From contig CAIMDG010000002.1 of the NCBI GenBank assembly GCA_903839725.1, forward strand, positions 135,739-199,738: a stretch of DNA of 64,000 nucleotides, in the 5' to 3' direction. The position numbers were made by a program, and so were the translations under genes. Origin of the DNA: an uncultured bacterium (GTDB lineage: Bacteria > Patescibacteriota > Minisyncoccia > Phycocordibacterales > PALSA-1337). The notes below the pieces were generated by a model. The model did no database searches. It was not told the DNA's origin and saw only the letters and a program-made list of their open reading frames with translations. Below are positions 1 to 64,000 of this stretch, in pieces. Positions within the stretch are counted from its first letter, which is position 1; every line of letters begins with the position of its first letter.

Positions 1-1837
1 TAGCAGGCACAGTTGCACCTTCTGTATATGTACCACTGCCGATACCTGGATTACCTGAGACATTTATTCCACTAGAGGTTATAGTTACTTTGAAATCTGT
101 TGTTACCAAATCACTGTTATATGAACCAACCACAACACTATATATTCCATTTGGAATATTACTTGGGATGACAAATGTTATGGATGTACCAGTAGTATTG
201 TCGCTCGGTATGCCAGCAATTGTGTATGCTTTACCCGGTGAAGTTGCAACCTGACCATGTGTATATGGTATGAGATTCTTGAAGAATGACCATACGCCTC
301 CAAAGAAACCTGTGATCTTTTCTGTGAAAGAATGAGGTGTTGCCACAAGTGCAGATGAGTCTTGCGCTTCAGCAGTTGCCGATGAAATCAATCTTACAGA
401 GTTACCTGTTGGGGTAAAGTTTGAACCAACCATCTTGAAAGTATTTGCTACGGAAGAATTGGTCACTTTACTCAAATTACTTGCAACAGGTTTTGCAGTA
501 ACTGCTGGTATCCCTTCTTTTATGGTATCCATGGACATACATGCGGGCCAATGAGTTTCAGCTGTATCCTGACTAATTTTCTCTCCAAGTATACCTGCAA
601 TAACATATCCGCATGAAATAACATTAAATCTCTGGTGTTCAGGATAGCCATCTGAATTCATAATACTAAAAGTACTTGGGCGATAAATCGGTGTTCCATC
701 AGTGAATTTTATATAGTTACATCCTTGTATGTTTTCTGCACCATACAGATGATTATCCTTACTACTTCTATACTGCCCATATTTCAATACGTATTCACTC
801 GCACAGTTTTCTGTACCCGGTGTACCAACATCTCCACGTTTATATTCATCGCCCAATAATCCAAAAACGTGTCCCATTTCATGGATAACAACTTCACCTA
901 ATAGATAGTTGTATGAGTCTTTTGTTAGAAATGAGACTCTATTTCCAAACGAGGTGAATCCCAACATGTACGCTTCTGTAAGGCGATTAACTTTTGACAT
1001 CACAAGATACTCACGAGCATCACTACCACAACTCGAAGAATTGATCACTGTTGTTGCGGAACTTCTGTCATATAGACCTGTTGCAGGATCTATTGGCAAT
1101 GAAGGAGCATCGAATTTATTTAAATCAATATAAAATGAAAACTTATCAATATATGCCTTGAATGGATCAATCGCCGCAAAACCCTTATAGATAATAGTAT
1201 TAATCTGACTCAAATAATCACTGAGACTTGCTGATGGAACTGCATCTGAACTTCTCATAAACACAATCTTTATAGGGCCTCCTGGTTTTCCATTCACTCC
1301 ACCCAACGACACGCAGTTTGTAGCTTTAACAAAAGTTGAAGCTGCTCTTTCTTCTTTATCTGCTGCTATAGCTTTGAAATTAAAAGTATAACCACCATTC
1401 TTTGCTATAGACTTAATTACACTATCTTCTTTGTATGTGGTTGATAGATTGGGAGTCGGATCGTTATAAGTTGTGTTAAATTCAAGATAACCATGGAATT
1501 TCTCCTTATCACCACTTCTTCCTACTTTACTTGCATCCATATCATTAACCGCAGGTAATGGTATATCACCATTTACCGTTGTCATACTCCTTAGGCCACC
1601 CCATGTCTTATTTGAATTAGGGTAGCAATTGGTTGATAAAGAAAAATCAACTATCTGCAAAATGGATGGAGGATTTTGGACTGGCAATAGATTGTTACCG
1701 ATATAAGAAAAGGCGGACAGTGATTCTGGTTGATAACTATACGAACATGCCGCATGAGCAGACTTTATTCCAGGGAGAATAATACAAGCTAACAATAGAA
1801 AAACTGAAGTTACACTAACTTTGTATATAATTCTCAT
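1..1837 (-). CDS. Secreted HExxH zinc metallopeptidase, paralog of the 3980..6898 gene; its 3' (C-terminal) end runs off the window
   Basis: Reverse translation from the ATG at 1837 gives MRIIYKVSVTSVFLLLACIILPGIKSAHAACS, near-identical to the N-terminus of the 3980..6898 protein. An HEMGHVFGLLGDEY motif lies near 850-890. Nucleotides 1-540 are highly similar to 4860-5400, including an identical 29-mer tgggatgacaaatgttatggatgtaccag. The plus-strand ORF 909..1133 is antisense to this gene and looks spurious. Confidence 0.7.
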   Translation of the reverse strand, partial: MRIIYKVSVTSVFLLLACIILPGIKSAHAACSYSYQPESLSAFSYIGNNLLPVQNPPSILQIVDFSLSTNCYPNSNKTWGGLRSMTTVNGDIPLPAVNDMDASKVGRSGDKEKFHGYLEFNTTYNDPTPNLSTTYKEDSVIKSIAKNGGYTFNFKAIAADKEERAASTFVKATNCVSLGGVNGKPGGPIKIVFMRSSDAVPSASLSDYLSQINTIIYKGFAAIDPFKAYIDKFSFYIDLNKFDAPSLPIDPATGLYDRSSATTVINSSSCGSDAREYLVMSKVNRLTEAYMLGFTSFGNRVSFLTKDSYNYLLGEVVIHEMGHVFGLLGDEYKRGDVGTPGTENCASEYVLKYGQYRSSKDNHLYGAENIQGCNYIKFTDGTPIYRPSTFSIMNSDGYPEHQRFNVISCGYVIAGILGEKISQDTAETHWPACMSMDTIKEGIPAVTAKPVASNLSKVTNSSVANTFKMVGSNFTPTGNSVRLISSATAEAQDSSALVATPHSFTEKITGFFGGVWSFFKNLIPYTHGQVATSPGKAYTIAGIPSDNTTGTSITFVIPSNIPNGIYSVVVGSYNSDLVTTDFKVTITSSGINVSGNPGIGSGTYTEGATVPA

Positions 1838-1976
1838 GTATGTATGTTATTTTATAGTGATTATATTATACGATAAAAAAATGAATTCAGACAACAAGAT
1901 GCCCCACCGAAACGGAGCTTCGAGTGGGGCAAAAAGACAACAATCACCTAAGAAGTAGGTTCCGTCAGAATAATTA

Positions 1977-3476
1977 TTATGCCTGAGGTATTACTGGAGG
2001 CACTGGTGGTATAGGCGGAATTGTCGTAACTGGTGAAGATGCTGGTGTTGGAACAATGGGAGGAACAGGTTGCTGAACACTTGGCATAACTGGATTTGTT
2101 GTGAGACTACCCTTCTTATTATGCTTAACGACGAGATAGATAATCAGAGCAACAATCACTATAAAGAATACTACCGCTCCGACAATAGTCCACAATATTG
2201 TATAGAAAATATTGCTTGCATTAGAGGTTATCGAATTGACAGTTTGAGAAATAGAATCAACTGATGGGTAGTTCTGACCAGGTTGCTGTGATGCCGTTCC
2301 TAAATTGTTTGTATCAACAGGAACAGTTCCATTCATTGGGTTTGTTGCTGTTGAAGTAACTACTGCTGAGGGACTACTGACTTTAATGGTAAAGATGTCA
2401 CTCTTAGACATTACTTGTGACTTTGAATTATCATTACCAACTAAAAAGTATATAGTCCCTGCATTTGTATCATCTATGGTTAAACTGTCACTTCTTACTT
2501 GTGAAGCTTGACCCTCATATAACCAACCAATTTGCGCTCTAGTTGCCGAATGTATTTTCATGCCCGCATAACTTCCACTGTGATTATTACCATCCTCAAA
2601 AGAATTCGTTGCTTCAATGTATTTTGGCATTGATTCTGATGACTGAATTGAGTATTTGATGACATCCCCTTCTTTCACATCCATTTTGAAATAATCATAT
2701 TGACTCCCTAACTGATAGTGACTCAAATGATACATCCCGGGAGTTATTGGTACTGCGGTACTATATCCATTTCCACCAGTGACTTCTTTCCCAAGCATTG
2801 AATCCGTATTTGTCTTATCTACAGGATGTTCGGCTTGTTGGATAGCGTTGAAACTAGCCGCGAGAGAGGTCGCATCTGTTGCATCGTAGTATGTTCCACC
2901 TCCTGCGGTAGCTATACCTGAGAGTTGAGCGCGCGTTGTAGTGTCTGCACCAAGACCGATAACATATGTTTTTACTTTTATCCCCGCTGCCTTGAGTGCA
3001 GCTGCAGCATCAGCTGGATTGCCACCACAGTTCTCTTGACCATCGGTCATGAGAATGAGCACATTGTCTGCACCTACCGTAAAATCACCTGCTGATTGCT
3101 GGAGTGTATATGCAAGTGGTGTATACGAACCTACTGCTTGCAGGGAATCTACCTGGGTTGTTATAGCATTACGATCTGTCGTGAATGATTGGAGTAAATC
3201 TGTTTTAACACAAGCACTCGCCTTCGCAGTAATCTTTTCCTGCGCAAATGCACGTAGTCCGACTGAGGTATTAGCGTCGAGCGAAGCGAGAAGATCGGTT
3301 ATTGCTGATTTTGCAACATCAATACGTGGCGATCCCCCAAATGATTCTGTCATTGATCCAGAGGCATCAAAAACGATGAGAATATTCTCGTTCGTTGCTG
3401 CCACAGCACTATTAGAGAAGCTAATAATACCAGTAATAGATACGATCAACATTAGTAAAGCTATGTATTTTTTCAT
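1977..3476 (-). CDS. Membrane-anchored von Willebrand factor A (VWA) domain protein
   Basis: A signal peptide (MKKYIALLMLIVSITG...AVA) is followed by a MIDAS motif (ILIVFDASGSM) and a later LILMTDGQENCGG motif. A C-terminal TM helix (ILWTIVGAVVFFIVIVALIIYLVV) precedes a Pro-rich tail. The start is probably the internal ATG at 3476, not the ORF-track start at 3497. Confidence 0.75.
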   Translation of the reverse strand: MKKYIALLMLIVSITGIISFSNSAVAATNENILIVFDASGSMTESFGGSPRIDVAKSAITDLLASLDANTSVGLRAFAQEKITAKASACVKTDLLQSFTTDRNAITTQVDSLQAVGSYTPLAYTLQQSAGDFTVGADNVLILMTDGQENCGGNPADAAAALKAAGIKVKTYVIGLGADTTTRAQLSGIATAGGGTYYDATDATSLAASFNAIQQAEHPVDKTNTDSMLGKEVTGGNGYSTAVPITPGMYHLSHYQLGSQYDYFKMDVKEGDVIKYSIQSSESMPKYIEATNSFEDGNNHSGSYAGMKIHSATRAQIGWLYEGQASQVRSDSLTIDDTNAGTIYFLVGNDNSKSQVMSKSDIFTIKVSSPSAVVTSTATNPMNGTVPVDTNNLGTASQQPGQNYPSVDSISQTVNSITSNASNIFYTILWTIVGAVVFFIVIVALIIYLVVKHNKKGSLTTNPVMPSVQQPVPPIVPTPASSPVTTIPPIPPVPPVIPQA

Positions 3477-3521
3477 ATAACAACAATTATACCCCATTAA
3501 AATCTCTCAATTAACAAAAAC

Positions 3522-3549
3522 AAAACACCTTATGGGGATAAGGTGTTTT
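3522..3549. terminator. Hairpin terminator between the small membrane protein gene and the VWA gene
   Basis: aaaacacctta tgggga taaggtgtttt (11 bp perfect stem), followed on the minus strand by gtttttg. Confidence 0.7.
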
Positions 3550-3567
3550 GTTCAAAATTTACAAAGA

Positions 3568-3939
3568 CTAAAACTTGAAATTATTTGCAATAGATCCAAT
3601 GAGTGGCAATTGCTTCTGTTGACCACTCGCAGCATTGATGATACCCATGATCAAACAAATCAAATTAAAGAGACTCAGGAGTGGTACCAATATCCATCCG
3701 AGGACAGGAACTACTCCTATGAACATACCAACTACCCAAGAAATGATGAGTACCAAACCTTGTTTGATGTGGAACTTAACGAAAGGATCATTCTTGGCAT
3801 CAGTTATAAATGGAACAATGATAAGAATACCTAGGTAGGCCAAAATAGCCATGAGGGTATTATTTGTCTGACCCGCAGACTGTGGAGCAACTGGCGGAAC
3901 AGGTGCTACAGGTGGAACCTGATTTTCTAGTGGAGGCAT
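3568..3939 (-). CDS. Small integral membrane protein (3 predicted TM helices) with a Pro-rich N-terminus
   Basis: 123 aa with hydrophobic segments ILAYLGILIIVPFI, LVLIISWVVGMFIGVVPVLGWILVPLLSLF and the motif FHIKQG. A strong hairpin terminator follows at 3522-3549. Confidence 0.6.
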   Translation of the reverse strand: MPPLENQVPPVAPVPPVAPQSAGQTNNTLMAILAYLGILIIVPFITDAKNDPFVKFHIKQGLVLIISWVVGMFIGVVPVLGWILVPLLSLFNLICLIMGIINAASGQQKQLPLIGSIANNFKF

Positions 3940-3979
3940 ATGATTGATTACTATTACTTTATAATGACTTTATTATACC

Positions 3980-6898
3980 CTATTTCACACACATCTTCGT
4001 GGTCGCATTCAAGGTATATCCTGTAGCACATAAATATGTGGCGGTCGCAGGCGTTACTTTGACAGCAGTTGAGTAACATTTCTGACCCTTGAGCACATAT
4101 CCAGATGAGCATGAATATACGTACGAGAATAGTCCTGTTACTGATTTTGTATATGTAGAATTTGCAACAATACCTACAGTGTCAGTACTTTCACAATTCG
4201 TACCATTCAACGTTGACCCTGAAGGACAGGTATATGACGTAGTCGCTGCGACACTAACCTGAGTAGTTTGTGTGGTTGCGGGCGTCGTAACTGTTCCTTC
4301 GCTGGTAGGATTCTCGATACACATAGAGCCGGACAGTGTGAACCCTGCTACTGTACATGCGTATATTGGAGTTGCCGGGAGAACTTGTGGAGTACATGTA
4401 CTGCCGCCTCCCATAACAGGTGTAGGTGTACATGCAACACTGATCTGTGTACACGTTGTTCCTGAGAGTGAGTAGTTCGCAGATGGACAGGTGTAACGAA
4501 TAAGTGTCGCAGGAATTGAATTGACTGGTGTTGTTGTAGTAGAGACCGGAAGAATTTTTATGGTTGGTGCGTAGAAATGGAATACACATTTTGAACCGGG
4601 GACCAAAGTGTAATAACCATTGATACCAGCAGGAACAGTAGGACATGTATAGGTCAGAGTTGCAGCTATCGCCAACGAAGTTGCTGTAATACATACATTT
4701 CCAACTGAGACTTTGCCTGCAGCACAAATGACTACTGTTCTCGTACCTGTTCCACCGGTACCCATTGTTCCAATCGGAACACACTTATTACCTACGAGGT
4801 TATAGACGAATCCACCTGGTTTTGGAGCTGGACATGTATACGCCACAGTCGCTGCTACAGTCGCACCTTCTGAGTAGGCACCACTGCCGATAGTAGGATT
4901 GCCTGAAACAGTAACCCCACTTGAATTTATCGTGACCTTAAAACTCGTTGCCGCCCATTCACTGTTAAATGAACCAACAGCGACACTGTATACCCCGTTT
5001 GGCATACTGCTTGGGATGACAAATGTTATGGATGTACCAGCTGCACTATCACTAGATATATTTCCTATAACATATGTTTTACCTATGGAATTTGTAACCT
5101 GGCCATGTGTATATGGTATGAGATTCTTGAAGAATGACCAGACGGCTCCAAAGAAACTAGAAATCTTTTCCATGAAAGAGTGCGGTGTTGCCACGAGCGT
5201 AGATGGGTCTTGCGCTTCAGCAAGTGCGGTGACGGTAAATTGGATCGAATTATTAGTTGGTGTAAAGTTTGAGCCCATCATTCTAAAGGTATTTGGTACC
5301 GATGAATTATTTACTTTACTCAAATTACTTGCAACAGGTTTTGCGGTAACTGCCGGTATCCCTTCTTTTGTAGTGTCCATGGACATACATTCCGGCCAAT
5401 GAGTTTCGGCATGCGCCTTGTCTATAGGTTCACGCAATATTGCTGAAACAAGGTAACCACAAGAAACTACATTGAATCGAGCATCAACAATTCTCTTGAA
5501 AGTACCGTCAGAAAGTATTGTCGAACTTGCCATAGGCAATATATTCATCAAACTCTTTGAACTTGGTATGTACATCTCAAGGCCTGGATCTTGTGCCTTC
5601 TGATTACTTGACATGGTACCTTTGATAGTCGTTGAACCATATAGTAAATTATTTTTACTGCTTCTAAATTCATCAATTGGGTTCACGACACAATTTTCAT
5701 CATATTTTCCAGCGTTCTGACCATCATATACACCATGATAAACGTGACTACAATTATACTCATCCGTCACCCATCCAATTGAATGACCTGATTCATGAAC
5801 TGGAACAAGGTAATAATCTTCTTTCGATTCATAATGACCATTTACTATCTCACGTATAGAGAGGTTAGGTAGGTATGTATTCGAAGTATTTCTATTGTCA
5901 AAAGTAGATCCATTCAGATGACTTGTTTTTGAACCACTGTCTATTAACATAAATATACTTTCCTTATCATCCCCGTATGGTAAGAAAGTTGTACCTGCAA
6001 CATTCCCTTCGCAACTGAAACCAGAAACAGTGGTCGATGTTAAAGGTGGTGCATCAAAAGGAACTTTAATTTGTTGCGTGGTATAAACAAGCGGGTGCAA
6101 ATCAACATAGAACGAAAACTTTGATACGTATGACTTGTATGGATCAGTATTAATAAAGACACCTATAACCTTATCAACATAATCAAGGTAGTCTTTTATT
6201 GTAGGCAATGCCAAAGACAAACTAGGTCCACGCATAAATACAACCTTAATTGATCCCTTCCCTCCTAAATAAACACAATTAGATGCCTTTACGAAGGTTG
6301 ATGATGTGTGCACTATCTTTGGTTGACTTGTTGACGTTGCAGTAAAATTAACTGTGTAACCTCCATTTTTTGCAACTGTTTCTATCAAAGCATCTTCACG
6401 CTGATTTTGTATTGAAGTAGATAATCTACTACCATTTACACTATTATCTATCGACTCTAATCCCGAATAATCTCTACTATCACCGGACCTGCCAATTTTA
6501 GAAGGATGATCTCCGCCGGTGTTATCATTAAAATTAAAACTTCCATTCAATGTTGTAATACTACCCACTGATCCATTACTTCCCCAAGTTACGGGTGGCG
6601 AAATCGTATTATCTGCGGGGAAACAATCTTTGGTATTTGTTGGATATGTAAAATGAATATTCTGAAGAATTGATGGAGGATTTTGAACAGGAAGTGTTCC
6701 TAGCCCACCACTCAAAGATGGTCCAAAAGGGATCATGTTAGAATCTACCCATTGGTCCTGCATATAACCACTAGATGTGAGTGATTTTATTTGATAACTA
6801 TACGAACATGCTGCATGAGCAGATTTGATTCCAGGGAGAATAATAGAAGCTACAAGGAGGAGAACAAAAAACGCACTAGCTTTGTATATAATTCTCAT
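3980..6898 (-). CDS. Secreted HExxH zinc metallopeptidase (972 aa) with a C-terminal array of about 25 aa Cys-containing repeats
   Basis: Signal peptide MRIIYKASAFFVLLLVASIILPGIKSAHA. Motif VPVHESGHSIGWVTDEY (HExxHxxGxxxDEY). The C-terminus has at least 7 repeats of the type (A/T)YTCPxxxxGxxLxGxxC, for example AYTCPAPKPGGFVYNLVGNKCV, TYTCPTVPAGINGYYTLVPGSKCV and SYTCPSGSTLNGTNCE. Confidence 0.8.
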   Translation of the reverse strand: MRIIYKASAFFVLLLVASIILPGIKSAHAACSYSYQIKSLTSSGYMQDQWVDSNMIPFGPSLSGGLGTLPVQNPPSILQNIHFTYPTNTKDCFPADNTISPPVTWGSNGSVGSITTLNGSFNFNDNTGGDHPSKIGRSGDSRDYSGLESIDNSVNGSRLSTSIQNQREDALIETVAKNGGYTVNFTATSTSQPKIVHTSSTFVKASNCVYLGGKGSIKVVFMRGPSLSLALPTIKDYLDYVDKVIGVFINTDPYKSYVSKFSFYVDLHPLVYTTQQIKVPFDAPPLTSTTVSGFSCEGNVAGTTFLPYGDDKESIFMLIDSGSKTSHLNGSTFDNRNTSNTYLPNLSIREIVNGHYESKEDYYLVPVHESGHSIGWVTDEYNCSHVYHGVYDGQNAGKYDENCVVNPIDEFRSSKNNLLYGSTTIKGTMSSNQKAQDPGLEMYIPSSKSLMNILPMASSTILSDGTFKRIVDARFNVVSCGYLVSAILREPIDKAHAETHWPECMSMDTTKEGIPAVTAKPVASNLSKVNNSSVPNTFRMMGSNFTPTNNSIQFTVTALAEAQDPSTLVATPHSFMEKISSFFGAVWSFFKNLIPYTHGQVTNSIGKTYVIGNISSDSAAGTSITFVIPSSMPNGVYSVAVGSFNSEWAATSFKVTINSSGVTVSGNPTIGSGAYSEGATVAATVAYTCPAPKPGGFVYNLVGNKCVPIGTMGTGGTGTRTVVICAAGKVSVGNVCITATSLAIAATLTYTCPTVPAGINGYYTLVPGSKCVFHFYAPTIKILPVSTTTTPVNSIPATLIRYTCPSANYSLSGTTCTQISVACTPTPVMGGGSTCTPQVLPATPIYACTVAGFTLSGSMCIENPTSEGTVTTPATTQTTQVSVAATTSYTCPSGSTLNGTNCESTDTVGIVANSTYTKSVTGLFSYVYSCSSGYVLKGQKCYSTAVKVTPATATYLCATGYTLNATTKMCVK

Positions 6899-6996
6899 GT
6901 ATGTATGTTATTTGATAGTAATCAAATTATACAATACGGAACAATATAAATGAAGCACAATAAAAACTCCGAAGACAAGTCGACTCGGCGTATGTC

Positions 6997-7488
6997 CTAC
7001 CGTTCTTTATTAAGCTCCTTCTCTGTACGATCAGCCAAATCCATGAGGATGGAAGTATCTTCAAGACTAAAAACTCTCGGCTTCGTATCCTTCACGCAAA
7101 AAACACCAATAGCTTTTCCTGTCTTGTGATCCAAAAGCGCAATACCGGCATAAAATCTGATAAATGGAAAACCAGTAACTAGAGGGTTGTCAGCAAAACG
7201 TTCATCCTTCAAGGTGTCGTTGACGATAAACATATCTTTTGCAAGTAGCGCGTGGCCGCAGAATGATACGGCTCTCTCCCCTTCCTTTTGATCCAAACCT
7301 ATACAAGACTTGAACCACTCTCTTTCTGAATCAAGGATACTAACCATAGAAATAGGAACTTTCAATTTCTGGACAGCTTCTCTGGTCAACACATCAAAAC
7401 GAGGTTCTGGCTTTGTGTCCAAAATGCCTATGCGATGGACGGCTTCTATTCGATCTTTTTCATCTTGTGGAATGGGGGCTAATTGCAT
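6997..7488 (-). CDS. GAF domain protein
   Basis: 163 aa with the GAF-like pattern ...RFADNPLVTGFPFIRFYAGIALLDHKTGKAIGVFCVKDTKPRVF. Confidence 0.65.
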   Translation of the reverse strand: MQLAPIPQDEKDRIEAVHRIGILDTKPEPRFDVLTREAVQKLKVPISMVSILDSEREWFKSCIGLDQKEGERAVSFCGHALLAKDMFIVNDTLKDERFADNPLVTGFPFIRFYAGIALLDHKTGKAIGVFCVKDTKPRVFSLEDTSILMDLADRTEKELNKER

Positions 7489-7516
7489 GTTATGTTATTT
7501 AAATTTAATAATACTA

Positions 7517-8059
7517 CTAAATGACACTTTCCACACCCACAAACATTTTTATTTCATTATCTGTGCCAAAAACGGGAGAAATACGAAGTTTTGCATTATA
7601 CAAGGTCCCATCTTTTTTCTTATTTTTAACCTTGACCATCACAGACTTCTTTTCTACTTTTATCACCCGCCACAACTCTCTATAAAATTCCTTGGACATC
7701 TGACTACCCCATAGCGAGGGTTTCTTACCCAAAATTTCATGAAGTGAATATCCGGTAATAGATTCAACCATTGAATTGGCATAGAGGATAACTCCATCCT
7801 GGTCAGTAATAATGATTTGCTCAGTCACCCCTTTAAAGATCGAATTCAATGACCCACACCTCGTGCACTTTATACTCAATACTAAATCTGATTCATCTGC
7901 GATTGCGAGAAGTTTGCCACAATCACTACAACGAAATTCTTCTGAACTTATTTCATTTTTTAGGATGTTTTGATCCAATGTATTTGGGATCTCGAGGACC
8001 TCTGATGCAGAAATAATACCATAAGCTCTATTTCTGAGCCAATTGAACAGAATATCCAA
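7517..8059 (-). CDS. Zinc-ribbon (Com-like CxxC...CxxC) plus PAS domain protein
   Basis: CSDCGKLL...CTRCGS is a two-CxxC zinc ribbon. It is followed by a PAS-like segment ITDQDGVILYANSMVESITGYSLHEILGKK... Confidence 0.6.
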   Translation of the reverse strand: MDILFNWLRNRAYGIISASEVLEIPNTLDQNILKNEISSEEFRCSDCGKLLAIADESDLVLSIKCTRCGSLNSIFKGVTEQIIITDQDGVILYANSMVESITGYSLHEILGKKPSLWGSQMSKEFYRELWRVIKVEKKSVMVKVKNKKKDGTLYNAKLRISPVFGTDNEIKMFVGVESVI

Positions 8060-8093
8060 ACATTACAAGCAGTACCCCTACTATCCATGCAAT

Positions 8094-8813
8094 TTACAGC
8101 TTTGAATTTACTTCTTTTGCCATCTGTTCAACTATCTGACTCGCACCAGCAACTGCAGTCGGTGTACTCAAATTTACCACAACATCATAATTTTTATTTG
8201 ATGATGCAAAAATCACTTCAGCAATTGCTTTGTCAGGACCTACTGATAGTGACCCTGTACATGTTGATGATTTGATACCGATATCCCCTGCCGTACACTC
8301 TATTCCACTTATTCCCGATGAACTATTATTTCTCACACTCATTAACATGTTATAACCAGTGATTGAATCCTGATACACAGCAGGGTCGAGAGGATATACA
8401 GTTACGAGACCTTCATAGATAATTGCTACACCTTTTGACACAGTCATCGAATCATATGCACAAATAAGATGACGACTATTCGATGCCGCACTTTTTACTA
8501 GCTTAAATTTCAGTGTTGGAAAAGCTTGATCTATTTGACTCGTTGGGAATATTTGACCACATGTTAACGTCCCAAAATTATTTGACGAATTTGATGAGCC
8601 AGGATCAACAACAATCGGCCCTCCACAAGGAGTGCTCGTAGCGTCCGTACTTGTTGCCGTAGTAACACAAGTACTTGTTGCAGTAATAGAATCCGCAACT
8701 GACGAGGTCGCAAATGGTGAACTTGATTTATATATTACAAAAATACCACCTACGACAACTACTGCTGCAATTATTACCCACACGAGTACTGATCCTTTTT
8801 GATAGTTTTTCAT
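8094..8813 (-). CDS. Membrane-anchored Ser/Thr-rich protein of unknown function
   Basis: N-terminal TM helix VLVWVIIAAVVVVGGIFVIY followed by a T/S-rich linker and no recognisable domain. Confidence 0.5.
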   Translation of the reverse strand: MKNYQKGSVLVWVIIAAVVVVGGIFVIYKSSSPFATSSVADSITATSTCVTTATSTDATSTPCGGPIVVDPGSSNSSNNFGTLTCGQIFPTSQIDQAFPTLKFKLVKSAASNSRHLICAYDSMTVSKGVAIIYEGLVTVYPLDPAVYQDSITGYNMLMSVRNNSSSGISGIECTAGDIGIKSSTCTGSLSVGPDKAIAEVIFASSNKNYDVVVNLSTPTAVAGASQIVEQMAKEVNSKL

Positions 8814-8898
8814 ATAAGTGAATTATACCAGATAATACTAACGTACGACTAATTGTACTCTGTAGACCTTGGTGAACAGCGTAAAACCATTTTTGGTC

Positions 8899-8957
8899 AA
8901 AGAAAAGACCCTCACCGTAGAAAGCATGAGGGTTGCTTTTCTACGAGAGGGTCGGTT
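8899..8957 (-). terminator. Intrinsic terminator (minus strand) after the 8968..9783 gene; copy 1 of an about 60 bp repeat
   Basis: On the minus strand: gaccctctcgtagaaaagcaaccctcatgctttctacggtgagggtc then ttttcttt. About 85% identical to 9923-9981. Confidence 0.7.
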
Positions 8958-8967
8958 TGAAATTCGA

Positions 8968-9783
8968 TCACTTCTTGACCACAACTTCTGATTCAGGAAT
9001 GGTCGTCATATTTACTGGATCGAGGTGATTTGCGAGGCTAACGATTTTCTCGAGCATGACCGTTTTCGCCGGAGAAGTAATGTCCTTGCGACCAAAATGA
9101 TGCACAAGCATGAAACGAAGTGCTCGAGCAAACTCTTGTCTGCATTTAGGATGCTGCTCCTCAACAATGGTCGCCAACGTATGAAGCAGACCGAAGAATT
9201 TTTTATAAACAAATTCCTCGCGATTATTTGGTGTAAAATGAGCATCAAAATCAGTGAATAAGGTGGCTCGCAGTCCTTCACCAGGTTCCCCTGTTTCAAG
9301 ATGCACACCACCATTCGACTGAAAATCGATAATCAATCCACGCCTACCAGCAATCTGCTGTTCAACGTTTCCAAACATCCACGCTGCTGCAAAGCATTTC
9401 GTGAACAATTCTTCAAGGCGTTGAATGAAGAAAAACCGTAGCGGATTAGTGGGACCGTCAACACATTGCCCCTGAAGAGGTGTGAGCTCCATGGCAATCG
9501 ATAATGCCCACCAACCGGTCTTCAAACGAGCTTCAATAAACTTCACCGTTTGCGGATCATCTGGATTTTCTTTATTCATGCGATTCCAAAGCGCATTAAG
9601 ATGATGTCTGGTGTGCAACATTTTTTTCCGCAAATCGATGAGATACTTGTCGAGCGGCTGCCCGTGGAATGTGCACCTTGCTGTGCCGGGACCCATACCA
9701 TAAACAGCAAATCCGCATTGTTGAACGTGAAGAGTTATAAACTCCTTTTTTTCTATTTTTTCATTAATCATATGAAACTCCAT
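8968..9783 (-). CDS. Hypothetical protein (271 aa) flanked by two copies of an about 60 bp terminator repeat
   Basis: Long ORF with coding-like composition and no family recognised by eye. See repeats at 8899-8957 and 9923-9981. Confidence 0.55.
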   Translation of the reverse strand: MEFHMINEKIEKKEFITLHVQQCGFAVYGMGPGTARCTFHGQPLDKYLIDLRKKMLHTRHHLNALWNRMNKENPDDPQTVKFIEARLKTGWWALSIAMELTPLQGQCVDGPTNPLRFFFIQRLEELFTKCFAAAWMFGNVEQQIAGRRGLIIDFQSNGGVHLETGEPGEGLRATLFTDFDAHFTPNNREEFVYKKFFGLLHTLATIVEEQHPKCRQEFARALRFMLVHHFGRKDITSPAKTVMLEKIVSLANHLDPVNMTTIPESEVVVKK

Positions 9784-9922
9784 TCAATGAACATTCACTT
9801 GGTGCTCTGTAGAGCGATTGAGGTGTAGTGACTCACCTATGATGTGAAACTAATGTAGTAATAACACTTACTACAATCATCTGTCAATATCAGTAAAATC
9901 ACACTAAAATCTCAATTCAATA

Positions 9923-9981
9923 AAAGAAAAGACCCTCACCATAGAGAGCATGAGGATTGCTTTTCTACGAGAGGGTCGGCT
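9923..9981 (-). terminator. Intrinsic terminator copy 2 (paralogous repeat), upstream of the 8968..9783 gene
   Basis: aaagaaaagaccctcaccatagagagcatgaggattgcttttctacgagagggtcggcttt. On the minus strand the hairpin is followed by ttttcttttatt. Confidence 0.65.
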
Positions 9982-10212
9982 TTAAGGTAATTTGTTGGTA
10001 ACGATTGCCGTCAATTGGGAGTGAACATACCCATTTGTGGAACATCCGCTTTGCAACCATTGAACAGTGGCGGCCGGATGAGTTTCAAGGTAACTGTTAA
10101 CTTGATTTTGCAATTTTGTTAACGCGTCATCACTGTCGATCAATTCCGAAAACAATTTAAACATATTTTTCAATTCTGGGTTTAGGTTGATACTGCCTAA
10201 AATCCTCAACAA
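9982..10212 (-). CDS. Small hypothetical ORF (76 aa), uncertain
   Basis: ORF only. Its start overlaps a 13 bp-stem nested palindrome at 10188-10238. Confidence 0.2.
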   Translation of the reverse strand: MLRILGSINLNPELKNMFKLFSELIDSDDALTKLQNQVNSYLETHPAATVQWLQSGCSTNGYVHSQLTAIVTNKLP

Positions 10213-10467
10213 TTGAGGGCTTTAGGCAGTATCAAAATAACCATACTTACTGTCGCGAAATATAGCACAATAAAATATATATGTCAAGATGTAGTGGAGA
10301 ATGGTGAGCCAAAGTTGGAACCAACTGTATCCTTGGGTATTTGAGAGCTCTGAGGCGATTGTGGGGGTTAGGGGGTATGAAAAGAGACTTAGTTTTGCTT
10401 GATAGAGTGCCCTGTTGGTATCACAAGATGGGAGTGGACTATCTATATGATGATACCATGGAAATTT

Positions 10468-10767
10468 CTATTTAAAGAGAGATGAAATTATATTATGCCC
10501 AGTAAGACTAAGAGAAACATTATTCAATAAAATTAATGCCGCTATGACATAAAAAGTCAAAATTCCAAAAAAGAAATATAGAGAGGCCTTAATTTTTGAA
10601 TTAACAATCTGACCCAAAAAATACATATTAATTGAGGTAACCAGCACAAAATAAATCACCATAACAATAATATAATTTAATACATCGAAGATTGAATAAA
10701 TAAATGAAGTGCCGTAAATAGCACTCCCAATTAGTCCAACGAGATAGTAGCTATAATATTTTCTCAT
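10468..10767 (-). CDS. Small polytopic membrane protein
   Basis: Hydrophobic throughout. The likely start is the ATG at 10767, because the longer ORF-track start (10833) would overlap the tmRNA 3' end. Confidence 0.5.
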   Translation of the reverse strand: MRKYYSYYLVGLIGSAIYGTSFIYSIFDVLNYIIVMVIYFVLVTSINMYFLGQIVNSKIKASLYFFFGILTFYVIAALILLNNVSLSLTGHNIISSLFK

Positions 10768-10791
10768 GAAATATATTGTAACATTATTCTG

Positions 10792-11180
10792 TGGAGATGC
10801 TGGGAATCGAACCCAGGTGCAATTGATATTCATCGAACGACTCTACAGCGATATCAGACCTTGTTCCACGAAGTGGATTTAATGATTGTGATCCAGAAAG
10901 TCTGAAAAACACACAATCACGATCTCATTCCGCCCGAAGACGGATTCAAGAACTGAAGTGAGAAGCTTCAATCCCCTACATCCAGATTATTACGCCAACA
11001 TCATAGTCAGGATCCCCATGAAGTAACGGCTGTCGTTAAACGAGAGCGAATGCGAAGTCCTTTTGACCAAAATATGGTGAAACGGTTGATTTTGCATTTA
11101 GAATTTCCATCAGATTTACGAGTTAATGGTGCTCGCGCTGCACGAACGAGAATGGTCAACTGTCGAAGCCGATCATCCCC
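10792..11180 (-). ncRNA. ssrA: tmRNA (SsrA), about 389 nt, CCA not encoded
   Basis: The 5' end GGGGATGATCGGCTTCGACAG matches the tmRNA consensus GGGGnUGAUnCnGGnUUCGAC. The 3' end is GCACCTGGGTTCGATTCCCAGCATCTCCA, with a T-arm and a 7 bp acceptor pairing with the 5' GGGGATG (one G-U). The gene lies directly beside smpB. A candidate tag reading frame starts at a GCA about 86 nt from the 5' end: GCAAAATCAACCGTTTCACCATATTTTGGTCAAAAGGACTTCGCATTCGCTCTCGTTTAA gives AKSTVSPYFGQKDFAFALV*. Confidence 0.8.
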
Positions 11181-11313
11181 GATTTTCCTTTCCCAGGGAA
11201 AATCGGATCGAAGATTTCTTTCGGCGTAAGCCGAGAGAAATCTGAGACCAGTCCTCCACATGTTATGTGTGAAGAAACATAATTCCCTGAGAAAAAAGTA
11301 AAAAACTCAATTA

Positions 11314-11760
11314 TCAACGATCACTAAACTCCCTTCTCACCGTCCTATCAGTTTCGCGCTTTTTGATACTTTCGCGCTTGTCATGCTGCTTTTTACCACG
11401 CACAACAGCGACAGAGACCTTGAGAAGATTACCCTTATTATATATTGAAATTGGCACTATTGTCAACCCCTTACCTCCTTCAATATCAGCCAAACGCGCA
11501 ATTTCCTTCTTGCCGAGAATGAGTCGGCGATTCCTGCGAGGTTCATAGTCTTTCGGAGTATTATTCTCCTGATACGGAGGTACAAATGTATTTACCACAT
11601 AGGCCTCTCCCCCACGAACGATGACATATGAACCATCGAGTGAGCCCTGACCTTTCTTAATCGACTTTACTTCAAGACCAATCAGCTCAATACCAGCCTC
11701 GATTTTCTCGAGGATTTCGTAGTTGAAATGCGCCTTTTTGTAGTCGATCAATGTGGGCAT
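11314..11760 (-). CDS. smpB: SsrA-binding protein SmpB
   Basis: MPTLIDYKKAHFNYEILEKIEAGIELIGLEVKSIKKG... is the canonical SmpB N-terminus. The gene is adjacent to the tmRNA. Confidence 0.9.
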   Translation of the reverse strand: MPTLIDYKKAHFNYEILEKIEAGIELIGLEVKSIKKGQGSLDGSYVIVRGGEAYVVNTFVPPYQENNTPKDYEPRRNRRLILGKKEIARLADIEGGKGLTIVPISIYNKGNLLKVSVAVVRGKKQHDKRESIKKRETDRTVRREFSDR

Positions 11761-11801
11761 GAGAATATCGTACCATATCGACTTTCATATGACGAAGCTA
11801 T

Positions 11802-12899
11802 ATGAGGTATAATAGCCCCATGAATAAAGAAACTTCTTGGCATCTCTACGCCACCAATGAAGAAGCATGGGAAGCGATGCTAAATGATTGCAGAAATGCA
11901 ACAGAGAGTATTTATATCGAGCAATTCATTTTTGTTGCCGATGAACTCGGACAAAAATTCATAGATATTTGTGTTGAACGTGCAGCAGCCGGAGTCAAAG
12001 TAAAATTCTTATGGGATGCTGCTGGCAGTTTTTCATTCTGGGGATCAACTATCGCAGAAGATCTCAAGACAAAAGGTATTGAGCTTATATTCTGGAAGAC
12101 TCTCGTCCCTTCATATACCAAACTCTCCAATTTTCGTTCATGGTACCTTCGTAACCACAGACGCACACTCGTTGTAGATGACAAGATCGCGTACACCGGT
12201 AGTATGTGCATATATAACCCCGTCAAACAGTGGCGTGACACCAACGTTCGCATCGAAGGTAATGCAGTCAGAGAAATGGCGAGTGCTTTTGATCGTATGT
12301 GGGCACGAGCCAAAGATGAAAAACTTCCCGACCGTATCCGTGCTCGAGATACCGAATTTCGCTATCTAACAAACAAGCCACGTCCCGGACAGCGACATAT
12401 TTATAGTCACCTCATCGATACGATTCGAGGCGCTCGAAAATATATTTACATAACCACTCCCTATTTCGTACCAACACATCGTCTATCTCGTGTTATCAAA
12501 CTTGCAGCTCATCGTGGAGTTGATGTGCGTCTCATTTTGCCAGAACGAAGTGATCATTACCCAACACTTGATCTTGCAGCACGATCATATTTCAAAACAT
12601 TACTTGAATCAGGTGTTCGTATATTCCTATACCAAGGAAATATGATTCATAGTAAATCCATCATCGTTGATGGCGAATGGTCTACCGTAGGCTCACTTAA
12701 CCTCGATTATGCCAGTCTGCTCTACAATTTTGAGGCCAATATTGTGACCACAAACGTCAAATTTGCCGAGGAATTATCGGCGCATTTCATTCACGACATG
12801 CATGAATCAAAGGAGGTCAGCCTCACGGAATGGAAAAACCGCTATTTTATCGAGAGAATACCTGAAATACTCATATGGCTCGTGAGGAAGTTCTTGTAA
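11802..12899 (+). CDS. Phospholipase D family protein (cardiolipin synthase-like), two HKD motifs
   Basis: HRRTLVVDDKIAYTGSMCIYN and HSKSIIVDGEWSTVGSLNLD match the HxK(R)x4Dx6G pattern. Confidence 0.75.
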   Translation: MRYNSPMNKETSWHLYATNEEAWEAMLNDCRNATESIYIEQFIFVADELGQKFIDICVERAAAGVKVKFLWDAAGSFSFWGSTIAEDLKTKGIELIFWKTLVPSYTKLSNFRSWYLRNHRRTLVVDDKIAYTGSMCIYNPVKQWRDTNVRIEGNAVREMASAFDRMWARAKDEKLPDRIRARDTEFRYLTNKPRPGQRHIYSHLIDTIRGARKYIYITTPYFVPTHRLSRVIKLAAHRGVDVRLILPERSDHYPTLDLAARSYFKTLLESGVRIFLYQGNMIHSKSIIVDGEWSTVGSLNLDYASLLYNFEANIVTTNVKFAEELSAHFIHDMHESKEVSLTEWKNRYFIERIPEILIWLVRKFL

Positions 12900-12962
12900 G
12901 TCCTGCCTCTTGCGTTCCTACCCCCTTATATGCTATAAATAGCCTCTGTAACCTTCAATTCA

Positions 12963-13472
12963 TTGAGTATTCGAGTCAAAATAAACCATCAAATCAAAGC
13001 TCCCGAACTTCGGGTAATAACCGCTGAAGGTGAAAACCTAGGCGTCATTACTACGGCGGCAGCTATTGCAGAAGCGCAAAAGCGCGGGTTAGACCTCATT
13101 GAGATCTCCCCTACCGCTTTACCGCCTATCGGCAAGATTATGGATTATGGTAAGTACTTGTACGATGAGAAGAAAAAACAGAAAGTTGCCAAAGCAAAGA
13201 CAGTCACCTCTGAACTCAAGATTGTCCAAGTCAAAATAGGCACCGGAGAGCACGATCTCGAACTCAAAGCCAAAAACGTATCCGGATGGATCGCTGAAGG
13301 TAACCGAGTCAAGATAGACCTCTACCTTATCGGACGTTCAAAATATATGGATATGAATTTCCTCAAAGAACGCCTCGATCGCATCATGAAGCTCATCACT
13401 GTTGAATACAAGATAGCTCAAGATGTTGTCAAAGGACCAAAGGGACTCAGTATCGTCATCGAAAAAAAATAA
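12963..13472 (+). CDS. infC: Translation initiation factor IF-3 (TTG start)
   Basis: IRVKINHQIKAPELRVITAEGENLGVITTAAAIAEAQKRGLDLIEISP. The TTG start fits the usual non-AUG infC start. It is followed by rpmI and rplT. Confidence 0.9.
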   Translation: MSIRVKINHQIKAPELRVITAEGENLGVITTAAAIAEAQKRGLDLIEISPTALPPIGKIMDYGKYLYDEKKKQKVAKAKTVTSELKIVQVKIGTGEHDLELKAKNVSGWIAEGNRVKIDLYLIGRSKYMDMNFLKERLDRIMKLITVEYKIAQDVVKGPKGLSIVIEKK

Positions 13473-13482
13473 CAAACATTTT

Positions 13483-13674
13483 ATGATTAAAACAAATAAA
13501 TCGTACGCAAAGCGCCTCAAAGTTACCCGTACAGGGAAGATTTTGTCACGCAAGCCAGGTCAGAACCATTTCAATGCAAAGGAGCGCACACGCGCTAGTT
13601 TGAGCAAGCGTCGCATGTCAGTTATCACTCACATGAAAAACAAGGCAAAGAGTCGCTTTTTAGTAAACCTTTAA
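13483..13674 (+). CDS. rpmI: 50S ribosomal protein L35
   Basis: MIKTNKSYAKRLKVTRTGKILSRKPGQNHFNAKERTRASLSKRRM is L35-like. The ORF-track N-terminal extension overlaps the infC end and is discounted. Confidence 0.85.
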   Translation: MIKTNKSYAKRLKVTRTGKILSRKPGQNHFNAKERTRASLSKRRMSVITHMKNKAKSRFLVNL

Positions 13675-13692
13675 TAATATAGATCAACTACC

Positions 13693-14037
13693 ATGACCCG
13701 TGTAAAGAAAGCAGTAAATGCCCTCAAGAATCGTCGTCGCGTTCTCAAAGCCGCAAAAGGTTATCGTTTTGCACGTTCACGCAAAGAAGCAGCTGCAAAT
13801 GACGCTCTCGCTCACGCAGGAGCATACGCATTCGCACACCGCCGCGACAAGAAAGGTGATCACCGCCGTCTCTGGAATGTAAAGATCAATGCAGCCCTTC
13901 GCCCACTTGGTTTTTCATATAGTAAGTTCATCGGCGCAGCAAAGGCAAAGGGTGTTCTTGTTGATCGTAAGATCATGGCTCACCTCGCAGAATTCAAGCC
14001 TGAATCATTCGCTCGTTTTGTAGCGAAGATCAAATAA
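13693..14037 (+). CDS. rplT: 50S ribosomal protein L20
   Basis: MTRVKKAVNALKNRRRVLKAAKGYRFARSR...RRDKKGDHRRLWNVKINAA is the canonical L20. Confidence 0.92.
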   Translation: MTRVKKAVNALKNRRRVLKAAKGYRFARSRKEAAANDALAHAGAYAFAHRRDKKGDHRRLWNVKINAALRPLGFSYSKFIGAAKAKGVLVDRKIMAHLAEFKPESFARFVAKIK

Positions 14038-14051
14038 TTCAAACTTTCACT

Positions 14052-14077
14052 AAAAAATCCCCTAATGGGGATTTTTT
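14052..14077. terminator. Bidirectional intrinsic terminator between rplT and the convergent ribonuclease gene
   Basis: aaaaaatcccc taat ggggatttttt: 5 bp GC stem with an A-run before and a T-run after. Confidence 0.75.
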
Positions 14078-14088
14078 ATTTATACCAC

Positions 14089-15480
14089 TTATTCCAACTC
14101 ATACCCTTTCAACCGTTCTGGCACTATTGCCTTCACACCCAACTCATTATTTAGACGCTGCGCGAGATGCATCGAAGCCCCAGGCTCACCCATCACAACG
14201 AATACCTGCTTTAGACGATCTGTACCAGTTGAAACAAATTCAACGAGGTGATCACCGTCTTTGTGTGCTGAATATCCATACAAGGTTTCAATCTTTGCTT
14301 TAACCTTAATTTCTTGACCATGAATAGTCACCTTCTTTGCACCATCAGCAAGCTTACGTCCGAGAGAACTAACTGACTGATATCCAACCAAAAGGATCGT
14401 ACTATTCGCATCAGGAAGATACTGGGCTTCATGACTTACGATACGACCACCGACAGACATACCAGAACCTGCGAGAATAATCTTTGCGCCTTTAACACGA
14501 TCAATAACCCCAGCTTCATTGCGTGACATGGTGTAATCAAGATTCTTGAATGAAAAGATATCATCCCCTTTCTTGATCTGTTGTTGTACCGCATCATTGA
14601 ACAAGAATGTACTCTCGCGATATATCTGAGTAGCGTTGATAGCCATTGGTGAATCGACGAAGACTGGCACTGAAGGAATTTTCTTCTGCTCAACCATATT
14701 ATTCAACTCATAGAGCAATACTTGTGTACGATCGATAGAAAAGGCAGGAATGACAAGCGTACCATTTCGAGCAATAGTATCTTTGATAACTTTCATGAAT
14801 TGATTGGTTCGTTCTTCACGGTCTTCATGATTACGATCACCGTACACACTTTCCATAATCATATAATCAACATCACCAACAGCTTCGGTGTCGCGCAAAA
14901 GTGGTGCGGGTGAATTGCCCAAGTCTCCTGTAAAAAGAATTTTTGTCTTATTCGCAGTATTCGCATTCATTTGTTGATTCGTAGTGATGCTAACTTCTAC
15001 CATCGCAGAACCAAGAATATGACCTGCGTCTTTCAAGAATACAGAAACATCATCAGTGACATTGAATGCGGTATGATATTCGATTGTCTTCCACAAAGGA
15101 AGTACATTCTCGACATCAGGGAGACCATACATAGGATCAATTCCCTCTTGCTGTGCCTCAGTGGCAATAATGTTAACCGCATCTTTCATAACAATTTCCG
15201 CAAGCTCTTTTGTCTGTGGTGTTGAATAGATAGGACCTGAATACCCTTCTTTGACGAGCTTGGCAATACGACCAACATGGTCAAGATGCGCATGAGTAAT
15301 GATCAACGCTGATATCTTTGAAATGTCATATGAGAATGATTCGTAATTCAATTCTGAGGCAGTGCGTTCACCTTGAACCATTCCACAGTCAATCAGTATC
15401 TTACTTCCAGCATCTGTTTCCAAAAGAAAATTGGCACCAGTGACTGTTCCAACTCCTGTGCAGCATGTAAGTGTATTCAT
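14089..15480 (-). CDS. Metallo-beta-lactamase-fold beta-CASP ribonuclease (RNase J or CPSF-like)
   Basis: HAHLDHVGRI (HxHxDH), a GHILGSAM region and a late YSAHKDGDHL motif typical of beta-CASP. 463 aa. Confidence 0.7.
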   Translation of the reverse strand: MNTLTCCTGVGTVTGANFLLETDAGSKILIDCGMVQGERTASELNYESFSYDISKISALIITHAHLDHVGRIAKLVKEGYSGPIYSTPQTKELAEIVMKDAVNIIATEAQQEGIDPMYGLPDVENVLPLWKTIEYHTAFNVTDDVSVFLKDAGHILGSAMVEVSITTNQQMNANTANKTKILFTGDLGNSPAPLLRDTEAVGDVDYMIMESVYGDRNHEDREERTNQFMKVIKDTIARNGTLVIPAFSIDRTQVLLYELNNMVEQKKIPSVPVFVDSPMAINATQIYRESTFLFNDAVQQQIKKGDDIFSFKNLDYTMSRNEAGVIDRVKGAKIILAGSGMSVGGRIVSHEAQYLPDANSTILLVGYQSVSSLGRKLADGAKKVTIHGQEIKVKAKIETLYGYSAHKDGDHLVEFVSTGTDRLKQVFVVMGEPGASMHLAQRLNNELGVKAIVPERLKGYELE

Positions 15481-15489
15481 GTATAAAAA

Positions 15490-15852
15490 CTATTTTCTAA
15501 TAAACAAAAAGGCAACAATACTTCCACCAATAATATCGTCAATCAGATCTTTTGTAGTATCTATATAATAGGCTTTGGTACCAACTGGAGCTCCAGCAAT
15601 ACCAAAATATGCTTCAAATAATTCCCAACAAACACCGACAATCAAAACACCTAACACAACATTTCGTCTATGTAACATGTGGGGCATAAATGAAGAGATG
15701 AGGGCAGAAACAAATAGTCCGATCGTTATACCACCGAGGATATGCATATAGATATCATATTGGAATACCGTGTAGTAGAAACCATCAAGTCCGGCCATAT
15801 GAGCAAGAAGCACTACTACTGCTGCAACCAAAGTATATAGATACATTTTCAT
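15490..15852 (-). CDS. Small membrane protein (4 TM)
   Basis: The likely ATG start is MKMYLYTLVAAVVVLL at 15852. The ORF-track TTG extension to 15894 runs into the palindrome element. Confidence 0.5.
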   Translation of the reverse strand: MKMYLYTLVAAVVVLLAHMAGLDGFYYTVFQYDIYMHILGGITIGLFVSALISSFMPHMLHRRNVVLGVLIVGVCWELFEAYFGIAGAPVGTKAYYIDTTKDLIDDIIGGSIVAFLFIRK

Positions 15853-15893
15853 TGCTACATTATACGTGAAGAGGTGCAATAAGACCAAAGACA

Positions 15894-16017
15894 ATCACCC
15901 CAGACAACACGGCCCCCTGAAGACTCCGTTACGAACGAGTATAAATGCCTAAAGAATCACATAATGAAACGATATCCCGCTGGGAAGTCTTCAGGGGGCC
16001 GTGTTGTCTGGGGTGAT
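15894..16017. repeat. Long-palindrome element (full-core type): 32-33 bp perfect inverted-repeat arms around a conserved core
   Basis: Arms atcaccccagacaacacggccccctgaagact (15894-15925) and agtcttcagggggccgtgttgtctggggtgat. The core ccgttacgaacgagtataaatgcctaaagaatcacataatgaaacgatatcccgctggga is related to the cores at 56423, 58796, 61435 and 63810. Confidence 0.85.
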
Positions 16018-16038
16018 TGAAAACCGAACAGACAGAAA

Positions 16039-16162
16039 GGCAGAGAGGAATATGGGCGTGGTGGGAGACTGCCCGGAGGGATATCGTCTTTTCATTTTGT
16101 ACTTTAGGCACAACTCCTCGTACGTAACGACGTCTCCAACCACGCCCATATTCCTCTCCGCC
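16039..16162. repeat. Long-palindrome element (full-core type, opposite orientation), 31 bp arms with 2 mismatches
   Basis: Arms ggcagagaggaatatgggcgtggtgggagac and gtctccaaccacgcccatattcctctccgcc. The core cccggagggatatcgtcttttcattttgtactttaggcacaactcctcgtacgtaacg is the reverse complement of the family core. Confidence 0.8.
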
Positions 16163-16425
16163 TGAAAAATGTGGAAACAAAAAACACCTCAATGAGATGT
16201 GTTTTGTTGGTTGCAAGAGTAATGTACCTGGTAGTCCAGGTGGGTGATCTCACACAGAGCACCAAGGTGCCTGCGAATTTGATCTCCCTAAAAATGTGTT
16301 TTGTAGGATTTTACTCCTGCAGCCTGAATATATTATATGCCTCGAAAAAAAGGAGTACAAGAGCACAACATAGTTGCGACACTTTTCTTGATTTCGAGCA
16401 AAGTTGACAATGGAACGATATAGCG

Positions 16426-17037
16426 CTAGTTGCCGAGGATCTCACTTAGATCAGTACCGTAGGTAATATGATCCATGAATAAATTGTAATCAAACAATTC
16501 TTCTTTTTTGAACCAATGAGCAATTTCATCTTTAGCTTCTGTGACTGAACCAGATGCATGCACCAAATTACGAACCGCACGCTTGTCACCATCACTCAGT
16601 GAATATGAATCGAGCACGAAGTCCCCGCGAATCGTACCAACATCAGAGGTGAGAGGTTCAGTTCCCCCAGTAAGCTTACGAACAATCTGAACAGCGTGAG
16701 CACCTTCCCAGACCATGACAACGATAGGTCCCTTGGTCATATAACTAATCAAATTTTTTAATACTTTTGCAGTGATTTCGAGCGGATCAGTGATAGGTGG
16801 AACAAGACCTTTGTCCTGATACCCTTTGATGGTCTTGAGACCTGTCTTCATGCGCCATTCTGGATCAAGTGTGTAGTGTTTTTCAATCAATTCCTCGGTC
16901 GGTATCATCATCTTCACGCCAACCAATTTGAGACCGACACGTTCATAACGCCCAACGATTTCGCCAATAAGTGCGCGCTGGATACCGTCTGGTTTAACGA
17001 TGATGAGTGTGCGTTCTTTCTTGGCTTGTTTATGCAT
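16426..17037 (-). CDS. ndk: Nucleoside diphosphate kinase
   Basis: ERTLIIVKPDGIQRALIGEIVGRYERVGLKLVGVKMM ... NLVHASGS. At 203 aa it is longer than the typical NDK. Confidence 0.8.
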   Translation of the reverse strand: MHKQAKKERTLIIVKPDGIQRALIGEIVGRYERVGLKLVGVKMMIPTEELIEKHYTLDPEWRMKTGLKTIKGYQDKGLVPPITDPLEITAKVLKNLISYMTKGPIVVMVWEGAHAVQIVRKLTGGTEPLTSDVGTIRGDFVLDSYSLSDGDKRAVRNLVHASGSVTEAKDEIAHWFKKEELFDYNLFMDHITYGTDLSEILGN

Positions 17038-17107
17038 GAAGGTGAATTAGTAGATTAGAGTAATGTACATATATTACTTCAAAGTGGTAGGAATTACTAA
17101 TATATGT

Positions 17108-17136
17108 AAAAACCGCCACAACTGAATGTGGCGGTT
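17108..17136 (-). terminator. Intrinsic terminator after the metallo-beta-lactamase hydrolase gene
   Basis: aaccgccaca actgaa tgtggcggtt, a 10 bp stem followed on the minus strand by ttttt. Confidence 0.7.
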
Positions 17137-17153
17137 GAATCTGAATGCCCATG

Positions 17154-18137
17154 TTACGCCGTAACAACTGACCCACCACGCTTTAACGCGGGAACATATG
17201 GAAGCTCATACACATCGTGTTCTTTGGCGAATACGACACGAGTTCCAAGGCCGGTGAGCGACTGCGTAATATCACCCTCAAACTTGAAAAGATCCTCATC
17301 AGGACGTTTGGGATCGTGATGGCCGATCAATGTCAAACGAGGTGCGTCATTCATGAGCTGATACGTCTGCTGAAGCATTGACGGAGTCGAGTGGCCCCAA
17401 TTCTTGCGCGACAGAGTCGTGTTACCAGGACCAATGGACTGAACGCCTTGATATTCGACGTCACGATATTGAACATCGAGATATGCAATTGCCGATTCTT
17501 TGATGAAGTCAGCTGTCGTTTCGCGAATATCGCCATTCGACAATTCATTGTCGGTAGCGATGACAATATCACCGCCCGGAGTCGAGATACGATATCCGAC
17601 AGAACCTCCGGCATGATTGAGGAGTATCGTTTTGACCCCGCCCATGATCGGAATCGTTTCGCCCGGATTGAATGAAATGAACGGGTGTTCAATTCTGAAC
17701 ATGCTCGGAGATACAGGCCAATACGGTGGTGCAAATAATTGTTTCATCACACCCGCGATTTCAAATTGACCGAGCTTCGGGCCGTATATTCCCTTCACCA
17801 CACTTTTGCGTAAAAGAAAGGAGTTTGTGACGAGACCGGCAATGTGGTCGAGATGATAATGCGTTTGGAAGATGAAGACCTGATTTACATCCTGCGCCTT
17901 CAACCATTCGCTCACCTGGCCAACGCCCGTGCCATTATCCACGATGATACCCGTAGAACCGACAATAATACCAATTGATGTGGTATGTGACCCAAATATT
18001 TGACGCGAGAACGGACGATTTACCACACGAGGTGTGTCATATTCCCGTAAATAACGCTCGCTACAAACAACACTGGAACCTGTTACTCCGCCCAGATATA
18101 GGCGGACCATTTTTTGATCGGGATGTTTAGTTTTCAT
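17154..18137 (-). CDS. Metallo-beta-lactamase-fold hydrolase
   Basis: IFQTHYHLDHIAGL (HxHxDH). Confidence 0.7.
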   Translation of the reverse strand: MKTKHPDQKMVRLYLGGVTGSSVVCSERYLREYDTPRVVNRPFSRQIFGSHTTSIGIIVGSTGIIVDNGTGVGQVSEWLKAQDVNQVFIFQTHYHLDHIAGLVTNSFLLRKSVVKGIYGPKLGQFEIAGVMKQLFAPPYWPVSPSMFRIEHPFISFNPGETIPIMGGVKTILLNHAGGSVGYRISTPGGDIVIATDNELSNGDIRETTADFIKESAIAYLDVQYRDVEYQGVQSIGPGNTTLSRKNWGHSTPSMLQQTYQLMNDAPRLTLIGHHDPKRPDEDLFKFEGDITQSLTGLGTRVVFAKEHDVYELPYVPALKRGGSVVTA

Positions 18138-18245
18138 ATGTCCAAATACTTGCTCATTTCTACCCTAAATTATGAGGAATGACAAGTACCTTTCTGATAT
18201 AACAGAATGTGTTCAGCATTCATAATACAATAGATTTTATCGAAA

Positions 18246-19013
18246 CTATGCCGTCAAAATCTCTGCTCCACTCTTGGTAATGAGCACGGTATGTTCAAAA
18301 TGCGCACTTGGTTTACCGTCAGCAGTGCGATAGGTGTATCCGTCTTTATCGAGTTTTATTTTCTTAGTTCCAATATTGAACATAGGTTCAATAGCAATGA
18401 CCATCCCAGGTTTCAATGTCTCCCCTATTCCCGGATCCCCATAATTTGGTACATATGGATCTTCATGAACTTCATACCCAACACCGTGACCAGCCAAATC
18501 TTCGACAATGCCATATTTGTTGGCAACACCAACACGTTCGATTGCACTACTGATGTCACCAACTCGACGACCACCTTTGGCCGCCTTTATTCCTGCTATG
18601 AGAGCTTCTTTGGTAATAACTAGTAACTTGGTGCATTCAGGAGAAATATTCCCAACAGGAACTGTAATAGCCGCATCAGTGATCATGCCTTTGTGAACCA
18701 AACCGAGATCAAGACTGACGATATCGCCCTCTTTCAATTCACGGTCATTTTCATTTGGAATACCATGAACAATCTCGTCATTAACCGAAACACAGAGAGC
18801 TGCAGGATACGGACGTTTTGCTCCATATGGCTGATAATTCAAGAATGCTGCTGTATCACCACCTTCGGCGATCAATTGCATGGCGCGGTCATTGAGTTCA
18901 CCAGTACGAACTCCCGGACGAGTCATGAGGGCCAATTCTTTGAGAATAGCTGCATGGCGCTTACCTCCTTCACGGAGAATAGCGATATCTTCCTTTTTCT
19001 TAATTCGAATCAT
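18246..19013 (-). CDS. map: Methionine aminopeptidase type I
   Basis: 255 aa. Metal-binding pattern D(103)LGL, HG...GYEVHE and HFEHTVLIT. Sits after adk as in spc/alpha operons. Confidence 0.9.
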   Translation of the reverse strand: MIRIKKKEDIAILREGGKRHAAILKELALMTRPGVRTGELNDRAMQLIAEGGDTAAFLNYQPYGAKRPYPAALCVSVNDEIVHGIPNENDRELKEGDIVSLDLGLVHKGMITDAAITVPVGNISPECTKLLVITKEALIAGIKAAKGGRRVGDISSAIERVGVANKYGIVEDLAGHGVGYEVHEDPYVPNYGDPGIGETLKPGMVIAIEPMFNIGTKKIKLDKDGYTYRTADGKPSAHFEHTVLITKSGAEILTA

Positions 19014-19022
19014 AGTAAAACA

Positions 19023-19628
19023 CTACTCCAAACCGAGCTTTTTCACAATGTCGGCATGAATGTCTTCAATCGAACGTTCACCATCAATATCCAAGAAATT
19101 CACATTCGGGTTCGTACGATAATATTCTATACTTGGCACAATATCAGCTTCGTAGGCCTTGCGTCTAACCTCAACCTGATCTTTACCATCATCTGGACGA
19201 CCACTTGAACGTGCTCGAATAGAAAGACGACTACTTGCCTCCTCATGCTCCACGTCGAGATATATGACCCAAGGTTTCTCGAGACCATAAAATGGAAAGA
19301 GTGATTCGAGCATCTGTGCCTCCATAAGTTTTCGTGGTGTTCCATCAAAAACGAGATATTCTGAACCAGTATATTTCTGAGCAATCAATCTGCCCCATAA
19401 ATAGACACACATAAATTCTGGCATAAGACGACCACTATCGATAGTTTTCTTGGTTAACGCTGCGGTATATGATGATTCTTGTGTGTACGAACGGAATTCT
19501 TGACCGGTCTGAATATACAGAGATGTTCTCGTTGTATCAATCTTCTTCAAAGCCTCTATGAGCAATGTTGATTGTGTACCCTTGCCTGACCCGTAACGGC
19601 CCATGAATATAAATGATTGAGGTTTCAT
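19023..19628 (-). CDS. adk: Adenylate kinase
   Basis: P-loop GRYGSGKGTQS. The likely start is MKPQSFIFMG at 19628. Confidence 0.88.
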   Translation of the reverse strand: MKPQSFIFMGRYGSGKGTQSTLLIEALKKIDTTRTSLYIQTGQEFRSYTQESSYTAALTKKTIDSGRLMPEFMCVYLWGRLIAQKYTGSEYLVFDGTPRKLMEAQMLESLFPFYGLEKPWVIYLDVEHEEASSRLSIRARSSGRPDDGKDQVEVRRKAYEADIVPSIEYYRTNPNVNFLDIDGERSIEDIHADIVKKLGLE

Positions 19629-19760
19629 GGGACTAGTGTACCCTGTCAGCGTAAAAAAACCAAATAATTTCAAAATTCTATCTCAATAACCTTTTCAAGA
19701 CATAATTTGAACAAAACAAAACCCCATCGCTCGCGAGCGATGGGGTGAATCAAACTGAAA

Positions 19761-20360
19761 CTACGCGACAACAGGTGTCTTGGGGCGGCAAGCCAGAGGT
19801 TCATAGGAAAACCGATTCGCTTGGCACATATCAAACCTGAGGGCAATTTCATGCATCTCAACAAATGAGTTCTGATGTTTGGAGCCACCGGAACCATGAA
19901 TTTGCCGAGCTTCTTCAAGCGCACATTCCACATACACCCACAAGACGCTGGTGTAAGGAAAGTTCGCAAGATCTTTGATCTTGAAGAGTGTCCGGAAACG
20001 ATGCCAATCATGTTCGAAGCATAAAACTTCCGGCGAAGGTCTTTTCCTAAAATGGAAGGTGAACAATGTAATCACGAACCACACGAAGGATGCACAGTCC
20101 ATAATTGCGACACCCCATAAAGAATAGAGCACCATCGGGCGATGATCAGAAAATATGTGACTGATGTGATACACAACCAAACTGACAAAAAATGCACAGA
20201 AAAGCATATTGACCGCTGCAAGCATTCGACTTCGGAGAAGTTCTTCTTGCTCCGCAATATGTGCACCGGAGACATAGTCTACGGTCACTTTATTGTGACT
20301 GGCCCATATTTTGAAAATATCTTCCAAACCCTTGATAGGTGTCATGTCTGAACGTTTCAT
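19761..20360 (-). CDS. Hypothetical membrane protein inserted between secY and adk
   Basis: 199 aa with 3-4 hydrophobic helices and no recognised domain. A perfect palindrome GGGATATCATATCCC lies 31 nt upstream. Confidence 0.5.
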   Translation of the reverse strand: MKRSDMTPIKGLEDIFKIWASHNKVTVDYVSGAHIAEQEELLRSRMLAAVNMLFCAFFVSLVVYHISHIFSDHRPMVLYSLWGVAIMDCASFVWFVITLFTFHFRKRPSPEVLCFEHDWHRFRTLFKIKDLANFPYTSVLWVYVECALEEARQIHGSGGSKHQNSFVEMHEIALRFDMCQANRFSYEPLACRPKTPVVA

Positions 20361-20390
20361 AGGTTTTCAAGGTTCAATCATTATATTCAA

Positions 20391-20405
20391 GGGATATCAT
20401 ATCCC
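20391..20405. promoter_or_regulatory. Perfect palindrome GGGATAT-C-ATATCCC overlapping the promoter region of the 19761..20360 gene; candidate operator
   Basis: Exact 15 bp palindrome. On the minus strand a TATAAT hexamer follows 8 nt downstream. The half-site GGGATATC recurs in the cores of the palindrome-element family. Confidence 0.5.
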
Positions 20406-20518
20406 ATTTCACCAAGCGAAAGCTCAGTAAAATCCATAGAACACAACGACTGAATCTACCCAGAAAACTACACCTTACCTACTCGCAAGTCAAAGGATAA
20501 AAATCCTCTTCCAGCAAA

Positions 20519-20548
20519 CAAAAAGAGCGCCTTCGCGCCCTTCTTGTT
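20519..20548 (-). terminator. Intrinsic terminator downstream of secY
   Basis: On the minus strand: aagggcgc gaag gcgctctttttg (stem with one G-U, then a T-run). Confidence 0.55.
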
Positions 20549-20579
20549 TCACTATTCCTGCATACGCAGACATGAAATC

Positions 20580-21851
20580 TTAATATTCACGCATCGAAAC
20601 CTGAGCATCAACCTTCTTCAAGAGATCAAGAACAACTGAGACAACGATGAGGAGTGCGGTACCACCGATAGCGAGAGACTTGTTCGAAGTGAATGCCTGC
20701 ATCGCAAGTGGCAACACTGCAATAATACCGAGGAACAATGCACCAAAGAGTGTGATACGAGTAACAATGTTTCCGAGATAATCGCGTGTATGATCACCTG
20801 GACGAACACCGGGAATGAATGCGCCTGAACGTTGGAGGTTCTCAGAAATTTGTTTTGGATCAAACGTAACTGCTGTGTAGAAATAGGTGAACAATACAAC
20901 GAGTATGAAGTATGATGCACCATACACTATTGGGTTATTGAAGAATACTGTAAATGATGTCGCGTAACTCGCAATGACAGCATTTGATACATGACTCAAT
21001 GAATTTGAGATGATCTGAGGGAACAAAAGGATAGAAAGCGCAAAGATGATGGGAATAACTCCTGCTTGATTCAAACGCAATGGAAGATACGTAGAAGCAC
21101 CTCCGTATACCTTGTTACCTCTCACCTGCTTGGCATATGTCACTGGAACTGAACGTTCAGCTTCAGTAATGAAGACGACGCCAGCGATAACAACGAGACC
21201 TACAACCACTGCGGCAATATACATAGGCATATTTGCCGCATCATATCCTGCAATAAATTGCATGAAATCATTTGGAAGACGAGAAACGATACCTGCGAAG
21301 ATAATCAAAGAAACACCGTTTCCGATACCAAATTCTGAGATAAGTTCACCGATCCACATGAGCAAGATAGAACCTGCAGAAACAACGATAACGTTGACGG
21401 TAAGACTAAATGGATTGAGATGTGGTAACACATTTTGTGACTGCAAGAGAAGGATAAAACCGATTGCCTGAAGGACTGCGAGAGGAGCACCCAAAAGACG
21501 TGAGTAGTTTGAAAGCTTATTGCGTCCTGCCTCACCTTCATCTTGTAACAATGCCTTCCACTTTGGGAAGATCATAGTAAGAAGTTGAATAACGATAGAG
21601 CCTGTAATAAATGGACCGACTCCCAACATAACGATAGAGAGATTTGAGACACCTCCACCAGAGAATATATTCAAAAAACCAAAAAACTGACTTGAATCAA
21701 GAAGCTTTGCGAGACTGGCAACATCCACACCAGGAATAGGAATAGTCGCTAACAAACGGAACAATACCAAAGCGCCGATAGTAAAAGCGATACGCTTGCG
21801 CAATACTTTATCCCTGAAAGCTACATTGAGTTTTTCTAAAAATGTTTTCAT
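20580..21851 (-). CDS. secY: Preprotein translocase SecY
   Basis: 423 aa, 10 TM, with typical SecY motifs (GGTALLIVVSV...). Located after rplO. Confidence 0.92.
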   Translation of the reverse strand: MKTFLEKLNVAFRDKVLRKRIAFTIGALVLFRLLATIPIPGVDVASLAKLLDSSQFFGFLNIFSGGGVSNLSIVMLGVGPFITGSIVIQLLTMIFPKWKALLQDEGEAGRNKLSNYSRLLGAPLAVLQAIGFILLLQSQNVLPHLNPFSLTVNVIVVSAGSILLMWIGELISEFGIGNGVSLIIFAGIVSRLPNDFMQFIAGYDAANMPMYIAAVVVGLVVIAGVVFITEAERSVPVTYAKQVRGNKVYGGASTYLPLRLNQAGVIPIIFALSILLFPQIISNSLSHVSNAVIASYATSFTVFFNNPIVYGASYFILVVLFTYFYTAVTFDPKQISENLQRSGAFIPGVRPGDHTRDYLGNIVTRITLFGALFLGIIAVLPLAMQAFTSNKSLAIGGTALLIVVSVVLDLLKKVDAQVSMREY

Positions 21852-21933
21852 ATCAGTTGTTTGTATATAGTATCTTATGTCTCAGACAATATCTAATGGT
21901 AAGACAAAGACTGCGTAGAGCAGTCGTTGTTCT

Positions 21934-22590
21934 TTACTTAGCTTTTACTTCCTTCTTTGCAGGAGCAACTTTCTCTTTTTTCTCTACCTTTTCAACTTTT
22001 TCAGCTTTTGGAGCTGCAGGCTTTGCTCCTGCCTGCGCAGACAGGGCCTTAGGTTTCTTTTCTGCCTTAGCAGGAGCTTCTGCTGGCATAACTTTTGCTT
22101 GAGCAACACGTGCTGCAGTTACTTTGTTTGAGGCTGTTTGAGAAGCAGTAATCTCTACTGTTCCGCCAGCTTTCTTGATCTTTTCAAGAGCTGATTCTGA
22201 GATAGCAAGACCTGAAATTTTGAAAGCTTTTGTAACTTCACCTTCTCCGAGAATCTTCATCCAAGGAACACGTCCTGAAGATGTTGAGACAATACCCTTT
22301 TCAAGAAGGATTGCTGGAGTGATAGCGTCACCTGCTGAGAATACTGCTTCGAGGACATCGACATTCACAACAACTGGCTTCTCAGCGAATGCCTTGTTTT
22401 GATTGACGCCACGACCGCGCAACTTTGGAAGTTTCTTGATGATATCGCGCCATTCTGGACGACGCTTGTTTCCGGCACGAGCAGACTGACCCTTGCCTCC
22501 ACGACCTGCAGTCTTACCGCGCTTACCACCACGAGCGACGATAACGCGCTTCATGTTAGGTGTCTTACGTTGTAGTTGATTGGTTTGCAT
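21934..22590 (-). CDS. rplO: 50S ribosomal protein L15 with a roughly 70 aa Lys/Ala-rich C-terminal extension
   Basis: L15 core (GRGGKGQSARAG...) plus the tail PAEAPAKAEKKPKALSAQAGAKPAAPKAEKVEKVEKKEKVAPAKKEVKAK. Confidence 0.9.
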   Translation of the reverse strand: MQTNQLQRKTPNMKRVIVARGGKRGKTAGRGGKGQSARAGNKRRPEWRDIIKKLPKLRGRGVNQNKAFAEKPVVVNVDVLEAVFSAGDAITPAILLEKGIVSTSSGRVPWMKILGEGEVTKAFKISGLAISESALEKIKKAGGTVEITASQTASNKVTAARVAQAKVMPAEAPAKAEKKPKALSAQAGAKPAAPKAEKVEKVEKKEKVAPAKKEVKAK

Positions 22591-22640
22591 GGAATTAAAT
22601 TAGTTAAAAGTTTACAGTGAAAAATGAAAAGTTATTTTAC
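22591..22640 (-). promoter_or_regulatory. Conserved intercistronic leader motif copy A (between rpsE stop and rplO start)
   Basis: ggaattaaattagttaaaagtttacagtgaaaaatgaaaagttattttac is 34/35 identical over its core to 27363-27410 and related to 54009-54046. Confidence 0.7.
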
Positions 22641-23345
22641 ACTTCTCTCTTTGTGAACATTGAGAGTGGCACGATTGACCTTACTCAATTTCTGGAGAGC
22701 GACGATAGCGGCACGAGCGTTATTCAAGCGATTCTTACTTCCCGAAAGAAACTTCGCACAGACATCCTTGATACCTGCAAGTTCGATAACAGCACGAGCT
22801 GATGATCCTGCAACAACTCCACGTCCACGAGCTGGAAAAATCATGATGCGAGCACTTGCATACTTTGCTTCAACAGCATGAGGAATAGTCATTTGAGCTG
22901 ACAATGGAACCTTGATGAGGTTTTTCTTTGCAGCACGAGTAGCTTTGTCGACTGCAGAAGCAGTATCGATACTCTTGCCCAAACCAACACCAACGCGACC
23001 CTTGCGATCACCTGCAACAACTGCGACACTGAAGTTCATACGGCGACCACCAGTTGTCACACGAGTAACACGGCGGATATCGATAATCTTTGAATCAAAT
23101 TCTGGCTTAACACGTTCACGATTGCCTCCCTCGCGACTTCCACCACGACTGCCGCCGCGAGCACCAGTAGGACCACTGTGACTACCACGACGAGCTGGAT
23201 CACCACGCATCTTGCGACCTGGAGTAATCTTTGAGTCAGATGTAGGCATTCCTGCTGCAGCTGTAGGATCAATGATTGTTTCAGTAACAACTCCTGTTGC
23301 TGGAATAGTTGTCTCTGTATGTATTTTTGTATCTTTTGCTGTCAT
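22632..23345 (-). CDS. rpsE: 30S ribosomal protein S5 with a roughly 75 aa Arg/Gly-rich N-terminal extension
   Basis: GRRMNFSVAVVAGDRKGRVGVGLGKS S5 core, preceded by ...RGDPARRGSHSGPTGARGGSRGGSREGGNRE. Confidence 0.9.
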   Translation of the reverse strand: MTAKDTKIHTETTIPATGVVTETIIDPTAAAGMPTSDSKITPGRKMRGDPARRGSHSGPTGARGGSRGGSREGGNRERVKPEFDSKIIDIRRVTRVTTGGRRMNFSVAVVAGDRKGRVGVGLGKSIDTASAVDKATRAAKKNLIKVPLSAQMTIPHAVEAKYASARIMIFPARGRGVVAGSSARAVIELAGIKDVCAKFLSGSKNRLNNARAAIVALQKLSKVNRATLNVHKERSVK

Positions 23346-23359
23346 ATATGTATTGAAAA

Positions 23360-23710
23360 TTAGAATTCAAGTCCTCCTTCACGAGCAGAATCAGCGACCA
23401 TCTTGATCTTGCCTGTATACAAGAAACCTCCGCGATCAAAGACAACCTTGGTAATCTTTGCTGCCTTGGCCTTCTTTGCAATCTCCATACCTACCAACTG
23501 TGCAGATTCAACAGGAGTCTTGCCTTTTGTTGAACGTGAATCAGTCGCAACAAGAGTGTGACCCTTTGTATCATCGATGATCTGAGCGTAGATATATTTG
23601 TGAGACTTGAAAACAGCCAAACGAGGACGTTCTGGTGTACCTTGAATCTTCGCGCGAATACGGATTCTGCGTCGTGCGAATACTGCTTGTTTTTTCTGGA
23701 GTGTGTTCAT
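23360..23710 (-). CDS. rplR: 50S ribosomal protein L18
   Basis: [29 protein letters not shown] is the L18 signature. Confidence 0.9.
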
Positions 23711-23732
23711 AGTAGTAGATTTGAATCAAGAA

Positions 23733-24266
23733 TTATGCAGCTTTCTTACCTTGCTTGCGTCTGATGACCTCATCTGAATAACGAATACCCTTTCCAAGAT
23801 ATGGTTCAGGTTTCTTCAAAGCACGAACGACTGCGGCAAACTGACCAACCTTTTCGCAATCAATACCAGAAACAATAACCATGTTCTTTTCGGTAGTAAC
23901 TTTGAGGTCTGTAGGAATAGGAACATTGACAGGGTGTGAAAAACCAAGAGCCAACGCAAGAGTAGTACCCTTTACATCGGCCTTGAATCCGATACCTTCA
24001 ACGATAAGTCTCTTTTCGTATGGTTTGTGAACACCAGCGAGCATATTTTTGATATGAGACGCGTATGTTCCCCAGAGAGCCGTAGTCTGAAGTGATGAAC
24101 CGTTTGGAGTGAGAGTGATCTCATTATTTGCAATCTCAACATTGATAGTTGGGCGAACAATTTTACTCAAAGAACCGAGAGGACCTTTTATAGTGATAAC
24201 ACCAGCAGCAAATGTTGCTTCTGTCTTTGCGGGTATAGCGATAGGTTTTTTAGCAATTCTTGACAT
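23733..24266 (-). CDS. rplF: 50S ribosomal protein L6
   Basis: MSRIAKKPIAIPAKTEATFAAGVITIKGPLG is L6. The start is taken at the internal ATG (24266). Confidence 0.88.
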   Translation of the reverse strand: MSRIAKKPIAIPAKTEATFAAGVITIKGPLGSLSKIVRPTINVEIANNEITLTPNGSSLQTTALWGTYASHIKNMLAGVHKPYEKRLIVEGIGFKADVKGTTLALALGFSHPVNVPIPTDLKVTTEKNMVIVSGIDCEKVGQFAAVVRALKKPEPYLGKGIRYSDEVIRRKQGKKAA

Positions 24267-24276
24267 ATAGTTATTA

Positions 24277-24675
24277 TTACCAAATTTTGAAGAGAATTTC
24301 ACCGCCGACCTTGTTTTTCTTTGCTTCTCCGTCAGTCATGATGCCTTTTGGAGTAGAAAAGAATGTATTGCCGAATCCACTGCGGTACATACGAATATCA
24401 GCCGACTTCTGATACACGCGACGTGATGATTTTGAAATGCGCTCAACTCCGTGAATGCGAGCATTGCCTTCGAGATCGTACACAAGACCCAATGTAATAG
24501 TCTTTGTGAATGATCCAACTTTCTTTTTGTCTACAGAAATGAGATATCCTGCCTTCTTGAGAGCGTGAGCAATATTCTCGGTAAGCTTCGAGTAGGTAGC
24601 ATCAACTGACGCTTTCTTGGCGTCACTTCCGTTTTTCAAGCGGATGATGAGATCTGAAATAGAATCGGTAACCAT
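24277..24675 (-). CDS. rpsH: 30S ribosomal protein S8
   Basis: MVTDSISDLIIRLKNG... is S8. The start is at 24675 (the ORF-track extension is discounted). Confidence 0.9.
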   Translation of the reverse strand: MVTDSISDLIIRLKNGSDAKKASVDATYSKLTENIAHALKKAGYLISVDKKKVGSFTKTITLGLVYDLEGNARIHGVERISKSSRRVYQKSADIRMYRSGFGNTFFSTPKGIMTDGEAKKNKVGGEILFKIW

Positions 24676-24703
24676 AATAGTGTATATAAAAATTAAACAG
24701 AAA

Positions 24704-24889
24704 TTACCATGAAGACTTCTTGATACCTGGAATTGCGCCTTCATTGGCGAATTCACGGAAACAAATACGACAGAGATCAAAATCTCTCATATAAGAACGC
24801 TTGCGACCGCAACGGAAACAACGACGAACTACACGCGACTTAAACTTCGGTGTCTTTTGTGATCTTACTATTACTGATGTTTTCGCCAT
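24704..24889 (-). CDS. rpsN: 30S ribosomal protein S14 (zinc-binding type Z, 61 aa)
   Basis: [46 protein letters not shown] with the CxxC...CxxC pattern. Confidence 0.88.
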
Positions 24890-25037
24890 AATGATTATTT
24901 GTCCAAAGAAATGAGGATTGGTTAGCTATGCCCTTTCGGGTTGTGCTTCCAATCGCTTGTTCTAAGATAACCTTGTTTTATTAAGGTATTCAAGATACTA
25001 GCAGATACATTGAATAGAGTCAACTAATTTTTATTCA

Positions 25038-25160
25038 GGAACAAGAGAGGTGGTGTGTACTCACTTTCTGCAGAATTTTGGAAACGCTTGTGACGAACTA
25101 ATATGCCACAGTGTCTCTAAAATTCTGCAGAAAGTGAGTACACACCACCTCTCTTGTTCC
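25038..25160. repeat. Long-palindrome element (short-core type): 42 bp perfect arms and a 39 nt loop, between rplE and rpsN
   Basis: Arms ggaacaagagaggtggtgtgtactcactttctgcagaatttt and the exact reverse complement at 25119-25160. The loop ggaaacgcttgtgacgaactaatatgccacagtgtctct is related to the 5' part of the family core and to the 54262 copy (shared ...agtgtctct end). Confidence 0.85.
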
Positions 25161-25182
25161 GATAACTATTATGCACGTATAC

Positions 25183-25209
25183 AAAAAATCACCCTCTCGG
25201 GTGATTTTT
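25183..25209 (-). terminator. Intrinsic terminator immediately after rplE, inside the spc r-protein cluster
   Basis: On the minus strand: aaaaatcaccc gaga gggtgatttttt, a 7 bp stem flanked by A and T runs. Confidence 0.65.
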
Positions 25210-25216
25210 CTTTGTA

Positions 25217-25771
25217 TTATTTCTTAGCTTCTTCTCTCTTCAAAGGCATTCCAAGATATTCGAGGAAAGCGAGAGTATTCTTTTTATCATTTGAAGTTGT
25301 AACGATAGTGATAGCGAAACCAAACACATCCTTCAAATCTTCATCAGCTGTTTCAGGGAAAATAGTGTGTTCCTTGATGCCCATTGTGTAGTTACCCATA
25401 GCATCAACTGAAGTTCGTGAGAGACCACGGAAGTCCTTTGTGCGAGGAAGTGCAACATTGATGAGGCGATCCAAGAATTCACACATACGCTTGCCACGGA
25501 GAGTGATCTGGTATCCAACAGCATCACCTTGGCGTGTCTTGAATGTAGCGATGGCCTTCTTTGTTACACGTGTTGCAGGCTTCTGACCGGTGATCTTTGC
25601 GAGACGATCTGCAATGAGTTCAATCTTCTTTTTATCGCGAACTGAACCAAAGCCGTTTGAAACAACAACCTTGAGCAAACGAGGAGTCTGCATAGCATTC
25701 TTCAAGCCCAAAGGAGCCTTGAGAGTAGCGTAAGAATTCTTATTGAGTTCGTATACTGTTGTGTGTTTCAT
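25217..25771 (-). CDS. rplE: 50S ribosomal protein L5
   Basis: MKHTTVYELNKNSYATLKAPLGLKNAMQTPRLLKVVVSNG is L5. Confidence 0.92.
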   Translation of the reverse strand: MKHTTVYELNKNSYATLKAPLGLKNAMQTPRLLKVVVSNGFGSVRDKKKIELIADRLAKITGQKPATRVTKKAIATFKTRQGDAVGYQITLRGKRMCEFLDRLINVALPRTKDFRGLSRTSVDAMGNYTMGIKEHTIFPETADEDLKDVFGFAITIVTTSNDKKNTLAFLEYLGMPLKREEAKK

Positions 25772-25816
25772 ATGTTTGTTTTATTCGTTGCATTCGAATT
25801 ATTCGTAGATTCGTAG

Positions 25817-26035
25817 CTATTCTGCCTTCTTTACTTTGGAAGCATACATAGGCATTGCAACTTCGACTGTCTGACCCTTCTGGCCTTCCTTACGAGGTTT
25901 CTGGTGCTTCTTGACGGTATTCATGCCTTCGATGATAACTTTGCCAGTTGCAGGAAAAGCACTGACAATTTTTCCTTTTTTGCCTTTCTCATCACCTGAG
26001 AGTATTACGACTGTGTCTCCTTTCTTTACATGCAT
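25817..26035 (-). CDS. rplX: 50S ribosomal protein L24 (short, 72 aa)
   Basis: MHVKKGDTVVILSGDEKGKKGKIVSAF is the L24 KOW domain. Confidence 0.85.
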   Translation of the reverse strand: MHVKKGDTVVILSGDEKGKKGKIVSAFPATGKVIIEGMNTVKKHQKPRKEGQKGQTVEVAMPMYASKVKKAE

Positions 26036-26056
26036 GGTAGTAGTATTAATTAAAAA

Positions 26057-26428
26057 TTATACAATCTCGGGAGCTCGTGAAGCAATCGTCTTGAATCCAG
26101 CTTCGCCGACTTCGCGTGGGATTGGGCCGAAAATACGTCCTGCAATAGGTTCCTTCTTGTCCTTTTCGATAATAACAACTGCGTTTTCATCAAAACGAAT
26201 ATATGAACCATCCTTGCGGCGTGAAGCTTTTGTCTGGCGAACTACGACTGCATGAAGAACGTCTTTCTTCTTGATAGTCTTACGAGGTTCAGCCTTTTGT
26301 ACTGAAAGAACCACAACTTCACCAAGTTCTGCATAACGCTTCTTTGAAGAACCGAGAACTTTGAAGATACGTCCGATCTTTGCACCGGAATTATCTGCGA
26401 TATTAACAATTGAACGTGGTTGAATCAT
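26057..26428 (-). CDS. rplN: 50S ribosomal protein L14
   Basis: MIQPRSIVNIADNSGAKIGRIFKVLGSS is L14. Confidence 0.93.
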   Translation of the reverse strand: MIQPRSIVNIADNSGAKIGRIFKVLGSSKKRYAELGEVVVLSVQKAEPRKTIKKKDVLHAVVVRQTKASRRKDGSYIRFDENAVVIIEKDKKEPIAGRIFGPIPREVGEAGFKTIASRAPEIV

Positions 26429-26440
26429 GGTAGTGGGAAA

Positions 26441-26701
26441 TTATGCAATGACTTTAAAAGCCTTGTTCTTTGAAATTGGGCGGCATGCCTCAATAGTTGC
26501 CTTGTCCCCTATCTTCTTTGTATTACCAACGTCGTGGGCCATAAGCTTGGTACGCTTGACCTGATACTTCTGATACTTCGCGTGCTTGACGAAACGCTCG
26601 ATCACAACGACTGTTGTGTCTTTCATCTTGTCAGAAACAACAACACCACTGAATGTCTGGCGCTTTACTTCTTTTTTTGGTTGTGTCTTTGTTGTGGTCA
26701 T
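26441..26701 (-). CDS. rpsQ: 30S ribosomal protein S17
   Basis: RQTFSGVVVSDKMKDTTVVVIERFVKHAKYQKY is S17. Confidence 0.9.
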   Translation of the reverse strand: MTTTKTQPKKEVKRQTFSGVVVSDKMKDTTVVVIERFVKHAKYQKYQVKRTKLMAHDVGNTKKIGDKATIEACRPISKNKAFKVIA

Positions 26702-26740
26702 GAGTTTCGAGTTTACTTGAAGTTGAGTACTTTGTCTAGG

Positions 26741-26932
26741 TTAGGCGTTTTTCTTTTGAGTAAGGACGGTCATTATCTGAGCGATCTCTTTTCTGATAGC
26801 ACGACCTTCTTTGACGTTCTTGGTCTTTGCTCCAGCTGTTCCGAAACGGAATGTGCGAAGTGTTTCTCGCTTTGTTGCGATGAGCTGATTCAAATCAGCA
26901 ACTGTTTTATTTGTAATATCTTTTGTCTTCAT
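26741..26932 (-). CDS. rpmC: 50S ribosomal protein L29
   Basis: 63 aa, ...ADLNQLIATKRETLRTFRFGTA... is L29-like. Confidence 0.85.
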   Translation of the reverse strand: MKTKDITNKTVADLNQLIATKRETLRTFRFGTAGAKTKNVKEGRAIRKEIAQIMTVLTQKKNA

Positions 26933-26936
26933 AAAA

Positions 26937-27362
26937 TTATACGCGACTTACGATTTTGGTTTTAACAGGAAGCTTTGTACCAGCCTTGCGGAGAGCTTCT
27001 GCGGCAACTGCATTGTCGACACCGTCGATCTCGAACATGATACGACCTGGCTTGACCTCAGCAACGAAACCGATTGGTTCACCTTTACCCTTTCCCATTT
27101 TCACTTCGGCAGGCTTCTGTGTGAAAGGCATGTCTGGGAAAATACGGATCCAAACTTTACCAGATTTTGTAGCATAACGAGCCATAACCTTACGAGCTGC
27201 CTCGATTTGGTTTGACGTGATACGTCCGTACTTCATCGCCTTGAGGCCGTATGAGCCAAAAGCGAGAGTGACGCCACGAGTTTCGGTCTTAAGCGCCTCC
27301 TTGACTGGATGCTTACGCTTAACGAAATGCTTGCGATGCTTTACTTTCTTAGGGAATAACAT
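26937..27362 (-). CDS. rplP: 50S ribosomal protein L16
   Basis: [19 protein letters not shown]...[19 protein letters not shown] is L16. Confidence 0.93.
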
Positions 27363-27410
27363 GGTAGTAAGGTTAGTTTAAAGTTTACAGTGAAAAATGA
27401 AAAGTTATTT
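27363..27410 (-). promoter_or_regulatory. Conserved intercistronic leader motif copy B (between rpsC stop and rplP start)
   Basis: ggtagtaaggttagtttaaagtttacagtgaaaaatgaaaagttatttagc. The upstream gene's TAA stop lies inside the motif, as in copy A. Confidence 0.7.
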
Positions 27411-28079
27411 AGCGGCAACATCCTTCTTAAATATCTCGCCTTTATATATCCAGACCTTGATACCAATATCTCCGTAGGTCATATGAGCCTTCTCGCGAGC
27501 GAAGTCGATATCTGCACGCAATGTCTGAAGAGGAATACGTCCTTTCTTGAGCTCTTCACTGCGGGCGATCTCAGCTCCACCCAAACGACCACCCAAACGA
27601 ATACGGATACCGAGAACTTCCTTGTTTGCCATAACCTTTTCGATGGTCTGCTTCATAACACGACGGAATGGGAGACGCTTTTCGAGAGCTTCAGCAATCA
27701 TGAGGCCAGTGATAGCGGCGTTTGATTCTGGAGTGCGGATTTCTTCGATATCGAGCTTGAGTTCCTGACCCTTGAGTTCAACCTTATTATCACGGAGGAG
27801 TTTGAGGAGCTTTTCGCGGAGCTTAACAACACCGTCACCAGCCTTACCGATGAGCATACCTGGACGTGATGTCTTCACGATGACACGGAGAGCCTTTTGA
27901 TTGCGTTCAATGTCGAGACCACCGAGATAGAATGAGCGGAGTTCTTTGTGGAGGAATTCACGGATGATGAGGTCCCCTTTCAAAGCACTACGATATGCTT
28001 TGTCAGTACCAAACCAACGACTCTTCCAGTCGCGAATGATTCCAAGTCTATGAGAATATGGGTGTACGGTGTGTGACAT
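27405..28079 (-). CDS. rpsC: 30S ribosomal protein S3
   Basis: 224 aa. KH-domain GKAGDGVVKLREKL, then LKGQELKLDIEEIRTPESNAAITGLMIAEALE and GIKVWIYKGEIF in the C-terminal domain. Sits between rplV and rplP in S10-operon order. Confidence 0.93.
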   Translation of the reverse strand: MSHTVHPYSHRLGIIRDWKSRWFGTDKAYRSALKGDLIIREFLHKELRSFYLGGLDIERNQKALRVIVKTSRPGMLIGKAGDGVVKLREKLLKLLRDNKVELKGQELKLDIEEIRTPESNAAITGLMIAEALEKRLPFRRVMKQTIEKVMANKEVLGIRIRLGGRLGGAEIARSEELKKGRIPLQTLRADIDFAREKAHMTYGDIGIKVWIYKGEIFKKDVAAK

Positions 28080-28083
28080 AGTA

Positions 28084-28455
28084 TTACTTATTGTTTTTCT
28101 TAGCTTTTACCTTTGGAGCCTTTGCTTCTGCGGCAGCAAGAGTAATAGTAACGTGACTTGTGCGCTTCTTGATAGGAAATGCTGAACCACGTGCCATTGG
28201 CTGACTGCGCTTCAAAACAAAACCCTGATCAACACGAATCTCTTTTACAAAAAGACTGTCTGCGGTGATTTTGAAATTGTGTGATGCATTTGCAACAGCT
28301 GAATCGAGCAAATCTGCCAAAGGATGCTTTGCAGCTTTTGTTGCACCAACAAGAATAATCTTGGCTTGTGCGACATTTTTGCCACGAATCATATCAGCAA
28401 CGAGACGAACCTTGCGTGGTGAAATTCTGTAATTTTTGAGAGATGCAGTAATCAT
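28084..28455 (-). CDS. rplV: 50S ribosomal protein L22
   Basis: MITASLKNYRISPRKVRLVADMIRGKNV is L22. Confidence 0.9.
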   Translation of the reverse strand: MITASLKNYRISPRKVRLVADMIRGKNVAQAKIILVGATKAAKHPLADLLDSAVANASHNFKITADSLFVKEIRVDQGFVLKRSQPMARGSAFPIKKRTSHVTITLAAAEAKAPKVKAKKNNK

Positions 28456-28464
28456 GTCAGTGTA

Positions 28465-28818
28465 TTATTTTTTTGGTGCAGTAGCTGAAGTAGCTGCTTC
28501 CTTTGCTGATTTTGCAGCATTCATTTCTGCTTCCTTGGCTTTCAATTCGAGTTCCTTTTGCATCTTACCTCCATGACGTACGAACTTGCGTGTAGGTGCA
28601 AATTCACCGAGGCGGTGTCCAACCATATCCTCGGTGACCAATACTTCTACGTGTACGCGACCATTATGAACTCCAAATGTGAATCCGACCATTTCTGGTG
28701 AAATCTGAGAACGGCGTGACCATGTCTTAATAACCCCAGCTGTTGCAGGTTTCTTGCCTGAGATTTTAGTCAGGAGTCTCTCTTCGATATAGGGTCCTTT
28801 TTTAAGCGATCGTGCCAT
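28465..28818 (-). CDS. rpsS: 30S ribosomal protein S19 with a Lys/Ala-rich C-terminal extension
   Basis: [16 protein letters not shown]...[13 protein letters not shown] is the S19 core, followed by the tail [28 protein letters not shown]. Confidence 0.92.
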
Positions 28819-28935
28819 AAAATATTATCGTAATGTTGAAAAGTAGAATAAAAGAAGCTCCGATGAGCTCGACAAGTATGCTAACAGAATGAGTATATGA
28901 AGTCAAGGATGTGGCTTGAATATAAGGCGAGAATG

Positions 28936-28975
28936 AAAAAGCCGCCCTCCATATTGCGAGGGCGGCGGTGATTTT
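28936..28975 (-). terminator. Intrinsic terminator after the LysA-like gene, immediately upstream of the rpsS leader
   Basis: gccgccctc catattgc gagggcggc, a 9 bp GC stem followed on the minus strand by ttttt. Confidence 0.7.
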
Positions 28976-28983
28976 ACGGGACG

Positions 28984-30300
28984 TTAGCCGAGGTGAATGA
29001 TGTGCTCATCTCCTTCGAGACCGAGATGGCGCGCATTCAAATCATCATACGTTTCCGCACGACAGATTCGGCGAACATTGCCGAGACCGTCGAGGAGTAA
29101 TTCCTGCGGACGACAACGGCCGTTGTAATTGAAACCCATGGCCGAGCCGTGCGCACCAGTATCGTGGGTGATAAAGAGATCCCCTTCACGAGGATCCGGC
29201 AGCATGCCCTTTTTGAGCACCAGATCACAGCCTTCGCAGATGGGGCCGGCACCAGAGACTTCAATAATTGGACGACTACCTTCGCCGATCAGAAAACCAT
29301 CTTGCTCCAACACGGTGCAGTGGTGATAGGCTTTGGAATACATACCAACACGCATGAGCGCGGGCATGGCAACTTGGAGACCGGCGAATTCGATATATTT
29401 GCGATATCGATTGATCACGCGGTTGACCAATACTCCATGGGGGCCAGTTACGAAACGGCCACTTTCCATGAAGAGAGACGGCACAAAACCGTTAAGTTCA
29501 AAAAATTGAACTGCTGATTCCTTGCACTCAGTGGCGAAGGCCTCGAGGTCGAATGGTGTATCACCGGGGCGATACGGAATACCCAAACCGCCACCAACAT
29601 TGACGAATTCGAGTTCGATACCGAGCTCGTCAAGCAAACGCTTCGCAATATCGAGAAGCAACTTATAGGTCGCGACCAAATTCGTATAATCGAGGTTATT
29701 CGAACACACCATCGTGTGTAAACCGAAACGTGTTGCGCCGGCCTGATAGGCTTGGCGATACGCTTCGACGATCAGTTCGATCGGAACACCATACTTGGAA
29801 TCAGGGTCAGCCATGCTGCGCATATCCTTCGAACCGTCAGCCGAGGAAACGCCCGGATGTAACCGAAAAGAAATGAGATTCGGAAATGGGCCGAGAGCTT
29901 GAACTTTTTTGATGTATTCAATTCCGTCGAGGTTGAGGATGCAGCCACCACAAGAACGCAGCGCTTCGATCAACTCCTCTTCCGAGGTGTCGTTCGAAGT
30001 GAACATGATATCCTCCGGTCGGGCTCCGGCGTAGCGAGCCAAACGGAGTTCAGGAATGGAGCTGCAGTCGAAGCCGCAGTCTTCAGATTTGATGATGTCC
30101 ATGATTGCCGGCTTGGGAAGCGCCTTGACCGCGTAGAACTCCTTGAAGTCCATCTGGCGGAAGCTGAATGCATTCTTCAAGGTGCGGAGTGTATCCCGGA
30201 TTCCTGGCTCATAGTAAATATGGTAGGGCGGAGCGAATTTTTTGTTGATCGCAGCGAGCTTTGGAAAAAGCGCCTGCATGAATTCTTGACTCATTGGCAT
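28984..30300 (-). CDS. PLP-dependent fold-III decarboxylase (Orn/DAP/Arg decarboxylase family; LysA-like, carboxynorspermidine decarboxylase not excluded)
   Basis: YAVKA (PLP lysine), VNVGGGLGIPY, ESGRFV, GPICEGCD and HDTGAHGSAMGFNYNGR motifs. 438 aa. Markedly GC-richer than the flanking r-protein genes. Confidence 0.6.
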   Translation of the reverse strand: MPMSQEFMQALFPKLAAINKKFAPPYHIYYEPGIRDTLRTLKNAFSFRQMDFKEFYAVKALPKPAIMDIIKSEDCGFDCSSIPELRLARYAGARPEDIMFTSNDTSEEELIEALRSCGGCILNLDGIEYIKKVQALGPFPNLISFRLHPGVSSADGSKDMRSMADPDSKYGVPIELIVEAYRQAYQAGATRFGLHTMVCSNNLDYTNLVATYKLLLDIAKRLLDELGIELEFVNVGGGLGIPYRPGDTPFDLEAFATECKESAVQFFELNGFVPSLFMESGRFVTGPHGVLVNRVINRYRKYIEFAGLQVAMPALMRVGMYSKAYHHCTVLEQDGFLIGEGSRPIIEVSGAGPICEGCDLVLKKGMLPDPREGDLFITHDTGAHGSAMGFNYNGRCRPQELLLDGLGNVRRICRAETYDDLNARHLGLEGDEHIIHLG

Positions 30301-30520
30301 AATTTTTTGTATTCAATTGTTGTAGCGATACTACTGTTTTTTGACACATATCGCCGATACTGTGTCTGAACGAAGACTACTGATAATACTGAATACTGTC
30401 AAGAAACGCCCGAAATCTGGACCCGTACTATTCTTGACACAAACTCACTCAAAAGGTAGAAATACCCCAGGACTGCCGTATTGTTACGGTAGTAGAAAAC
30501 TCAAAACCACATACTGACAC

Positions 30521-31024
30521 ATGAATACCCCTAAAAATACATTGATACGCACAGCGACCCTCGAAGTCTTTGAAATGTTCGGCCCGTTATTCGAGGACCG
30601 TTTCATTACCCAAGTTGAAGGGCGTGTGGCGGCAGTCATCACCGTTCTCAACCCGCACCACACGCGTGAAAACAGCCACCAACCGATGGTGCTCGAAAGC
30701 ATCATCCTCGGTAATAAAGATGTTTCCAAATGGCAACACCCCTACAATGAATACGCTGAAGCGAAGGCCAAGGCTGCCTGGCGGTCTGCGCGATCAAATC
30801 ACCTCATATTCGCCGGCGCTCCGCATCTGATCGAATCTGACGATTTCAAATTCGCCGGTGGCGTCTATGATGACGGTATCGTGGTTGCCACGAGCGGCCT
30901 CAAATGCTGGGAAGATGATCTGTTTGTCTCCCAAGTCGTCGCCTCGGCCATCAAAGCACACGTAATCAAGACGGCAAATCCTGTGATCAATGAGCCGAAG
31001 AAGGCTGATTTGTTTTTCCGGTAA
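30521..31024 (+). CDS. Hypothetical protein (167 aa), GC-rich
   Basis: ORF with coding-like composition and no recognised family. Confidence 0.45.
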   Translation: MNTPKNTLIRTATLEVFEMFGPLFEDRFITQVEGRVAAVITVLNPHHTRENSHQPMVLESIILGNKDVSKWQHPYNEYAEAKAKAAWRSARSNHLIFAGAPHLIESDDFKFAGGVYDDGIVVATSGLKCWEDDLFVSQVVASAIKAHVIKTANPVINEPKKADLFFR

Positions 31025-31151
31025 TCGTCATGATTACCATTGCACCGTTCCCTCTCGTAGGGAACGGTTTTTTATTTCATCATTCTTGGACAAAAAATAT
31101 ATATGAGAAACGCCGCCCAGTTGAAGCCGGGCGGCGTGCGATAGTGAACTA

Positions 31152-32357
31152 TTATTCGTAGGAAACTTTGGCGGCGGCGAAACCTGCCTCAATTTCCTCG
31201 ATCTGGGCACCAACATCCGTGGCACAAATGGCATACCGAATCCACTTGTCGAACGGGATACCGCAGAGGCCGGTATTATCCGTCATGATGTTGTTAAACT
31301 CCTCACCATTGGCGATGTCCTGACCAAATGCCTTCGTTGGGGCATCGAACAGTAAGAAGAAGCCCGCTTCCGGTTTGACGGCGAGGCGCATGCCCCGACG
31401 TTTCAAAACTGACGCGACGAGATCGAGACGTTCGGCATACACCTGATGAACTTCCTCGATACGATCGCGGTGCTTTTCGAAGACATCGAGCACGCCTGCC
31501 GCCGCAAAAGCGACGAAGCCACTGTCGAGATTACCCTTGATCTGGGTAACGTCCGCGATGAATTCGGGTGAACCCGCCATTGCCCCGACGCGCCAGCCAG
31601 TAAAGTTACCAGCCTTCGAGGCAGAGAATGCTTCGATCCAATTCAGATCGCGGAATTCAAGAGCCACATCAGTCAACGTTACCGACTCGGGGCTGTTACT
31701 CAAGATGTGATATGCCCCGTCGTTAACAAGACGGACACCACGATCAGAACAGAAACGACACAGATTCGTGAGCCAATCACGCTTGGCAATGATGCCGGTC
31801 GGATTTTCCGGGAAGTTTAAGCAAATCATGTCGCCTTCGGTGATACCGATAAGGCTCTCCGGAGAAAACAGAAATCCCTTCTTGGGATCCAGCGGTAGCT
31901 CCACCTGTTGGATGCCCTTGATGGCACCGCAGACATATGCGGGCGTCGGATAACCAGGATTCGTCATGGTATAAACTCGCGACAATGAACCGGGACGTTC
32001 CCAGGTGCCGAGAGATTCCACCAACACCTGCAACATCGGTTTGATGCCCGGAATCGGTAGGTAGCTGATGACGTCCGCAGCATAATCCTTCAAATCACGC
32101 ACGACATGACACTGCACAAAACGACGCGCGAAGTCGGGGACACCCGGCGACCCGTTGTCCTGGTATTCATGCATCGCTTCACTGTCAGACATGACTGCGG
32201 CGGCGGCGGCCATGCGGGCCTCCAAAATGGCAGGTCCAGCTGGCTGGCCGACGGTGAGGTTGATGATTTTCTTGCCGGCAGCCATAGCTTCGGCGCGCTT
32301 GGACTTCGAACGTTGAAACACGTTCGGGGGAGCACTGGATAGGAGTCTTTCTCTCAT
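31152..32357 (-). CDS. Class I/II PLP aminotransferase (LL-diaminopimelate aminotransferase DapL-like; tentative)
   Basis: Aminotransferase fold with SASKAGNFTGWRVG (PLP-lysine motif of the SxSKxxGxxGxRxG type). About 400 aa. GC-rich. The start may be the internal MAAGKK (32285). Confidence 0.6.
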   Translation of the reverse strand: MRERLLSSAPPNVFQRSKSKRAEAMAAGKKIINLTVGQPAGPAILEARMAAAAAVMSDSEAMHEYQDNGSPGVPDFARRFVQCHVVRDLKDYAADVISYLPIPGIKPMLQVLVESLGTWERPGSLSRVYTMTNPGYPTPAYVCGAIKGIQQVELPLDPKKGFLFSPESLIGITEGDMICLNFPENPTGIIAKRDWLTNLCRFCSDRGVRLVNDGAYHILSNSPESVTLTDVALEFRDLNWIEAFSASKAGNFTGWRVGAMAGSPEFIADVTQIKGNLDSGFVAFAAAGVLDVFEKHRDRIEEVHQVYAERLDLVASVLKRRGMRLAVKPEAGFFLLFDAPTKAFGQDIANGEEFNNIMTDNTGLCGIPFDKWIRYAICATDVGAQIEEIEAGFAAAKVSYE

Positions 32358-32507
32358 GTTATGTTGTCTTTCAATAGCCTAGTTATATGTGATGAACATC
32401 GAGACGGCTACCTCTCGAGATCTTGTGTAAGACTACTTGAAATCATGATTTTGTCAACTGGATACACAAAAATGCCCTCCATTGAGGGCATTATATTTCA
32501 TATTAAC

Positions 32508-33017
32508 TTATTTTGGCTGTCTTTTCTTCTTATAGAAATTCTTGGACTCTCTCGTAATGGCAAGGATAGAAATCACTGCAATATATGAACCACTTACTTC
32601 GATAGGCATACGATATGTTGGATGTGTGATCACATTCGCCACGATAATATACAAAATAAGCACAGTCCACACGATCAAATACAATTCACCTGGATGAATC
32701 GATGTATGCATGTGGTGCCAACGACGAAATTCTTTTTCTGCACTATAGATAGCTAGGGCTGCGCCGTAAATTCCTGCGATGGCCAATAAAATCTCATTAT
32801 CAGCAAGAAAATTTTCATTATAAAAATCGTACACAATAGCTACGAAGAATATAAATGTCCAGAAATTGACCAGCATGCGCCATGCCCCGAATGTACCTAT
32901 TCTGCGAATTAATTTGAATATATTAAACATGTGCATGAAGTGAATATGCTTCTCTTTATTCATGAGGTGCAATAAATAGCACTGCAATATATTCGATAAC
33001 TCCTTTAACTTTTTCAA
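32508..33017 (-). CDS. Hypothetical membrane protein (low GC)
   Basis: 169 aa with 3-4 hydrophobic helices. Confidence 0.5.
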   Translation of the reverse strand: MKKLKELSNILQCYLLHLMNKEKHIHFMHMFNIFKLIRRIGTFGAWRMLVNFWTFIFFVAIVYDFYNENFLADNEILLAIAGIYGAALAIYSAEKEFRRWHHMHTSIHPGELYLIVWTVLILYIIVANVITHPTYRMPIEVSGSYIAVISILAITRESKNFYKKKRQPK

Positions 33018-33043
33018 CTAGTTTTTCAAACATATAATGGGAT

Positions 33044-33075
33044 TAGTATAACAAAAAACAGGAAGTGGTGCTCCC
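33044..33075. terminator. Hairpin terminator between the rplB end and the membrane-protein gene start
   Basis: aaaaaacaggaag tggtgc tccctgttttttg (stem with 1 mismatch, A/T-run flanks). Confidence 0.55.
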
Positions 33076-33100
33076 TGTTTTTTGTGTAAAAGTAAATAAA

Positions 33101-33952
33101 TTAATCTGACTTTTTCTTCTTGCCAACCTGACGTCGTGACACAACAAAGATATTTGAGTACTTCTTTGGAGTACGAGTCTTCTGGCCCTTTCCTGCTGGC
33201 TTACCCCAACGAGTCTTGAGGCGGCGAAGACCACGACCCTGACGCTGTTCACCTCCACCGTATGGGTGATCCACTGGGTTCTGGGCTGTACCACGAACTG
33301 TTGGGCGAATACCCATCCAACGTGTACGACCAGCTTTACCGATGTTAACGAGGCGATTTTCTTCGTTTGAAACTGCACCGATACTTGCCCATGCATCTTC
33401 GTGAACCTTGCGAACTTCACTTGAAGGCATCTTGATGTGTGTGTAACCTGCATCGTTAGCAACAACCTGAGCAAATGAACCTGCTGAACGAACGAGCTTG
33501 GCACCACTACCTGGCTTGATTTCGATATTGTAAATAAATGTACCGACAGGAATATTCTTGAGTGGGAGGCGGTTACCTGTTTCGATAGGAGCCTTTTCTG
33601 AAGTGATGAAAGAGTTTCCAACTTTCATTGTTTTTGGAGCAAGAACGTAACGCTTTGCACCATCCTTGTATGCAACAAGAGCGATGTATCCTGTACGGAA
33701 TGGATCGTACTCAATAGTCTTTACTGTCGCAATGATATCCTTCTTGTCATACATGAAGTCGATGATGCGATAGAGCTTCTTGTGTCCTCCACCCTTGTGG
33801 CGAACAGTGATGCGACCAAAGGCGTTACGACCCATGTCACGCTTGAAACCGAGCGTCAAAGGCTTGTACGGCTCTGAGGCGGTAAGGTACTGCTTGAATG
33901 GCAATACGGTCATGTGGCGACGAGATTTTGTTGTTGGGCGGAATGATTTCAT
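33101..33952 (-). CDS. rplB: 50S ribosomal protein L2
   Basis: MKSFRPTTKSRRHMTVLPF ... HKGGGHKKLYR is L2. Confidence 0.93.
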   Translation of the reverse strand: MKSFRPTTKSRRHMTVLPFKQYLTASEPYKPLTLGFKRDMGRNAFGRITVRHKGGGHKKLYRIIDFMYDKKDIIATVKTIEYDPFRTGYIALVAYKDGAKRYVLAPKTMKVGNSFITSEKAPIETGNRLPLKNIPVGTFIYNIEIKPGSGAKLVRSAGSFAQVVANDAGYTHIKMPSSEVRKVHEDAWASIGAVSNEENRLVNIGKAGRTRWMGIRPTVRGTAQNPVDHPYGGGEQRQGRGLRRLKTRWGKPAGKGQKTRTPKKYSNIFVVSRRQVGKKKKSD

Positions 33953-33963
33953 GTGAGTAAATA

Positions 33964-34359
33964 TTATACAAAGTCTATCTTATCGCCCTTTTTGAGAGTA
34001 ACGATGGCCTTGCGAATGCCGCCGACAACTCCACGACGACCACGAATAAAAACTTTCTTTGCTGGTGAATTGACGATAGCAACCTTGACTGGAGTAACTT
34101 TGTACAAAGCTACAACAGCTTTTGCTACGAGATTCTTGTTTGCATTTGGTGCAATTTCAAATGTATATACACCTGTCTGACTCAAGAGACCTGACTTCTC
34201 AGTGATACGTGGGCGGAGAATCATGTCACTTACTGAAGCAACTACTCCTGTCGAAGCGATAACAGCTGGTGTTGCTGCTTTTACAGCCTTAACCGTCTTC
34301 ACAGCCTTGGTTGTCACCTTCTTCTCTGTCGTATTTTTTTTTGTTCCAAAGATAGCCAT
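33964..34359 (-). CDS. rplW: 50S ribosomal protein L23 with a roughly 40 aa Lys/Ala/Thr-rich N-terminal extension
   Basis: ...MILRPRITEKSGLLSQTGVYTFEIAPNANK is the L23 core, preceded by TEKKVTTKAVKTVKAVKAATPAV. Confidence 0.88.
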   Translation of the reverse strand: MAIFGTKKNTTEKKVTTKAVKTVKAVKAATPAVIASTGVVASVSDMILRPRITEKSGLLSQTGVYTFEIAPNANKNLVAKAVVALYKVTPVKVAIVNSPAKKVFIRGRRGVVGGIRKAIVTLKKGDKIDFV

Positions 34360-34363
34360 GATA

Positions 34364-35038
34364 TTAAGAAATCTTAGCGGACAAATTCTTCACTGCTGCT
34401 TCAGGATTTGAAATAATCAAATATGTAGCATTGAGAATTGATACCGGATTGATATTGCGGAACTCTTCGACTGAGACGTTACCGAAGTTACTGAAACTCT
34501 TGGTGACTGCATCTGACTTTGTATCAAGTGCAATAACTGCTGCGTTGACTTTCTTGGTAGAAAGCTTTTCAAAGCCCTTGATGCCTGCGAGTGCAGTGAT
34601 AACTGCCTGTGCATCCTTTGACTTTGGTGCTTTGAAATCAATTGAATCAACAAAAATGATTTGTCCATCCTTGAACTTACGTGACAAAACAGTAAACAAA
34701 GCCTTAATACGAACTTGCTTGTTGATCTTACGTGAAAAATTCTTGTCATTGCGTGGACCGTGTGCGACTCCTCCACCAACCCAGATAGGTGAGCGTGAAG
34801 AACCGTGACGAGCGCGACCAGTACCCTTCTGTTTCCATGGCTTCTTTCCTCCACCACTTACATCACCACGAGTCTTTGTGTGAGCAACGTTAGTACGTGA
34901 ATTTGAATTCATGAGACGAACAACTTCGTGCACGAGGTCAGCATTCCATGGCACACCGAAAATACTTTCGGGAAGTTTGATCTTTCCTGCTCCGGTACCC
35001 TTTTGATTGTATATTGTAGCTTCCATTGTAGTATTCAT
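34364..35038 (-). CDS. rplD: 50S ribosomal protein L4
   Basis: ...TRGDVSGGGKKPWKQKGTGRARHGS is the L4 signature. Confidence 0.92.
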   Translation of the reverse strand: MNTTMEATIYNQKGTGAGKIKLPESIFGVPWNADLVHEVVRLMNSNSRTNVAHTKTRGDVSGGGKKPWKQKGTGRARHGSSRSPIWVGGGVAHGPRNDKNFSRKINKQVRIKALFTVLSRKFKDGQIIFVDSIDFKAPKSKDAQAVITALAGIKGFEKLSTKKVNAAVIALDTKSDAVTKSFSNFGNVSVEEFRNINPVSILNATYLIISNPEAAVKNLSAKIS

Positions 35039-35043
35039 TGCTT

Positions 35044-35655
35044 TTATTTCTCTGAGACGACCTCAACCAAGGTACCTCTTCGACCAGGTAATGCTCCCGA
35101 AACATACATGATGTTCTCTTCTGGGTCAATATGTGCAACGTGGAGGTTTCTCACGGTAATGCGATCACTACCCATGCGACCCGCCATGCGCATACCTACT
35201 GGAACGTGTGTACGCAAACCGCCTCCGATAGAACCAGGCTCACGCTCTGAGTGCTTCTGACCGTGAGAACGAGGTCCTCCGCCGAATCCGTGACGCTTCA
35301 CAACACCTTGGAAGCCCTTACCTTTTGAGATGGCACTTACGGTAACATTTTCACCAACAGCGAACTGTGAGATTTCGATTTTGTCACCAACCTTTGCAGT
35401 TGGAGCATCGATGCGGAATTCGCGAACAGTCGCAAATGATCCCATATCTTTGAAATGACCCTTCTGAGGTTTGTTGATGCGATTTGGGTTGCGAGAACCT
35501 TCACCGATCTGAACAGCTTCATAGCCATCAACGTCTTTTGTACGAACTTGAGTAACTACATTTGCTCGCACAGAAACAGCGGTAACAGGAATAGCCGCAC
35601 CGTTGGCGGTGAAGATCTGTGTCATATTCAGCTTTCGTCCAAGAATGAATTTCAT
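35044..35655 (-). CDS. rplC: 50S ribosomal protein L3
   Basis: MKFILGRKLNMTQIFTANGAAIPVT ... GKGFQGVVKRHGF is L3. Confidence 0.93.
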   Translation of the reverse strand: MKFILGRKLNMTQIFTANGAAIPVTAVSVRANVVTQVRTKDVDGYEAVQIGEGSRNPNRINKPQKGHFKDMGSFATVREFRIDAPTAKVGDKIEISQFAVGENVTVSAISKGKGFQGVVKRHGFGGGPRSHGQKHSEREPGSIGGGLRTHVPVGMRMAGRMGSDRITVRNLHVAHIDPEENIMYVSGALPGRRGTLVEVVSEK

Positions 35656-35733
35656 GTCAGTGATTTAGAGGAATAGAGCGAAGACGCAATGAAGTGAAGA
35701 TGTTCTTCACTTCATACGTATTCACTTTTCAAT

Positions 35734-36117
35734 TTACATCATCTTTACGTCTATGTTTACGCCTGATGGCAAACTTAGATTGGTTAAAGCTTCGATAACC
35801 TTCGGATTTGGGTTGATAATGTCGATCAAGCGCTTGTGAACACGCATTTCGAACTGTTCACGAGAGTTCTTGTCGATAAATGAAGAACGGTTGACTGTGT
35901 ACTTCTTGATCTCTGTAGGCAATGGAACTGGACCGTGGATAGTTGCATCATAACGAGCAGCTGTATCCATAATCTGTTTCAAAGAAGCATCAAGAATCTT
36001 GTGTTCGTACGCACGAACGCGGATGCGTAGGTGTGGAACTTCAGTTGCAGCTTTCGCTGCGCGAGCACGAACTGGCTTTGCTGTTGCCTTTTTTGTTGTT
36101 TCTTTAGTAGTAGTCAT
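35734..36117 (-). CDS. rpsJ: 30S ribosomal protein S10 with a roughly 25 aa N-terminal K/A-rich extension
   Basis: LRIRVRAYEHKILDASLKQIMDTAARYDATIHGPVPLPT is S10. Confidence 0.92.
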   Translation of the reverse strand: MTTTKETTKKATAKPVRARAAKAATEVPHLRIRVRAYEHKILDASLKQIMDTAARYDATIHGPVPLPTEIKKYTVNRSSFIDKNSREQFEMRVHKRLIDIINPNPKVIEALTNLSLPSGVNIDVKMM

Positions 36118-36139
36118 GTTCTTTCACTTACGTGCGCAA

Positions 36140-37327
<1,188 letters not shown>

Positions 37328-37509
37328 ATGATTATTGATGTAGTGCTTTAGTTCGCATTATTTAGGCGTGAAGCCAAACAGCGAGAACCAAAGATACATT
37401 GTTAATAGTTTATAAACGACTTATAAAACGCCTAGGTAGGCGAATAGGAACCATACTATCACATAGTGAAAAGTTGTCAAATTTATGTGAGATTAGGCCT
37501 TTCATACAC

Positions 37510-37544
37510 AAAAACCACCTACCCTATCAGGAGAGGCGGTTTTA
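37510..37544 (-). terminator. Intrinsic terminator after the 771 aa surface-protein gene
   Basis: On the minus strand: aaaccgcctctcct gata gggtaggtggttttt (stem with G-U pairs, then a T-run). Confidence 0.5.
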
Positions 37545-37578
37545 GTTAAATTAATTATCTGCCCTGGAACAACAACTA

Positions 37579-39894
37579 TTATGGAATCTGTACGAATGCG
37601 TTTGCTAGACCAGAAGTTATAGATACCGAGGCATCTTGAGTTGGGCCCGGACCATCAGCTGCACCTCCTGTACCAAAACTAATTCTTACAATACTAATTT
37701 TCTTGGCTGCTGACGTACCATTTGTGTTATCAACTGTGAAGTTGTAAGTAAATGTACGTGATGAGTTGACGAGGTAAGCGGCAACTGTGTCACCGGTAAC
37801 TGAGCCGGAAGCTGTAACATATGAAACTGTTGTTGAAGCGTCTGGACCAGATGATGTCGTTGTTGCAAGAGCAACATTGGCATTCTTACTGATGTAGATA
37901 GGATTGTCTCCTGTATTCACAACTGTGAATGAAATAGCGGGATGTGCGACACTCCATACACTCGAATCAGAGGCGATGACTACATTTCCCTTAGCTGAGG
38001 TTACATTTGTGATGACTGCTGCAGATGCAACTGGATCCTGAGAAACGATAGTAAATATCGCATCACTACTATCAGTAGCTAGATTAGACTTATCATACAA
38101 TATAGCCTTCACAGTAAACGAATTGTTATTACCAGCACTCATAGCTACAGGAACGGTCCATATATATGAACCTGTATTAGGAACAACATCTTCAGCAATC
38201 AACTCAACAAAATCATTTGTCTGAGCTCCGACTTTGTAATGAAGTTCCAATAACACTCCCGCTGTTGATGGTGCTCCAGTGGTATTCCAACGAATAGTCA
38301 TGGGACCATTCTCTGTATATCTCTCTCCCCCATTTGGACTTAACAATGTGATAGTAGGCTTTGAAAAATCAACACTTACCTTAAGACTATCTACAGGATA
38401 TAGAGGAGTTCCATAGGTGCTATTGATATCCGTTCGATATATAATCTCGGTTGCTTTCGCAATATTAACACCATTTGGATTCGCAGCATTTTCTCTACTC
38501 AAAGTAGTTAGTACGGTGAAGGTACGTGATGATCCTGCTGGTACAATAAAATACGAAGATCCGTCACCGGTAAGAGTGCTTGGATTTGCTGTTGTAGATG
38601 TAATGCGTGGTAACAATTCATTTGAGAATGAAATAGAAGAAACTTGGCCTGGACTAGTAATATTTATTGGTGATTTGAAATAAATCGGAACATTACCTGC
38701 GGTCAACGTAAATTTGAAACTTGCAGGATAACTACTGATTGAACCGTCTGTTGCAAGAGTAGGATTATTCCATCCTACCGTAACAGACATATCACTTAAT
38801 CTAGGTTGAGTGGTAACTACATTACCAATAGTAAACGGAGCATCACTTATATCCTTGAATCCACCACTTTGAACGATCACACCATTTCGGTCGGCTTGAT
38901 ATAGTTCAATCAAATACTTTCCAGCGATAATATTTGCTGGTATTTTCCAAGTAAATGTACCCTTCGTAAAGTGAGCTATCCCAATCTTGGTAACAGGAGA
39001 ACCAGTATTAGGACTACTTGGTCTCAGTTCAATATATACAGAAGAATTGAGTATTGGACCAATATCTGTCACCTGATTTATTGATCTTGTCCACTTAATC
39101 ACCATATCTTGCCCAACGTTATACACTTCTCCTCCATTTGGAGTGGAAACTGTAATTGGAGATGGTGGGATTGGTTGTCCGGTGAAAGTCTTTGTAAATG
39201 TAAGATTCTCGAGACCTGCTGTAATAGTAGAGATTGTTCGCTGTTCTCCAGAATAATAATTTATTTTTGAAATTTTGAATACTTTGGTACCACGTGCAGT
39301 TATCGGTAAATTCATGAACACTGAATGAAATACAAATGTTCGTGAACTTCCTGCAGGAATAACTTTTTGATTAACAGCATCTCCCGCCAACGATGCAGGG
39401 GTTATTGTTGTAGGAGCACCTATTCCCAACATCACACCAAAATCAATAAGTGTATTCCCTGTAATAAATATATTTGTATTTGATTGATTGGATATAGTGA
39501 TAGCTATATCAGCGTTGTATCCAACAATTATATTATTAGAGATAACAGGATCACCTACAGAAATAGAACTGGCCGAGACAGTTACTGCTGTAGTCAAACT
39601 TGGAACACAGGAATATCCTACTGGACACTTTGGAACTACTGGCAGTGTTGTACACGAATATCTTTCTGGACATGTAATAGAACCGGGACCAGATGTCACT
39701 TCAACCATCCCGCTTGAAACTGGCATTGCTGAGTTCTCAACTAATGTATTGTTTAAACTATTAGCAGATGCTGCAGTGAGATTCGCGTTACCAGAAATGG
39801 CAGCGATTGATATTCTCCCCTGTGTTGGTGATGAATACACTACGAACACAAGAGCAGTAAGAACGAGGACATTGGCTATGTGGTTTTTAAACAT
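37579..39894 (-). CDS. Large secreted Ser/Thr-rich surface protein (771 aa) with SPNGGE...IxW beta-sandwich-like repeats
   Basis: The signal/anchor MFKNHIANVLVLTALVFVVYSSPTQG is paralogous to the N-terminus of the 39945..41261 protein (shared ...YSSPT...ISGNANLxAAS...NN). Repeats TVSTPNGGEVYNVGQDMVIKWTRS and LLSPNGGERYTENGPMTIRWNTTG. Low GC. Confidence 0.65.
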   Translation of the reverse strand: MFKNHIANVLVLTALVFVVYSSPTQGRISIAAISGNANLTAASANSLNNTLVENSAMPVSSGMVEVTSGPGSITCPERYSCTTLPVVPKCPVGYSCVPSLTTAVTVSASSISVGDPVISNNIIVGYNADIAITISNQSNTNIFITGNTLIDFGVMLGIGAPTTITPASLAGDAVNQKVIPAGSSRTFVFHSVFMNLPITARGTKVFKISKINYYSGEQRTISTITAGLENLTFTKTFTGQPIPPSPITVSTPNGGEVYNVGQDMVIKWTRSINQVTDIGPILNSSVYIELRPSSPNTGSPVTKIGIAHFTKGTFTWKIPANIIAGKYLIELYQADRNGVIVQSGGFKDISDAPFTIGNVVTTQPRLSDMSVTVGWNNPTLATDGSISSYPASFKFTLTAGNVPIYFKSPINITSPGQVSSISFSNELLPRITSTTANPSTLTGDGSSYFIVPAGSSRTFTVLTTLSRENAANPNGVNIAKATEIIYRTDINSTYGTPLYPVDSLKVSVDFSKPTITLLSPNGGERYTENGPMTIRWNTTGAPSTAGVLLELHYKVGAQTNDFVELIAEDVVPNTGSYIWTVPVAMSAGNNNSFTVKAILYDKSNLATDSSDAIFTIVSQDPVASAAVITNVTSAKGNVVIASDSSVWSVAHPAISFTVVNTGDNPIYISKNANVALATTTSSGPDASTTVSYVTASGSVTGDTVAAYLVNSSRTFTYNFTVDNTNGTSAAKKISIVRISFGTGGAADGPGPTQDASVSITSGLANAFVQIP

Positions 39895-39944
39895 GTGAGT
39901 TAAATAATTTGTAAAGAATCAATATAAGTATACCTCTATATGGT

Positions 39945-41261
39945 CTAGTGGAACAAAGTTGCCTTGAGTGTATTGGGGATCGCCGCGTCTCTCAACATTA
40001 TTGCGGAAAGATTCGCGGTTGATGTTCCATAATTAATTCCATACACCTGAGGATATGCTGTTGATGATGGATATGAACCAGTTGCCAAGTAATTAGCAGA
40101 GAGGAACTTTGTTTGACCTGGGGCAATGTAGAAATATGATGAGCTGTCACCTGCCGAATCAGTACTCGTCATTCCTGTAGGCATTATGGTCAAAGTTGTT
40201 GTACCAATTGTCATAGGAAAAGCGGTTGGACCATCCTTAGATATGTACATTGGATAATTTCCCGCAGTTATCGAGGCATTGAATACAAATTTTTGAGCCG
40301 CAACAGCGTCAGTCGATGAAATACTTAATGAACCATATTTTACTCCGAGATTGGAAATGATTGGTGAAGAAATGCATGCGAAATTCACCGTCTCACTTTG
40401 TCCATCAACTGTTGTGATAGGTATATCAGTATTACTACAACTGTTGTACCAATACAAACGTGTTCCTTTTGGAGCAGTTATATTAGCAACACATGATCCA
40501 ACACCTGTACAAGTAAATGTAGCAACTGTTGTTGTAGAGGTTGTAGAAGTTGGTGATGCAACTTTTGTATAACACTTTTGTTCTGTAACAGCTCCATTAA
40601 ATATACACTTCACTTGTTCCGAAGTTACCGCGGGCGCCGATGATTTAATAACAAAATAGTTATCACTGATGTCATTTAATGCAATAAATGGATTTCTATT
40701 GATTACACTCTGACATTCGGCCGCACTCACTGTTGGACACAATGAAACCATGACCTTATATTTACCAGGAGCAACAAAAGACGGAATAGACCAAGAATAA
40801 TATGTATTCAATGTTATCAATGGATAATTATTCTCACCACCATTAATTGCATTTGTGACAATTTTTCCATTTGAATCAATCAAAGTAAGAGCAAATTTTG
40901 TAATGCCCTCTTCAATAACTGGAACATAGTTCCACTTAATCTTCACCGTACCACCAACATAATATGTCTCTCCACTATCTCCATTTGGTGAAACAACTGT
41001 AATAGGTACGACTGTACATGTATATCCACTTGGACATCCCTTTGGTTGAGGTGGGATAGGTGTACATACAAGATTTGTAGGACATACAACTCTTGATGAA
41101 GTAGAAACAGTTGAATTATTTAATGCAGTAGACGCTGCAGCAAGATTCGCATTACCAGAAATACCAGCAACTACTGACGAAGAGTATGATGTTGGCGAAG
41201 AATATATTGCAAAAGCAACGAGTGTTATAGCGAGAGTGTTTACAAAATGATTTTTTAACAT
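39945..41261 (-). CDS. Secreted surface protein (438 aa), paralog of the upstream gene
   Basis: N-terminus MLKNHFVNTLAITLVAFAIYSSPTSYSSSVVAGISGNANLAAAS and repeat VVSPNGDSGETYYVGGTVKIKWNY. Cys-rich near the N-terminus (CPTNLVCTPIPPQPKGCPSGYTCT). Confidence 0.65.
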   Translation of the reverse strand: MLKNHFVNTLAITLVAFAIYSSPTSYSSSVVAGISGNANLAAASTALNNSTVSTSSRVVCPTNLVCTPIPPQPKGCPSGYTCTVVPITVVSPNGDSGETYYVGGTVKIKWNYVPVIEEGITKFALTLIDSNGKIVTNAINGGENNYPLITLNTYYSWSIPSFVAPGKYKVMVSLCPTVSAAECQSVINRNPFIALNDISDNYFVIKSSAPAVTSEQVKCIFNGAVTEQKCYTKVASPTSTTSTTTVATFTCTGVGSCVANITAPKGTRLYWYNSCSNTDIPITTVDGQSETVNFACISSPIISNLGVKYGSLSISSTDAVAAQKFVFNASITAGNYPMYISKDGPTAFPMTIGTTTLTIMPTGMTSTDSAGDSSSYFYIAPGQTKFLSANYLATGSYPSSTAYPQVYGINYGTSTANLSAIMLRDAAIPNTLKATLFH

Positions 41262-41406
41262 ATATGTTACGCGATTAATGAACTACTGATAATACTAATA
41301 AAGAGAAAAGACACACCTCGATTGAGGTAGTGCCTTGGGTAGTGAGATAAGTATAGCAATAAAATATCTTCATGCAAGAAAGGTTATCCACATAAAGACG
41401 GGTAAT

Positions 41407-41441
41407 ATAAAATCGGCACTCCACGATGTAGAGCGCCGATT
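41407..41441 (-). terminator. Intrinsic terminator after the channel-like gene
   Basis: aatcggcactc cacgatgta gagcgccgatt (11 bp stem, 1 mismatch), followed on the minus strand by tttt. Confidence 0.55.
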
Positions 41442-41471
41442 ACCATAACAAGACCAAAATCAACTTACTGA

Positions 41472-42551
41472 CTAGGTCCCGGAGACTGGGTTAAGAGCCC
41501 GCCAATCAACCACCTCATCTATCCGATGTTCCGCTATATAAAATAACGACATGCCCCCTCTGAGCATGGCATCAGCAGATGGATTAAGAATTGGCGCCGA
41601 TTCACACGACTGATCAGTTGTGTATCCAATAGCAATTGCTCGGTATTCCCCGTTGAAAATAGCGAGCACCTGACCAAACGGAATCGGCTGAACAAAGTCT
41701 GGAATGTTGATCCGGAAGTTCGTGCCCGGATGATTGATGCTCACAAGTTCCCGAATGAGCTGCGTCGAACCAGGATTGAGCGTTGCCTGAGCGATCAATG
41801 AAGACCTCAATGAAGTGACGCATTCAATGTGCGGATTGACCGCCTTGATGAAGCGCGCATATTCATGCTTCTCCAGATACACCACTATGTGGGCATCTTT
41901 GCGAGCCTTACTGTTAGCGACGATCGTTACCGCCACTGTTCGCTCATCAAGTTCGTGACCGCTAATAACAATGGTTTTCGCAGTAGACACGCAGGCCCGT
42001 TCGAGCACTTCATCCTCCGACGTATCTCCTTGAACAAACTCGACCATCCCCGGAAAAGGATTTTCCGTCACATGCCGAGTAACTAACACTATTGAATGAT
42101 TCCCGATATGGTCAGACACTAATTGTCTAACGAGGTCACCAGTTTCCCGTGGCCGATATCCGAGTAAAACAATATGATCTTTCATCTTTAATCTCACCAG
42201 ACCTTTCTTCTTTGTTTGGAATTTCTCGTGGACAACAGCGAGTGACTTGCACATGGTGGAGATAAAAAATAATCCCCCACCAAAGAAGCTCACCAATGCT
42301 GTTAAACGTCCACCAATTGTTGTGGGAGAATACCCACTATAACCACCTCGCATAACATCGTTCACGAAATACCACCAGTAAACTGATGGCGAAACAATGC
42401 TTGCGTGCGGCTCAAAATGTTCAACTGCAACCCACCCTCCAAAAAAGGAAGTGAGAAACAGAATCACGAGGTATCTCCATTTCAGGTTGATGACGAGGCT
42501 GTACACCACGTCAATAAATTTTCCTTGCACATTTTTCCTTTCATTTTTCAA
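41472..42551 (-). CDS. Ion-channel-like membrane protein with a cytoplasmic RCK/TrkA-like domain (non-canonical filter-like segment TTIGG)
   Basis: Two N-terminal TM helices flank GYSGYSPTTIGGRLTALVSFFGG. They are followed by a Rossmann-like segment IVLLGYRPRETGDLVRQL and a second RCK-like half. GC-richer than its neighbours. Confidence 0.5.
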   Translation of the reverse strand: MKNERKNVQGKFIDVVYSLVINLKWRYLVILFLTSFFGGWVAVEHFEPHASIVSPSVYWWYFVNDVMRGGYSGYSPTTIGGRLTALVSFFGGGLFFISTMCKSLAVVHEKFQTKKKGLVRLKMKDHIVLLGYRPRETGDLVRQLVSDHIGNHSIVLVTRHVTENPFPGMVEFVQGDTSEDEVLERACVSTAKTIVISGHELDERTVAVTIVANSKARKDAHIVVYLEKHEYARFIKAVNPHIECVTSLRSSLIAQATLNPGSTQLIRELVSINHPGTNFRINIPDFVQPIPFGQVLAIFNGEYRAIAIGYTTDQSCESAPILNPSADAMLRGGMSLFYIAEHRIDEVVDWRALNPVSGT

Positions 42552-42614
42552 GGTCCTACTACCCTTGCATTAAAAAACACAATAACATAGATATGTATTA
42601 TTGTAAAGATATAG

Positions 42615-42642
42615 AAAAGGGCGGTCGCAAGCGACCGCCCTG
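42615..42642. terminator. GC-rich perfect palindrome terminator at the left edge of the GC-rich block
   Basis: gggcggtcgc aa gcgaccgccc (10 bp perfect palindrome), followed on the minus strand by ttttc. Confidence 0.65.
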
Positions 42643-42658
42643 TGATAGAGACGTGTGA

Positions 42659-44272
42659 TCAATTCGACTTCCAAACCACACTCAGGTTGGAACGGACCGT
42701 TCCTTCCCAGCTCGTAACGTCGTGCGGGTTGACCCAGACAACGTTTTTGTAGAGCGCATCCGTCAGCGTCAGGTCCGGGGTGCTCCCCGCAATGAAACCC
42801 TTCTGGCCAGCGTGTTTTTTGTCCTTGTAGGTCACCACGGTGGTGAGCCAGAAAAAACGCCGTTTACCATCAATGTCCCTGACCCAGGGCCGGTTCTCGA
42901 CAGGCCTCGACTGTTCCCAGTCATACTGCTTGCGAGACTCCATGACCTTCGGAGGGATGGCACTCACACCGGTGAGTGCCTCATTGATTTTGTAATGCTG
43001 GTAGACACGCATCGGACCGATGCCGTCAGCCGGGACGAACATGCTTGTATTCAAACCCTGCTTGGTGTCGTGATACGGCTCCAAGGCGAAGTAGTGATAC
43101 AGCTTGTTCTCCGGCGAACCTTCCCGTTCAAAGCGAAAAAACGCCGTGAAGGGTTGATCGTTTTCATCACTCGGCAAATCCGGAATACGAATGTCTCCCT
43201 TGTGATACAAGGGCATCGGCGAGAAAAATCCCGCTTGGAACCGTAGCGACGCCGCAGCATACCGCGACACTTCATACGGCAGATTGTTCTGCCGCAGAAG
43301 GAACGGATGCTTGTGAATGTCAGCTGGAGAAATCCATTCCCCGTCGCCGACAAACCAGCTCTTGATCATTGCCCAAAGGGTGTCGTCTCCCTGACGAATA
43401 ACTTGGACACCACCGAATTCGGGCCAGACAAAGATGAGTCCCTTCCAGTGGATGAGCGAAACTACCTCGATCCAGTTGCCATTGTCGTCCTGAATGAACT
43501 TGATGTCGCGTGGACTGCATGAGAAGAACCTGAGAAGTCCCAACGAACGGATCGTCGAAACATCAGTATTTTTTCCCATAAGCAGATCTTCGCCGACCCT
43601 GAATGAGACCGGCACACGGTTTTGCCCAGAAAAATTCGGGCTCGCCGCAAGACCAGAAACATCCATGATTTCTTTTATGTGTCCGAAGAAGGACGGAATC
43701 GAATACGCTGGCTCGATAGCCATAGACCAACGGAACTCTTCTTTCCCGTTGTTGACGATCCGGACAAAGTCCGGCGTCGACACGCGTTCGACTTCCTTCA
43801 TTGCCTCACCGCCGAGGACCCGAATCGAATTGAGCGGTTGAATCCGCTCATGATCCGTAGTTGGCAATGTTGTGATGAAGGTTGGCTTCATCGAATGGTA
43901 ACGCAGGTAGAGCGTGATATACCTGAGTGGCGGCAACTCCATTTCGAGATGCGACACAACTCCGATAGTGGCAATCGCGATGACCGCGAAGACCAGCTTC
44001 CATTTACGACGAACCCACGCTGCGCAGAATGCCCATCCAATGATCAGCACCGAAATACATTCAGGACTGTGGACGCGGGCAATGACGATGTAGGGTTGCC
44101 AGTAAGCCCGAAAAACAAACGTCAACCATATGACCGTAGCCATGAGGATGAACGCTGCCTTGCGATGCCGACCTGACCACCCCTGAAACCGTGTTATTGA
44201 ATTACGCACCAGCCAATACAGCCAGCCGTGTTCCTTTTCGATTGGAACAGAATCTTTATTTTCTGGATCCAT
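42659..44272 (-). CDS. Hypothetical membrane-anchored protein (537 aa; 3 N-terminal TM helices plus a large soluble domain), GC-rich
   Basis: TM segments AAFILMATVIWLTFVF, VLIIGWAFCAAWV and LVFAVIAIATIGVV. No recognised family. Confidence 0.5.
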   Translation of the reverse strand: MDPENKDSVPIEKEHGWLYWLVRNSITRFQGWSGRHRKAAFILMATVIWLTFVFRAYWQPYIVIARVHSPECISVLIIGWAFCAAWVRRKWKLVFAVIAIATIGVVSHLEMELPPLRYITLYLRYHSMKPTFITTLPTTDHERIQPLNSIRVLGGEAMKEVERVSTPDFVRIVNNGKEEFRWSMAIEPAYSIPSFFGHIKEIMDVSGLAASPNFSGQNRVPVSFRVGEDLLMGKNTDVSTIRSLGLLRFFSCSPRDIKFIQDDNGNWIEVVSLIHWKGLIFVWPEFGGVQVIRQGDDTLWAMIKSWFVGDGEWISPADIHKHPFLLRQNNLPYEVSRYAAASLRFQAGFFSPMPLYHKGDIRIPDLPSDENDQPFTAFFRFEREGSPENKLYHYFALEPYHDTKQGLNTSMFVPADGIGPMRVYQHYKINEALTGVSAIPPKVMESRKQYDWEQSRPVENRPWVRDIDGKRRFFWLTTVVTYKDKKHAGQKGFIAGSTPDLTLTDALYKNVVWVNPHDVTSWEGTVRSNLSVVWKSN

Positions 44273-44292
44273 AATTCCTTTCAGTTGGCGCG

Positions 44293-44889
44293 TTAGCGCT
44301 TTTGAGTGAATTCCTTGATTCGATCTTCCGGGGATTTCCGCGGTTGCACCGGAATAACCGGAGCAGGTGCAGGAGCAGGAGTTGGTGGCGGTGTGCTTTT
44401 AGCATCCGACGATCCGTTACCATTATTCTGTGCCGCCGCTGTTCGTTTCTCGATCTCTTCATCAATTCTGTCACCAATTTTGTAAGCAATTTTACGCTTA
44501 TCCCATAATGGCCAGACGAAGTAACCGATAGCGAAGCCGAAGACCATCGCCGGAATTTCCACGAACCAAAGCACGAGCTCGACGAAAGCGTTCGAATGAA
44601 ATCCTGTGAAGTAAAACATTCCCAAGGTTTGCACTGTCGAAACTATTGTCGCAATCAGGAACTTGCGTCCCGTTGATTGTCCGTAGATGAGGCCGAATGC
44701 TTTTTCAGCTGGTTTCTTGTGCGTCAGGTCGTAGATTCCTTTCGCGATGTTCTGCAGATACTGACGATCCAAGATGTAAGTCAGGATCCCGAGTCCGAAG
44801 AAGAACAGCACCCAAGAGGTGCTATACAAGCGGGTATGTTCGATAATACTATTCATATAGGTGTGTGGTTTTGGGTTGTCGAGGTTCAA
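44293..44889 (-). CDS. Hypothetical 4-TM membrane protein with a Pro-rich C-terminus, GC-rich
   Basis: 198 aa with the tail TPPPTPAPAPAPVIPVQPRKSPEDRIKEF. Separated by 20 nt from the downstream gene, so probably co-transcribed with it. Confidence 0.5.
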   Translation of the reverse strand: MNLDNPKPHTYMNSIIEHTRLYSTSWVLFFFGLGILTYILDRQYLQNIAKGIYDLTHKKPAEKAFGLIYGQSTGRKFLIATIVSTVQTLGMFYFTGFHSNAFVELVLWFVEIPAMVFGFAIGYFVWPLWDKRKIAYKIGDRIDEEIEKRTAAAQNNGNGSSDAKSTPPPTPAPAPAPVIPVQPRKSPEDRIKEFTQKR

Positions 44890-44963
44890 CTAAATTGTTT
44901 GTTTCATGTTGAAACTCTGGCATACATATTACACATATTTGCAATATTGTCAATATTGATGCG

Positions 44964-46088
44964 TTGTGCTATTCTAGAGCCATGAAAACAACTTCCGCAC
45001 TTATTATTGGAGAAGGACACTTGGCGAATCGCGTTACAAAATTACTCGAAACAAGAGGCTGTGCCACCACACATCTTCCTGAATATAACAACGAGGCAAT
45101 TCATACATTTACAAGAATCTTCTTGCTCGATGACAAAGATGAATACAATTTGCAGACACTCATAACCCTTATATCGTTGAAAAAAGATATTCGTATCACC
45201 ACTTCACTATTCAATGAGAATATTGCTCCTCATATACGAGCAGTACATCCACATATCGAAATATTAAATCCAGCCAAAATTGCCGCACCTTCATTTGTTG
45301 ATGCTTTATATACCTCACTTGAACATAAGCTCACCTACCAAGCTACTCCACAAGAAAATATTTCACACAACACTTCTGACAATCTCATTACTATATTGAT
45401 TGGATCATTTATTGCAGTTATTGTCGCAGCGACAATATATTTTCACATAGCAGATACTCTTCCCTGGGTTGATGCTCTCTATTTCGTTATAGCAACAGTC
45501 ACTACAGTCGGCTATGGTGATATCAATCTTCTGAATTCAAGTACGTTCAGTAAAATTATCGATATTCTTCTTCTCTTGAGTTCAATGTTCTTCGTATGGA
45601 CTATATTCTCTTTGACGATAAATCATCTCATAAAAAGTCGTGAGCGTTTGGCTCTTGGTAGAAAAACATATCCATACACAAATCACGTTATTCTGTGTGG
45701 GCTCGGCAGACTCGGATACTTCATTGCACTTGAACTTATTGCGCGAAATGAAAAGATTATTGTTATAGAAAAGAATGAGAGTTCTGCGTATGCTGAAGAT
45801 ATTCGTAATCGTGGAATCCCCGTATATGTAGGTGACGCACGAATGCCTCAAGTGTTGAAAGATGTTGCAGTGAGTCGATCGAAGGCATTTATGTCTGTGA
45901 TCAACAATGACTATACCAATCTTGAAATCGGTCTCAATGCCCGCTCATTCAAACCCGGCCTTCGTCTTATTCTCAGAATATTTAATAAAGAAACAGTACA
46001 AAAAATAAAAGAAAGTTTGGATATACATCTCGCACTGAGTATGTCAGCTGTTGCTGATGAAGTATTTGCAGATACATTGAATAAATAG
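44964..46088 (+). CDS. Potassium channel (TVGYGD selectivity filter) with N- and C-terminal TrkA-N/RCK Rossmann domains
   Basis: ATVTTVGYGDINLL filter between two TM helices. HVILCGLGRLGYFIALEL and N-terminal LIIGEGHLANRV GxGxxG motifs. Low GC, like the host. Confidence 0.75.
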   Translation: MCYSRAMKTTSALIIGEGHLANRVTKLLETRGCATTHLPEYNNEAIHTFTRIFLLDDKDEYNLQTLITLISLKKDIRITTSLFNENIAPHIRAVHPHIEILNPAKIAAPSFVDALYTSLEHKLTYQATPQENISHNTSDNLITILIGSFIAVIVAATIYFHIADTLPWVDALYFVIATVTTVGYGDINLLNSSTFSKIIDILLLLSSMFFVWTIFSLTINHLIKSRERLALGRKTYPYTNHVILCGLGRLGYFIALELIARNEKIIVIEKNESSAYAEDIRNRGIPVYVGDARMPQVLKDVAVSRSKAFMSVINNDYTNLEIGLNARSFKPGLRLILRIFNKETVQKIKESLDIHLALSMSAVADEVFADTLNK

Positions 46089-46116
46089 CAGTTTGAAGAC
46101 TCATTCAAGGAAATAG

Positions 46117-46148
46117 AAAAGCCCCGTCGGAAAACCGGCGGGGCTTGA
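46117..46148. terminator. Bidirectional terminator between the K+ channel gene (+) and the AAA ATPase gene (-)
   Basis: aagccccgtcgg aaaa ccggcggggctt (stem with 1 mismatch). A second small palindrome acagacga tg tcgtctgt lies at 46155-46172. Confidence 0.6.
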
Positions 46149-46176
46149 ATGTTACAGACGATGTCGTCTGTCTCGA

Positions 46177-48135
46177 TCACGAATGTGCTTTTTTGTAGCG
46201 CTTTTCAGCCTCTACATTGACGCTGATGCGACCGACGGTCGCAGCTACATCACGCTCAAACTGAACGTTGGCGATTTGTGCCAAGGTGTCCAAATACCGC
46301 AGCGTTTCCTCGAAACGAATCGAGGCGAAGTCCAACCCTTTCATGTTGGCACGGAGGGCTTCCTTCAACATTTCGACCTTGCGGTCGTAAGGCTGCGTGT
46401 AGAACAACTTGGTGTCATCCAACCATTCGCTCGGCAAGTCGAAGTCGAAGATTCGAGCATCGATCGCAGATTGAATATTGCGAACATCGCGAGATGAGAA
46501 TCGCGGATACGATTCGCGCACATACGTGTAGAGGTGCCCGAAGAAGTCGTGTTCCGTTTTCTTCCAACCCTTGGTAGCCCGCTCAACCGCTTCGGCAATC
46601 TTCGGATCCTTGGCGACGTAAATACCACCATCTGTCTTTTGAAGCTCCGCCAAATTGTGCAGAGCCTTTTGTGCAGAGAGGTATTCATAACCCTTAGGAT
46701 CCGCCATGCCGACGAATTTCGAATCGAGCTTCGCGAGCTTGCGATGCCACATGAAGTCTTGATCGATGAAGTCCTCACGACTTTCCGCACCGTCAATCGG
46801 AAATCGAGACTGGACGCGCGAAAGCACGGCAGGATCGATGACCTCGGGCAGATTTGTGAAGAGCTCAATCACCCAATTACCGCGCTGAATGGCAGAAGCA
46901 CCTTCAGTGTTACGAAGGAATACAGAAATGACTTCCTTCACGCCCGCAGATACACCTTCGCGTGAGCGGTCCATGAAGTTATTTTCTGCATCATCAACCG
47001 GCGCATAGACGATTTTGTCGTCATCAGTCAACCGGCGCATCCAGTCTTCCATCCGTTCAGCAGAACCACCCTGGAAGGTGGAAACAACTGTTGCCGGCAT
47101 AGGCCAGAATAGGAACGGGATACTCAATCTTTCACACAACTCCTGGATCAAGGTGGCCGTCGCAGCGATCTGCAAACTTTTGCCAGTGCCAGGAAAGCCG
47201 AACCCCATCCGCGTGCCCGGGAATGAACCGAGCTCAAGAAACGGATTACGCTTGTGAATGACGTCATAGCAGCAGATCATCATCGCGAGGCGTTGAGCAT
47301 AATGCTTCGCACGCCGATTGCCGACGATGTCGCCGAAACCAACCTTGCGGAATTCGACGCTGACCGCTGCACCTTTTGACGTATTCTCGAAACCCTTGAC
47401 GATGAAGTCGGAATTTTCGAGCTTGTAGCTGACCTCGGTGAAGGGTTCGCTGAATGTCAGCGAACTTTTCTTCCCATGAATTTCATTGGTAACAGATTCG
47501 AAATACAGCAAAGCAAGCTTCACTAATTCCAAACCGTTGTTCACAATGCCGGCATCTGCTGAGCAGTAGCGAGCAAAGTAATACACCACGCTGACAAGAC
47601 CGTTTTGAGGAGTCTTATATGCAAGTTCCGGAACACCCGGAAAATCGAGTTTCATAGTCGCCACTTTATCAGCCTGATATCGTGACAATTCGTAAACGAT
47701 GTAAGACGCCGCACCGAACATTGCGATTGCAGAAGCTGTTGCTCCCTTGGCGTTGAACTCGGCCAACTGGCCATTGCCCAAGCTTTTGGAAGCATTCTGC
47801 TGTCGCATAATATCCAGGCCGGCACGTTTTTCATATTGCTGGGCCAAATAAAGTCCCATACATATGCCGTTACGAACCGTAGAGATGACAGTGTTCACCT
47901 CGGGGGTGAGAATCGCACTACTGCCACTGATTTCGTTGGCCAAGGCAAAGATACTGACCGTATCCGTGACCTGTTCTGAAGGAGGGATCGGTTTGATCGA
48001 CAGAGTTTCCCCTGAACGAATAACCGTTTTTGTAGCCCTCCACTGTGTCTGCATCATTGTTGCATCTGCCCACTTCATGAACGCCTCCATATCGGCGGAT
48101 GTAATGGGGAGATATGAGTCTGCTGCATTTGTCAT
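46177..48135 (-). CDS. Classical AAA-family ATPase (652 aa) with an uncharacterised roughly 280 aa N-terminal domain and a C-terminal extension
   Basis: GDIVGNRRAKHYAQRL...GFGFPGTGKSLQIAATATLIQEL (Walker A) and TVVSTFQGGSAERMEDWMRRL (SxxGESEK-like). The Walker B region IVYAPVDDAEN is atypical. GC-rich. Confidence 0.7.
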   Translation of the reverse strand: MTNAADSYLPITSADMEAFMKWADATMMQTQWRATKTVIRSGETLSIKPIPPSEQVTDTVSIFALANEISGSSAILTPEVNTVISTVRNGICMGLYLAQQYEKRAGLDIMRQQNASKSLGNGQLAEFNAKGATASAIAMFGAASYIVYELSRYQADKVATMKLDFPGVPELAYKTPQNGLVSVVYYFARYCSADAGIVNNGLELVKLALLYFESVTNEIHGKKSSLTFSEPFTEVSYKLENSDFIVKGFENTSKGAAVSVEFRKVGFGDIVGNRRAKHYAQRLAMMICCYDVIHKRNPFLELGSFPGTRMGFGFPGTGKSLQIAATATLIQELCERLSIPFLFWPMPATVVSTFQGGSAERMEDWMRRLTDDDKIVYAPVDDAENNFMDRSREGVSAGVKEVISVFLRNTEGASAIQRGNWVIELFTNLPEVIDPAVLSRVQSRFPIDGAESREDFIDQDFMWHRKLAKLDSKFVGMADPKGYEYLSAQKALHNLAELQKTDGGIYVAKDPKIAEAVERATKGWKKTEHDFFGHLYTYVRESYPRFSSRDVRNIQSAIDARIFDFDLPSEWLDDTKLFYTQPYDRKVEMLKEALRANMKGLDFASIRFEETLRYLDTLAQIANVQFERDVAATVGRISVNVEAEKRYKKAHS

Positions 48136-48159
48136 AAGTTAATCTTTCTTTTGGTTGAG

Positions 48160-48193
48160 AAAAGGGGCGGGAAGAAAACTTCCCGCCCCCAGT
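48160..48193 (-). terminator. Intrinsic terminator after the coiled-coil protein gene
   Basis: ggggcgggaag aaaa cttcccgcccc (11 bp perfect stem), followed on the minus strand by tttt. A second hairpin aacggca aaacaa tgccgtt at 48198-48217 overlaps the stop codon. Confidence 0.7.
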
Positions 48194-48215
48194 TTGCAAC
48201 GGCAAAACAATGCCG

Positions 48216-49625
48216 TTACGGTTTTTCGTTACCACCGCCGGGGGGCGGATTGCCGTCACCTGATGGCGGAGGAGGAGCTGAGAACAGGGAGCTTCCCGTG
48301 TTAACGCCTTCGTAACCTTCCGACATCATGGTTAGCATCGTGTCAGCGCGATCGCGTGTGCGCTTGAAGTGCTTCCTGAGCGCCTCGCAGATGACTTCGT
48401 TTTCACGAAGCAGACCCGGTTGTTCTTCCAGATCCTCCATGAGTGCATTGTCAGCCGCGACGATCGCCGCCGCACTGCGTTCCGACATGTTCCGATCGGT
48501 TGTGATACCAATCTTCTTGATCAAACCATCGAACTTTTGGTCCGCAATGGTCTGCATGTTCACCAGTGACGCCGGATACATCTTGGCGCGCTCTTCGGTG
48601 TCAGACTTGAGACGCGCAATGCGCGCCTTGTGCCGACCTTGAAGTTTGATCGCGGTGATGTGCTCCAGCTCGAGCAACTTGAGGTTCCGTTCCTTCGACT
48701 GGAAGTAGGTCAGGGCGACCTCGCGATCACTGCGGATTTGCTCCACTTGTGCCACGAGGTTCGAAATGACTTTTTCTTGAGCCGAGTAGTCCGGAGTGCC
48801 GTTGGCAAAGGTGCTGAGCGTCGCCTGCTCTGTTTCCAGGGCAGCCTCGTTCTTTTCGAGGTCAGCAGTAAGTTTCTCCATCTGCTTTGCGGCAAGTTCC
48901 TTTTCACGCAACGCCACTGTCCGGCGCTCGTCGAGAATACCGATCTGCACTTGCAGTTCTTCGACACGAACCGTCATGATTTGCACGGTCTTGTTGCTCA
49001 AGCTGACGAAGGCATCGACGGACTTCTCCATCGTTGCATCCATCAAACGTTGACGAACACGAGAGGCCATGTCAACTTCGGCCGCCGCAATCCCCTGCTG
49101 GTCGAGTTCGAGCTGCCGTTCGAGTTCGGCGGCAGCGCGATCACGAATCCCAAAGGGATTGAACCAGCTGGCTTTTTTGGATTCCAAAGCCTGTTTGGTC
49201 TTTGCGTGTTTGTTCTTGGCGTTCTGGACCAAGGCCAACTCTTCAGCGCTGGGTTCGACCAGGGCCTTGAATTGTTGGTCCATGCCTTCGGTGACCTGTT
49301 GCAAGGCTTCCATTGAGCCCGCGAAATCACGTTCATCGCGTTCGGCCTGAACCTTTACGGATTCGAATGTCGATCCCGTAATACGAGCCTGCACCGTTGC
49401 ACGATCTTGGGCACCATCCTTGATGCCTTCTTCGACGATTTCGTCGAGGCGAGCCGCCGTGCGACGACGAGTGCTTGCGACGTTTGCCCGGCTATCCGCC
49501 ATGACTTGGTTGCCCAAGTTGAGGATACCGGCCAATCCGCCACCGTCACCGTCGCCAGGGCCGCTACCATTTGTTTGGGTTGATCCAGGAGGTTTACTCC
49601 CAGGAGTTCTACGAGTTGGTGTCAT
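48216..49625 (-). CDS. Coiled-coil protein (469 aa) with Pro/Gly-rich termini; tentatively TelA-like (toxic anion resistance family)
   Basis: Long heptad-rich central region (…LQVQIGILDERRTVALREKELAAKQMEKLTADLEKNEAALETEQ…). The termini are PGSKPPGSTQTNGSGPGDGDGGG and PPPPSGDGNPPPGGGNEKP. Weak resemblance to TelA segments (KKASWFNPFG, MSERSAAAIVAADNALMEDLEE). Confidence 0.45.
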   Translation of the reverse strand: MTPTRRTPGSKPPGSTQTNGSGPGDGDGGGLAGILNLGNQVMADSRANVASTRRRTAARLDEIVEEGIKDGAQDRATVQARITGSTFESVKVQAERDERDFAGSMEALQQVTEGMDQQFKALVEPSAEELALVQNAKNKHAKTKQALESKKASWFNPFGIRDRAAAELERQLELDQQGIAAAEVDMASRVRQRLMDATMEKSVDAFVSLSNKTVQIMTVRVEELQVQIGILDERRTVALREKELAAKQMEKLTADLEKNEAALETEQATLSTFANGTPDYSAQEKVISNLVAQVEQIRSDREVALTYFQSKERNLKLLELEHITAIKLQGRHKARIARLKSDTEERAKMYPASLVNMQTIADQKFDGLIKKIGITTDRNMSERSAAAIVAADNALMEDLEEQPGLLRENEVICEALRKHFKRTRDRADTMLTMMSEGYEGVNTGSSLFSAPPPPSGDGNPPPGGGNEKP

Positions 49626-49796
49626 AATTCAATCCGTGGTTCTATGTTTGGGTTGAGAGGTTTGTGTTGCACATTCGCTTTTCAAAGGACTAAACGAACG
49701 CACTACTGGAAAAGACCATAGCAAACTTATACGCTCTTGTCAAGAGAGTCATTTACTACAGCTTTACGTCTCCCGTCGACCTCAAAAGAGGGCCTT

Positions 49797-49830
49797 GACA
49801 AAGCCGTATTTCTGTATAGTATGTTGATTG
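49797..49830 (+). promoter_or_regulatory. Near-consensus sigma70-like promoter for the 49865..50398 gene, plus a divergent -35 palindrome
   Basis: ttgacaaagccgtatttctgtatagtatg has a TTGACA -35 and a TATAGT/TATGTT -10. Upstream, the palindrome ctcttgtcaagag (49734-49746) places a TTGACA on the minus strand 17 nt from TATGGT, a candidate promoter for the coiled-coil gene. Confidence 0.5.
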
Positions 49831-49864
49831 AGTCTCAAACCTCGAACATTACCAAAACCATATT

Positions 49865-50398
49865 ATGAAAGCACTGCTCCTCACTCGGCGCACTCGTATT
49901 CCTGCATCGATTCGTCAATGCCTGAATGCCGGTGCAAGCACATTTGTCGTCACGGAAGTTACTGGCGGTAACCATTACCAAATCGCAGAATCCATTCGAA
50001 GACACATCCGGTATTCTGCTCCGACTATTATCGCCATCGATGGCGAATATGGAGCCACCGATGCGGCAGCGTGGACTCAATTGTCAAAGCTTGATCCCGA
50101 ATCACTTCGCCTGCGCATCTTGTCAGATCAAGGTCTGCCCAAAAGTCTCGAACTTCTCAAGATCGCCCACGCCGTCAAGGGAAACTTAACCGGCGTCGTG
50201 ATCTTCATTGAAAAGCCGAGCGACACACTTCGCACCGAGCTCCGTCGCATCGGCGCACTCTGGGTCTGGCCGACGTTGAACAAGCCGACCGGTCTCGAAT
50301 CTTCATTCTACAAGATCATTACCGGTATCCACCGCTTCACCGCCGGCTTCAAAGATCTCATTGATGTCGCTGTCGGCGAAATCACCGGCAAGAAATAG
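49865..50398 (+). CDS. Hypothetical protein (177 aa), GC-rich
   Basis: ORF with good coding composition. It has its own promoter-like site, and a terminator follows at 50419-50450. Confidence 0.45.
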   Translation: MKALLLTRRTRIPASIRQCLNAGASTFVVTEVTGGNHYQIAESIRRHIRYSAPTIIAIDGEYGATDAAAWTQLSKLDPESLRLRILSDQGLPKSLELLKIAHAVKGNLTGVVIFIEKPSDTLRTELRRIGALWVWPTLNKPTGLESSFYKIITGIHRFTAGFKDLIDVAVGEITGKK

Positions 50399-50418
50399 CG
50401 TCACTCATTTCCCATCAT

Positions 50419-50450
50419 CCCTCTGGAATTTTCCGGAGGGGTTTTTATTT
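50419..50450 (+). terminator. Intrinsic terminator after the 49865..50398 gene
   Basis: ccctctgg aatttt ccggaggg gtttttattt. Confidence 0.65.
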
Positions 50451-50483
50451 CACCACTATAAGAACAACAAAATATATACAAAC

Positions 50484-50518
50484 AAAAAACACCAACCCTT
50501 TATGAGCTGGTGTTTTTT
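50484..50518 (-). terminator. Intrinsic terminator after fusA
   Basis: aaaaaacacca accctttatgagc tggtgtttttt, a bidirectional A/T-flanked hairpin. Confidence 0.65.
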
Positions 50519-50532
50519 GAATAATGTAAATA

Positions 50533-52677
50533 CTATTTTCTCTTTTCAACGATAGCCTTCTCAACATTTCCTGGAACCACTTCATAGTGATCGAATTCCA
50601 TCATGGCACTTCCCTGACCTGATGTCATAGAGCGAAGTTGTGTGGTATATCCGAACATTTCTGACAATGGAACCTTGGCATGAATAGCAATCGCTTGACC
50701 ACGAGGTTCTGAACCTTCAACCTGTCCACGCTTTGAAGCAATAGAACCGTTGACGTCACCCATATACTTTTCTGGTGCGATAACTTCGAGCTTCATGATA
50801 GGTTCGAGGATAACTGGCTTCGCGCGCTTTGCAGCATCCTGGAATGCTTGTGATGCAGCGATCTTGTAGGCAATTTCTGATGAGTCAACATCGTGATACG
50901 AACCGAAAGTAAGTTCACAAGAAACATTCACCATTTTGAAACCAGCAACAATACCGCGATCGAGAGCTTCGCGAACACCCTTTTCAACTGCTGGAATGAA
51001 TTCATTTGGAATAACACCTCCCTTGATAGAGTTGATGAATTCAAAGTCATCATAACGCTTAACGTTCTTTGGAATCTTTTCACCCTCAACGAGAGGTTCC
51101 ATAGGTTTGAGGGTGAGACGGACGTGACCGTACTGACCTTTACCTCCTGTCTGCTTGATATATTTGTGTTCAGCTTCAGCAGTATTCATGATTGTCTCAC
51201 GATATGCTACCTGAGGTTCACCAACATTTGCTTCAACACCGAATTCACGCTTCATACGATCAACCATGATTTCGAGGTGGAGTTCTCCCATTCCCGAAAT
51301 AATAGTCTCGCCTGTTTCAGGGTTTGAAGTGATACGGAATGTTGGATCTTCGTTACCAAGTTTCTTCAAAGCCATACCCATTTTTTCTTGGTCAGCCTTT
51401 GTCTTTGGTTCAATGCGGAGAGAGACCACAGGTTCCATGAATTTGATAACTTCGAGAATGATAGGATTGGCTTCATCACAGAATGTGTGAGAAGTAAGAG
51501 CATCTTTCAAACCAACGGCTGCAGCAATTTCCCCCGCGAACACTTTCTTCACTTCTTCACGCTTGTCAGCCTGGAGACGAACGATACGGCCGAGACGTTC
51601 CTTCTTGCCTGTCGTAGCATTGTAAATATATGTTCCTGCTTCGATCGATCCTGAATACACACGGAAGAATGTGAGTGCTCCGACGAATGGATCGTTTTGA
51701 AGTTTGAATGCGAGAGCTGAGAAAGGTTCAGTATCAGATGCATGACGTTCGATCTCGCCTCCAGTATTTGGATCAATACCCTTGATAGCTGGCATATCGA
51801 GTGGAGATGGGAGGTAATCAACAACTGCGTCGAGAACCAACTGAACTCCAACGTTCTTCAAAGCTGAACCGGTAAAGACTGGGAAAATCTTGTTTGCAAT
51901 AACTGCTTTACGAGCAACTACTTTGAAATCTGCGATAGAAATTTCTTTACCATCAAGGAAGTTCTGCATAGCAACATCATCTGTTTCAACAACCTTTTCA
52001 ATCATTTCTGCACGATATTTCTTTGCATCTTCGAGCATATCTGCAGGAATCTCCTTTTCGATAATGTTAATACCCTTCTCACCGTCGAAGAAGTACGCCT
52101 TCATTTTCAAAAGATCAACAACACCTTCATGATTAGACTCATTTCCGATAGGAAGTTGGAAACGAACTGCATTCTTATTCAAGCGCTCAAGAATAGACTT
52201 GTATGAACGTTCGAATGATGCACCCATGCGGTCCATCTTGTTGATGAAACACAAACGAGGAACCTTGGCTTCATCGGCATAACGCCAGTTAGTCTCAGAC
52301 TGAGGTTCAACGCCGGCCACGCCGTCGAAGACCACAACCGCACCGTCGAGCACGCGGAGAGAACGCTTCACTTCTACAGTAAAGTCGATGTGTCCTGGTG
52401 TATCGATGATGTTGAAACGAACTTTCTTTGAAACATCTTCCTTGGGCATATACGAAGGATTCCAAAAACAAGTGATCGCAGCCGCAGTAATAGTAATACC
52501 GCGTTCACGTTCCTGTTCCATCCAGTCAGTAGTTGTTTCACCTTCGTGAACTTCACCAATCTTGTGGATCATACCTGTGTAATACAGGATACGTTCTGAA
52601 GTTGTAGTTTTGCCGGCATCAATGTGAGCAATGATACCGAAGTTGCGTACCTTATCGAGTGAGTAATCGCGATTCAT
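50533..52677 (-). CDS. fusA: Elongation factor G
   Basis: AHIDAGKTTTSERILYYTG, DTPGHIDF and NKMDR motifs. 714 aa. Confidence 0.95.
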   Translation of the reverse strand: MNRDYSLDKVRNFGIIAHIDAGKTTTSERILYYTGMIHKIGEVHEGETTTDWMEQERERGITITAAAITCFWNPSYMPKEDVSKKVRFNIIDTPGHIDFTVEVKRSLRVLDGAVVVFDGVAGVEPQSETNWRYADEAKVPRLCFINKMDRMGASFERSYKSILERLNKNAVRFQLPIGNESNHEGVVDLLKMKAYFFDGEKGINIIEKEIPADMLEDAKKYRAEMIEKVVETDDVAMQNFLDGKEISIADFKVVARKAVIANKIFPVFTGSALKNVGVQLVLDAVVDYLPSPLDMPAIKGIDPNTGGEIERHASDTEPFSALAFKLQNDPFVGALTFFRVYSGSIEAGTYIYNATTGKKERLGRIVRLQADKREEVKKVFAGEIAAAVGLKDALTSHTFCDEANPIILEVIKFMEPVVSLRIEPKTKADQEKMGMALKKLGNEDPTFRITSNPETGETIISGMGELHLEIMVDRMKREFGVEANVGEPQVAYRETIMNTAEAEHKYIKQTGGKGQYGHVRLTLKPMEPLVEGEKIPKNVKRYDDFEFINSIKGGVIPNEFIPAVEKGVREALDRGIVAGFKMVNVSCELTFGSYHDVDSSEIAYKIAASQAFQDAAKRAKPVILEPIMKLEVIAPEKYMGDVNGSIASKRGQVEGSEPRGQAIAIHAKVPLSEMFGYTTQLRSMTSGQGSAMMEFDHYEVVPGNVEKAIVEKRK

Positions 52678-52697
52678 ATAATCTTAAAAATTAAATA

Positions 52698-53094
52698 TTA
52701 AATCTCAAATTTTAGTAATCTTACTATTTTTCTTCATTGTAATTATACTCGCTCCCAATATATTTGATATCTCAACAGTCTCCTTAAGAATCGTTTCTGC
52801 TATGTCTTTTTGAAGCTTTCCTGTATCACGAGCCAATCCTATCCATAATTTAGACTCATTTGCAGACTTTAAACTATACGTGTAGAAATTGATGTAATCT
52901 TTTCTAGAACTTGCACCTTTAGCTTCAACAACATTCGCAACAACCGATGTTCCACTTCTTATCAACTGTCTTGCAATCACCTGACCTGAAATATCTTTAG
53001 AGAACTTATCGACGCATCTCACAATCTCAATGGCATACTTGTATAATCTTGCATCAATTTCCTTCTTCGTCATTTTTGAGATTTGAGATTTAAT
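52698..53094 (-). mobile_element. Putative mobile cassette: four-helix-bundle gene bounded by 14 bp perfect terminal inverted repeats
   Basis: attaaatctcaaat at 52698-52711 and its exact reverse complement atttgagatttaat at 53081-53094. The left repeat includes the gene's stop codon and the right repeat lies 8 nt upstream of its ATG. Extra partial tandem copies of tttgagattt occur at 53075-53091. The cassette interrupts the conserved rpsG-fusA junction. Confidence 0.55.
52705..53073 (-). CDS. Four-helix-bundle protein (TIGR02436-like; 23S rRNA intervening-sequence protein family)
   Basis: MTKKEIDARLYKYAIEIVRCVDKFSKDISGQVIARQLIRSGTSVVANVVEAKGASSRKDYINFYTYSLKSANESKLWI matches the four-helix-bundle family pattern (SxxANIAEG-like SGTSVVANVVEA, FxxFLxIAxGSxxE-like). 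Confidence 0.75.
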   Translation of the reverse strand: MTKKEIDARLYKYAIEIVRCVDKFSKDISGQVIARQLIRSGTSVVANVVEAKGASSRKDYINFYTYSLKSANESKLWIGLARDTGKLQKDIAETILKETVEISNILGASIITMKKNSKITKI

Positions 53095-53109
53095 CTTTCA
53101 GATTGAAAC

Positions 53110-53580
53110 TTACCAAGCAAAGTGAGCAAAAGCCTTGTTTGCTTCCGCCATCTTGTGAACGTTTTCACGCTTCTTAACTGCTTCTCCTTCATTCTTTGAT
53201 GCTGCGATGATTTCGTCAGCGAGTTTGAGGTGTATAGGCTTTCCCTTCTTTCCACGAGCCGCTTCAACGATCCACTTCATAGAAAGTGAATTCTTGCGTT
53301 CTGGGCGAACTTCACGAGGAACTTGGTAGTTTGCTCCACCGACACGGCGTGAACGAACTTCCATAGCTGGTGCAGTATTCTTGAGAGCCGCCTCGAAAAC
53401 TTCGAGAGGATTCTCATTTTTTGTCTGTTCTTTAATCGCAATCATACAATCAGCAACAATCTGGCGAGCAATGTTCTTCTTGCCTGACTCCATAATATAG
53501 TTAGTAAGCTTGGCGAGTTTCAATGACTGATATGTCACATCTGGCTTGAGCTCACGCTTGAGGTTTAATTTTCTTCGCAT
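53110..53580 (-). CDS. rpsG: 30S ribosomal protein S7
   Basis: 156 aa with the pattern RRVGGANYQVPREVRPERKNSLSMKWIVEAARGKKGKPIHLKLADEIIAASKNEG. Confidence 0.93.
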   Translation of the reverse strand: MRRKLNLKRELKPDVTYQSLKLAKLTNYIMESGKKNIARQIVADCMIAIKEQTKNENPLEVFEAALKNTAPAMEVRSRRVGGANYQVPREVRPERKNSLSMKWIVEAARGKKGKPIHLKLADEIIAASKNEGEAVKKRENVHKMAEANKAFAHFAW

Positions 53581-53591
53581 AGTAGTAGGGG

Positions 53592-54008
53592 TTATTTAGC
53601 TGCTTTTGGCTTCTTGTTACCATATTGACTGCGACCTTTTCTGCGCTTATCTACGCCAGCTGCATCGAGCACACCGCGAACAACTGAGTAACGGAGACCA
53701 ACGTCTTTGACGCGACCGCCACGAAGGAGGACCACTGAGTGTTCCTGGAGGTTGTGACCTTCACCTGGAATATATGCAGTAACTTCAAGACCATTTGTAA
53801 GACGAACACGAGCAATCTTGCGGATAGCTGAGTTAGGCTTCTTTGGAGTCTTTGTTGTAACTTTCACGCACACGCCGCGCTTGAATGGAGCCGGGAAGAA
53901 AACTGGTCGGTTCTTGACCGAGTTGAAGGTGCGGGTGAGCGCAATAGACTTCGACTTGCGGGTGAAGCGAGCACGATTCTTCTTGATTAACTGGTTGATT
54001 GTAGGCAT
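53592..54008 (-). CDS. rpsL: 30S ribosomal protein S12
   Basis: [10 protein letters not shown]... [18 protein letters not shown] ... [15 protein letters not shown] is the canonical S12. Confidence 0.95.
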
Positions 54009-54046
54009 GAATAAAATTAGTTTACAGTAAAAAATGAAAAGTGATT
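54009..54046 (-). promoter_or_regulatory. Conserved leader motif copy C (5' leader of rpsL)
   Basis: aataaaattagtttacagtaaaaaatgaaaagtgatta shares the core TTAGTTTACAGT(G/A)AAAAATGAAAAGT with copies A and B. Confidence 0.65.
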
Positions 54047-54261
54047 AGTTGGACGCACAGCAGCGCGCATACAACTTTGCACTTTACACTTCTAACTTTT
54101 AACTGTTATGTGGCAGTCCTGAATTATTCACCGCTTTGGGTTTGAGATATACCCTGACGATTACTCATTCTTGCCGTAATAATGTACTGGTCCAAAGTTT
54201 CCTTTAGATAGTGGAGATACCATATCATATAGATAGAGGATGTACAAGATATGAGAGTACG

Positions 54262-54375
54262 ACAGGAGGAGGGGCATTACTCATTTTCCGCACAAGTTTA
54301 GAGACACTTACATTACACAGCGTACCGCAGTGTTTACAAACTTGTGCGGAAAATGAGTAATGTCCCTCCTCCTGT
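54262..54375. repeat. Long-palindrome element (short-core type): 38 bp arms (1 mismatch) and a 38 nt loop, upstream of the rpsL leader
   Basis: Arms acaggaggaggggcattactcattttccgcacaagttt and aaacttgtgcggaaaatgagtaatgtccctcctcctgt. The loop gagacacttacattacacagcgtaccgcagtgtttac is related, as its reverse complement, to the 25038 copy's loop. Confidence 0.85.
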
Positions 54376-54401
54376 TGTGCGTATTGATTTAAATCAAGCC
54401 T

Positions 54402-55004
54402 CTAAAAACCAGTAAAAATCCTTAAAATAAATGGTATTACTGGGTATACAAATTGCCATACGATCAAAAGAGCGATCATGACAAAGAATGGAGAATACGC
54501 TTCGAGCGTCATGCGAACTCTTCCATATTGTTGTGGTAATACTGAAAAAAGAAGTTTTGAACCATCGAGAGGTGGTAAAGGAATCAAATTGAATACTGCA
54601 AGAGTAATATTGATAATCACAATATACATTGATATGTATATAAACGGTGTCATAGAACCATCAAAAGTAAAACGAATAATCGTGCCGAAAATAAAAGCGA
54701 TAATGATATTTGAAGCAGGGCCGGCAAGAGCAATCAGGAATTCTCCCCAACGTTTATTCTTGAGATTGTACGGATTGTAGATGACGGGCTTTGCCCAACC
54801 AAAAGAAAAACTAGTGAGTAGATATGTCATGATTGGTACGACGATAGAACCAACTGGATCAATGTGTTTGAGCGGATTCAAGGTCAATCTCCCCTGTAAA
54901 CGAGCGGTTGGATCACCAAGTACATCAGCCATATAGCCATGAGATACCTCATGGACAATAACTGAAAATATAAGAATGACTATAGAAAGTATCGTAATCA
55001 ACAT
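54402..55004 (-). CDS. M50 family (site-2 protease-like) membrane zinc metalloprotease
   Basis: IVHEVSHGYMADVLGD (HExxH in a TM helix). 200 aa and polytopic. Confidence 0.75.
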   Translation of the reverse strand: MLITILSIVILIFSVIVHEVSHGYMADVLGDPTARLQGRLTLNPLKHIDPVGSIVVPIMTYLLTSFSFGWAKPVIYNPYNLKNKRWGEFLIALAGPASNIIIAFIFGTIIRFTFDGSMTPFIYISMYIVIINITLAVFNLIPLPPLDGSKLLFSVLPQQYGRVRMTLEAYSPFFVMIALLIVWQFVYPVIPFILRIFTGF

Positions 55005-55080
55005 AATAGTGTGTACGTGTAGTCTATCAGAAACTTGCCAAATAGATAACTTGTGATAGTATAGTTCCTACACAACTTTT

Positions 55081-55326
55081 ATGGCACGAATCTGCGCAAT
55101 AACTAAAAAAGGATCAGTCGTCGGAGGACGATATTCGAACCGCACACGTGCGACTCAGTTCAATCCGTGCGGCAAAGTTCGCCGTCACCCAAATCTTCAG
55201 AAAAAGAAGATCTATGTTCCTGAACTCAAAAAGTCAGTGTCAGTTACTATTTCTGCACGTGGTCTTCGTACTCTCCAGAAGAATGGAGCGTATGTCACAT
55301 TGAAGAAAGCTGGTTTGATTGCATAA
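55081..55326 (+). CDS. rpmB: 50S ribosomal protein L28
   Basis: MARICAITKKGSVVGGRYSNRTRATQFNPCGKVRRHPNLQKKKIYVPELKKSVSVTISARGLRTLQK matches the L28 pattern. Confidence 0.8.
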   Translation: MARICAITKKGSVVGGRYSNRTRATQFNPCGKVRRHPNLQKKKIYVPELKKSVSVTISARGLRTLQKNGAYVTLKKAGLIA

Positions 55327-55353
55327 ATACACCCAACAATCTCTTACACGAAT

Positions 55354-55372
55354 GAGCCATTGGCTCTTTTTT
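55354..55372. terminator. Terminator after rpmB
   Basis: gagccattggctc followed by tttttt. Confidence 0.55.
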
Positions 55373-55397
55373 GTTATACGAGAATGAGTTACCACTT

Positions 55398-56351
55398 TTA
55401 TTGAATAGAAATAGTTTTTCCATCAGAAATTATTTTAACAGTCCCCTTTTCTTGAATATTGAATCTATTTTCAATAAGTATAGTTGCCAGAGGATCTTCC
55501 AACTTTTTTGTTGTAGCAGTTACCGCAGTCTTGTGTGTCTGATTCCCTCTCTGTGGCAGAATTTTTTTGTTTGAACTGGAAGAATCTGATTTTGATACAG
55601 CTTTTGAAAAAACAAAGTACTGTGGTCGCACAGCATCAATACATTGAGCAGACATATTAGACGTGGAACCGTTATTCGAAACAACGAGTACATCTGAATG
55701 GTTCAATGCCCCCTTAGTGACAAGGTATTTTTGAATCTTTGTTGATACACCACCTACTAACGATATTGTCGTGGATCCAAAAGATATATTCATTACCAAT
55801 TCTGGAGCACTTGCTTTGGAATATTGAAAATCAGTCGTTTGCGCAGGAAATATTACATTTCCACTCACGTGAGCATCAAAATCAATATGGTCGCCGGCAC
55901 CAACTTCTTGAATATCAACTTTCAAGTCATTCAGAGTTTCGATAAAAGTTTCATAGATATGATCTGTTGAACTTGCAATACCCTCACCGTCTAGTGTAAT
56001 TCGAGGAATATATGCGCGGCCAATGCGATACCGTTTGAGAACATCAATAAGACCTGAGACGTCTTTGCCTTCAGTATGAGTAGCAATCAGTGCATCTATG
56101 CGGCGTGAATAAAAAGGCAAAATCTTGGTCAACTCAGTAACAACTTCAGAATTTGCTCCACCATCAATCAGTATCCGTATATCTTCTGGTGTACGTATAA
56201 ATAAAGATCGTCCACTTTTCAAAGCGAATATGTACACTTCAAGAATATGTGGGCGATGATTCTCTTTCCATGCATATGCACCTACACCAGAAAGAGCGAG
56301 TGTTGCCGCAGCTCCAATAATGAAAGGTTTCGCTAATATGTATTTGTTCAT
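55398..56351 (-). CDS. Secreted or membrane-anchored metallo-beta-lactamase-like protein resembling the ComEC C-terminal nuclease domain (degenerate HxHxDH)
   Basis: The ATG at 56351 gives the signal/anchor MNKYILAKPFIIGAAATLALSGVGAYA. Has a ...ILIDGGANSEV...IATHTEGKDVSGLIDVL region. The ORF-track extension MFHWTSVVCRSS derives from the palindrome arm and is discounted. Confidence 0.55.
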   Translation of the reverse strand: MNKYILAKPFIIGAAATLALSGVGAYAWKENHRPHILEVYIFALKSGRSLFIRTPEDIRILIDGGANSEVVTELTKILPFYSRRIDALIATHTEGKDVSGLIDVLKRYRIGRAYIPRITLDGEGIASSTDHIYETFIETLNDLKVDIQEVGAGDHIDFDAHVSGNVIFPAQTTDFQYSKASAPELVMNISFGSTTISLVGGVSTKIQKYLVTKGALNHSDVLVVSNNGSTSNMSAQCIDAVRPQYFVFSKAVSKSDSSSSNKKILPQRGNQTHKTAVTATTKKLEDPLATILIENRFNIQEKGTVKIISDGKTISIQ

Positions 56352-56374
56352 ATACAGAAGCGTACATGAGTGAA

Positions 56375-56417
56375 ATGAAGATTCTGTGAAAAAGGAATCA
56401 ATTCCTGATGAAGATTT
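56375..56417 (-). promoter_or_regulatory. Direct repeats ATGAAGATTCT ... ATGAAGATTTT (32 nt apart), 23 nt upstream of the metallo-beta-lactamase-like gene start
   Basis: The same pair (atgaagattct N22 atgaagatttt with gaatcaa between) occurs at 58744-58787 upstream of comEC. Confidence 0.6.
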
Positions 56418-56422
56418 TATAA

Positions 56423-56556
56423 GTGAAGACCGGCACACAACACTAGTCCAATGAAACATCCGTTATGTTCTAATGTAAGTGCCTGAAGTACACTATTGAA
56501 AAAAGATATCCCGCTGGGAATTGTTTCATCGGACTAGTGTGATATGCCGGTCTTAC
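56423..56556. repeat. Long-palindrome element (full-core type) between divergent genes (metallo-beta-lactamase-like protein and sodA); 35 bp arms with 5 mismatches
   Basis: Arms gtgaagaccggcacacaacactagtccaatgaaaca and tgtttcatcggactagtgtgatatgccggtcttac. Core aacatccgttatgttctaatgtaagtgcctgaagtacactattgaaaaaagatatcccgctgggaat. Confidence 0.85.
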
Positions 56557-56629
56557 AAATACTTACAACCCCAACAAAATTCAACGAAATATCATATAAT
56601 GAACAGACCTTATAAACTAACAAACTACT

Positions 56630-57229
56630 ATGAAATCATTCACTGCAAAAACATTCACCATTCCCGCACTCAAAGGTATTTCAGCAAAAACTATCGAAGA
56701 GCACCTCAAGCTATATAACGGCTATGTAAATAACGCGAACGCCATTGTTGAAAAGATGCATGAATATAAAAAAGATCGCGAAACACATGCATACGCGCTC
56801 AGTGAATTACGTCGCCGTCTCAGTTTTGAATACAATGGCATACGCAACCATGAAGTGTATTTTTCTGCACTTGAAGGTGGACCAAAAGCATTCAACTACG
56901 ATGGCTCACTCAAAAAAGCTATTGAAGAAGATTGTGGACCAATCGAAGAATTCCTCATGGGGTTCAAAGCGATGGCAGCAAGCACACGTGGTATCGGCTG
57001 GGCTGCTCTCTGGTATGACCCACGAGACAATCGCCTTCTTGCATCATGGATCGATGAACAGCATATTGGTGAACTTAATGGATGCACGATGATTCTCGGA
57101 ATCGATATGTGGGAACACTCATATGTTGCTGACTATCAACCTTCAGGCAAGAAACAATACGTTGAAGATTTCTTCGCAAACCTCAACTGGGAGGTTATAG
57201 AAAATAATTTCGCACAAGCTTCAAAATAA
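56630..57229 (+). CDS. sodA: Fe/Mn superoxide dismutase
   Basis: ...EEHLKLYNGYVNNAN... FEYNGIRNHEVYF ... GIDMWEHSYVADYQ are canonical SOD metal-ligand regions. Confidence 0.85.
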   Translation: MKSFTAKTFTIPALKGISAKTIEEHLKLYNGYVNNANAIVEKMHEYKKDRETHAYALSELRRRLSFEYNGIRNHEVYFSALEGGPKAFNYDGSLKKAIEEDCGPIEEFLMGFKAMAASTRGIGWAALWYDPRDNRLLASWIDEQHIGELNGCTMILGIDMWEHSYVADYQPSGKKQYVEDFFANLNWEVIENNFAQASK

Positions 57230-57253
57230 CGTGTGCTTCTAGTACGAAATAAT

Positions 57254-57281
57254 AAAAAAGAGTAGGTACCTACTCTTTTTT
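57254..57281. terminator. Bidirectional terminator between sodA (+) and comEC (-)
   Basis: aaaaaagagtaggtacctactctttttt, a perfect 9 bp palindrome with A/T runs. Confidence 0.75.
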
Positions 57282-58721
57282 GTATCGCTTGATACACACG
57301 TATACAACTGTAAATAACACATAAAAACAAACAACCCACCATCCAGAAAATGCGGGTACGTGTGCAGATGCAAAAGGTACTCGAGCAAAATTTCTGACCA
57401 TCAATAATTCATATGAAAGTAATAGGTGTGAAACCCATCCAAACAAATGTGCTAATGGCATCCAAATGAAACCACTCGCTCCGGTTAGAAAAACGAATAG
57501 CATTGTCACGGGAATAAAAGGAAGCACGAGAATATTCACGACCATTCCAATAATAGAAATTTGCCCCATCATATAAAGAATGTATGGTGAAACAAATATT
57601 TGTGTGGCAATGGTAGAGGCAACGATACCGCGCATACCAAACTTTTCTGGAATAAATCCAAGCTTACCTTCAATAGGAGATGCCAGAAGAATAAGCCCGA
57701 GTGTTGCTAAAAATGAAAGTTGGAATGAAGGGTCGTGCAATAAGATCATCGGGTTTTGTATGAGCATGAGAAGAGCTGCAAAGATGAGTGCACGCGAAAC
57801 ATTGTATTCACGACGAATCAAATCAGCGGATAATGCAACACTCGCCATGAAGCACGAACGAACAACGGTTGCTCCACCACCAACGAGTACACCAAATAAG
57901 GCAATGCCAATACCTCCTACACTGATACCCCACACCCGTGGCAAGAATGAAAGAATACGCCGAAGAGCATCGCCAACCACCGTAATATTATATCCAGATA
58001 AAACCACAATATGGATCAAACCAACTGTACGAAAATCATCAAGTAAATCTTTTCCCAGTGCCGCTTTTTCACCAACAACCAAACCTGATGCAAGTGCAGC
58101 ATGCGGTTCCCCGAGAGCTTGTTCGAGATTTGATACAAACCCCTTTTTGAGGGTAAACAGCACCGATGAGACAGTATCAGAAATACCTTGAATAGAAAAC
58201 ACCGTGAAAGCTCTCTGTGAAGAGCTTTCACGGCTGTCTTTATATACAACTGTATCAATTTCTACCTCAGCACTCTTCATTTCATAAAACACACCATCCT
58301 TCGCAAGATACCCTTTATAATCAAATGAACGCCCTCCTCCACTCGAGAAATTAAATGGTTTGTTTATTTTTCCCACAAATGAAACGTGTTCTCCAAATGA
58401 AAATTGTGGATACAATTTTGTTTTTACACGAATCGATACATTACCTCCACATGCGACCATATTGTTTTGCTCAGCAAGCATAGAACTGCGCGCAGATGGT
58501 TTTGTTGATGAACTATTCACTATAAATATGCTCTCAGCATCAACCACAAATACCTGACCAGAATCTTTGCGCTCTGGTTCACCAGTAACAATTCCAAAAC
58601 CTTGTACTTCATGCTTCAAACACGCGGAAATAGGAGGTGCGTTATATTGCAACGAAGTGAATACACGAAATAATGCAGCACCAATAAACAAAGACCAAAA
58701 TATATAGACTCCTTTACTCAT
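57270..58721 (-). CDS. comEC: ComEC/Rec2-like DNA-uptake channel protein lacking the C-terminal metallo-beta-lactamase domain
   Basis: 483 aa. An N-terminal TM helix and OB-like region, then a polytopic competence domain (…GLIHIVVLSGYNITVV…). It ends in a TM helix with no beta-lactamase-like domain. Confidence 0.65.
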   Translation of the reverse strand: MSKGVYIFWSLFIGAALFRVFTSLQYNAPPISACLKHEVQGFGIVTGEPERKDSGQVFVVDAESIFIVNSSSTKPSARSSMLAEQNNMVACGGNVSIRVKTKLYPQFSFGEHVSFVGKINKPFNFSSGGGRSFDYKGYLAKDGVFYEMKSAEVEIDTVVYKDSRESSSQRAFTVFSIQGISDTVSSVLFTLKKGFVSNLEQALGEPHAALASGLVVGEKAALGKDLLDDFRTVGLIHIVVLSGYNITVVGDALRRILSFLPRVWGISVGGIGIALFGVLVGGGATVVRSCFMASVALSADLIRREYNVSRALIFAALLMLIQNPMILLHDPSFQLSFLATLGLILLASPIEGKLGFIPEKFGMRGIVASTIATQIFVSPYILYMMGQISIIGMVVNILVLPFIPVTMLFVFLTGASGFIWMPLAHLFGWVSHLLLSYELLMVRNFARVPFASAHVPAFSGWWVVCFYVLFTVVYVCIKRYKKE

Positions 58722-58743
58722 AGGAGCAGTTTAATACTGTGCG

Positions 58744-58787
58744 ATGAAGATTCTATGAAATTTGAATCAAAATAGAATGAAGATTTT
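58744..58787 (-). promoter_or_regulatory. Direct repeats ATGAAGATTCT ... ATGAAGATTTT upstream of comEC
   Basis: See 56375-56417. This is a conserved roughly 45 nt block shared by the two promoter regions. Confidence 0.6.
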
Positions 58788-58795
58788 AGATGCGC

Positions 58796-58930
58796 CCCAA
58801 GCAGCCGCACACATAGTATCCTGCCAAAACATCCGTAACGTTCTAATATAAGGGCCTAAAGTACAATATTAAAAGACGATATCCCGCTGGGAATTGTTTC
58901 GTCAGGATACTATGTGTGCGGCTGCTTGGG
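58796..58930. repeat. Long-palindrome element (full-core type); 28 bp perfect arms
   Basis: Arms cccaagcagccgcacacatagtatcctg and caggatactatgtgtgcggctgcttggg. Core ccaaaacatccgtaacgttctaatataagggcctaaagtacaatattaaaagacgatatcccgctgggaattgtttcgt. Confidence 0.9.
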
Positions 58931-58937
58931 TAACCAA

Positions 58938-59669
58938 TTATAGAAGTTGTTCAAACTCTTCAATCACTTTTTGTTCATCTACGATATCGAGAGATTTCTT
59001 GTATCGAGCACCCTTTACACCTTTGACGCGCTTCTCACATTCAGCCCAACTATGATCAACGTGAATAGCACCACCAACAGAACTGATATATGAAAATGCT
59101 TTTGCGTTTGAACGAGATGAACTCGACTTTTTTGTTTTCATGGCAACACTATCGTGTGAAACATCGAGAATATTCGGAAGATCATAGCGAGACAATGGAC
59201 CAGAATAAAGTTTCGTCGCACCATTATCGGCGAAATCCGTAGCAATGTGATCACAACGCTCATTTCCAATAATACCAACGTGTCCACCAACATATTCCCA
59301 TTTCACAGAACGATCTTTGACTGCAGCATCTAGTTTCATCCAAAGATCTTTATTGACCACATCATCTTTTGTTTTTGTGATCCAACCATTATTTTTCCAA
59401 CCTTTGATCCATAAAGTAATTCCATTGATCAGATACTTTGAGTCTGTAAACACAGTAATACCTGAATGTTTTGGTGTATGCAAAATTCCCTCAGTAGCCG
59501 CCATAAGTTCCATTCTATTGTTTGTTGTGTGCTTCTCTGCACTACCAAGTTCGGTCACCGTATCGCTCGTAACGACGACACTACCCCAACCACCTGGACC
59601 AGGATTTCCACGAGACGAACCATCAGTAAAAATTGTTATTGAATTCATAGGATGATTATACCACTTCAA
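58938..59669 (-). CDS. rnhA: Ribonuclease HI with a C-terminal extension
   Basis: ITIFTDGSSRGNPGPGGWG...TNNRMELMAA...VFTDSKYLING...GHVGIIGNERCD are RNase H1 catalytic-residue contexts (D, E, D, D). Overlaps the recJ 3' end by 14 nt. Confidence 0.8.
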   Translation of the reverse strand: MKWYNHPMNSITIFTDGSSRGNPGPGGWGSVVVTSDTVTELGSAEKHTTNNRMELMAATEGILHTPKHSGITVFTDSKYLINGITLWIKGWKNNGWITKTKDDVVNKDLWMKLDAAVKDRSVKWEYVGGHVGIIGNERCDHIATDFADNGATKLYSGPLSRYDLPNILDVSHDSVAMKTKKSSSSRSNAKAFSYISSVGGAIHVDHSWAECEKRVKGVKGARYKKSLDIVDEQKVIEEFEQLL

Positions 59670-61413
59670 TTACTCTCAGCCTCAATTCTGGTCTTCCTCG
59701 AAACATAGACTTTTCAACTGAAGCAATTAAATTTATTTTTGTATTCGCTTTGAGATTCTTGGCCCATTCAGTAGGAGCGGCAAAAAATGCAATTGCAGGA
59801 ATCTTTGCTCCACTTTTTTTCTTAAATATAATCTCCACGTGATTATTTGTTTTACCAAATATACGTACCGAATCAGCGACAATATTCTTGAACAAAAATA
59901 CTGGTCGAGGATTGCCGACACCAAATGGGGCTAGTTTCGAAATATCATCAAACAAACTCCACATCACGTCCTCAATTGATAATTCTTTATCAATAATAAT
60001 CTGACCGATTTCTTCAGCTTCTTTAACATTTTCTGCATTTGTTTGATTTAAGATTTGAGATTTTATATTTGAGATTTTCTTCGCACTTTCATTCAGGCGA
60101 CTATCTAGAAAGTGAATAGCATCATTCCCAACAGCAAACCCTCCTGAATGATGATGTCCTCCAAATTGTAAGAATGTTCCTTCAAGAGCTCCTTTCATAA
60201 TCTCAACAACATTCGAAGTACCTTCAGAACGACATGATCCTTTGATCACATCTCCACCATCTCGTCCCCAAAGGAATACCGGACGCTTAAATTCTTCAGC
60301 ACATGAATTTGCAGCGAGACCAAGGAGGGATGGTCGCCATTCGGGATTACCGAGGACGATCGCGTGAGGGATGACGTCACCGTGACGTTCATGCACTTTC
60401 TTTTTCACATCTTTAACAAGAGCAGCAACCATACCTTTTCGCTCATTATTTATTTCATCGAGATGGTCAGCAAAAAACTTCGCATCTTCTTCTGTTTGTG
60501 CAGAGAGCAGCTTGAACGCATCCATAGGAACCCCCATACGAGATGCGGCATTGATGCGTGGAGAAATCATAAAACCAATATCATCTTCGGTAATATATTT
60601 CTGTGGAATCTTTAATTTTGCCAGTAATCGCACCAAACCAAGACGCTGACTTTTTCGTAATACATTCAAGCCGTATTGTGCGAGCACTCTATTCTCGCCA
60701 ATGAGAGGTACCATATCTGAGAGTGTTGCCATGCCAACGAGATCAAGGAGCCATTTCTCCATCCCCTCTTTGAGACCGAAGCGTTCGATCTTCAGAATTG
60801 CTTGAATGAGTTTGAAAGCTACACCAGATCCGCAGAGAAATTTGTCTGGGTACATACAATCAACCTGTTTATGATCAACAATCGCATATGCAGGAGGTAC
60901 GTGTGCAGGAGCTTCATGGTGATCAGTTATGATAACTTCAAGGCCTTTTGAGTTGGCGTGCGCGACGGGTACTACATCTGAAATACCACAATCAACCGTT
61001 ACTATCAGTTTCACACCTTGTGAAACGAGTTCATTAACCGCTTCAACATTCAAACCAAAGCCTTCATCGTGGCGGTGTGGAATGTAAATAATAAAGTTCT
61101 TGAATGAAATGCGGACAAAAAAATCATTCCATATTACAGCACCAGGAATACCATCAGCGTCATAGTCTGCATATATAGCAATCTTCTCATCACTCTTGAT
61201 TGCTTGAATGATACGGCGTGCGGCCTTCTCTGCATCTTTTAATAGAAATGGATCATGTATGTCTCGATCATAGCTCGGGGTCAAAAATGTGTCAGCGGAA
61301 ACAGCATCAGTTATTCCGCGATGAAATAATAAATGTGAAACAAGGTCAGAACTGAGACCGAGTGCATTTTTTTCTTCAACAGATAATGGTTTTCGTACTG
61401 AATATGCAGGCAT
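59656..61413 (-). CDS. recJ: Single-stranded-DNA-specific exonuclease RecJ (DHH/DHHA1)
   Basis: ...IYADYDADGIPGA..., ...ITDHHE... (DHH motif), and a C-terminal OB-like region. The start is taken at the internal ATG 61413, because the longer ORF-track N-terminus is encoded by the palindrome element. Confidence 0.85.
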   Translation of the reverse strand: MPAYSVRKPLSVEEKNALGLSSDLVSHLLFHRGITDAVSADTFLTPSYDRDIHDPFLLKDAEKAARRIIQAIKSDEKIAIYADYDADGIPGAVIWNDFFVRISFKNFIIYIPHRHDEGFGLNVEAVNELVSQGVKLIVTVDCGISDVVPVAHANSKGLEVIITDHHEAPAHVPPAYAIVDHKQVDCMYPDKFLCGSGVAFKLIQAILKIERFGLKEGMEKWLLDLVGMATLSDMVPLIGENRVLAQYGLNVLRKSQRLGLVRLLAKLKIPQKYITEDDIGFMISPRINAASRMGVPMDAFKLLSAQTEEDAKFFADHLDEINNERKGMVAALVKDVKKKVHERHGDVIPHAIVLGNPEWRPSLLGLAANSCAEEFKRPVFLWGRDGGDVIKGSCRSEGTSNVVEIMKGALEGTFLQFGGHHHSGGFAVGNDAIHFLDSRLNESAKKISNIKSQILNQTNAENVKEAEEIGQIIIDKELSIEDVMWSLFDDISKLAPFGVGNPRPVFLFKNIVADSVRIFGKTNNHVEIIFKKKSGAKIPAIAFFAAPTEWAKNLKANTKINLIASVEKSMFRGRPELRLRVIEVV

Positions 61414-61434
61414 CGTTGAAGTATACCAGATGAA

Positions 61435-61561
61435 AAAGAAGTTCCCACAACAAGCCTGACGAAACAATTCCCAGCGGGATATCGTCTCATTACTTAATAC
61501 TTCAGGCACTAATAAGAGGACGTCACAGATGTTTCGTCAGGCTTGTTGTGGGAACTTCTTG
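61435..61561. repeat. Long-palindrome element (full-core type, reverse orientation) between divergent recJ and the DnaA-domain-IV-like gene; 32 bp perfect arms
   Basis: Arms aagaagttcccacaacaagcctgacgaaaca and tgtttcgtcaggcttgttgtgggaacttctt. Core attcccagcgggatatcgtctcattacttaatacttcaggcactaataagaggacgtcacaga. Confidence 0.9.
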
Positions 61562-61631
61562 AAGATTACTAGATTTGACACAATCTATTTACAATGGTAT
61601 TTTCAAATAAACACTTTTACAAAGGATTTAT

Positions 61632-62066
61632 ATGGATATACATAGACGACTTAGACTATTGGAGCACAAAGTTCGCTTTCTCGAATCATTGATGCTACCA
61701 AGAACAAACATCAAACGCACAATCACCCGCAACAGTCCCGAGCCTTTCGAAATCATACTCAATATCGTTTCAAGAATATGTGACGTCGAAAGGAAACGTA
61801 TTCTGAAGAAAGGTCGCGGCAAACAAGATGCATCATGGGCACGACAGTTGATTATGTATTTTTGCATGGAATATAAACTTGGTTCGAGCAATTATATCGC
61901 CGAATGCCTCAATCGAGATGATCACACAACTGTTTTGCATGGCAATAAACAAGTTAAGGCTATTGCGTCGCTACCCGGCAAAGACAAAGATCAATTCGAA
62001 GCATGCAAACTGGAAATTGATACGGCCTTCAACCAAAGAGCTGGCATGCTGGTTGTCGCATCGTAA
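61632..62066 (+). CDS. Small HTH protein resembling DnaA C-terminal domain IV
   Basis: ARQLIMYFCMEYKLGSSNYIAECLNRDDHTTVLHGNKQVK matches the DnaA domain IV pattern A(R)QIAMYLxxELT..S...IG..FGGRDHTTV(L/I)HA. Confidence 0.55.
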   Translation: MDIHRRLRLLEHKVRFLESLMLPRTNIKRTITRNSPEPFEIILNIVSRICDVERKRILKKGRGKQDASWARQLIMYFCMEYKLGSSNYIAECLNRDDHTTVLHGNKQVKAIASLPGKDKDQFEACKLEIDTAFNQRAGMLVVAS

Positions 62067-62079
62067 TGGCAACACTCTC

Positions 62080-62103
62080 GGCCCGACACGCATGTGTCGG
62101 GCC
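62080..62103 (+). terminator. Hairpin terminator after the DnaA-domain-IV-like gene
   Basis: ggcccgacac gcat gtgtcgggcc (10 bp perfect stem) followed by tttaa. Confidence 0.6.
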
Positions 62104-62143
62104 TTTAACTTACACACAACAATATATTTGATATACTATTCTT

Positions 62144-62503
62144 ATGAATACCTGCATCTTCTGTAAAATAGTTTCCAAAGAAATTCCCGCGCATGTTGTG
62201 TATGAAGATACTGACTTCTTGGCCTTTCTCGATATACACCCTCAGTCCCCTGGTCATGTTCAGGTTATACCCAAGAAACATTACCGCTGGGTATGGGATG
62301 TACCGCAAACCGGTGCATACTTTGAAGTGGTTACCAGAATAGCCCAGGCTCAACGAAAAGCATTCGACACTGATTGGATTCTCAGCAAGACTGTTGGTGA
62401 TGAAGTAGAGCATGCTCACATATGGGTATTTCCAAATTCAAAAGTGAGCGGAGATCGCAATGACTTTGAAACAAATACAAAGAAAATAATTGATAATCTA
62501 TAG
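62144..62503 (+). CDS. HIT family (histidine triad) hydrolase
   Basis: ...[19 protein letters not shown]... and ...[11 protein letters not shown] (HxHxHxx). Confidence 0.8.
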
Positions 62504-62529
62504 AAAAAGAGGCTTAAAGCCTCTTTTTT
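62504..62529. terminator. Bidirectional terminator between the HIT gene (+) and pgk (-)
   Basis: aaaaagaggctt aa agcctctttttt. Confidence 0.75.
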
Positions 62530-62649
62530 ATTCGATAATCAAGAACGTTAACAGGAGTAGTCCGACTTTCCAGACCAAAATAAAAAGAATTCCCGCGAAC
62601 GGAAAAAGTATATACATCTGCTTGGGCATTTTCATACGGGCAGAGAATA

Positions 62650-63786
62650 CTAATCTTGTTTAGCAGAAATTTCAAGTGCCTCTACACCCGGTAACGTTCC
62701 ATTCGCGAGAAAATCAAGCATCGCACCTCCACCTGTTGAGATGAATGTAAATTGATCTTGAACTCCTTGTGCAGCAACTGCGGCGAGCGTATCTCCCCCA
62801 CCAATGATAGTGGTTGCACCACGCTTTGTGGCTTCACTGATCAATGTTGCCAATTCTAGTGTTGCACCCTGATATCCATCTTCGTACAAACCGAGTGGAC
62901 CATTCCAAAGAATGCACTTCGCCTGAGAAATAACTTTTTTCAATTCTTCGATAGTTGCCGATCCGGAATCCATAATTTTATCAGTCTTCAAAACTGCATC
63001 AGCTTTCTTGTTTACATGATTCTGATCAACAACATCAACAGGAATCATAAGCTTTGTATTCGCAAGGAAAGAAGTAAAATCGATGTTACCTTTTGAAATG
63101 AGAGAAATTCCAATCTCATACCCTTGTGCCTTGAAAAAATCATTCGCCAATGCCCCACCAACAAAGACCGTATCAGCAATATTCAAAAACTTTTGAAGCA
63201 AAGGAAGTTTTGTCTCAAACTTTGCTCCACCAAGAATAAATAAAAATGGATGTGCAGGATTGAACGCTGTTGAAAGATGTTTTATTTCATTTTGTAACTG
63301 AATGCCCGCATAACTAGGCAAGAATTGAGGAACACCGACGATAGAAGCGTGTTCTCGGTGTGAAACAGAAAATGCATCATTTACATATATGTCGGCAAGC
63401 GAAGCGAGCGCTTTGGTGAATTCACGATCATTGTTCTTCTCCCCCTCTGAAAGACGGAGATTATTCAACAAGACACATGTGCCATTTGCTTGTTTCTCAA
63501 TAGCAGCTTGGGCATTTCTAATATTTTCAACAAAGGTAACTGTCTGACCCAATTTATTCAACGTATCAGCAACTGGCTTCAAAGAATTATTCGAACCATC
63601 ACTTGATTCGAGATGTGCGATCAAGATAACTTTGGCACCTTTGCGTGTCAAAAATTCTATTGTTGGCAATGCTGCTTTGATGCGAAAATCATCAACGACA
63701 ACACCATTCTGAATGGGAACATTGAAATCAACGCGAGTAAGTACTTTCACACCTTCAAGGTAGGTAATATCAGTAAGAGTTTTCAT
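62650..63786 (-). CDS. pgk: Phosphoglycerate kinase
   Basis: 378 aa. ...VLTRVDFNVPI... N-terminal domain and ...IIGGGDTLAAV... nucleotide-binding motif. Confidence 0.93.
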   Translation of the reverse strand: MKTLTDITYLEGVKVLTRVDFNVPIQNGVVVDDFRIKAALPTIEFLTRKGAKVILIAHLESSDGSNNSLKPVADTLNKLGQTVTFVENIRNAQAAIEKQANGTCVLLNNLRLSEGEKNNDREFTKALASLADIYVNDAFSVSHREHASIVGVPQFLPSYAGIQLQNEIKHLSTAFNPAHPFLFILGGAKFETKLPLLQKFLNIADTVFVGGALANDFFKAQGYEIGISLISKGNIDFTSFLANTKLMIPVDVVDQNHVNKKADAVLKTDKIMDSGSATIEELKKVISQAKCILWNGPLGLYEDGYQGATLELATLISEATKRGATTIIGGGDTLAAVAAQGVQDQFTFISTGGGAMLDFLANGTLPGVEALEISAKQD

Positions 63787-63809
63787 GATGGATATTATAG
63801 CAGAAGGAC

Positions 63810-63936
63810 AGGTAACCTACATATCACAGCCTGACGAAACATCCGTAACGTTCTAATATAAGTGCCTAAAGTACAATATTAAAAGACGATATCCCGCTGG
63901 GAATTGTTTCGTCAGGCTGTGATATGTAGGTTACCT
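63810..63936. repeat. Long-palindrome element (full-core type) 24 nt upstream of the pgk start; 32 bp perfect arms
   Basis: Arms aggtaacctacatatcacagcctgacgaaaca and tgtttcgtcaggctgtgatatgtaggttacct. Core tccgtaacgttctaatataagtgcctaaagtacaatattaaaagacgatatcccgctgggaat. Confidence 0.9.
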
Positions 63937-64000
63937 ATTTGAGATTACAACACGACAACATCAACCGCTTTCAACAATTCTTTGAAACCAGGAATATTGA

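What the first reader, a model, noticed from the sequence alone, without database searches (positions are those of the whole stretch)
1..7488. Surface-protein cluster: two paralogous HExxH metalloproteases with Cys-repeat tails flanking a VWA anchor protein; evidence of recent duplication or gene conversion
The minus-strand array, read from high to low coordinates, is GAF protein, metalloprotease 2 (972 aa), a 3-TM Pro-rich protein, a membrane-anchored VWA protein and metalloprotease 1 (truncated by the window edge). The two proteases share the unusual motif HExGHxxGxxxDEY and near-identical signal peptides. Their nucleotide sequences are far more similar in the 3' halves (1-540 versus 4860-5400, with identical 29-mers) than in the catalytic halves, which suggests gene conversion of the C-terminal domain. 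The C-terminus of metalloprotease 2 carries at least 7 tandem repeats of about 25 aa, each with two cysteines ((A/T)YTCP...C), a likely disulfide-stabilised adhesion or stalk module. Together with the VWA protein, this looks like a dedicated host- or surface-interaction module.
Basis: seen in the sequence. Interest (0 to 1): 0.55.

Follow-up and report, generated by a model that had tools for sequence, protein, structure and literature searches.

The report
Mosaic M64-like secreted protease paralogs
Two neighbouring genes of an uncultivated, probably ultra-small (CPR) bacterium encode secreted zinc proteases distantly related to the gut-bacterial IgA proteases (family M64), and recombination has kept their front and rear ends alike while their catalytic cores are anciently different; this is a tidy example of modular evolution, not a new kind of system.

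Summary
Window 2-1837 (MP1, cut by the window edge; 915 aa in full) and 3980-6898 (MP2, 972 aa) are minus-strand paralogs flanking a DUF4870 membrane protein and a membrane-anchored VWA protein.

Recombination is well supported. At identical amino acids, codon identity is at chance level in the catalytic core (0.38). It is 0.65 in the middle domain, 0.89 in the last 74 codons and 0.72 in the leader. Catalytic-domain and middle-domain trees disagree with 99-100% bootstrap. MP2's positional ortholog in a related genome lacks the tail entirely.

The tail holds nine two-cysteine beta-hairpin units, not strict tandem repeats, and matches no known family.

The functional link to the VWA protein is not supported: it recurs in none of 23 other loci, and terminator-like hairpins separate the genes.

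Verdict: a new variant of a known kind, of modest interest.

The parts
2..1837 (-). MP1, M64-like metalloprotease. Only the first 612 of 915 aa lie in the window. Signal peptide 1751-1837, N-domain 1430-1750, catalytic domain 515-1429, middle beta-sandwich 2-514.
   Evidence: The full length is P0002 in L001, which is 100% identical to the window.
842..883 (-). MP1 zinc-binding motif HEMGHVFGLLGDEY. The candidate Met-turn SIMN is at 656-667.
   Evidence: H, E, H and D-E-Y are invariant in a 28-sequence family alignment.
1901..1918 (-). Terminator-like hairpin between the VWA gene and MP1. A promoter-like site follows at 1865-1894.
   Evidence: These are consensus matches only, and their number is no greater than in shuffled sequence.
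1977..3497 (-). Type I membrane protein: signal peptide, VWA domain with MIDAS motif DASGS, a beta-rich domain, a TM helix and a Pro-rich cytoplasmic tail. The start codon is ambiguous: the gene call in L001 gives 491 aa, not 506.
   Evidence: VWA, E=4e-14.
3518..3553 (-). Strong terminator-like hairpin (16-bp stem followed by a T run) between the DUF4870 gene and the VWA gene.
3568..3939 (-). DUF4870 three-TM protein with a Pro-rich N-terminus. A 62%-identical homolog lies near the MP2 ortholog in L024.
3980..6898 (-). MP2, M64-like metalloprotease, 972 aa. Signal peptide 6812-6898, N-domain 6398-6811, catalytic domain 5363-6397, middle beta-sandwich 4850-5362, Cys-hairpin tail 3983-4849.
5756..5797 (-). 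MP2 zinc-binding motif HESGHSIGWVTDEY. The candidate Met-turn SLMN is at 5543-5554 and the conserved NVVSCGY motif at 5453-5473.
5087..5221 (-). Insert of about 45 aa in the middle domain (ATPHSF...SSFFGAVWSFF...THGQ). It has a predicted short helix and low model confidence, and is not hydrophobic enough to be a TM segment.
   Evidence: pLDDT below 50; Kyte-Doolittle maximum 0.8; many relatives lack it.
3983..4849 (-). Tail of nine two-Cys beta-hairpin units separated by Thr/Pro/Gly-rich linkers. Cys pairs: 689/706, 725/736, 752/771, 804/816, 823/835, 848/860, 891/902, 930/941, 957/970.
   Evidence: No Pfam family matches.
4857..5410 (.). Recombination tract shared with MP1 (window 9-562), 76-85% nt identity. 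Covers the end of the catalytic domain and the middle domain.
3983..4204 (.). Youngest tract (MP2 aa 899-972). Proportion of synonymous differences (pS) is 0.07-0.19, with exact 39- and 57-nt runs shared with the MP1 3' end, which lies outside the window.
6780..6936 (.). 5' tract shared with MP1 (window 1719-1875), 84% identity. Covers the signal peptide, the first residues of the mature protein, and 38 nt upstream of the start codon.
6997..7488 (-). Small GAF-domain protein. With the PAS/Zn-ribbon gene at 7517-8059 it is syntenic with L024. No evidence shows it belongs functionally to the proteases.

Best explanation
MP1 and MP2 are Sec-secreted, multi-domain zinc endopeptidases of a divergent, mainly CPR/Patescibacteria-borne branch of the igalysin (MEROPS M64) family of metzincins.

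Each protein has five parts:
- a cleavable signal peptide (AHA|A);
- an N-terminal domain with no family match;
- a catalytic domain that binds zinc through H-E-x-x-H and the Asp of DEY, backed by a conserved Met (S-I/L-M-N);
- an Ig-like beta-sandwich;
- a stalk of disulfide-type two-Cys beta-hairpins.

The two catalytic cores belong to different, anciently separated subtypes. MP2's core is orthologous to a tail-less protease (P0004) in a related genome.

The leader (with its 5' UTR) and the C-terminal sandwich plus stalk have been exchanged between the two genes by recombination or gene conversion. This happened more than once, most recently over the last ~74 codons. The two enzymes therefore display different catalytic heads on the same frame.

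Inferred, not shown: they digest extracellular or partner-cell proteins. The shared frame would serve a common, lineage-specific job such as export, attachment or spacing from the cell.

The VWA, DUF4870 and GAF genes are neighbours, not demonstrated partners.
For: Family assignment:
- HExxHx6DEY is present in 132 of 153 relatives.
- A 28-sequence family profile hits the M64 structures 3P1V (E=1e-6), 4DF9 (2e-5) and T. ramosa IgA protease (7e-4).
- 21 of 28 members hit Pfam Peptidase_M64, best E=2.4e-8.
- The AlphaFold model of MP2 168-512 has pLDDT 83.8 and pTM 0.84.
- All 17 Foldseek hits at E below 1e-3 are M64 structures.
- The motif, the Asp third ligand and the Met-turn are described for igalysins in PMC12237041.

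Secretion: the only hydrophobic segment is N-terminal.

Recombination:
- pS is saturated (0.7-0.95) in the core, 0.35-0.6 in the C-terminal half and 0.07-0.19 at the 3' end.
- Codon identity at identical residues is 0.38 in the core (chance 0.44), 0.65 in the middle domain, 0.54 in the tail, 0.89 at the 3' end and 0.72 in the leader. Fisher tests give p=1e-5 (core versus middle domain) and 2e-11 (core versus 3' end).
- In the catalytic tree MP2 groups with P0004 and P0010 (bootstrap 100) and away from MP1. In the middle-domain tree MP1 and MP2 are sisters (100) inside a clade with P0003 and P0019 (99). The cores of P0003 and P0019 group elsewhere, at 91 and 73.
- P0004 is a complete gene ending after the core, and it is syntenic with the window's DUF4870, PAS and GAF genes.

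Not an assembly artefact: the same arrangement occurs in an independent assembly that is 100% identical over 11.8 kb. The proteins occur on 16 and 15 contigs. The longest exact shared run is 57 nt.
Against: - MP2 alone hits no Pfam or NCBIfam model, and MP1 scores below the M64 gathering threshold (17.8 versus 26 bits).
- The Gly of the igalysin motif is shifted by one position in MP1 and MP2.
- Foldseek TM-scores to M64 structures are only about 0.43.
- Nothing tested here shows proteolysis, substrates, localisation or disulfide formation.
- The tail model is of low confidence (pLDDT 63.5, pTM 0.32).
- The organism is inferred to be CPR only from the taxonomy of distant relatives.
- In the sister cluster (L002) the middle and tail domains show no recent conversion. 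Ongoing homogenisation is therefore shown for this one gene pair only.
Confidence: 0.78

Rival explanations
1. A single head-swap or domain-shuffling event rather than repeated gene conversion. An MP1-like gene duplicated, and the catalytic core of one copy was replaced once by a P0004-type core. The graded similarity would then reflect different levels of constraint.
For: - P0004, the positional ortholog of MP2, has no middle domain or tail and a different N-terminus.
- A 717-aa protein in L002 carries the same middle domain and tail behind a non-protease head.
- Proteins that share one middle-domain clade have cores in at least three clades.
Against: Synonymous-site identity falls into at least three distinct levels (0.54, 0.65 and 0.89) within the shared part. 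The middle domain versus 3' end comparison gives p=5e-4. One event followed by clock-like decay does not predict this. The two mechanisms are not exclusive.
Confidence: 0.3
2. No recombination. The C-terminal half is simply under stronger purifying selection than the catalytic half.
For: Protein identity is higher in the middle domain (73%) than in the core (36%).
Against: Selection on the protein does not preserve synonymous codons. At identical residues the core is at chance level (0.38 versus 0.44 expected), while the 3' end is at 0.89. The domain trees are incongruent at 99-100% bootstrap. Similarity also extends 38 nt upstream of the start codons.
Confidence: 0.04
3. The five genes form one dedicated surface or host-interaction module, in which the VWA protein anchors or partners the proteases.
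For: - All genes are on the same strand with short gaps.
- The VWA protein has an extracellular MIDAS domain and a TM anchor.
- The DUF4870, PAS and GAF genes recur near the MP2 ortholog in L024.
Against: - No VWA homolog lies near the protease in L024, L002-L005 or L006-L023.
- Terminator-like hairpins lie in both gaps flanking the VWA gene.
- The synteny with L024 can be explained by the relatedness of the two genomes.
Confidence: 0.12
4. The proteins are adhesins or pseudo-enzymes whose metalloprotease domain is no longer catalytic.
For: Long stalk-like tails and Ig-like domains are typical of adhesins.
Against: The zinc ligands, the catalytic Glu and the conserved Met are intact in MP1, MP2 and nearly all relatives.
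Confidence: 0.07

Closest known systems
Igalysins / MEROPS family M64: Thomasclavelia ramosa IgA protease (IgAse), Bacteroides BF3526 (PDB 4DF9, 9QDI) and BACOVA_00663 (3P1V)
   Same: - Zinc motif HExxH followed by Asp seven residues after the second His, then EY.
- A conserved downstream Met.
- A catalytic domain followed directly by a beta-sandwich domain.
- A secreted, multi-domain architecture.
   Different: - Only 11-15% identity to these proteins.
- Below or absent at Pfam's threshold.
- The Gly of the motif is shifted by one position.
- Extra conserved motifs (FSFYxDL, NC, NVxSCGY).
- No sortase/LPXTG anchor, no C-type-lectin N-domain and no His/Cys zinc-binding domains.
- A Cys-hairpin stalk instead.
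- The hosts are environmental CPR-type bacteria, so IgA is an implausible substrate.
Concerted evolution / gene conversion in bacterial surface-protein paralogs (general phenomenon, from background knowledge)
   Same: Mosaic paralogs in one locus, with tracts of different age and incongruent domain phylogenies.
   Different: Here the conserved parts are the leader and the C-terminal frame, while the enzymatic core stays divergent. No silent cassettes or repeat-mediated switching were seen.
Sushi/CCP and EGF-like modules
   Same: Local motif Y-x-C-x-x-G-Y-x-L-x-G-x-x-C. It gives a weak profile hit to poxvirus complement-control proteins (E=5e-4) and to the EGF-like FXa_inhibition model (E=1.1).
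   Different: The units have two Cys, not four or six. They are 20-30 aa long, lack the conserved Trp, and give no Pfam Sushi or EGF hit. This is a resemblance to one hairpin only.

Membership tests
Peptidase M64 / igalysin (metzincin clan) | Zinc motif with two His, a catalytic Glu and an Asp third ligand at His2+7 (HExxHxxxGxxD), followed by EY | tested here: met
   MP1 has HEMGHVFGLLGDEY and MP2 has HESGHSIGWVTDEY. H, E, H, D, E and Y are invariant in 28 relatives. 132 of 153 relatives have HExxHx6DEY. The motif definition comes from PMC12237041.
Peptidase M64 / igalysin (metzincin clan) | Gly at His2+4, that is, one extra residue before the Gly compared with other metzincins | tested here: inconclusive
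   MP1 and MP2 have Gly at His2+3, and the extra residue comes after it. Many clade members (for example HEVGHAFAGLLDEY) have it at His2+4.
Peptidase M64 / igalysin (metzincin clan) | Met-turn below the zinc site | tested here: inconclusive
   A nearly invariant Met lies in S-I/L-M-N about 70 residues after the motif (M451 in MP2). Its three-dimensional position could not be inspected.
Peptidase M64 / igalysin (metzincin clan) | Significant sequence-profile match to M64 members | tested here: met
   The family profile scores E=1e-6 against 3P1V, and 21 of 28 members hit PF09471. For the single sequences the test fails: MP1 scores 17.8 bits against a cut-off of 26, and MP2 has no hit.
Peptidase M64 / igalysin (metzincin clan) | Catalytic-domain fold closest to solved M64 structures | tested here: met
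Peptidase M64 / igalysin (metzincin clan) | Cleavage of the IgA hinge | not testable with these tools
IgA is an unlikely substrate for an environmental bacterium, and it is not a family-wide property either (PMC12237041).
VWA domain protein (the neighbouring gene) | VWA fold with the MIDAS motif DxSxS | tested here: met
   Pfam VWA scores E=4e-14, above its cut-off. DASGS is at aa 44.
Sushi/CCP or EGF-like repeats (for the tail) | Four (Sushi) or six (EGF) Cys per unit of about 60 or 40 aa, and a match to the family profile | tested here: not met
   The units have two Cys and are 20-30 aa long. There is no Sushi or EGF Pfam hit even at E up to 10.
Gene conversion / recombination between paralogs (process) | Heterogeneous synonymous divergence along the genes, and incongruent domain phylogenies | tested here: met
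   p=1e-5 to 2e-11; bootstrap 99-100.

The most novel reading that the evidence does not exclude
In this CPR sublineage the leader plus the Ig-like domain and Cys-hairpin stalk form a lineage-specific display frame. Recombination keeps the frame uniform, and different enzymatic or binding heads are mounted on it: two M64 subtypes here, and a non-protease head in the 717-aa protein of L002. The stalk would be a new disulfide-bonded repeat fold that ties these effectors to the cell's own envelope or to a partner cell.
Probability: 0.2. Interest if true: 0.6.

Novelty: new variant of a known kind. Interest (0 to 1): 0.36.

Why it matters
The finding assigns a family and a plausible chemistry to a set of large secreted proteins of uncultivated ultra-small bacteria that standard annotation leaves blank. 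About 400 cluster representatives fall into this set.

It extends the M64/igalysin family, which drew attention in 2025 for its gut IgA proteases, into environmental lineages where the substrate must be something else.

The gene pair is also a clean, testable case of mosaic evolution: ancient catalytic cores on a recently homogenised frame. That pattern points to the frame as the part under lineage-specific functional pressure.

Tried and rejected
- Pfam and NCBIfam on the whole proteins gave nothing for MP2 and only sub-threshold hits for MP1.
- Pfam at E up to 10 on the tail, the middle domain and the N-domain separately gave nothing meaningful.
- The word-index homolog search with full-length MP2 returned only 4 proteins. 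With the tail alone it returned nothing, not even the query itself, presumably because of composition filtering. The distribution of the tail outside this family therefore remains unknown.
- Foldseek of the middle-plus-tail model against the PDB found no match at E below 0.01, and that model is of low confidence.
- Tandem Repeats Finder found no DNA-level repeat in the tail.
- Searches for VWA, DUF4870 and GAF homologs next to family members in L002-L023 (tblastn and phmmer) found none. Only L024 shares DUF4870, PAS and GAF.
- A test for recent conversion in the sister cluster (P0003 versus P0019) was negative for the middle domain and tail.
- The promoter and terminator scan found no more sites than in shuffled sequence, so the operon structure stays open.
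- The literature search found no paper linking M64 to CPR bacteria.
- The exact taxon of the window could not be determined. The single genome-collection scan found only relatives at 24-30% identity.
Full report
**What is there**

ORF listing and translation confirm five minus-strand genes:
- a GAF protein at 6997-7488;
- MP2 at 3980-6898 (972 aa);
- a three-TM DUF4870 protein with a Pro-rich N-terminus at 3568-3939;
- a VWA protein at 1977-3497, with a signal peptide, the MIDAS motif DASGS, a TM helix near aa 427-461 and a Pro-rich C-terminal tail;
- MP1 at 2-1837, which runs off the window.

Pfam supports the GAF, DUF4870 and VWA calls.

A metagenome contig (L001) is 100% identical to the window over 11.8 kb and supplies the rest of MP1, giving 915 aa (P0002). 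MP1 therefore carries the same Cys-rich tail as MP2.

The rest of the window is ordinary chromosome: SecY, EF-G, PGK, RecJ, and tmRNA with SmpB.

**The protease domain**

Neither protein passes a curated family threshold. MP2 hits nothing, and MP1 scores 17.8 bits against Peptidase_M64, whose cut-off is 26.

An exhaustive profile search with the catalytic domain found 421 cluster representatives at E up to 1e-3 and 288 at E up to 1e-10. Of the 153 examined, 132 keep HExxHx6DEY.

A 28-member alignment shows an invariant H, E, H, D-E-Y. It also shows several conserved Cys, a nearly invariant Met in S-I/L-M-N, and an NVxSCGY motif. That profile hits the solved M64 proteins 3P1V (E=1e-6) and 4DF9 (2e-5), and the T. 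ramosa IgA protease (7e-4). Of the 28 members, 21 hit Pfam M64 individually.

The 2025 structural paper on IgAse (PMC12237041) defines igalysins (M64) as metzincins. Their motif is HExxHxxxGxxD, with an Asp as the third zinc ligand and a Met-turn. The only deviation in MP1 and MP2 is that the Gly sits one position earlier.

Genome hits for the family are nearly all CPR/Patescibacteria MAGs (Taylorbacteria, Parcubacteria, Paceibacterota, Wolfebacteria and "Saccharibacteria") at 24-30% identity. This is the basis for calling the host a probable CPR bacterium. It is an inference.

**Other domains**

The only strongly hydrophobic stretch in MP1 and MP2 is the N-terminal signal peptide, with an AHA|A cleavage site seen by inspection. 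There is no C-terminal anchor.

The region after the catalytic domain models as a beta-sandwich with pLDDT around 80. It is interrupted by an insert of about 45 aa of low confidence (ATPHSF...SSFFGAVWSFF...HGQ) that contains a short helix. A related sandwich follows the catalytic domain in 68 of 153 relatives, and many of them lack the insert.

The tail models as strings of short beta-hairpins at pLDDT 60-75. It has nine consecutive Cys pairs with Cys-Cys spacing of 11-19 residues. No Pfam family matches, no significant structural neighbour was found, and there is no DNA-level tandem repeat. A weak resemblance to a Sushi or EGF hairpin fails the membership test.

Only about 11 of the 153 relatives carry three or more such units. 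A 717-aa protein in the sister cluster (L002) carries the same sandwich and tail behind an unrelated head.

**Recombination**

Sliding Nei-Gojobori estimates give saturated synonymous divergence in the N-domain and core (pS 0.7-0.95). The values are 0.35-0.6 through the middle domain and tail, 0.07-0.19 in the last ~70 codons and 0.3 in the leader.

A test independent of protein constraint looks at codon identity at positions where the amino acid is the same:

| Region | Codon identity |
|---|---|
| Core (chance expectation 0.44) | 0.38 |
| Middle domain | 0.65 |
| Tail | 0.54 |
| 3' end | 0.89 |
| Leader | 0.72 |

Fisher tests give p=1e-5 for core versus middle domain, 2e-11 for core versus 3' end, and 5e-4 for middle domain versus 3' end.

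Exact shared runs reach 38 nt inside the window and 57 nt beyond its edge. The 5' similarity block continues 38 nt upstream of both start codons.

Neighbour-joining trees disagree:
- By catalytic domain, MP2 groups with P0004 and P0010 (bootstrap 100) and not with MP1. P0003 groups with P0012 (91), and P0019 with P0074 and P0060 (73).
- By middle domain, MP1 and MP2 are sisters (100) inside a clade with P0003 and P0019 (99).

P0004 is a complete gene that stops right after the catalytic domain. It lies beside homologs of the window's DUF4870 (62% identity), PAS/Zn-ribbon (50%) and GAF (55%) genes. It is therefore MP2's positional ortholog, and MP2's leader and C-terminal frame are MP1-like acquisitions.

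The paralogs in L002 show no recent conversion in the middle domain or tail. Recent homogenisation is thus demonstrated only for the pair in this window, while older head/frame shuffling is implied for the sublineage.

Assembly error is excluded by the independent identical assembly and by the short length of the exact repeats.

**The cluster idea**

No VWA homolog lies near family members in any of the other 23 loci. Only this lineage and L002 have clustered paralogs. A 16-bp-stem terminator-like hairpin (3518-3553) and a second one (1901-1918) fall exactly in the gaps around the VWA gene. The scan as a whole, however, is not enriched over shuffled sequence. The VWA link is therefore unsupported, though not disproved.

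**Mechanism and verdict**

Shown:
- homology to M64 and a matching fold;
- an intact active-site motif;
- a secretory leader;
- a mosaic history.

Inferred:
- zinc endopeptidase activity on extracellular or partner-cell proteins;
- disulfide bonding of the hairpins;
- a common export, attachment or spacer role for the shared frame.

This is a divergent, unannotated branch of a known protease family, with a new accessory architecture and a clear recombination history. It is a new variant of a known kind, of modest interest (0.36).

Noticed in passing
window 5087-5221 (MP2 aa 560-604); the same insert lies in MP1 at about window 239-373: The middle beta-sandwich is interrupted by a conserved insert, ATPHSF...FFxxxWSFFxxLIPxxHGQT. 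The flanking His and Gln are nearly invariant, and a short hydrophobic or amphipathic helix lies inside it. The model confidence is low, the segment is not hydrophobic enough to be a TM helix, and many relatives lack it. Its role is unknown.
   Followed up: partly
L024 1-7301: A related contig holds a tail-less, complete ortholog of MP2 (P0004, 667 aa). It sits next to homologs of the window's DUF4870, PAS/Zn-ribbon and GAF genes (50-62% identity). No VWA gene is present; a 348-aa membrane protein lies in between instead.
   Followed up: yes
L002 7810-17788: The sister cluster holds a 717-aa protein with an unrelated head but the same middle domain and Cys-hairpin tail, then a 1040-aa and a 1163-aa M64-like protease, with two small genes between them. 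This points to heads being exchanged on a common frame.
   Followed up: partly
window 1977-2090 (C-terminal tail of the VWA protein) and 3860-3939 (N-terminus of the DUF4870 protein): Both neighbouring membrane proteins carry similar Pro/Val-rich segments (PVPPIVPTP...IPPIPPVPPVIP and VPPVAPVPPVAP). The VWA segment is predicted to be cytoplasmic. M64 IgA proteases cut Pro-Val bonds in a Pro-rich hinge, so the resemblance is curious, but it was not tested.
   Followed up: no
window 1838-1875 and 6899-6936: The 84%-identical 5' block of the two protease genes continues 38 nt upstream of both start codons. The translation-initiation region, and possibly the promoter-proximal region, is therefore shared too.
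   Followed up: partly
window 3518-3553 (-): A hairpin with an unusually long, perfect 16-bp stem followed by a T run sits between the DUF4870 gene and the VWA gene. It probably ends an MP2-DUF4870 transcript.
   Followed up: no
window 10789-11180 (-) and 11314-11760 (-): A tmRNA gene (Rfam, 99 bits) lies directly next to smpB.
   Followed up: no
window 3453-3497: The start of the VWA gene is ambiguous. The longest ORF begins MGYNCCYMKKY (506 aa), but the public gene call uses a later start, giving 491 aa.
   Followed up: no
window 37579-39894 (-): Another large protein (771 aa) has a Kre9/KNH-like Ig domain and no other family match. It is possibly another secreted or surface protein.
   Followed up: no

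Follow-up and report, generated by a model that had tools for sequence, protein, structure and literature searches.

In a stretch of bacterial DNA of 64,000 nt (called here the window, at its full length), three ribosomal protein (r-protein) genes are preceded by nearly the same AU-rich sequence, and the question raised by this locus is what this motif is and whether it takes part in the translation of the genes that follow it. We are highly confident that it is a young dispersed repeat and not a conserved regulator. The reading preferred here, to which a probability of about 0.5 is given, combines a lineage-restricted REP-like repeat with a spacer that would loosen translational coupling and offer the ribosome a landing site, the putative translational role being held with much less confidence than the repeat itself.

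The 23-mer GTTTACAGTGAAAAATGAAAAGT (plus strand) is found exactly at 22610-22632 and 27383-27405 and with one mismatch at 54020-54042, and no match to it appeared in 100 dinucleotide-preserving shuffles (0 expected vs 3 observed). These counts of mismatches (0, 0, and 1) confirm the near-identity of the sequences before rplO, rplP, and rpsL, which had been claimed in an earlier note on this DNA. A repeat-family search of the 64-kb window returned a single family of 38 nt, with members at 22600-22637, 27373-27410 (97%), and 54010-54047 (71%). Sub-motif searches and an nhmmer profile detected no fourth copy of the motif in the 64-kb window, either full or partial, and the only other relative found there is a degenerate inverted copy at 54073-54104, located by nhmmer on the opposite strand. 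Identical repeat sequences were recovered in the independent metagenome assemblies L001, L002, and L042, so the repeats are not an assembly artefact. The source samples are groundwater (BUCK21 and GROS21 series); an identical L16 or S12 is found on 17-47 contigs, and contigs of up to 378 kb have the identical S12 and L15.

Copy 1 (22591-22637, minus strand) comprises the 41-nt spacer between S5 and L15 (22591-22631) together with the last Lys codon and the UAA stop of S5. As mRNA it reads AAAUAA-CUUUUCAUUUUUCACUGUAAACUUUUAACUAAUUUAAUUCC-AUG, with one G per 41 nt. Copy 2 (27363-27410, minus strand) has the same composition, that is, the 42-nt S3-L16 spacer (27363-27404) with the last Lys codon and the UAA stop of S3, and is identical to copy 1 at 37 of 38 positions. 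Copy 3 (54009-54047, minus strand) forms the final 39 nt of the rpsL 5′ leader and carries its mismatch within the 23-nt core. Each of the three spacers, 39-42 nt in length, holds a single G. The general form in the mRNA is (AAA-UAA)-CUUUUCAUUUUUCACUGUAAACUUU(U/A)AACUAA..., followed by the AUG of uL15, uL16, or uS12. Neither copy 1 (z -1.65) nor copy 2 (z -0.20) shows more structure than its shuffles.

The genes downstream of the three copies are rplO (uL15, 218 aa, with an extended C-terminal tail; 21934-22590), rplP (uL16, 141 aa; 26937-27362), and rpsL (uS12, 138 aa; 53592-54008). The genes concerned are all placed on the minus strand, and the copies are in sense orientation at the starts of r-protein genes, as had been described. 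Pfam labels and translations support the three gene names and identify the upstream genes of copies 1 and 2 as uS5 (22632-23345) and uS3 (27405-28079), whose UAA stops do lie within the repeat (AAA-UAA-CUUUUC), in accordance with the earlier description. Two of its details need correction. The motif had been said to end 1-3 nt before the ATG, but the intervals given were whole spacers abutting the ATG, and the core ends 19 nt (rplO), 20 nt (rplP), and 11 nt (rpsL) away. The shared core that had been quoted, TTAGTTTACAGT, is contiguous in the rpsL copy only, the other two having 7 additional nt at that place. A signal acting at a fixed distance is unlikely, because the core is 19-20 nt from the AUG in two copies and 11 nt in the third.

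The nearest L16, S12, and L15 proteins are labelled Candidatus Taylorbacteria, Parcubacteria, or Patescibacteria, and judging from these source names the host is a member of Candidatus Taylorbacteria, within the Parcubacteria of the Candidate Phyla Radiation (CPR). The uL30 gene is absent between rpsE (uS5) and rplO (uL15), and several r-proteins have extensions. Both the lack of uL30 and r-protein extensions have been reported for the CPR, and the anti-Shine-Dalgarno (anti-SD) sequence is missing from about half of Parcubacteria (PMC9297842). In the window, an SD-like tetramer (GGAG, GAGG, or AGGA at -20 to -4) precedes 3 of 55 genes, and G falls to 2-13% at positions -20 to -1. At position -6 the start context favors A (67%), at -5 C, at -4 U (60%), and at -1 a pyrimidine (91%), with no preference for A at -3 (38%). 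Start codons are often preceded by ACUACC or UACC, as in ACUACC-AUG or UACC-AUG (e.g., 26035/26036, 26428/26429, and 53580/53581). The absence of an SD sequence from the three sites, pointed out before, is thus true (one G per spacer) but not distinctive; with so few genes carrying an SD-like tetramer, it is a property of the genome.

The neighborhoods of L16 from eight relatives and those of S12 and L15 from several were compared. The related loci that were fetched by protein are all r-protein neighborhoods, and for this reason the association of the motif with r-protein operons is partly a matter of ascertainment. The nucleotide identity of S3 and L16 fits the tree (((window, L020), L046), L024). 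On this tree, the window and L024 have the motif at the S3-L16 junction, and L020 and L046 do not.

In detail, the 42-nt motif of the S3-L16 spacer corresponds to TTCTATAATCTACTACC in the sister species L020 (L16 98% identical) and to TTAATTTACTACC in L046; against these empty sites of L020 and L046, the window shows a simple insertion or deletion of 25-29 nt. The spacer of L024/L025 (L16 94% identical) is CTTTTCACTTTTAACTGCAAACTTTTAACTAAACTACTACC, a diverged motif identical at 35 of 41 positions. The spacers of L003, L004, and L006 measure 6-18 nt and are without the motif, and that of L005 is an unrelated 90-nt hairpin (9911-10000, z -7.7). The spacer of L048 was considered as an orthologue of the motif, being equal in length (41 nt) and U-rich, but was rejected for want of significant sequence similarity. 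The motif is missing at S3-L16 in six relatives, including the sister species, which have either junctions of 6-18 nt or unrelated sequence.

At the S5-L15 junction, the 41-nt motif of the window stands against ATAAAATTCC in L020. In L046 a spacer of 25 nt corresponds to the 3′ two-thirds of the motif, from which three small deletions set it apart; the alignment score was reached by 3 of 5000 shuffles. In L048 the same junction is occupied by an unrelated 71-nt hairpin (20343-20413, z -8.3).

The motif had been presented as conserved. On the contrary, the sister species is without it at all three sites and five further relatives are without it at S3-L16. Junctions kept without the motif, a finding which the earlier note had counted against its own proposal, prevail among the relatives, the exceptions being the diverged copy of L024 and the shortened remnant of L046. 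From these comparisons, the element is dispensable and was repeatedly lost or shortened, and the repeat family is restricted to a narrow lineage of Taylorbacteria. Any benefit that it confers should be small, since the sister species and others manage without it.

The copy of L024 bears on the question of selection. Between the window and L024, the motif is identical at 35 of 41 positions compared with 95 of 165 at the four-fold sites of the flanking genes (Fisher p = 5e-4); the non-coding region upstream of S19 shows an identity of 0.68. The better conservation of the motif than of the four-fold sites argues that it is not purely neutral. Recent recombination was rejected as the source of this similarity, as the sliding identity profile has no local peak at the junction. 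Both internal sites appear to be old, according to the L024 orthologue and the L046 remnant, yet copies 1 and 2 are identical at all but one of 38 positions, which suggests homogenization by gene conversion or re-copying.

The third copy belongs to a hairpin of the rpsL leader (54026-54097, minus strand), whose 3′ arm (54026-54043) is the core of the copy and whose 5′ arm (54080-54097) is the degenerate inverted one. For the folded 130-nt segment 54006-54135, the MFE is -35.4 kcal/mol (z -3.24), a stability attained by 0 of 200 shuffles, and some 17-20 nt before the rpsL AUG are left single-stranded in the predicted fold. Lineages with 95-100% identical S12 share a near-identical upstream leader up to ...CAGGAYUGCCA, and then have a different hairpin each. 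For instance, the hairpins of the sister species and of sister lineages with 99-100% identical S12 are unrelated, those of L039-L041 belong to a family designated C (z -7.0), and that of L043 to a family designated B (z -4.1). The leader of L044 contains a homologue of the window hairpin over both arms with changes in both, and 0 of 2000 shuffles reach the score. From the comparison, the rpsL copy belongs, as its 3′ arm, to a leader hairpin passed down from an ancestor shared with the L044 lineage, and the intercistronic copies are arm-only singlets in junctions that measure 6-18 nt in most relatives.

A 17-codon upstream ORF runs through copy 3 (54020-54070, minus strand; starting at 54070 in the hairpin loop and ending 8 nt before the rpsL AUG). 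By inspection it is not conserved in the leaders of relatives, and with respect to the upstream stop the frame of the other copies differs; the motif was therefore not read as part of an upstream ORF. The upstream part of the rpsL leader (~54100-54250, minus strand), ...GUACAUUAUUACGGCAAGAAUGAGUAAUC...GGUGAAUAAUUCAGGAYUGCCA, is strongly conserved in the window, L039, L040, L043, and L044. The rpsL 5′ leader may be an r-protein leader of a kind not described before, with a hairpin cassette that can be replaced.

Other repeat families are found in the same slots. The L24-L5 spacer of the window holds a lineage-specific insertion of family B (25772-25816, minus strand; 45 nt with ACGAAT repeats), which is unrelated to the motif, and the corresponding junction of L020 and L046 consists of TACC only. 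In the hairpin of the L043 rpsL leader, the 5′ arm agrees with this spacer at 27 of 31 positions. In family C, the hairpin in the rpsL leader of L039 and that in the S5-L15 junction of L048 are homologues in both arms as well as in the loop (0 of 2000 shuffles). In locus L035, which is not ribosomal, the 22-mer of the motif makes up the 3′ arm of a hairpin that lies between an scpB gene and a FtsW/RodA-like membrane ORF; from the reading of its translations we take this locus to be CPR-like. In L037, two motif-like copies in antisense orientation flank a 23S_rRNA_IVP gene. Judging from families B and C, L035, and L037, short AU-rich hairpin elements and single arms of them occupy intergenic slots in these genomes and exchange them.

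The motif was not recognized among known elements. No Rfam family matched at the gathering threshold or with E <= 1 at the three sites or the rpsL leader, and only tmRNA passes in the window. The scan of 185,579 reference species genomes, the host genome not being among them, for TTTTCATTTTTNACTGTAAAC gave 13 single matches in unrelated taxa, which are attributed to chance because no similarity extends beyond the pattern. Viral contigs that were scanned gave 0 matches. In the metagenome scan with a degenerate pattern, there were 13 single matches, of which only L035 and L037 look related. No RAYT, IS200/IS605-type transposase, or other mobilizing enzyme was present among the 20 window proteins scanned. 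A CRISPR array, with regular spacers of about 25-40 nt, does not fit the start-to-start spacing of 4773 and 26637 nt, a MITE was rejected for the lack of terminal inverted repeats and of a clear target-site duplication against the empty sites of L020 and L046, and a terminator was also ruled out.

In the preferred reading of a REP-like repeat with a spacer effect, the consequence for translation follows from length and composition. The element extends the stop-to-start distance of S3-L16 and S5-L15 from 18 nt or less in most relatives to 41-42 nt. According to a review (PMC12548453), coupling becomes less efficient when the distance from stop to start increases by <20 nt, and also when structure follows directly on the stop codon; since coupling drops with this distance, L16 should be coupled less tightly to S3, and L15 to S5, by reason of the insertion. 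The stretch of about 30 nt, U-rich, G-poor, and unstructured, thus probably weakens termination-reinitiation coupling at both junctions. In this genome without SD pairing, the same stretch probably also serves as a single-stranded landing site (standby, S1-type), which would let the cistrons initiate independently. The tract in the rpsL leader would be partly masked by the complementary arm. In view of its conservation in L024, the motif may act as a translational enhancer or reinitiation spacer, although a dispensable one.

Three known systems are relevant to this translational part. A/U-rich tracts upstream of start codons would matter most where SD pairing is missing. The motif resembles A/U-rich enhancers and S1-dependent standby sites in being a single-stranded, U/A-rich, G-poor tract directly upstream of a start codon, and UAAACUUUA in copy 2 agrees at 8 of 9 positions with the epsilon sequence of phage T7 gene 10, UUAACUUUA. 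It differs from them in that its distance to the AUG is variable and most relatives do not have it, and any enhancer activity here is putative. SD-independent, Kozak-like initiation contexts in Bacteroidetes were reportedly described by Baez et al. in 2019. The window shares with Bacteroidetes starts the genome-wide lack of SD sequences, the A-rich and G-poor start regions, and the preferred A at -6 (67%). However, the Bacteroidetes context is a general start-site context, whereas the motif is a 30-nt repeat lying upstream of such a context. Similarly to r-protein autoregulatory leaders (S7 in the str operon, S8 at L5, and the Rfam r-leader families), the motif sits in r-protein leaders and junctions, and its rpsL copy in a structured leader; unlike them, it has no Rfam match, is not conserved across the clade, and at copies 1 and 2 shows neither a conserved structure nor mimicry of rRNA.

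The repeat part is best compared with the REP/REPIN elements of Proteobacteria, which occur in tens to hundreds of copies per genome together with a cognate RAYT, an IS200/IS605-type TnpA. Like these, the motif is a short extragenic repeat (20-40 nt), often within operons, found both as singlets (copies 1 and 2) and as inverted-doublet hairpins (the rpsL leader and L035), and it is uniform within the genome, diverged between species, and patchy among relatives. Its internal palindrome appears weak, the arms ACUUUUCA and UGUAAACU matching at 6 of 8 positions by manual count, and unlike REP elements it is AU-rich instead of GC-rich. Furthermore, 3 copies were seen here in 64 kb, all of them sense and beside start codons, with no RAYT in the 20 scanned proteins, and the host is a CPR bacterium. 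Our literature search found no description of REP-like elements in CPR bacteria.

The strongest competitor of the preferred reading is a repeat that is purely selfish or neutral, in which REP/REPIN- or MITE-like hairpins and their decayed half-copies are inserted or copied into permissive intergenic slots without any role in expression and the likeness of the copies is due to recent copying. The organization into singlets and inverted doublets is in favor of it, as are the presence/absence polymorphism among close relatives, the unrelated families in the same slots, the other dispersed repeats and long hairpins of the window, and the motif-like antisense sequences around the 23S_rRNA_IVP gene of L037. 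However, the orthologous copy of L024 exceeds the four-fold sites in identity (p = 5e-4), and all three window copies are sense and directly upstream of r-protein starts. The singlets are also without terminal inverted repeats or target-site duplication, the 20 scanned proteins include no RAYT or IS200-type transposase, and only 3 copies are counted per 64 kb. We see this explanation as a real but minority possibility.

A more speculative proposal, which we regard as a long shot, is that of interchangeable AU-rich cassettes on the r-protein mRNAs of SD-less Parcubacteria. Each cassette would be a single-stranded landing sequence with or without a masking arm, copied between the rpsL leader and the S3-L16, S5-L15, and L24-L5 junctions, and would set coupled versus independent translation for each cistron. 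The motif would be one of these cassettes, kept uniform through the same species-specific partner.

Distinctly improbable, in our judgment, is a specific operator, through which one trans-acting factor (an r-protein, an S1-like protein, or a small RNA) would co-regulate S12, L16, and L15, and where uniformity within the genome and divergence between species would reflect co-evolution with the factor. The identity of copies 1 and 2 (37/38), though both sites appear old, would suit such a factor, and the complementary anti-sequence of the rpsL leader could compete for the motif. Against this, copies 1 and 2 are unstructured, the AUG distance varies, no Rfam r-protein leader or other family matches, and no complementary sequence occurs elsewhere in the window. 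The motif is also lost at all three sites in the sister species with no common replacement motif. A common regulator of the three cistrons, as the earlier note had considered, is not supported.

Least of all is to be expected from an internal promoter for the transcription of L16, L15, and S12, or an antisense one: a weak sense reading, TTTTCA-17-TAAACT, fits copies 1 and 2 by eye, and an antisense TTTACA-16-TATTTT matches at 9 of 12 positions in copy 1 only, but the sense-strand sigma-70 scan gave no site at threshold at any copy, which bears out the poor promoter fit already noticed, promoter-like matches in the region are no more frequent than chance would give (19 vs 17.1 expected), copy 3 does not retain the antisense -10 element, the recognizable promoters of the genome are of other forms (TTGACT-17-TAGYAT, or TGnTATAAT by reading of upstream sequences), and the likely promoter lies in the conserved rpsL leader upstream of the hairpin.

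To our knowledge, how start codons are found without SD pairing is poorly understood in bacteria and essentially unstudied in the CPR. If the repeats alter coupling or ribosome recruitment, the window and its sister species offer natural insertion/deletion experiments, their junctions being identical in all other respects. Should the repeats be no more than selfish, they would be REP-like elements, undescribed as far as searched, that colonize core operons of a very small genome. Under either reading, the motif is not a widely conserved regulatory RNA; its kind, that is, short dispersed extragenic repeats, is known, and its host is unusual.

Several other elements of the window were recorded. 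A dispersed repeat family of 67-109 nt with the core GATATCCCGCTGGGAA is found in both orientations upstream of unrelated genes, with copies at 15925-15991, 16072-16128, 56436-56544, 58809-58917, 61470-61526, and 63819-63927. The genes downstream encode an uncharacterized 353-aa protein, ComEC, phosphoglycerate kinase, and RecJ. At 25038-25160, between the L5 terminator and the S14 promoter, and at 54255-54378, ahead of the promoter region of rpsL, there are two hairpins related to each other, each some 120 nt long with a near-perfect stem of 45 bp. The sister species retains the first of them with 87% identity and changes in both arms; a weak Rfam match to mir-266 at 25057-25141 was dismissed as part of this hairpin. 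Two hairpin-containing copies of 63 nt, 92% identical (8899-8961 and 9923-9985), lie downstream of two adjacent uncharacterized genes and are probably duplicated terminators.

With respect to the genes themselves, the S10-spc cluster is split (28819-33100, minus strand) by an insert between rplB and rpsS, which includes an aminotransferase, a DAP/ornithine decarboxylase-like gene, small ORFs, and an intrinsic terminator (28941-28966). The rpsS gene has its own TTGACT-17-TAGCAT promoter, and the S19 leader of L020 contains a lineage-specific hairpin insertion (8331-8569). The rpsN leader (24890-25000, minus strand), ...GAUUGGAAGCACAACCCGAAAGGGCAUAGCUAACCAAUCCUC..., is recognizably conserved to the distant Taylorbacteria relative L005, and also in L020, and may be a structured r-protein leader. 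A 23S_rRNA_IVP four-helix-bundle gene (52678-53112, minus strand) is placed between rpsG and fusA, with complementary flanks (duplex -19.5 kcal/mol); at this site the gene is missing in the sister species and present in L044. The tmRNA gene (Rfam 99 bits; 10789-11180, minus strand) adjoins smpB (11314-11760, minus strand).

Follow-up and report, generated by a model that had tools for sequence, protein, structure and literature searches.

MITEs carry terminal inverted repeats that are conserved throughout a family and are bounded by target-site duplications. The Correia elements of Neisseria and the palindromic elements of Rickettsia are ~100–150 bp long, have an inverted-repeat architecture, and insert between genes, and a Correia hairpin that is transcribed can be a target of RNase III. 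REPINs are inverted doublets of REP sequences that are mobilised by RAYT (TnpA-REP) enzymes (PMC3116915, PMC8266576), and compensatory changes have been documented in their hairpins (PMC3116915). The stem-loop tigRNAs of CPR bacteria have variable, consistently palindromic stems that are conserved only beside the loop (PMC12045711; bioRxiv 10.64898/2026.09.09.750476). By definition, such a tigRNA has, inside a palindromic stem, two variable spacers of 8–10 nt that lie no more than 15 nt apart, each with a box C (CNA) and a box D (YG) at its ends (bioRxiv 10.64898/2026.09.09.750476). Finally, imperfect inverted repeats can be made perfect by quasipalindrome template switching, an established mutational process (PMC7202029).

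Within the window, which is the whole 64-kb stretch of DNA analysed here, we found eight palindromes of one family. Six of them carry a conserved 63-nt centre (A, 15892..16019, + strand; B, 16038..16163, − strand; E, 56426..56554, + strand; F, 58796..58930, + strand; G, 61436..61560, − strand; and H, 63810..63936, + strand), and two, C (25038–25160) and D, are truncated. A full member is ~125 bp long, with arms of 31–39 bp flanking the 63-nt centre, and in the six long-core copies of the window the arms measure 31–36 bp; the stem of A is perfect over 34 bp and that of H over 32 bp. The centre holds three conserved blocks, CCGTNACG, TGCCTRAAG, and ACGATATCCCNNNGGGAAT, and its consensus reads TCCGTNACG, ~12 nt, TGCCTRAAG, ~14 nt, ACGATATCCCGCTGGGAAT. 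These blocks are small palindromes themselves (CGTNACG, GATATC, and TCCCNNNGGGA), and they do not vary from copy to copy or from strain to strain, whereas the arms and the intervening segments drift. The arms are common to the copies only in their innermost 9–12 bp, which often read CCTGACGAAACA. From this pattern, we infer that something recognises the invariant blocks of the centre.

All copies are intergenic and lie among housekeeping genes (an RNase J-like gene, ndk, sodA, comEC, rnhA, recJ, and pgk), with H 24 nt upstream of pgk. At ndk, the terminator (16184–16200) is followed directly, in the direction of transcription, by copy B, then by copy A, and then by the next gene, and the layout is the same at rplE. 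Copies A, B, and D were also present in 99.96–100% identical contigs of independent samples (ERZ18631894, ERZ18631664, and ERZ27313197), which shows that assembly error did not create the palindromes. For comparison between strains, we used a sister strain from sample ERZ27300174 (contigs L015, L024, and L029) as well as contigs L012 and L013.

This palindromic repeat family is an undescribed one; it has no Rfam match and no counterpart in the literature searched. At the gathering threshold, an Rfam search of the whole window returned only tmRNA, and at E ≤ 10, copies C and H matched only generic microRNA-precursor hairpin models, far below threshold. The centre pattern had zero chance matches in shuffles of the window, and its relatives came only from one uncultured MAG and one metagenome. 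It was not found in viral contigs, and the elements were not found in phage and plasmid collections. Across 169 kb of related DNA, a covariance model of the long core recovered exactly the long-core copies and neither C nor D. Covariation supported the long stem only. Internal RNA structure of the centre was considered and rejected, with RNAalifold predicting the outer stem alone; a three-way junction drawn by hand was likewise unsupported: pairing reached 72–82%, covariation was scarce, and the small hairpin did not vary.

The best reading of the family is as a selfish or neutral palindromic repeat, REPIN- or MITE-like, that occupies a safe-harbour gap. As with REPINs, the elements are short, non-coding, high in copy number, and strictly intergenic, and they form long hairpins at gene or operon boundaries. 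Moreover, the hairpin is kept by compensatory or mirrored change, and copy content varies between strains. However, REPINs conserve their arms (REP 16–25-mers) and vary their spacer, and the arrangement here is reversed: this is an unusual architecture in which the centre is conserved and the arms are free to drift. The arms are also nearer to perfect than REPIN arms (98% Watson-Crick over 27–42 bp). REPINs depend on a RAYT (TnpA-REP, HUH Y1); the scanned ORFs of the 64-kb window included no RAYT/HUH enzyme and likewise no transposase, recombinase, or reverse transcriptase, and the lack of a mobilising enzyme in the window counts against the reading. The likeness to MITEs and Correia elements, as these are generally understood, lies in size, inverted-repeat build, and intergenic placement. 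Presence/absence polymorphism and multiple copies (n = 8 in 64 kb) are shared with MITEs, but the outer arms differ between all copies where a MITE would have conserved terminal inverted repeats, and there is no target-site duplication.

The stem-loop arrays of TIGR-Tas invite a different comparison because they come from the same bacterial radiation and have variable palindromic stems conserved only beside the loop, much as only the inner 9–12 bp of the arms are common here. The palindromes could then be guide-RNA-like units, in which variable stems or segments of the centre specify targets and the conserved blocks bind an effector. We consider this very improbable. No pair of 14-nt intervals with box C, 9 nt, and box D was present on either strand of seven representative elements, and the centre is conserved, with no variable spacers. 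The copies are dispersed among housekeeping genes and do not form a tandem array beside a tas gene, and searches of Pfam, NCBIfam, and PDB sequences returned no Nop/Tas-like protein in the window. The units are also much longer, at 125 nt compared with ~36–54 nt for tigRNAs. Three 20–22-mers from the arms had no exact match in IMG/VR viral contigs, and the arms had no match elsewhere in ~200 kb of compared DNA.

Copy C lies within a cluster of ribosomal protein genes. Among named L5 proteins, those nearest to the one encoded here come from MAGs of Candidatus Taylorbacteria / Patescibacteria, which places the window in a CPR bacterium. S10-spc-alpha clusters of the Escherichia coli or Bacillus type are contiguous, and E. 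coli has an S8 operator at the start of rplE. The spc gene order of those organisms, rplN-rplX-rplE-rpsN-rpsH-rplF-rplR-rpsE-rplO-secY, is kept here, on the minus strand, and agrees with the order given in an earlier note on this DNA, but in this clade a terminator, a promoter, and a conserved leader part rplE (25217–25771, − strand) from rpsN (24704–24889, − strand; 61-aa zinc type). The spacer between the two genes is 327 bp long (24890–25216). A contig from another sample (ERZ1426726) that encodes an identical L5 protein has a gap of equal length (327 bp), and this comparison of length likewise speaks against an assembly artefact.

Following the minus strand, the first feature of the spacer is the intrinsic terminator of the rplN-rplX-rplE unit (25184..25209, − strand), which a terminator scan placed 8 nt beyond the rplE stop codon. 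Its sequence is TCACCC-GAGA-GGGTGA and then TTTTTTGT, a short G+C-rich stem with a U-tract, as is usual for an intrinsic terminator. The promoter-like site of the rpsN unit (24995..25023, − strand), also found by scanning, consists of TTGACT, 17 nt, and TAGTAT with an extended TG. Beyond it, alignment and a consensus fold of five lineages delimit a conserved rpsN leader of ~100 nt (24890..24994, − strand) with two hairpins, ACCUUAAUAAAACAAGGU and GAUUGGAAGCAC...GCAUAGCUAACCAAUC. There were no compensatory changes in the leader among the five lineages, and its conservation is shown at the sequence level only. Relatives at 77–97% nucleotide identity have almost the same promoter and leader; the predicted promoter is also present in L020 and is invariant in five aligned relatives. 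Three contigs (L015, L017, and L019) have an equivalent terminator of different sequence at the same place after rplE. The spc-like cluster is thus very probably divided into two transcription units, rplN-rplX-rplE and rpsN-rpsH-rplF-rplR-rpsE-rplO-secY. Two earlier proposals, a canonical terminator directly after rplE and a split of the cluster at that point, are therefore supported by the terminator, the promoter-like site, and the ~100-nt leader, all of which are kept in relatives.

Copy C sits in the gap between these signals. Its left arm (25038..25079, 42 nt) and right arm (25119..25160, 42 nt) are, as had been reported from a first look at the sequence, perfectly complementary (42/42 Watson-Crick positions). 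The loop between them is 39 nt long, and six of the next nine inward positions are complementary too. When folded as RNA, either strand gave ~−93 kcal/mol (z ~−18 to −19 relative to shuffled sequences). Aligned with the long-core copies, the loop (25080..25118, + strand) proves to be a truncated core, equivalent to the 5′ half of the 63-nt centre found in full members (GAAACGCTTGTGACGAACTAATATGCC vs. long-core GAAACATCCGTAACGTTCTAATATAAGTGCC); the GATATCCCGCTGGGAAT half is absent, and the covariance model of the long core did not match this loop. The palindrome does not resemble an intrinsic terminator, as no T-run follows either arm and the terminator scan gave no call. It lies 14 nt upstream of the predicted −35 and downstream of the rplE terminator. 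Because it is located after the terminator and before the −35, C falls outside both transcripts, read-through excepted.

We did not find C at the rplE-rpsN junction of any relative examined (L015, L017, and L018–L020). In L015, with flanks 95–97% identical to those of the window, a different terminator and an ORF for a 96-aa hydrophobic protein replace positions 25012–25217. The terminator and promoter of L017 (~77% identical) lie within ~30 nt of each other, and in L018–L020 this place is taken by ~650 bp that include a reverse-strand ORF of 128 aa, which by eye resembles MazF/PemK. Since these relatives lack C and keep the terminator, promoter, and leader, the operon split is not caused by C. 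Rather, the terminator and promoter split the cluster in this clade, and C occupies the intervening gap as a strain-specific element. In other words, the split is encoded by the conserved terminator, promoter, and leader, and the hairpin is an accessory insertion. This runs against the earlier note's placement of the hairpin at the head of the second unit, as a mark of its boundary, given that C is upstream of the −35 and absent from relatives. The same note had named absence of the hairpin from this junction in close relatives, with operon expression unchanged, as the outcome that would count against its reading, and the sequence half of that outcome is what we observed.

An RNA function for C was the original proposal. 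As a functional hairpin, C in read-through RNA would form a duplex that RNase III cuts, and it would insulate the ribosomal protein units or protect the upstream 3′ end in the manner of REP sequences. The fold is indeed very stable on either strand, and elements occur at unit boundaries both at rplE-rpsN and at ndk. RNase III substrates need at least ~20 bp of uninterrupted dsRNA, and the 42-bp duplex that folding predicts for transcribed C exceeds this length. It is physically plausible that RNase III would cleave such a duplex in read-through RNA, and that C could adopt a cruciform as DNA. However, little RNA is expected to contain C, given its place after a terminator and before a −35, and neither arm has a U-tract after it. 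Moreover, all of the relatives examined lack the hairpin and keep the terminator, promoter, and leader, and the orientation of the core relative to neighbouring genes is mixed across the family. There are also hardly any G-U pairs, and these have no strand bias, in contrast to stems selected as RNA. We regard a functional RNA hairpin as unlikely.

Instead, C probably belongs, as a degenerate copy with a truncated core, to a lineage-specific family of palindromic repeats of ~125 bp that lie between the genes of a Candidatus Taylorbacteria-like (Patescibacteria/CPR) genome, where it would be a passenger. The gap between the conserved rplE terminator and the rpsN promoter tolerates extra DNA, which is our reason for calling C a passenger. 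The only likely effects of C are on rare read-through RNA, by way of RNase III, or on the local structure of the DNA immediately upstream of the promoter.

The second short-core copy, D (54259..54378, − strand), lies between an M50 peptidase gene and the rpsL promoter and leader, and its core reads forward on the minus strand. Its stem (54262–54299 vs. 54338–54375) was earlier described as a perfect one of 38 bp. We found that it contains one mismatch (G.T on the + strand, at 54274), with a longest perfect run of only 25 bp. By contrast, the description of the two short loops held: both keep a related 5′ half-core, lack the GATATCCCGCTGGGAAT half, and end with AGTGTCTCT, which in D lies on the minus strand. 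In L024, the site orthologous to D is occupied by a perfect stem of 39 bp with a loop of 38 nt; the sequence has diverged strongly but retains residual similarity. The loops of D and of this ortholog are identical at 24/41 positions, compared with 78–90% identity for long cores. Since the short-core loops are not conserved, C and D look like derivatives that have been stripped of the functional part. A motif, AGGNGG-N3-7-TACTCA, is common to C, D, and L008.

The stems themselves are nearly free of error. Across 17 well-registered elements, 570/582 stem positions form Watson-Crick pairs, and 11 of the 17 elements are perfect. An RNA selected for pairing would be expected to show G-U pairs on the transcribed strand. 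On the core-forward strand, however, we counted three G.T and six A.C mismatches, with no strand bias. The two arms also change together. In the ortholog of A in L029, 10/34 arm positions differ in an ungapped alignment (7–8/33 when gapped), and every difference is mirrored in the other arm. Similarly, the ~6–7 arm changes in the ortholog of G in L013 are all mirrored.

To scale this divergence, we took four-fold degenerate sites in 11 neighbouring genes as a neutral yardstick, comparing the window with the ERZ27300174 strain. At these sites, 299/1271 (24%) differ, with a range of 6–51% per gene. Against the same strain, the arms have diverged by ~9–38% and the long cores by 10–18% (A and E); copy G, compared with a different strain (L013), has a core divergence of 22%. 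The arms thus diverge at about the neutral rate yet do so in concert with each other, which makes the family a clean case, found in nature, of inverted-repeat arms that evolve together at that rate. The immediate flanks of the elements are 95–100% identical between strains. Because the arms differ by 20–40%, we had suspected arm hypermutation; we rejected this given the 24% divergence at four-fold sites. The flanks are conserved because they hold promoters, leaders, and terminators.

Paired change in the absence of a G-U strand bias argues for concerted evolution at the DNA level and not for selection on RNA, and the symmetry of the stems likewise points to a DNA-level process. Template switching or gene conversion between arms (PMC7202029) resembles what we see here, in that both arms change together with no RNA-level bias. 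It should be read as a mutational process and not as an element family, and its action here would follow from sequence patterns only. With this family, the idea of a "self-perfecting palindrome," maintained by template switching or conversion, becomes testable in a bacterium that has only a minimal set of repair functions.

Symmetry at the DNA level would also fit a site that serves the host. The centre could bind a nucleoid, replication, or repair factor of the host, or a regulator, when displayed on a cruciform or hairpin, and C would then be a decayed or variant site. The three blocks remain invariant while the arms and intervening segments drift neutrally, the blocks are small palindromes, and the independence from orientation suits a DNA site. 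The invariant blocks show purifying selection, and a host function could explain this just as well. Even so, close strains differ by gains and losses of copies, C and D persist although the best-conserved block is missing from both, and no candidate binding protein was found. A host DNA site is, in our view, rather unlikely to account for C.

Strains differ in which copies they carry. Copy B is precisely absent from L029, and L029 in turn has an extra palindrome between map and adk (27-bp stem, 41-nt loop) that is absent from the window. Copies B and C and this map-adk palindrome each occur in one strain only. The orientation of the centre differs as well: relative to its flanks, the centre is inverted in the orthologs of E (L024), F (L012), and G (L013), or 3/4 of the long-core orthologous sites. 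The F ortholog also has a different outer arm. In the E ortholog, a G/A arm mismatch beside the centre travels with the centre, as would be expected for arm-to-arm recombination.

Inverted centres at 3/4 sites are what an invertible, inverton-like switch would also leave behind, with the arms inverting a centre that carries an orientation-dependent signal, such as a promoter for the neighbouring gene. Weak promoter-like matches do occur on the reverse strand of some centres, but these reach only 8–9/12 positions, fall only in AT-rich variable positions, and do not amount to a consistent promoter. In addition, contigs of the same strain from 3–4 samples hold one centre orientation only, the 64-kb window has no gene for an invertase or recombinase, and the loop of C is truncated and has no promoter-like signal. 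A segment of 63 bp (38–39 bp in C and D) is also very short for site-specific inversion. This makes a switch quite improbable.

Under our preferred reading of C as a passenger repeat, the family would land in, or survive only in, non-essential gaps between transcription units. Gaps between a terminator and a promoter may thus act as safe harbours for insertion in these compact genomes. The arms would be homogenised by an intramolecular DNA process, whether inter-arm gene conversion or template switching of the quasipalindrome type during replication, and the same arm-to-arm recombination would flip the centre. The conserved centre may be the handle for a trans-acting factor, used either for the spread of the element or by the host. 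C and D would have lost the part that is recognised and would persist only as self-correcting palindromes.

Mobility of the family is suggested by the arms. The outer arms of different copies are weakly but significantly related (16/171 pairs at or above the 99th percentile of shuffles, including a cluster of C, D, and L008), and whole hairpins have therefore presumably been copied to new sites. However, the arms of each copy differ from those of every other, which leaves no documented case of recent transposition. We found no target motif or flanking direct repeat at any copy, nor in the filled and empty pairs (B and the L029 map-adk palindrome).

In L029, the site that lacks B has a single sequence that matches the outer arm of B at 15/17 aligned positions and spans the insertion point. 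Over a slightly longer stretch, the match is ~17/19 by eye, with a shuffle P of ~0.004. A simple insertion does not explain this site. It hints at a new class of mobile hairpin in CPR bacteria, the inverse of a REPIN, in which a trans-acting enzyme would recognise the 63-nt centre and the arms would be made anew from the target each time the element inserts. One possible route would be snap-back synthesis that starts at the inner inverted repeat, and C and D would be relics. We hold this to be improbable. Templating of arms from present-day flanks was assessed for 20 elements and rejected, since similarity was no better than the null; among the empty sites, only the B/L029 pair was significant. 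For the map-adk palindrome of L029, the empty site in the window held no arm-like match.

Arm-like sequences at empty sites could be either target-templated arms or remnants of deletion. The result at the B site could also arise by deletion between the short direct repeats AATATG/AAAATG. At the rplE-rpsN junction of L017, one arm-like motif stands at the very position of C; in 203 kb, this motif occurs nowhere else outside the elements, and its match to C is marginal (alignment P ~0.07).

The gap that separates the rplE terminator from the rpsN promoter varied in its cargo by lineage. In the window, this gap holds palindrome C, a 42-bp perfect hairpin, while a sister strain carries a hydrophobic ORF of 96 aa (L015:2724-3014), a second relative has a minus-strand ORF of 128 aa that is MazF/PemK-like by eye (L020:883-1269), and a third has no cargo (L017:1296-1326). 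The gap behaves as an insertion safe harbor. The rpsN leader (window 24890-24994, minus strand) was near-invariant in alignment between lineages sharing just ~77% overall identity. In the second of its hairpins, GAUUGGAAGCAC...GCAUAGCUAACCAAUC, the internal-loop pattern resembles that of the S8 site in helix 21 of 16S rRNA. Because of this likeness, and because rpsH directly follows rpsN, the hairpin may be an autoregulatory operator and is a candidate for that role. The leader had no match in Rfam, and no covariation was found across the five aligned lineages.

The usual ribosomal protein super-cluster is broken up at several places, as indicated by both inserts in the S10 cluster and the 14 kb separating the str operon (rpsL-rpsG-fusA) from tuf-rpsJ. 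The S10 cluster is interrupted between rpsS and the rplB side by non-ribosomal genes (window 28984-32357, minus strand), one a 438-aa ORF that is PLP-dependent decarboxylase-like by eye and the other a class I/II aminotransferase by Pfam. Within the str operon, a gene for a 122-aa protein from the 23S-rRNA-IVS four-helix-bundle family (PF05635; window 52705-53073, minus strand) lies between rpsG and fusA in the window and in L025, whereas in three other relatives (L022, L023, and L024) a short spacer alone separates rpsG from fusA. This family includes the DGR accessory protein Avd. Directly 5′ of the rpsL start codon, ~100 nt were wholly unlike between strains (window 54009-54110 vs. L024:3400-3500 and L022:3425-3485), and the neighboring ~170-nt rpsL leader was ~98% identical in the same strains. 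A palindrome with an 18-bp stem stands within this ~100-nt stretch in L022-L024, but the window has none in that stretch.

Copy G, a long-core member of the palindrome family (61436-61560), adjoins the gene for a 144-aa protein (window 61632-62066, plus strand) with only a DnaA C-terminal-type helix-turn-helix domain, preceded by a good promoter match (61575-61603). Many family arms share an A/C-rich motif, CACAACA, which by sequence loosely resembles a DnaA box. The arms 5′ of the core are A+C-rich (A 131, C 116, T 87, and G 83 across 17 forward-strand left arms), and this strand asymmetry goes with core orientation, which fits common descent of the arms.

Other repeats were also found. Between map and adk, the sister-strain contig L029 carries a perfect 27-bp palindrome (5129-5223) whose 41-nt loop resembles the short-core class, whereas the window spacer is only ~10 nt (19014-19022). 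A 63-bp direct repeat, 92% identical and seen only as a secondary BLAST match (window 8899-8961 and 9923-9985), flanks an unannotated 271-aa ORF (8968-9783). An imperfect 28-bp palindrome (window 10182-10240) lies a few hundred bases from the tmRNA gene (10789-11180, minus strand; Rfam, 99 bits), which adjoins smpB and encodes the tag AKSTVSPYFGQKDFAFALV.

Follow-up and report, generated by a model that had tools for sequence, protein, structure and literature searches.

In the 64,000-nucleotide stretch of DNA analyzed here (the window), the S10 operon is interrupted between rplB and rpsS, which raises the question of what occupies this junction, how the genes there came to it, and what they do. 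The canonical tuf-rpsJ-rplCDWB ... rpsS-rplV-rpsC order of the S10-spc super-operon is kept. The L2 gene rplB (33101–33952, minus strand; TIGR01171, 364.8 bits; PF00181 and PF03947) is the last gene of the upstream half, and the S19 gene rpsS (28465–28818, minus strand; TIGR01050, 119.6 bits) is the first of the downstream unit rpsS-rplV-rpsC. An earlier note on this DNA had placed the two genes 4.5 kb apart; they are indeed far apart, but the measured gap is 4286 bp (about 4.28 kb). Read along the minus strand, the order is rplB, a membrane protein ORF, an aminotransferase (AT), a decarboxylase (deC), and rpsS, with a 167-residue ORF (ORF167) on the plus strand between AT and deC. The identities proposed in the note at the level of fold or family, namely a LysA-like decarboxylase, a membrane ORF of low GC content, and a genuine GC-rich gene on the opposite strand, were borne out. 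Proteins identical to ORF167 and AT are known from 27–28 contigs, and the arrangement from rplB to rpsS is the same in all 18 contigs read for ORF167 (two places shown, the other 16 collapsed as similar); an assembly artefact is therefore excluded.

Predicted transcription signals surround each gene of the insert. Immediately 3′ of rplB is a terminator-like inverted repeat (33051–33085, minus strand) with a 15-bp stem, preceded by an A-tract and followed by a U-tract, and with a folding energy of −18.9 kcal/mol (z = −6.6; none of 200 shuffles was as stable). At the other end, rpsS has a predicted promoter of its own with an extended −10 element, TTGACT-17-TG-n-TAGCAT (28878–28906, minus strand), identified by a promoter scan and by conservation in the clade: the pattern TTGAC-N16–18-TAnnnT is present in 56 of 60 related loci, nearly always with a spacing of 17, and is kept even in loci where the gap is just 67–130 bp. 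The rpsS 5′ leader contains a short hairpin, GAGCUC-N4-GAGCU plus a U-run (28855–28870, minus strand; −7.2 kcal/mol, z = −2.0), which is conserved in sequence but shows almost no covariation. Between these boundaries, every cargo gene in the window ends in its own predicted terminator: the membrane ORF at 32471–32492 (minus strand; −16 kcal/mol, z = −3.8), AT at 31110–31137 (minus strand; 11-bp GC-rich stem, −23 kcal/mol, z = −5.6), ORF167 at 31044–31068 (plus strand; −17.6 kcal/mol, z = −4.0), and deC at 28941–28966 (minus strand; −21.9 kcal/mol, z = −4.1 versus shuffles). The last is the strong GC hairpin that had been described as closing the insert, and it is real, having a 9-bp stem with eight GC pairs followed by TTTTTCATT. 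Candidate minus-strand promoters were recognized by eye upstream of AT (TTGACA-16-TAGTCT, 32430–32457, under the promoter-scan threshold) and of deC (TTGACA-17-TAGTCT, 30374–30402). The rplB terminator and the sigma-70-type promoter of rpsS would split the S10 operon into two transcription units, and each cargo gene would be a self-contained unit ending in its terminator. Because of this split, the genes in between would leave ribosomal-protein expression undisturbed, and the conserved rpsS promoter together with the per-gene terminators suggests that the site tolerates inserts.

The premise that rplB and rpsS are adjacent as a rule does not hold for this clade. Among loci from 80 related species, with rplB 80–93% identical to that of the window, the junction is usually occupied and the cargo is variable. 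The rpsS gene lies inside the fetched DNA in 59 of the 80, with gaps from 8 bp to 6.5 kb, and eight more loci extend more than 7 kb beyond rplB without reaching it. Forty loci carry a small histidine kinase gene on the opposite strand, 8–11 a MacAB-like efflux set, seven besides the window homologues of the membrane ORF, seven AT/deC modules, and three a reverse transcriptase. We therefore favor, with a probability of roughly 0.6, the reading that the rplB/rpsS junction is a long-standing, clade-wide cargo slot in a Paceibacteria ('Candidatus Taylorbacteria'-like) lineage and that its lysine-type module is a mosaic exchanged between relatives. Integration hotspots of other bacteria likewise hold variable cargo between conserved core genes. 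This slot differs from them, and from the usual S10-spc arrangement, in lying inside an operon at a normally tight junction and in having a dedicated, clade-conserved internal rpsS promoter, and the cargo site has no integrase gene, tRNA gene, or repeats.

The earlier note had read the insert as an acquired biosynthetic capability; spelled out, this would be a recent, lineage-specific event in which genes from a GC-richer donor outside the CPR entered an otherwise intact S10 operon. Base composition, the independent terminator of each gene, and the reach of the deC family into Desulfobacterales at ~50% identity are consistent with such an event. AT, deC, and ORF167 have GC contents of 0.546, 0.516, and 0.512 and GC3 values of 0.57–0.61, against means of 0.435 (S.D. 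0.05) and 0.40 for the 60 genes of the window, and rank among its most GC-rich genes (z = 1.5–2.2), whereas the membrane ORF is at 0.363. This composition is unusual but not unique, because four further GC-rich genes lie at 42659–50398, and elsewhere the GC of the module largely tracks that of its host (the L061 deC, for example, is at 0.62 in a 0.62-GC genome). AT, the opposite-strand gene, and deC form a conserved three-gene module that several relatives share at the same junction. It is found there in L001 (deC 93% identical to that of the window), on the P0005 contig (69%), in L048, L006, L043, L086, and L095, and in L094, where rplB is just 76% identical to that of the window. A second, very divergent version occupies the junction in L028, L047, and L056 (deC ~42%, AT ~28% identical), and in L085, another Paceibacterium, the module lies outside the ribosomal operon in the same order and orientation. 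The closest homologues of AT, deC, and ORF167 are all from Paceibacteria/Patescibacteria, which argues against a non-CPR origin, and none of the four insert ORFs matches an integrase or transposase family in Pfam or NCBIfam, nor were flanking repeats found around the insert. With the junction occupied and the rpsS promoter present across the clade, a recent one-off insertion is very unlikely.

The genes do nevertheless move, by exchange among members of the clade, and to that extent the description of them as acquired survives. L048 and L056 encode the same L2 protein and are 87–91% identical in the nucleotide sequence of the flanks, but their cargo is almost without similarity at the nucleotide level, and the encoded AT and deC are only 31 and 44% identical. 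The L095 AT is 87% identical to that of the window (80% at the nucleotide level, above the 75% of rplB), whereas its deC is just 62% identical to that of the window and groups with L048 at 86%. Similarly, L094 and L085 share 81% identity in AT but 40% in deC. These incongruent, mosaic gene histories point to cassette exchange among relatives. All four cargo genes are under purifying selection (dN/dS 0.03–0.21; 0.07 for deC and 0.09 for AT). Their dS is 5–7-fold above that of the ribosomal flanks, an excess that could arise partly from synonymous-site constraint in highly expressed ribosomal genes; the only available non-ribosomal flank (250 nt) is 88% identical, similar to the cargo. In the proposed course of events, the module would be old in the clade, and relatives would exchange its genes one at a time or all together by recombination, probably using the strongly conserved ribosomal genes as homology arms. 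A ComEC DNA-uptake channel is also encoded in the window, at 57270–58721. Alleles arriving from higher-GC relatives would account for the GC excess.

The decarboxylase (28984–30300, minus strand) is a divergent, meso-diaminopimelate-decarboxylase-like PLP enzyme with the two-domain alanine-racemase fold (PF02784 and PF00278) of LysA (PDB 1KNW, 1TWI, and 4XG1). Its best NCBIfam match is lysA (TIGR01048; 230.8 bits, cut-off 297.9), which is also the best family for all three decarboxylase types found (193–231 bits, all under the equivalog cut-off), and it is just ~27–30% identical to the solved LysA enzymes. The fold family also includes ODC, ADC, L/ODC, and CANSDC, and an aminotransferase paired with a decarboxylase is the logic of the 1,3-diaminopropane and norspermidine routes. 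A polyamine module, in which a carboxy(nor)spermidine or other basic-amino-acid decarboxylase and AT would lead to a di- or polyamine, was accordingly suggested in the note. The residues that discriminate these activities favor LysA. Seven positions, K59, R282, R317, Tyr321, C355, E356, and D359, do not vary among 124 deC homologues; they include the PLP lysine, the EPGR-type arginine, the arginine and tyrosine of the specificity helix, and the catalytic cysteine with its adjacent glutamate. In the alignment, R282, R317, Tyr321, and C355-E356 correspond to Arg271, Arg307, Tyr311, and the C-E pair of Escherichia coli LysA. The equivalent of R317 binds the DAP carboxylate in diaminopimelate decarboxylases and is Asp in ODC, ADC, and carboxyspermidine decarboxylases (PMC7857480). 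There was no nspC/CANSDC match, and the speA, ODC, and DokD models scored far below lysA. With an arginine at this position in all 124 homologues, the polyamine reading is extremely unlikely.

The aminotransferase (31152–32357, minus strand; PF00155) belongs to a Patescibacteria-wide class-I/II PLP family. Its assignment as DapL-like is justified insofar as LL-DAP aminotransferase models (NF004937, TIGR03540; PDB 3EI5 and 3ASA) are its top NCBIfam matches, as they are for the 28%-identical type-B AT. All scores are well below threshold, at 126–182 bits against cut-offs of ~500–590 (about 20–30%; NF004937, 126 versus 585), and the family profile is far closer to the AspAT-like structure 2x5d (E = 8e-30) than to DapL structures, for which E is 2e-9 to 2e-7. 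By these measures AT is not a demonstrable DapL and may be a general aminotransferase; close paralogues (~50% identical) stand alone between topA and mfd in other Patescibacteria. The DapL route is used by plants and Chlamydiae, and linkage of AT to LysA-like and DapB-like genes is as expected for it. A homologue of the plant-type HTPA reductase (DapB) lies 3′ of AT-deC in L006, L043, L086, and L095 (profile versus PDB 5u5i/5ua0, E = 2e-9), and in L085 one lies 6 kb away from the module. This linkage is evidence for a role in DAP/lysine metabolism. To judge from these sequence relationships, the module most likely performs the last steps of that pathway, with deC presumably turning meso-DAP into L-lysine and AT acting upstream on the tetrahydrodipicolinate/DAP branch. 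Of the two functions originally considered, DAP/lysine is thus preferred to polyamine synthesis.

A scan of window ORFs turned up no dapA, dapF, asd, or lysC; lacking DapF, a cell could not pass LL-DAP on to a decarboxylase of meso-DAP. It is possible, although doubtful, that deC instead makes lysine from meso-DAP taken up from peptidoglycan, whether the host's or the cell's own, with AT as a general amino-group shuttle and no de novo DAP pathway in this reduced genome; the outcome of that scan, the auxotrophy that is general among CPR bacteria, the widespread stand-alone AT genes, their AspAT-like profile, and the occurrence of deC without AT in L002–L004 and L061 are in keeping with this. 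DapB would have no role in pure salvage, however, and the orientation-conserved triad persists to 35–40% identity, which argues that AT is functionally coupled to deC.

Because all deC proteins score below the lysA cut-off and the serine of the canonical C-E-S-G-D loop is replaced (C-E-G-C-D in the window, C-E-N-x-D in most of the subfamily), deC may act on a substrate related to meso-DAP. In another reading, the triad would make or modify a different diamino-dicarboxylate or related metabolite, such as a cell-wall diamino-acid variant, and its three or more sequence types would mark different substrates instead of allelic exchange. Three deC types only 35–45% identical and two AT types ~28% identical do occur at the same locus across relatives, and none of them reaches the lysA or DapL cut-off; C-E is followed by G, S, D, or N, and the DUF336 partner is always in the triad. 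Since every known DAP-binding residue is invariant across all types and the DapB linkage points to the ordinary pathway, this reading is improbable.

That partner, ORF167 (30521–31024, plus strand; cluster C7), which like the ribosomal setting distinguishes deC from known LysA genes, encodes a cytoplasmic protein of the DUF336/HbpS/EfgA fold that retains the ligand-binding triad. It differs from other proteins of the group (PF03928: HbpS, GlcG, the PduO C-domain, and EfgA) in being too divergent for detection by Pfam, in having an extra N-terminal helix (167 versus ~140 residues), and in its association with a pair of PLP enzymes from amino-acid metabolism, which PMC8153426 does not describe. 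As a guess, it would bind or sense a carbonyl intermediate or a cofactor in an accessory role. The membrane ORF (32508–33017, minus strand; cluster C4), of 169 residues or of 142–159 according to gene callers, has no Pfam or NCBIfam match. Its homologues at the junction occur with or without the enzyme module, and it is an independent cargo gene of the rplB/rpsS junction, with a dN/dS of 0.03 versus L001.

The S10 operon in the window is interrupted between rplB and rpsS, as the earlier note had reported. The series tuf (36140–37327, minus strand), rpsJ, rplC, rplD, rplW, and rplB ends with rplB (33101–33952, minus), and rpsS (28465–28818, minus), which is followed by rplV, rpsC, and the remaining S10/spc genes, is separated from it by a gap of 4286 bp. 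The gap contains four ORFs: a membrane protein of 169 residues (32508–33017, minus), a class-I/II aminotransferase of 401 residues (31152–32357, minus; designated AT), a protein of 167 residues encoded on the opposite strand (30521–31024, plus; designated ORF167), and a protein of 438 residues with the Orn/DAP/Arg-decarboxylase fold (28984–30300, minus; designated deC). The start of deC at position 30300 is backed by homologues that begin with MP; an exact-sequence look-up of the 438-residue protein gave no match because gene callers place later starts (431 or 436 residues). The exact ORF167 and AT proteins are recorded on 27–28 contigs, and the arrangement is identical in 18 of the 18 ORF167 contigs inspected (two shown completely and the remaining 16 grouped as similar). 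Because the same proteins and arrangement recur on so many independent contigs, an assembly artifact is ruled out. The AT, ORF167, and deC genes have a GC content of 0.51–0.55 (GC3 0.57–0.61) as compared with means of 0.435 (GC3 0.40) across the 60 genes of the window, and the membrane protein gene is GC-poor (0.36). The description of the insert in the earlier note as GC-rich, with a low-GC membrane protein gene, therefore holds for these genes, but high GC is not unique to them, as four genes at 42.6–50.4 kb are equally GC-rich.

The premise that rplB and rpsS are ordinarily adjacent fails in this clade. In a sample of 80 species-level loci retrieved with the L2 protein from GTDB genomes (L2 identity 80–93%), all of which belong to Paceibacteria, "Candidatus Taylorbacteria," or Patescibacteria MAGs, the gap is usually occupied. 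It measures 8–130 bp at 10 loci, which are the most distant relatives (L2 80–83% identical), 168–301 bp at five, and 0.8–6.5 kb at 44; at eight loci it exceeds 7 kb and rpsS is not reached, and at 13 the contig stops short of rpsS. The ORFs in the gaps were clustered, and the cluster representatives were annotated. A small histidine kinase on the opposite strand is present at 40 loci, an HlyD, ABC, and FtsX (MacAB-like) set at 8–11, aminotransferase/decarboxylase modules at seven, the family of the membrane ORF of the window at seven loci besides the window, and a reverse transcriptase at three. The insert in the window is one among several alternative cargos of this junction. The histidine kinase (~270 residues, HisKA and HATPase_c domains) is membrane-anchored and lies directly upstream of the rpsS promoter (for example, 11947–12768, minus strand, in the related locus L006); it is absent from the window, and no cognate response regulator was seen beside it in the relatives. 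The reverse transcriptase is of the RVT_1 family, has ~333–355 residues, and occurs in loci L033, L060, and L065.

An element upstream of rpsS is nearly invariant among these loci and comprises cTTGACTt, a spacer of 17 nt, and an extended −10 sequence that reads TGTTAACAT, TGCTACTAT, or, in the window, TGTTAGCAT. The predicted rpsS promoter in the window occupies positions 28906–28878 (minus), and a strict search for TTGAC-N16–19-TAnnnT was positive at 56 of 60 loci, including those with gaps of just 67–130 bp. A terminator-like hairpin follows rplB (33051–33085, z = −6.6), and a hairpin with a U-run stands at the end of each gene of the insert: the membrane ORF (32471–32492), AT (31110–31137), ORF167 (31044–31068, plus), and deC (28941–28966). 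The last of these, the GC hairpin seen in the earlier note, is real; of the 9 bp in its stem, 8 are GC pairs, and its folding energy is −21.9 kcal/mol (z = −4.1); on folding, the z values of all of these hairpins lie between −3.8 and −6.6. Candidate promoters of the form TTGACA-16/17-TAGTCT are predicted upstream of AT and deC. Most simply, transcription of the S10 operon would be split at rplB|rpsS throughout the clade, and because of this split cassettes would be tolerated there. The predicted promoter of rpsS would account for the frequent use of this otherwise tight junction as a cargo site, and cassettes with their own predicted terminators, two of them with a candidate promoter, could occupy it with ribosomal-protein expression unharmed.

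A GAGCUC-N4-GAGCU hairpin with a U-run is located directly downstream of the rpsS promoter (28870–28855, minus) and is also found in the rpsS leaders of ~40 of the closer related loci. Its sequence is highly conserved and covariation is near nil, so that covariation lends the structure no support, and it has no match in Rfam. It could be a terminator- or attenuator-like element or a 5′ stabilizer and represent a clade-specific ribosomal-protein leader. An Rfam scan of the entire window found no known leader or riboswitch and gave the tmRNA as its sole match.

The order AT, opposite-strand gene of ~170 residues, and deC recurs between rplB and rpsS in L001 (deC 93% identical), in a 66-kb JGI contig (deC 69% identical to that of the window), in L048, and in L094, whose L2 shares just 76% identity. 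L028, L047, and L056 contain a version of the same architecture that has diverged strongly (deC ~42%, AT ~28%, and the small gene ~40% identical). In L006, L043/L086, and L095, AT and deC are adjacent and the next gene, which encodes 247–276 residues, replaces the small gene; in L085, the complete triad is located far from any ribosomal gene. A metagenome scan with a narrow alignment of the ORF167 family identified five loci. All four cargo genes have dN/dS values of 0.03–0.21 between the window and L001, which indicates purifying selection, and ORF167 is therefore a real gene. The AT of L094 (5508–6767, minus) is split into two ORFs of 210 and 205 residues by a frameshift or sequencing error, or is a pseudogene. 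The acquired capability proposed in the earlier note for this one genome is thus less dramatic but more general, since the module and the occupied junction are properties of the clade.

The identities among the related loci point to a mosaic history. The L2 proteins of L048 and L056 are identical, and both flanks show 87–91% nucleotide identity, but nucleotide similarity between their cargos is almost nil and the AT and deC proteins are only 31 and 44% identical. The AT of L095 is 87% identical to that of the window in protein and 80% in nucleotide sequence, which exceeds the identity of rplB (75%); its deC is 62% identical to that of the window and 86% to that of L048. Similarly, L094 and L085 share 81% identity in AT and 40% in deC. 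From these incongruent identities, we infer that the histories of the cargo genes disagree with that of the ribosomal backbone and that cargo genes have been exchanged. Values of dS between the window and L001, two near-identical lineages, are 0.06–0.23 in the ribosomal genes and tuf and 0.44–0.77 in the four cargo genes. Either the translation genes are under synonymous constraint, or the cargo has an older or otherwise distinct genealogy; given that such constraint may act on ribosomal genes, the excess is not taken as proof of a separate genealogy.

Transfer of the insert as a mobile element, such as an insertion sequence or integrative island, was considered and rejected: the four ORFs gave no match to integrase or transposase families, and no bracketing repeats, mobile-element features, or nearby tRNA were found at the insert in the window. 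Since repeats and recombinase families are lacking there, replacement by homologous recombination, in which the conserved ribosomal genes would serve as arms, is suggested. A ComEC/Rec2 competence channel (PF03772 and DUF4131), relevant to DNA uptake and hence to the proposed exchange of cassettes, is encoded at 57270–58721 (minus). The nearest homologues of AT, ORF167, and deC are from Patescibacteria. Because the GC content of the module follows that of the host elsewhere (0.62 in L061, with a host value of 0.62; at or below that of the ribosomal genes in L095) and the clade ranges from ~0.35 to 0.64, the high GC of the module in the window fits alleles from a GC-richer relative rather than from outside the clade.

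The best family for deC is lysA (TIGR01048), with a score of 230.8 bits that is below the equivalog cut-off of 297.9. The deC proteins fall into three sequence types; the other two have a similar family ranking, with lysA scores of 200 and 193 bits, and a homologue from Desulfonema scores 280.9, just under the cut-off. The next models (exosortase-associated, DokD, speA, and FslC) score far below lysA. The alignment of deC spans the full length of LysA structures from Escherichia coli, Methanocaldococcus jannaschii, and others. Residues Lys59 (the PLP lysine), Arg282 (the EPGR-type arginine), Cys355 (catalytic), the adjacent Glu356, and Asp359 align with these structures and are invariant in 124 homologues. 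In decarboxylases with the alanine-racemase-type fold, a 3-10 "specificity helix" and a Cys loop set the choice of substrate; an arginine in this helix binds the DAP carboxylate in DAP decarboxylase and is replaced by aspartate in ornithine, arginine, and carboxyspermidine decarboxylases (PMC7857480). In deC, Arg317 of the specificity helix is invariant and Tyr321 is present in 123 of the 124 homologues; they are the counterparts of M. jannaschii Arg343 or E. coli Arg307 and of E. coli Tyr311, respectively, which bind the distal carboxylate of DAP. The LysA-like identity given in the earlier note is therefore upheld, with the reservation of the missed cut-off. Its alternative, a carboxynorspermidine decarboxylase in a polyamine module, is ruled out by the presence of arginine rather than aspartate at position 317, by the family scores, and by the lack of an nspC match in NCBIfam. 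The conserved residues support meso-DAP or a very similar compound as the probable substrate. The Cys loop departs from the canonical LysA sequence, C-E-S-G-D: it is C-E-G-C-D in the window, and most members of the subfamily have C-E-N-x-D. The ~52% identical homologue in the free-living deltaproteobacterium Desulfonema limicola (CP061799; locus L096, 5487–7260) is located directly downstream of a gene for an Lrp/AsnC-type regulator, and the C-E-N-x-D subfamily may be the ordinary LysA of this organism.

The assignment of AT is less specific. It has the class-I fold, and its motif SASKAGNFTGWRVG is presumably of the class-I PLP-lysine type. The top NCBIfam matches are models of LL-DAP aminotransferase (DapL), the enzyme that AT resembles according to the earlier note, but at only 20–30% of the cut-offs (126 versus 585, 123 versus 507, and 119 versus 593 bits; 182 versus 585 bits for the AT of the divergent version). 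When the family profile was compared with the PDB, AT was much closer to generic aminotransferases (2x5d, E = 8e-30; aspartate aminotransferases, ~1e-20) than to solved DapL structures (2z1z, 2e-9; 3asa, 2e-7). Paralogues of ~50% identity stand alone in other Patescibacteria, and AT adjoins a LysA-like gene in every module. The DapL-like label is thus retained for the model ranking and the linkage to DAP genes and weakened by the scores, and it is the genomic context that would place AT on the DAP branch.

In the four sister loci L006, L043, L086, and L095, outside the genome of the window, the gene adjacent to AT and deC is a DapB homologue. A profile of three of these sequences matched plant-type HTPA reductase (DapB) structures 5u5i, 5u5n, 5ua0, and 7t34 with E values of 2e-9 to 8e-9, and the catalytic motif E-S/A-H-Q-x-x-K is aligned in the match; single-sequence searches of Pfam, NCBIfam, and the PDB gave nothing or TIGR00036 at E = 0.23. 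In plants and Chlamydiae, this type of DapB is combined with the DapL route. The linkage to DapB is the strongest support for a role of the module in DAP or lysine metabolism. The companion genes dapF, dapA, and dapB, for which the earlier note had recommended a search, were not found within the 64-kb window, nor were asd and lysC. Literature searches on lysine or DAP metabolism in Patescibacteria or Parcubacteria returned nothing relevant.

ORF167 itself has no match in Pfam. An exhaustive profile search collected 292 relatives, mostly of 150–180 residues and one of them fused to a LacI DNA-binding domain; nine of 60 family members tested gave weak matches to DUF336/HbpS-like PF03928 (best E = 0.004, under the 25-bit cut-off), and ORF167 has the HbpS/GlcG fold. 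Lys82 is invariant in the family, and Ser125 and Asp132 are at least 90% conserved. The spacing of seven between this Ser and Asp is the same as in EfgA, in which Lys57, Ser114, and Asp121 are implicated in formaldehyde binding (PMC8153426), and spacing and conservation together suggest that the two sets of residues correspond. DUF336 proteins are binders or sensors of small molecules, often in aldehyde-handling pathways (PMC8153426). ORF167 might therefore assist the pathway as an accessory protein that binds or senses one of its carbonyl compounds.

LysA, class-I aminotransferases, and DUF336 are all known families, to which the enzymes add new, divergent members or relatives. As far as literature searches reach, three features appear to be new: the clade-wide cargo slot at rplB|rpsS, in which rpsS has a predicted promoter of its own, the triad with its conserved orientation, and the mosaic exchange among CPR species; nothing relevant was found on interrupted ribosomal operons in CPR. 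A broader reading, which we hold tentatively (probability roughly 0.3), is that the translation super-operon of Taylorbacteria-like CPR would contain recombination-anchored cargo bays at rplB|rpsS, fusA|tuf, and rpsG|fusA, with ultra-conserved ribosomal genes as homology arms and internal promoters insulating expression, and that species would swap self-contained cassettes there once DNA had been taken up. The AT/DUF336/LysA-like cassette would then be a functional unit that had gone unrecognized, one that pairs a DUF336 protein resembling a carbonyl sensor with DAP/lysine enzymes, and its route to lysine or a diamino acid might be a variant without DapF. The usual view of CPR bacteria is that they are auxotrophic for amino acids and that their core gene clusters are streamlined and stable, and DAP and lysine are the cross-linking residues of peptidoglycan. 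A DAP/lysine-type enzyme set kept under purifying selection in an S10 junction, and apparently exchanged between species, offers a concrete example, open to testing, of the way in which very small symbiont genomes acquire and reshuffle metabolic genes and gives the poorly understood DUF336 family a new genomic context. It also calls for caution in CPR binning and phylogenomics, as syntenic blocks of ribosomal proteins are not contiguous.

A second interruption, of 13 kb (37579–50398), separates fusA (50533–52677) from tuf and encodes a 771-residue surface protein with a Kre9/KNH domain, two K+-channel/TrkA-N proteins, an AAA ATPase, and several ORFs without a family. The other GC-rich genes of the window are in this interval (42659–44272, 46177–48135, 48216–49625, and 49865–50398; GC 0.51–0.56), and the same junction contains different genes in L095 and in the JGI contig. 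In the str/S10 cluster, a third junction that is occupied lies between rpsG (53110–53580) and fusA; it contains a gene for a 122-residue 23S_rRNA_IVP (four-helix-bundle) protein (52705–53073, minus; GC 0.344) in the window and an ORF6N-domain gene with a 116-residue ORF in L095. In the relatives, an NlpC/P60 gene and a 135-residue ORF are present between rplC and rplD in L086, a Taylorbacteria genome (2945–4174), and a PIF1-family helicase and a 410-residue ORF between rplE and rpsN in the JGI contig. The tmRNA gene of the window (10789–11180, minus; 99 bits in Rfam) encodes the tag peptide AKSTVSPYFGQKDFAFALV according to ARAGORN. An ORF of 121 residues (10468–10833) overlaps its 3′ end and has the lowest GC content in the window (0.29), and for these two reasons it is probably not coding.
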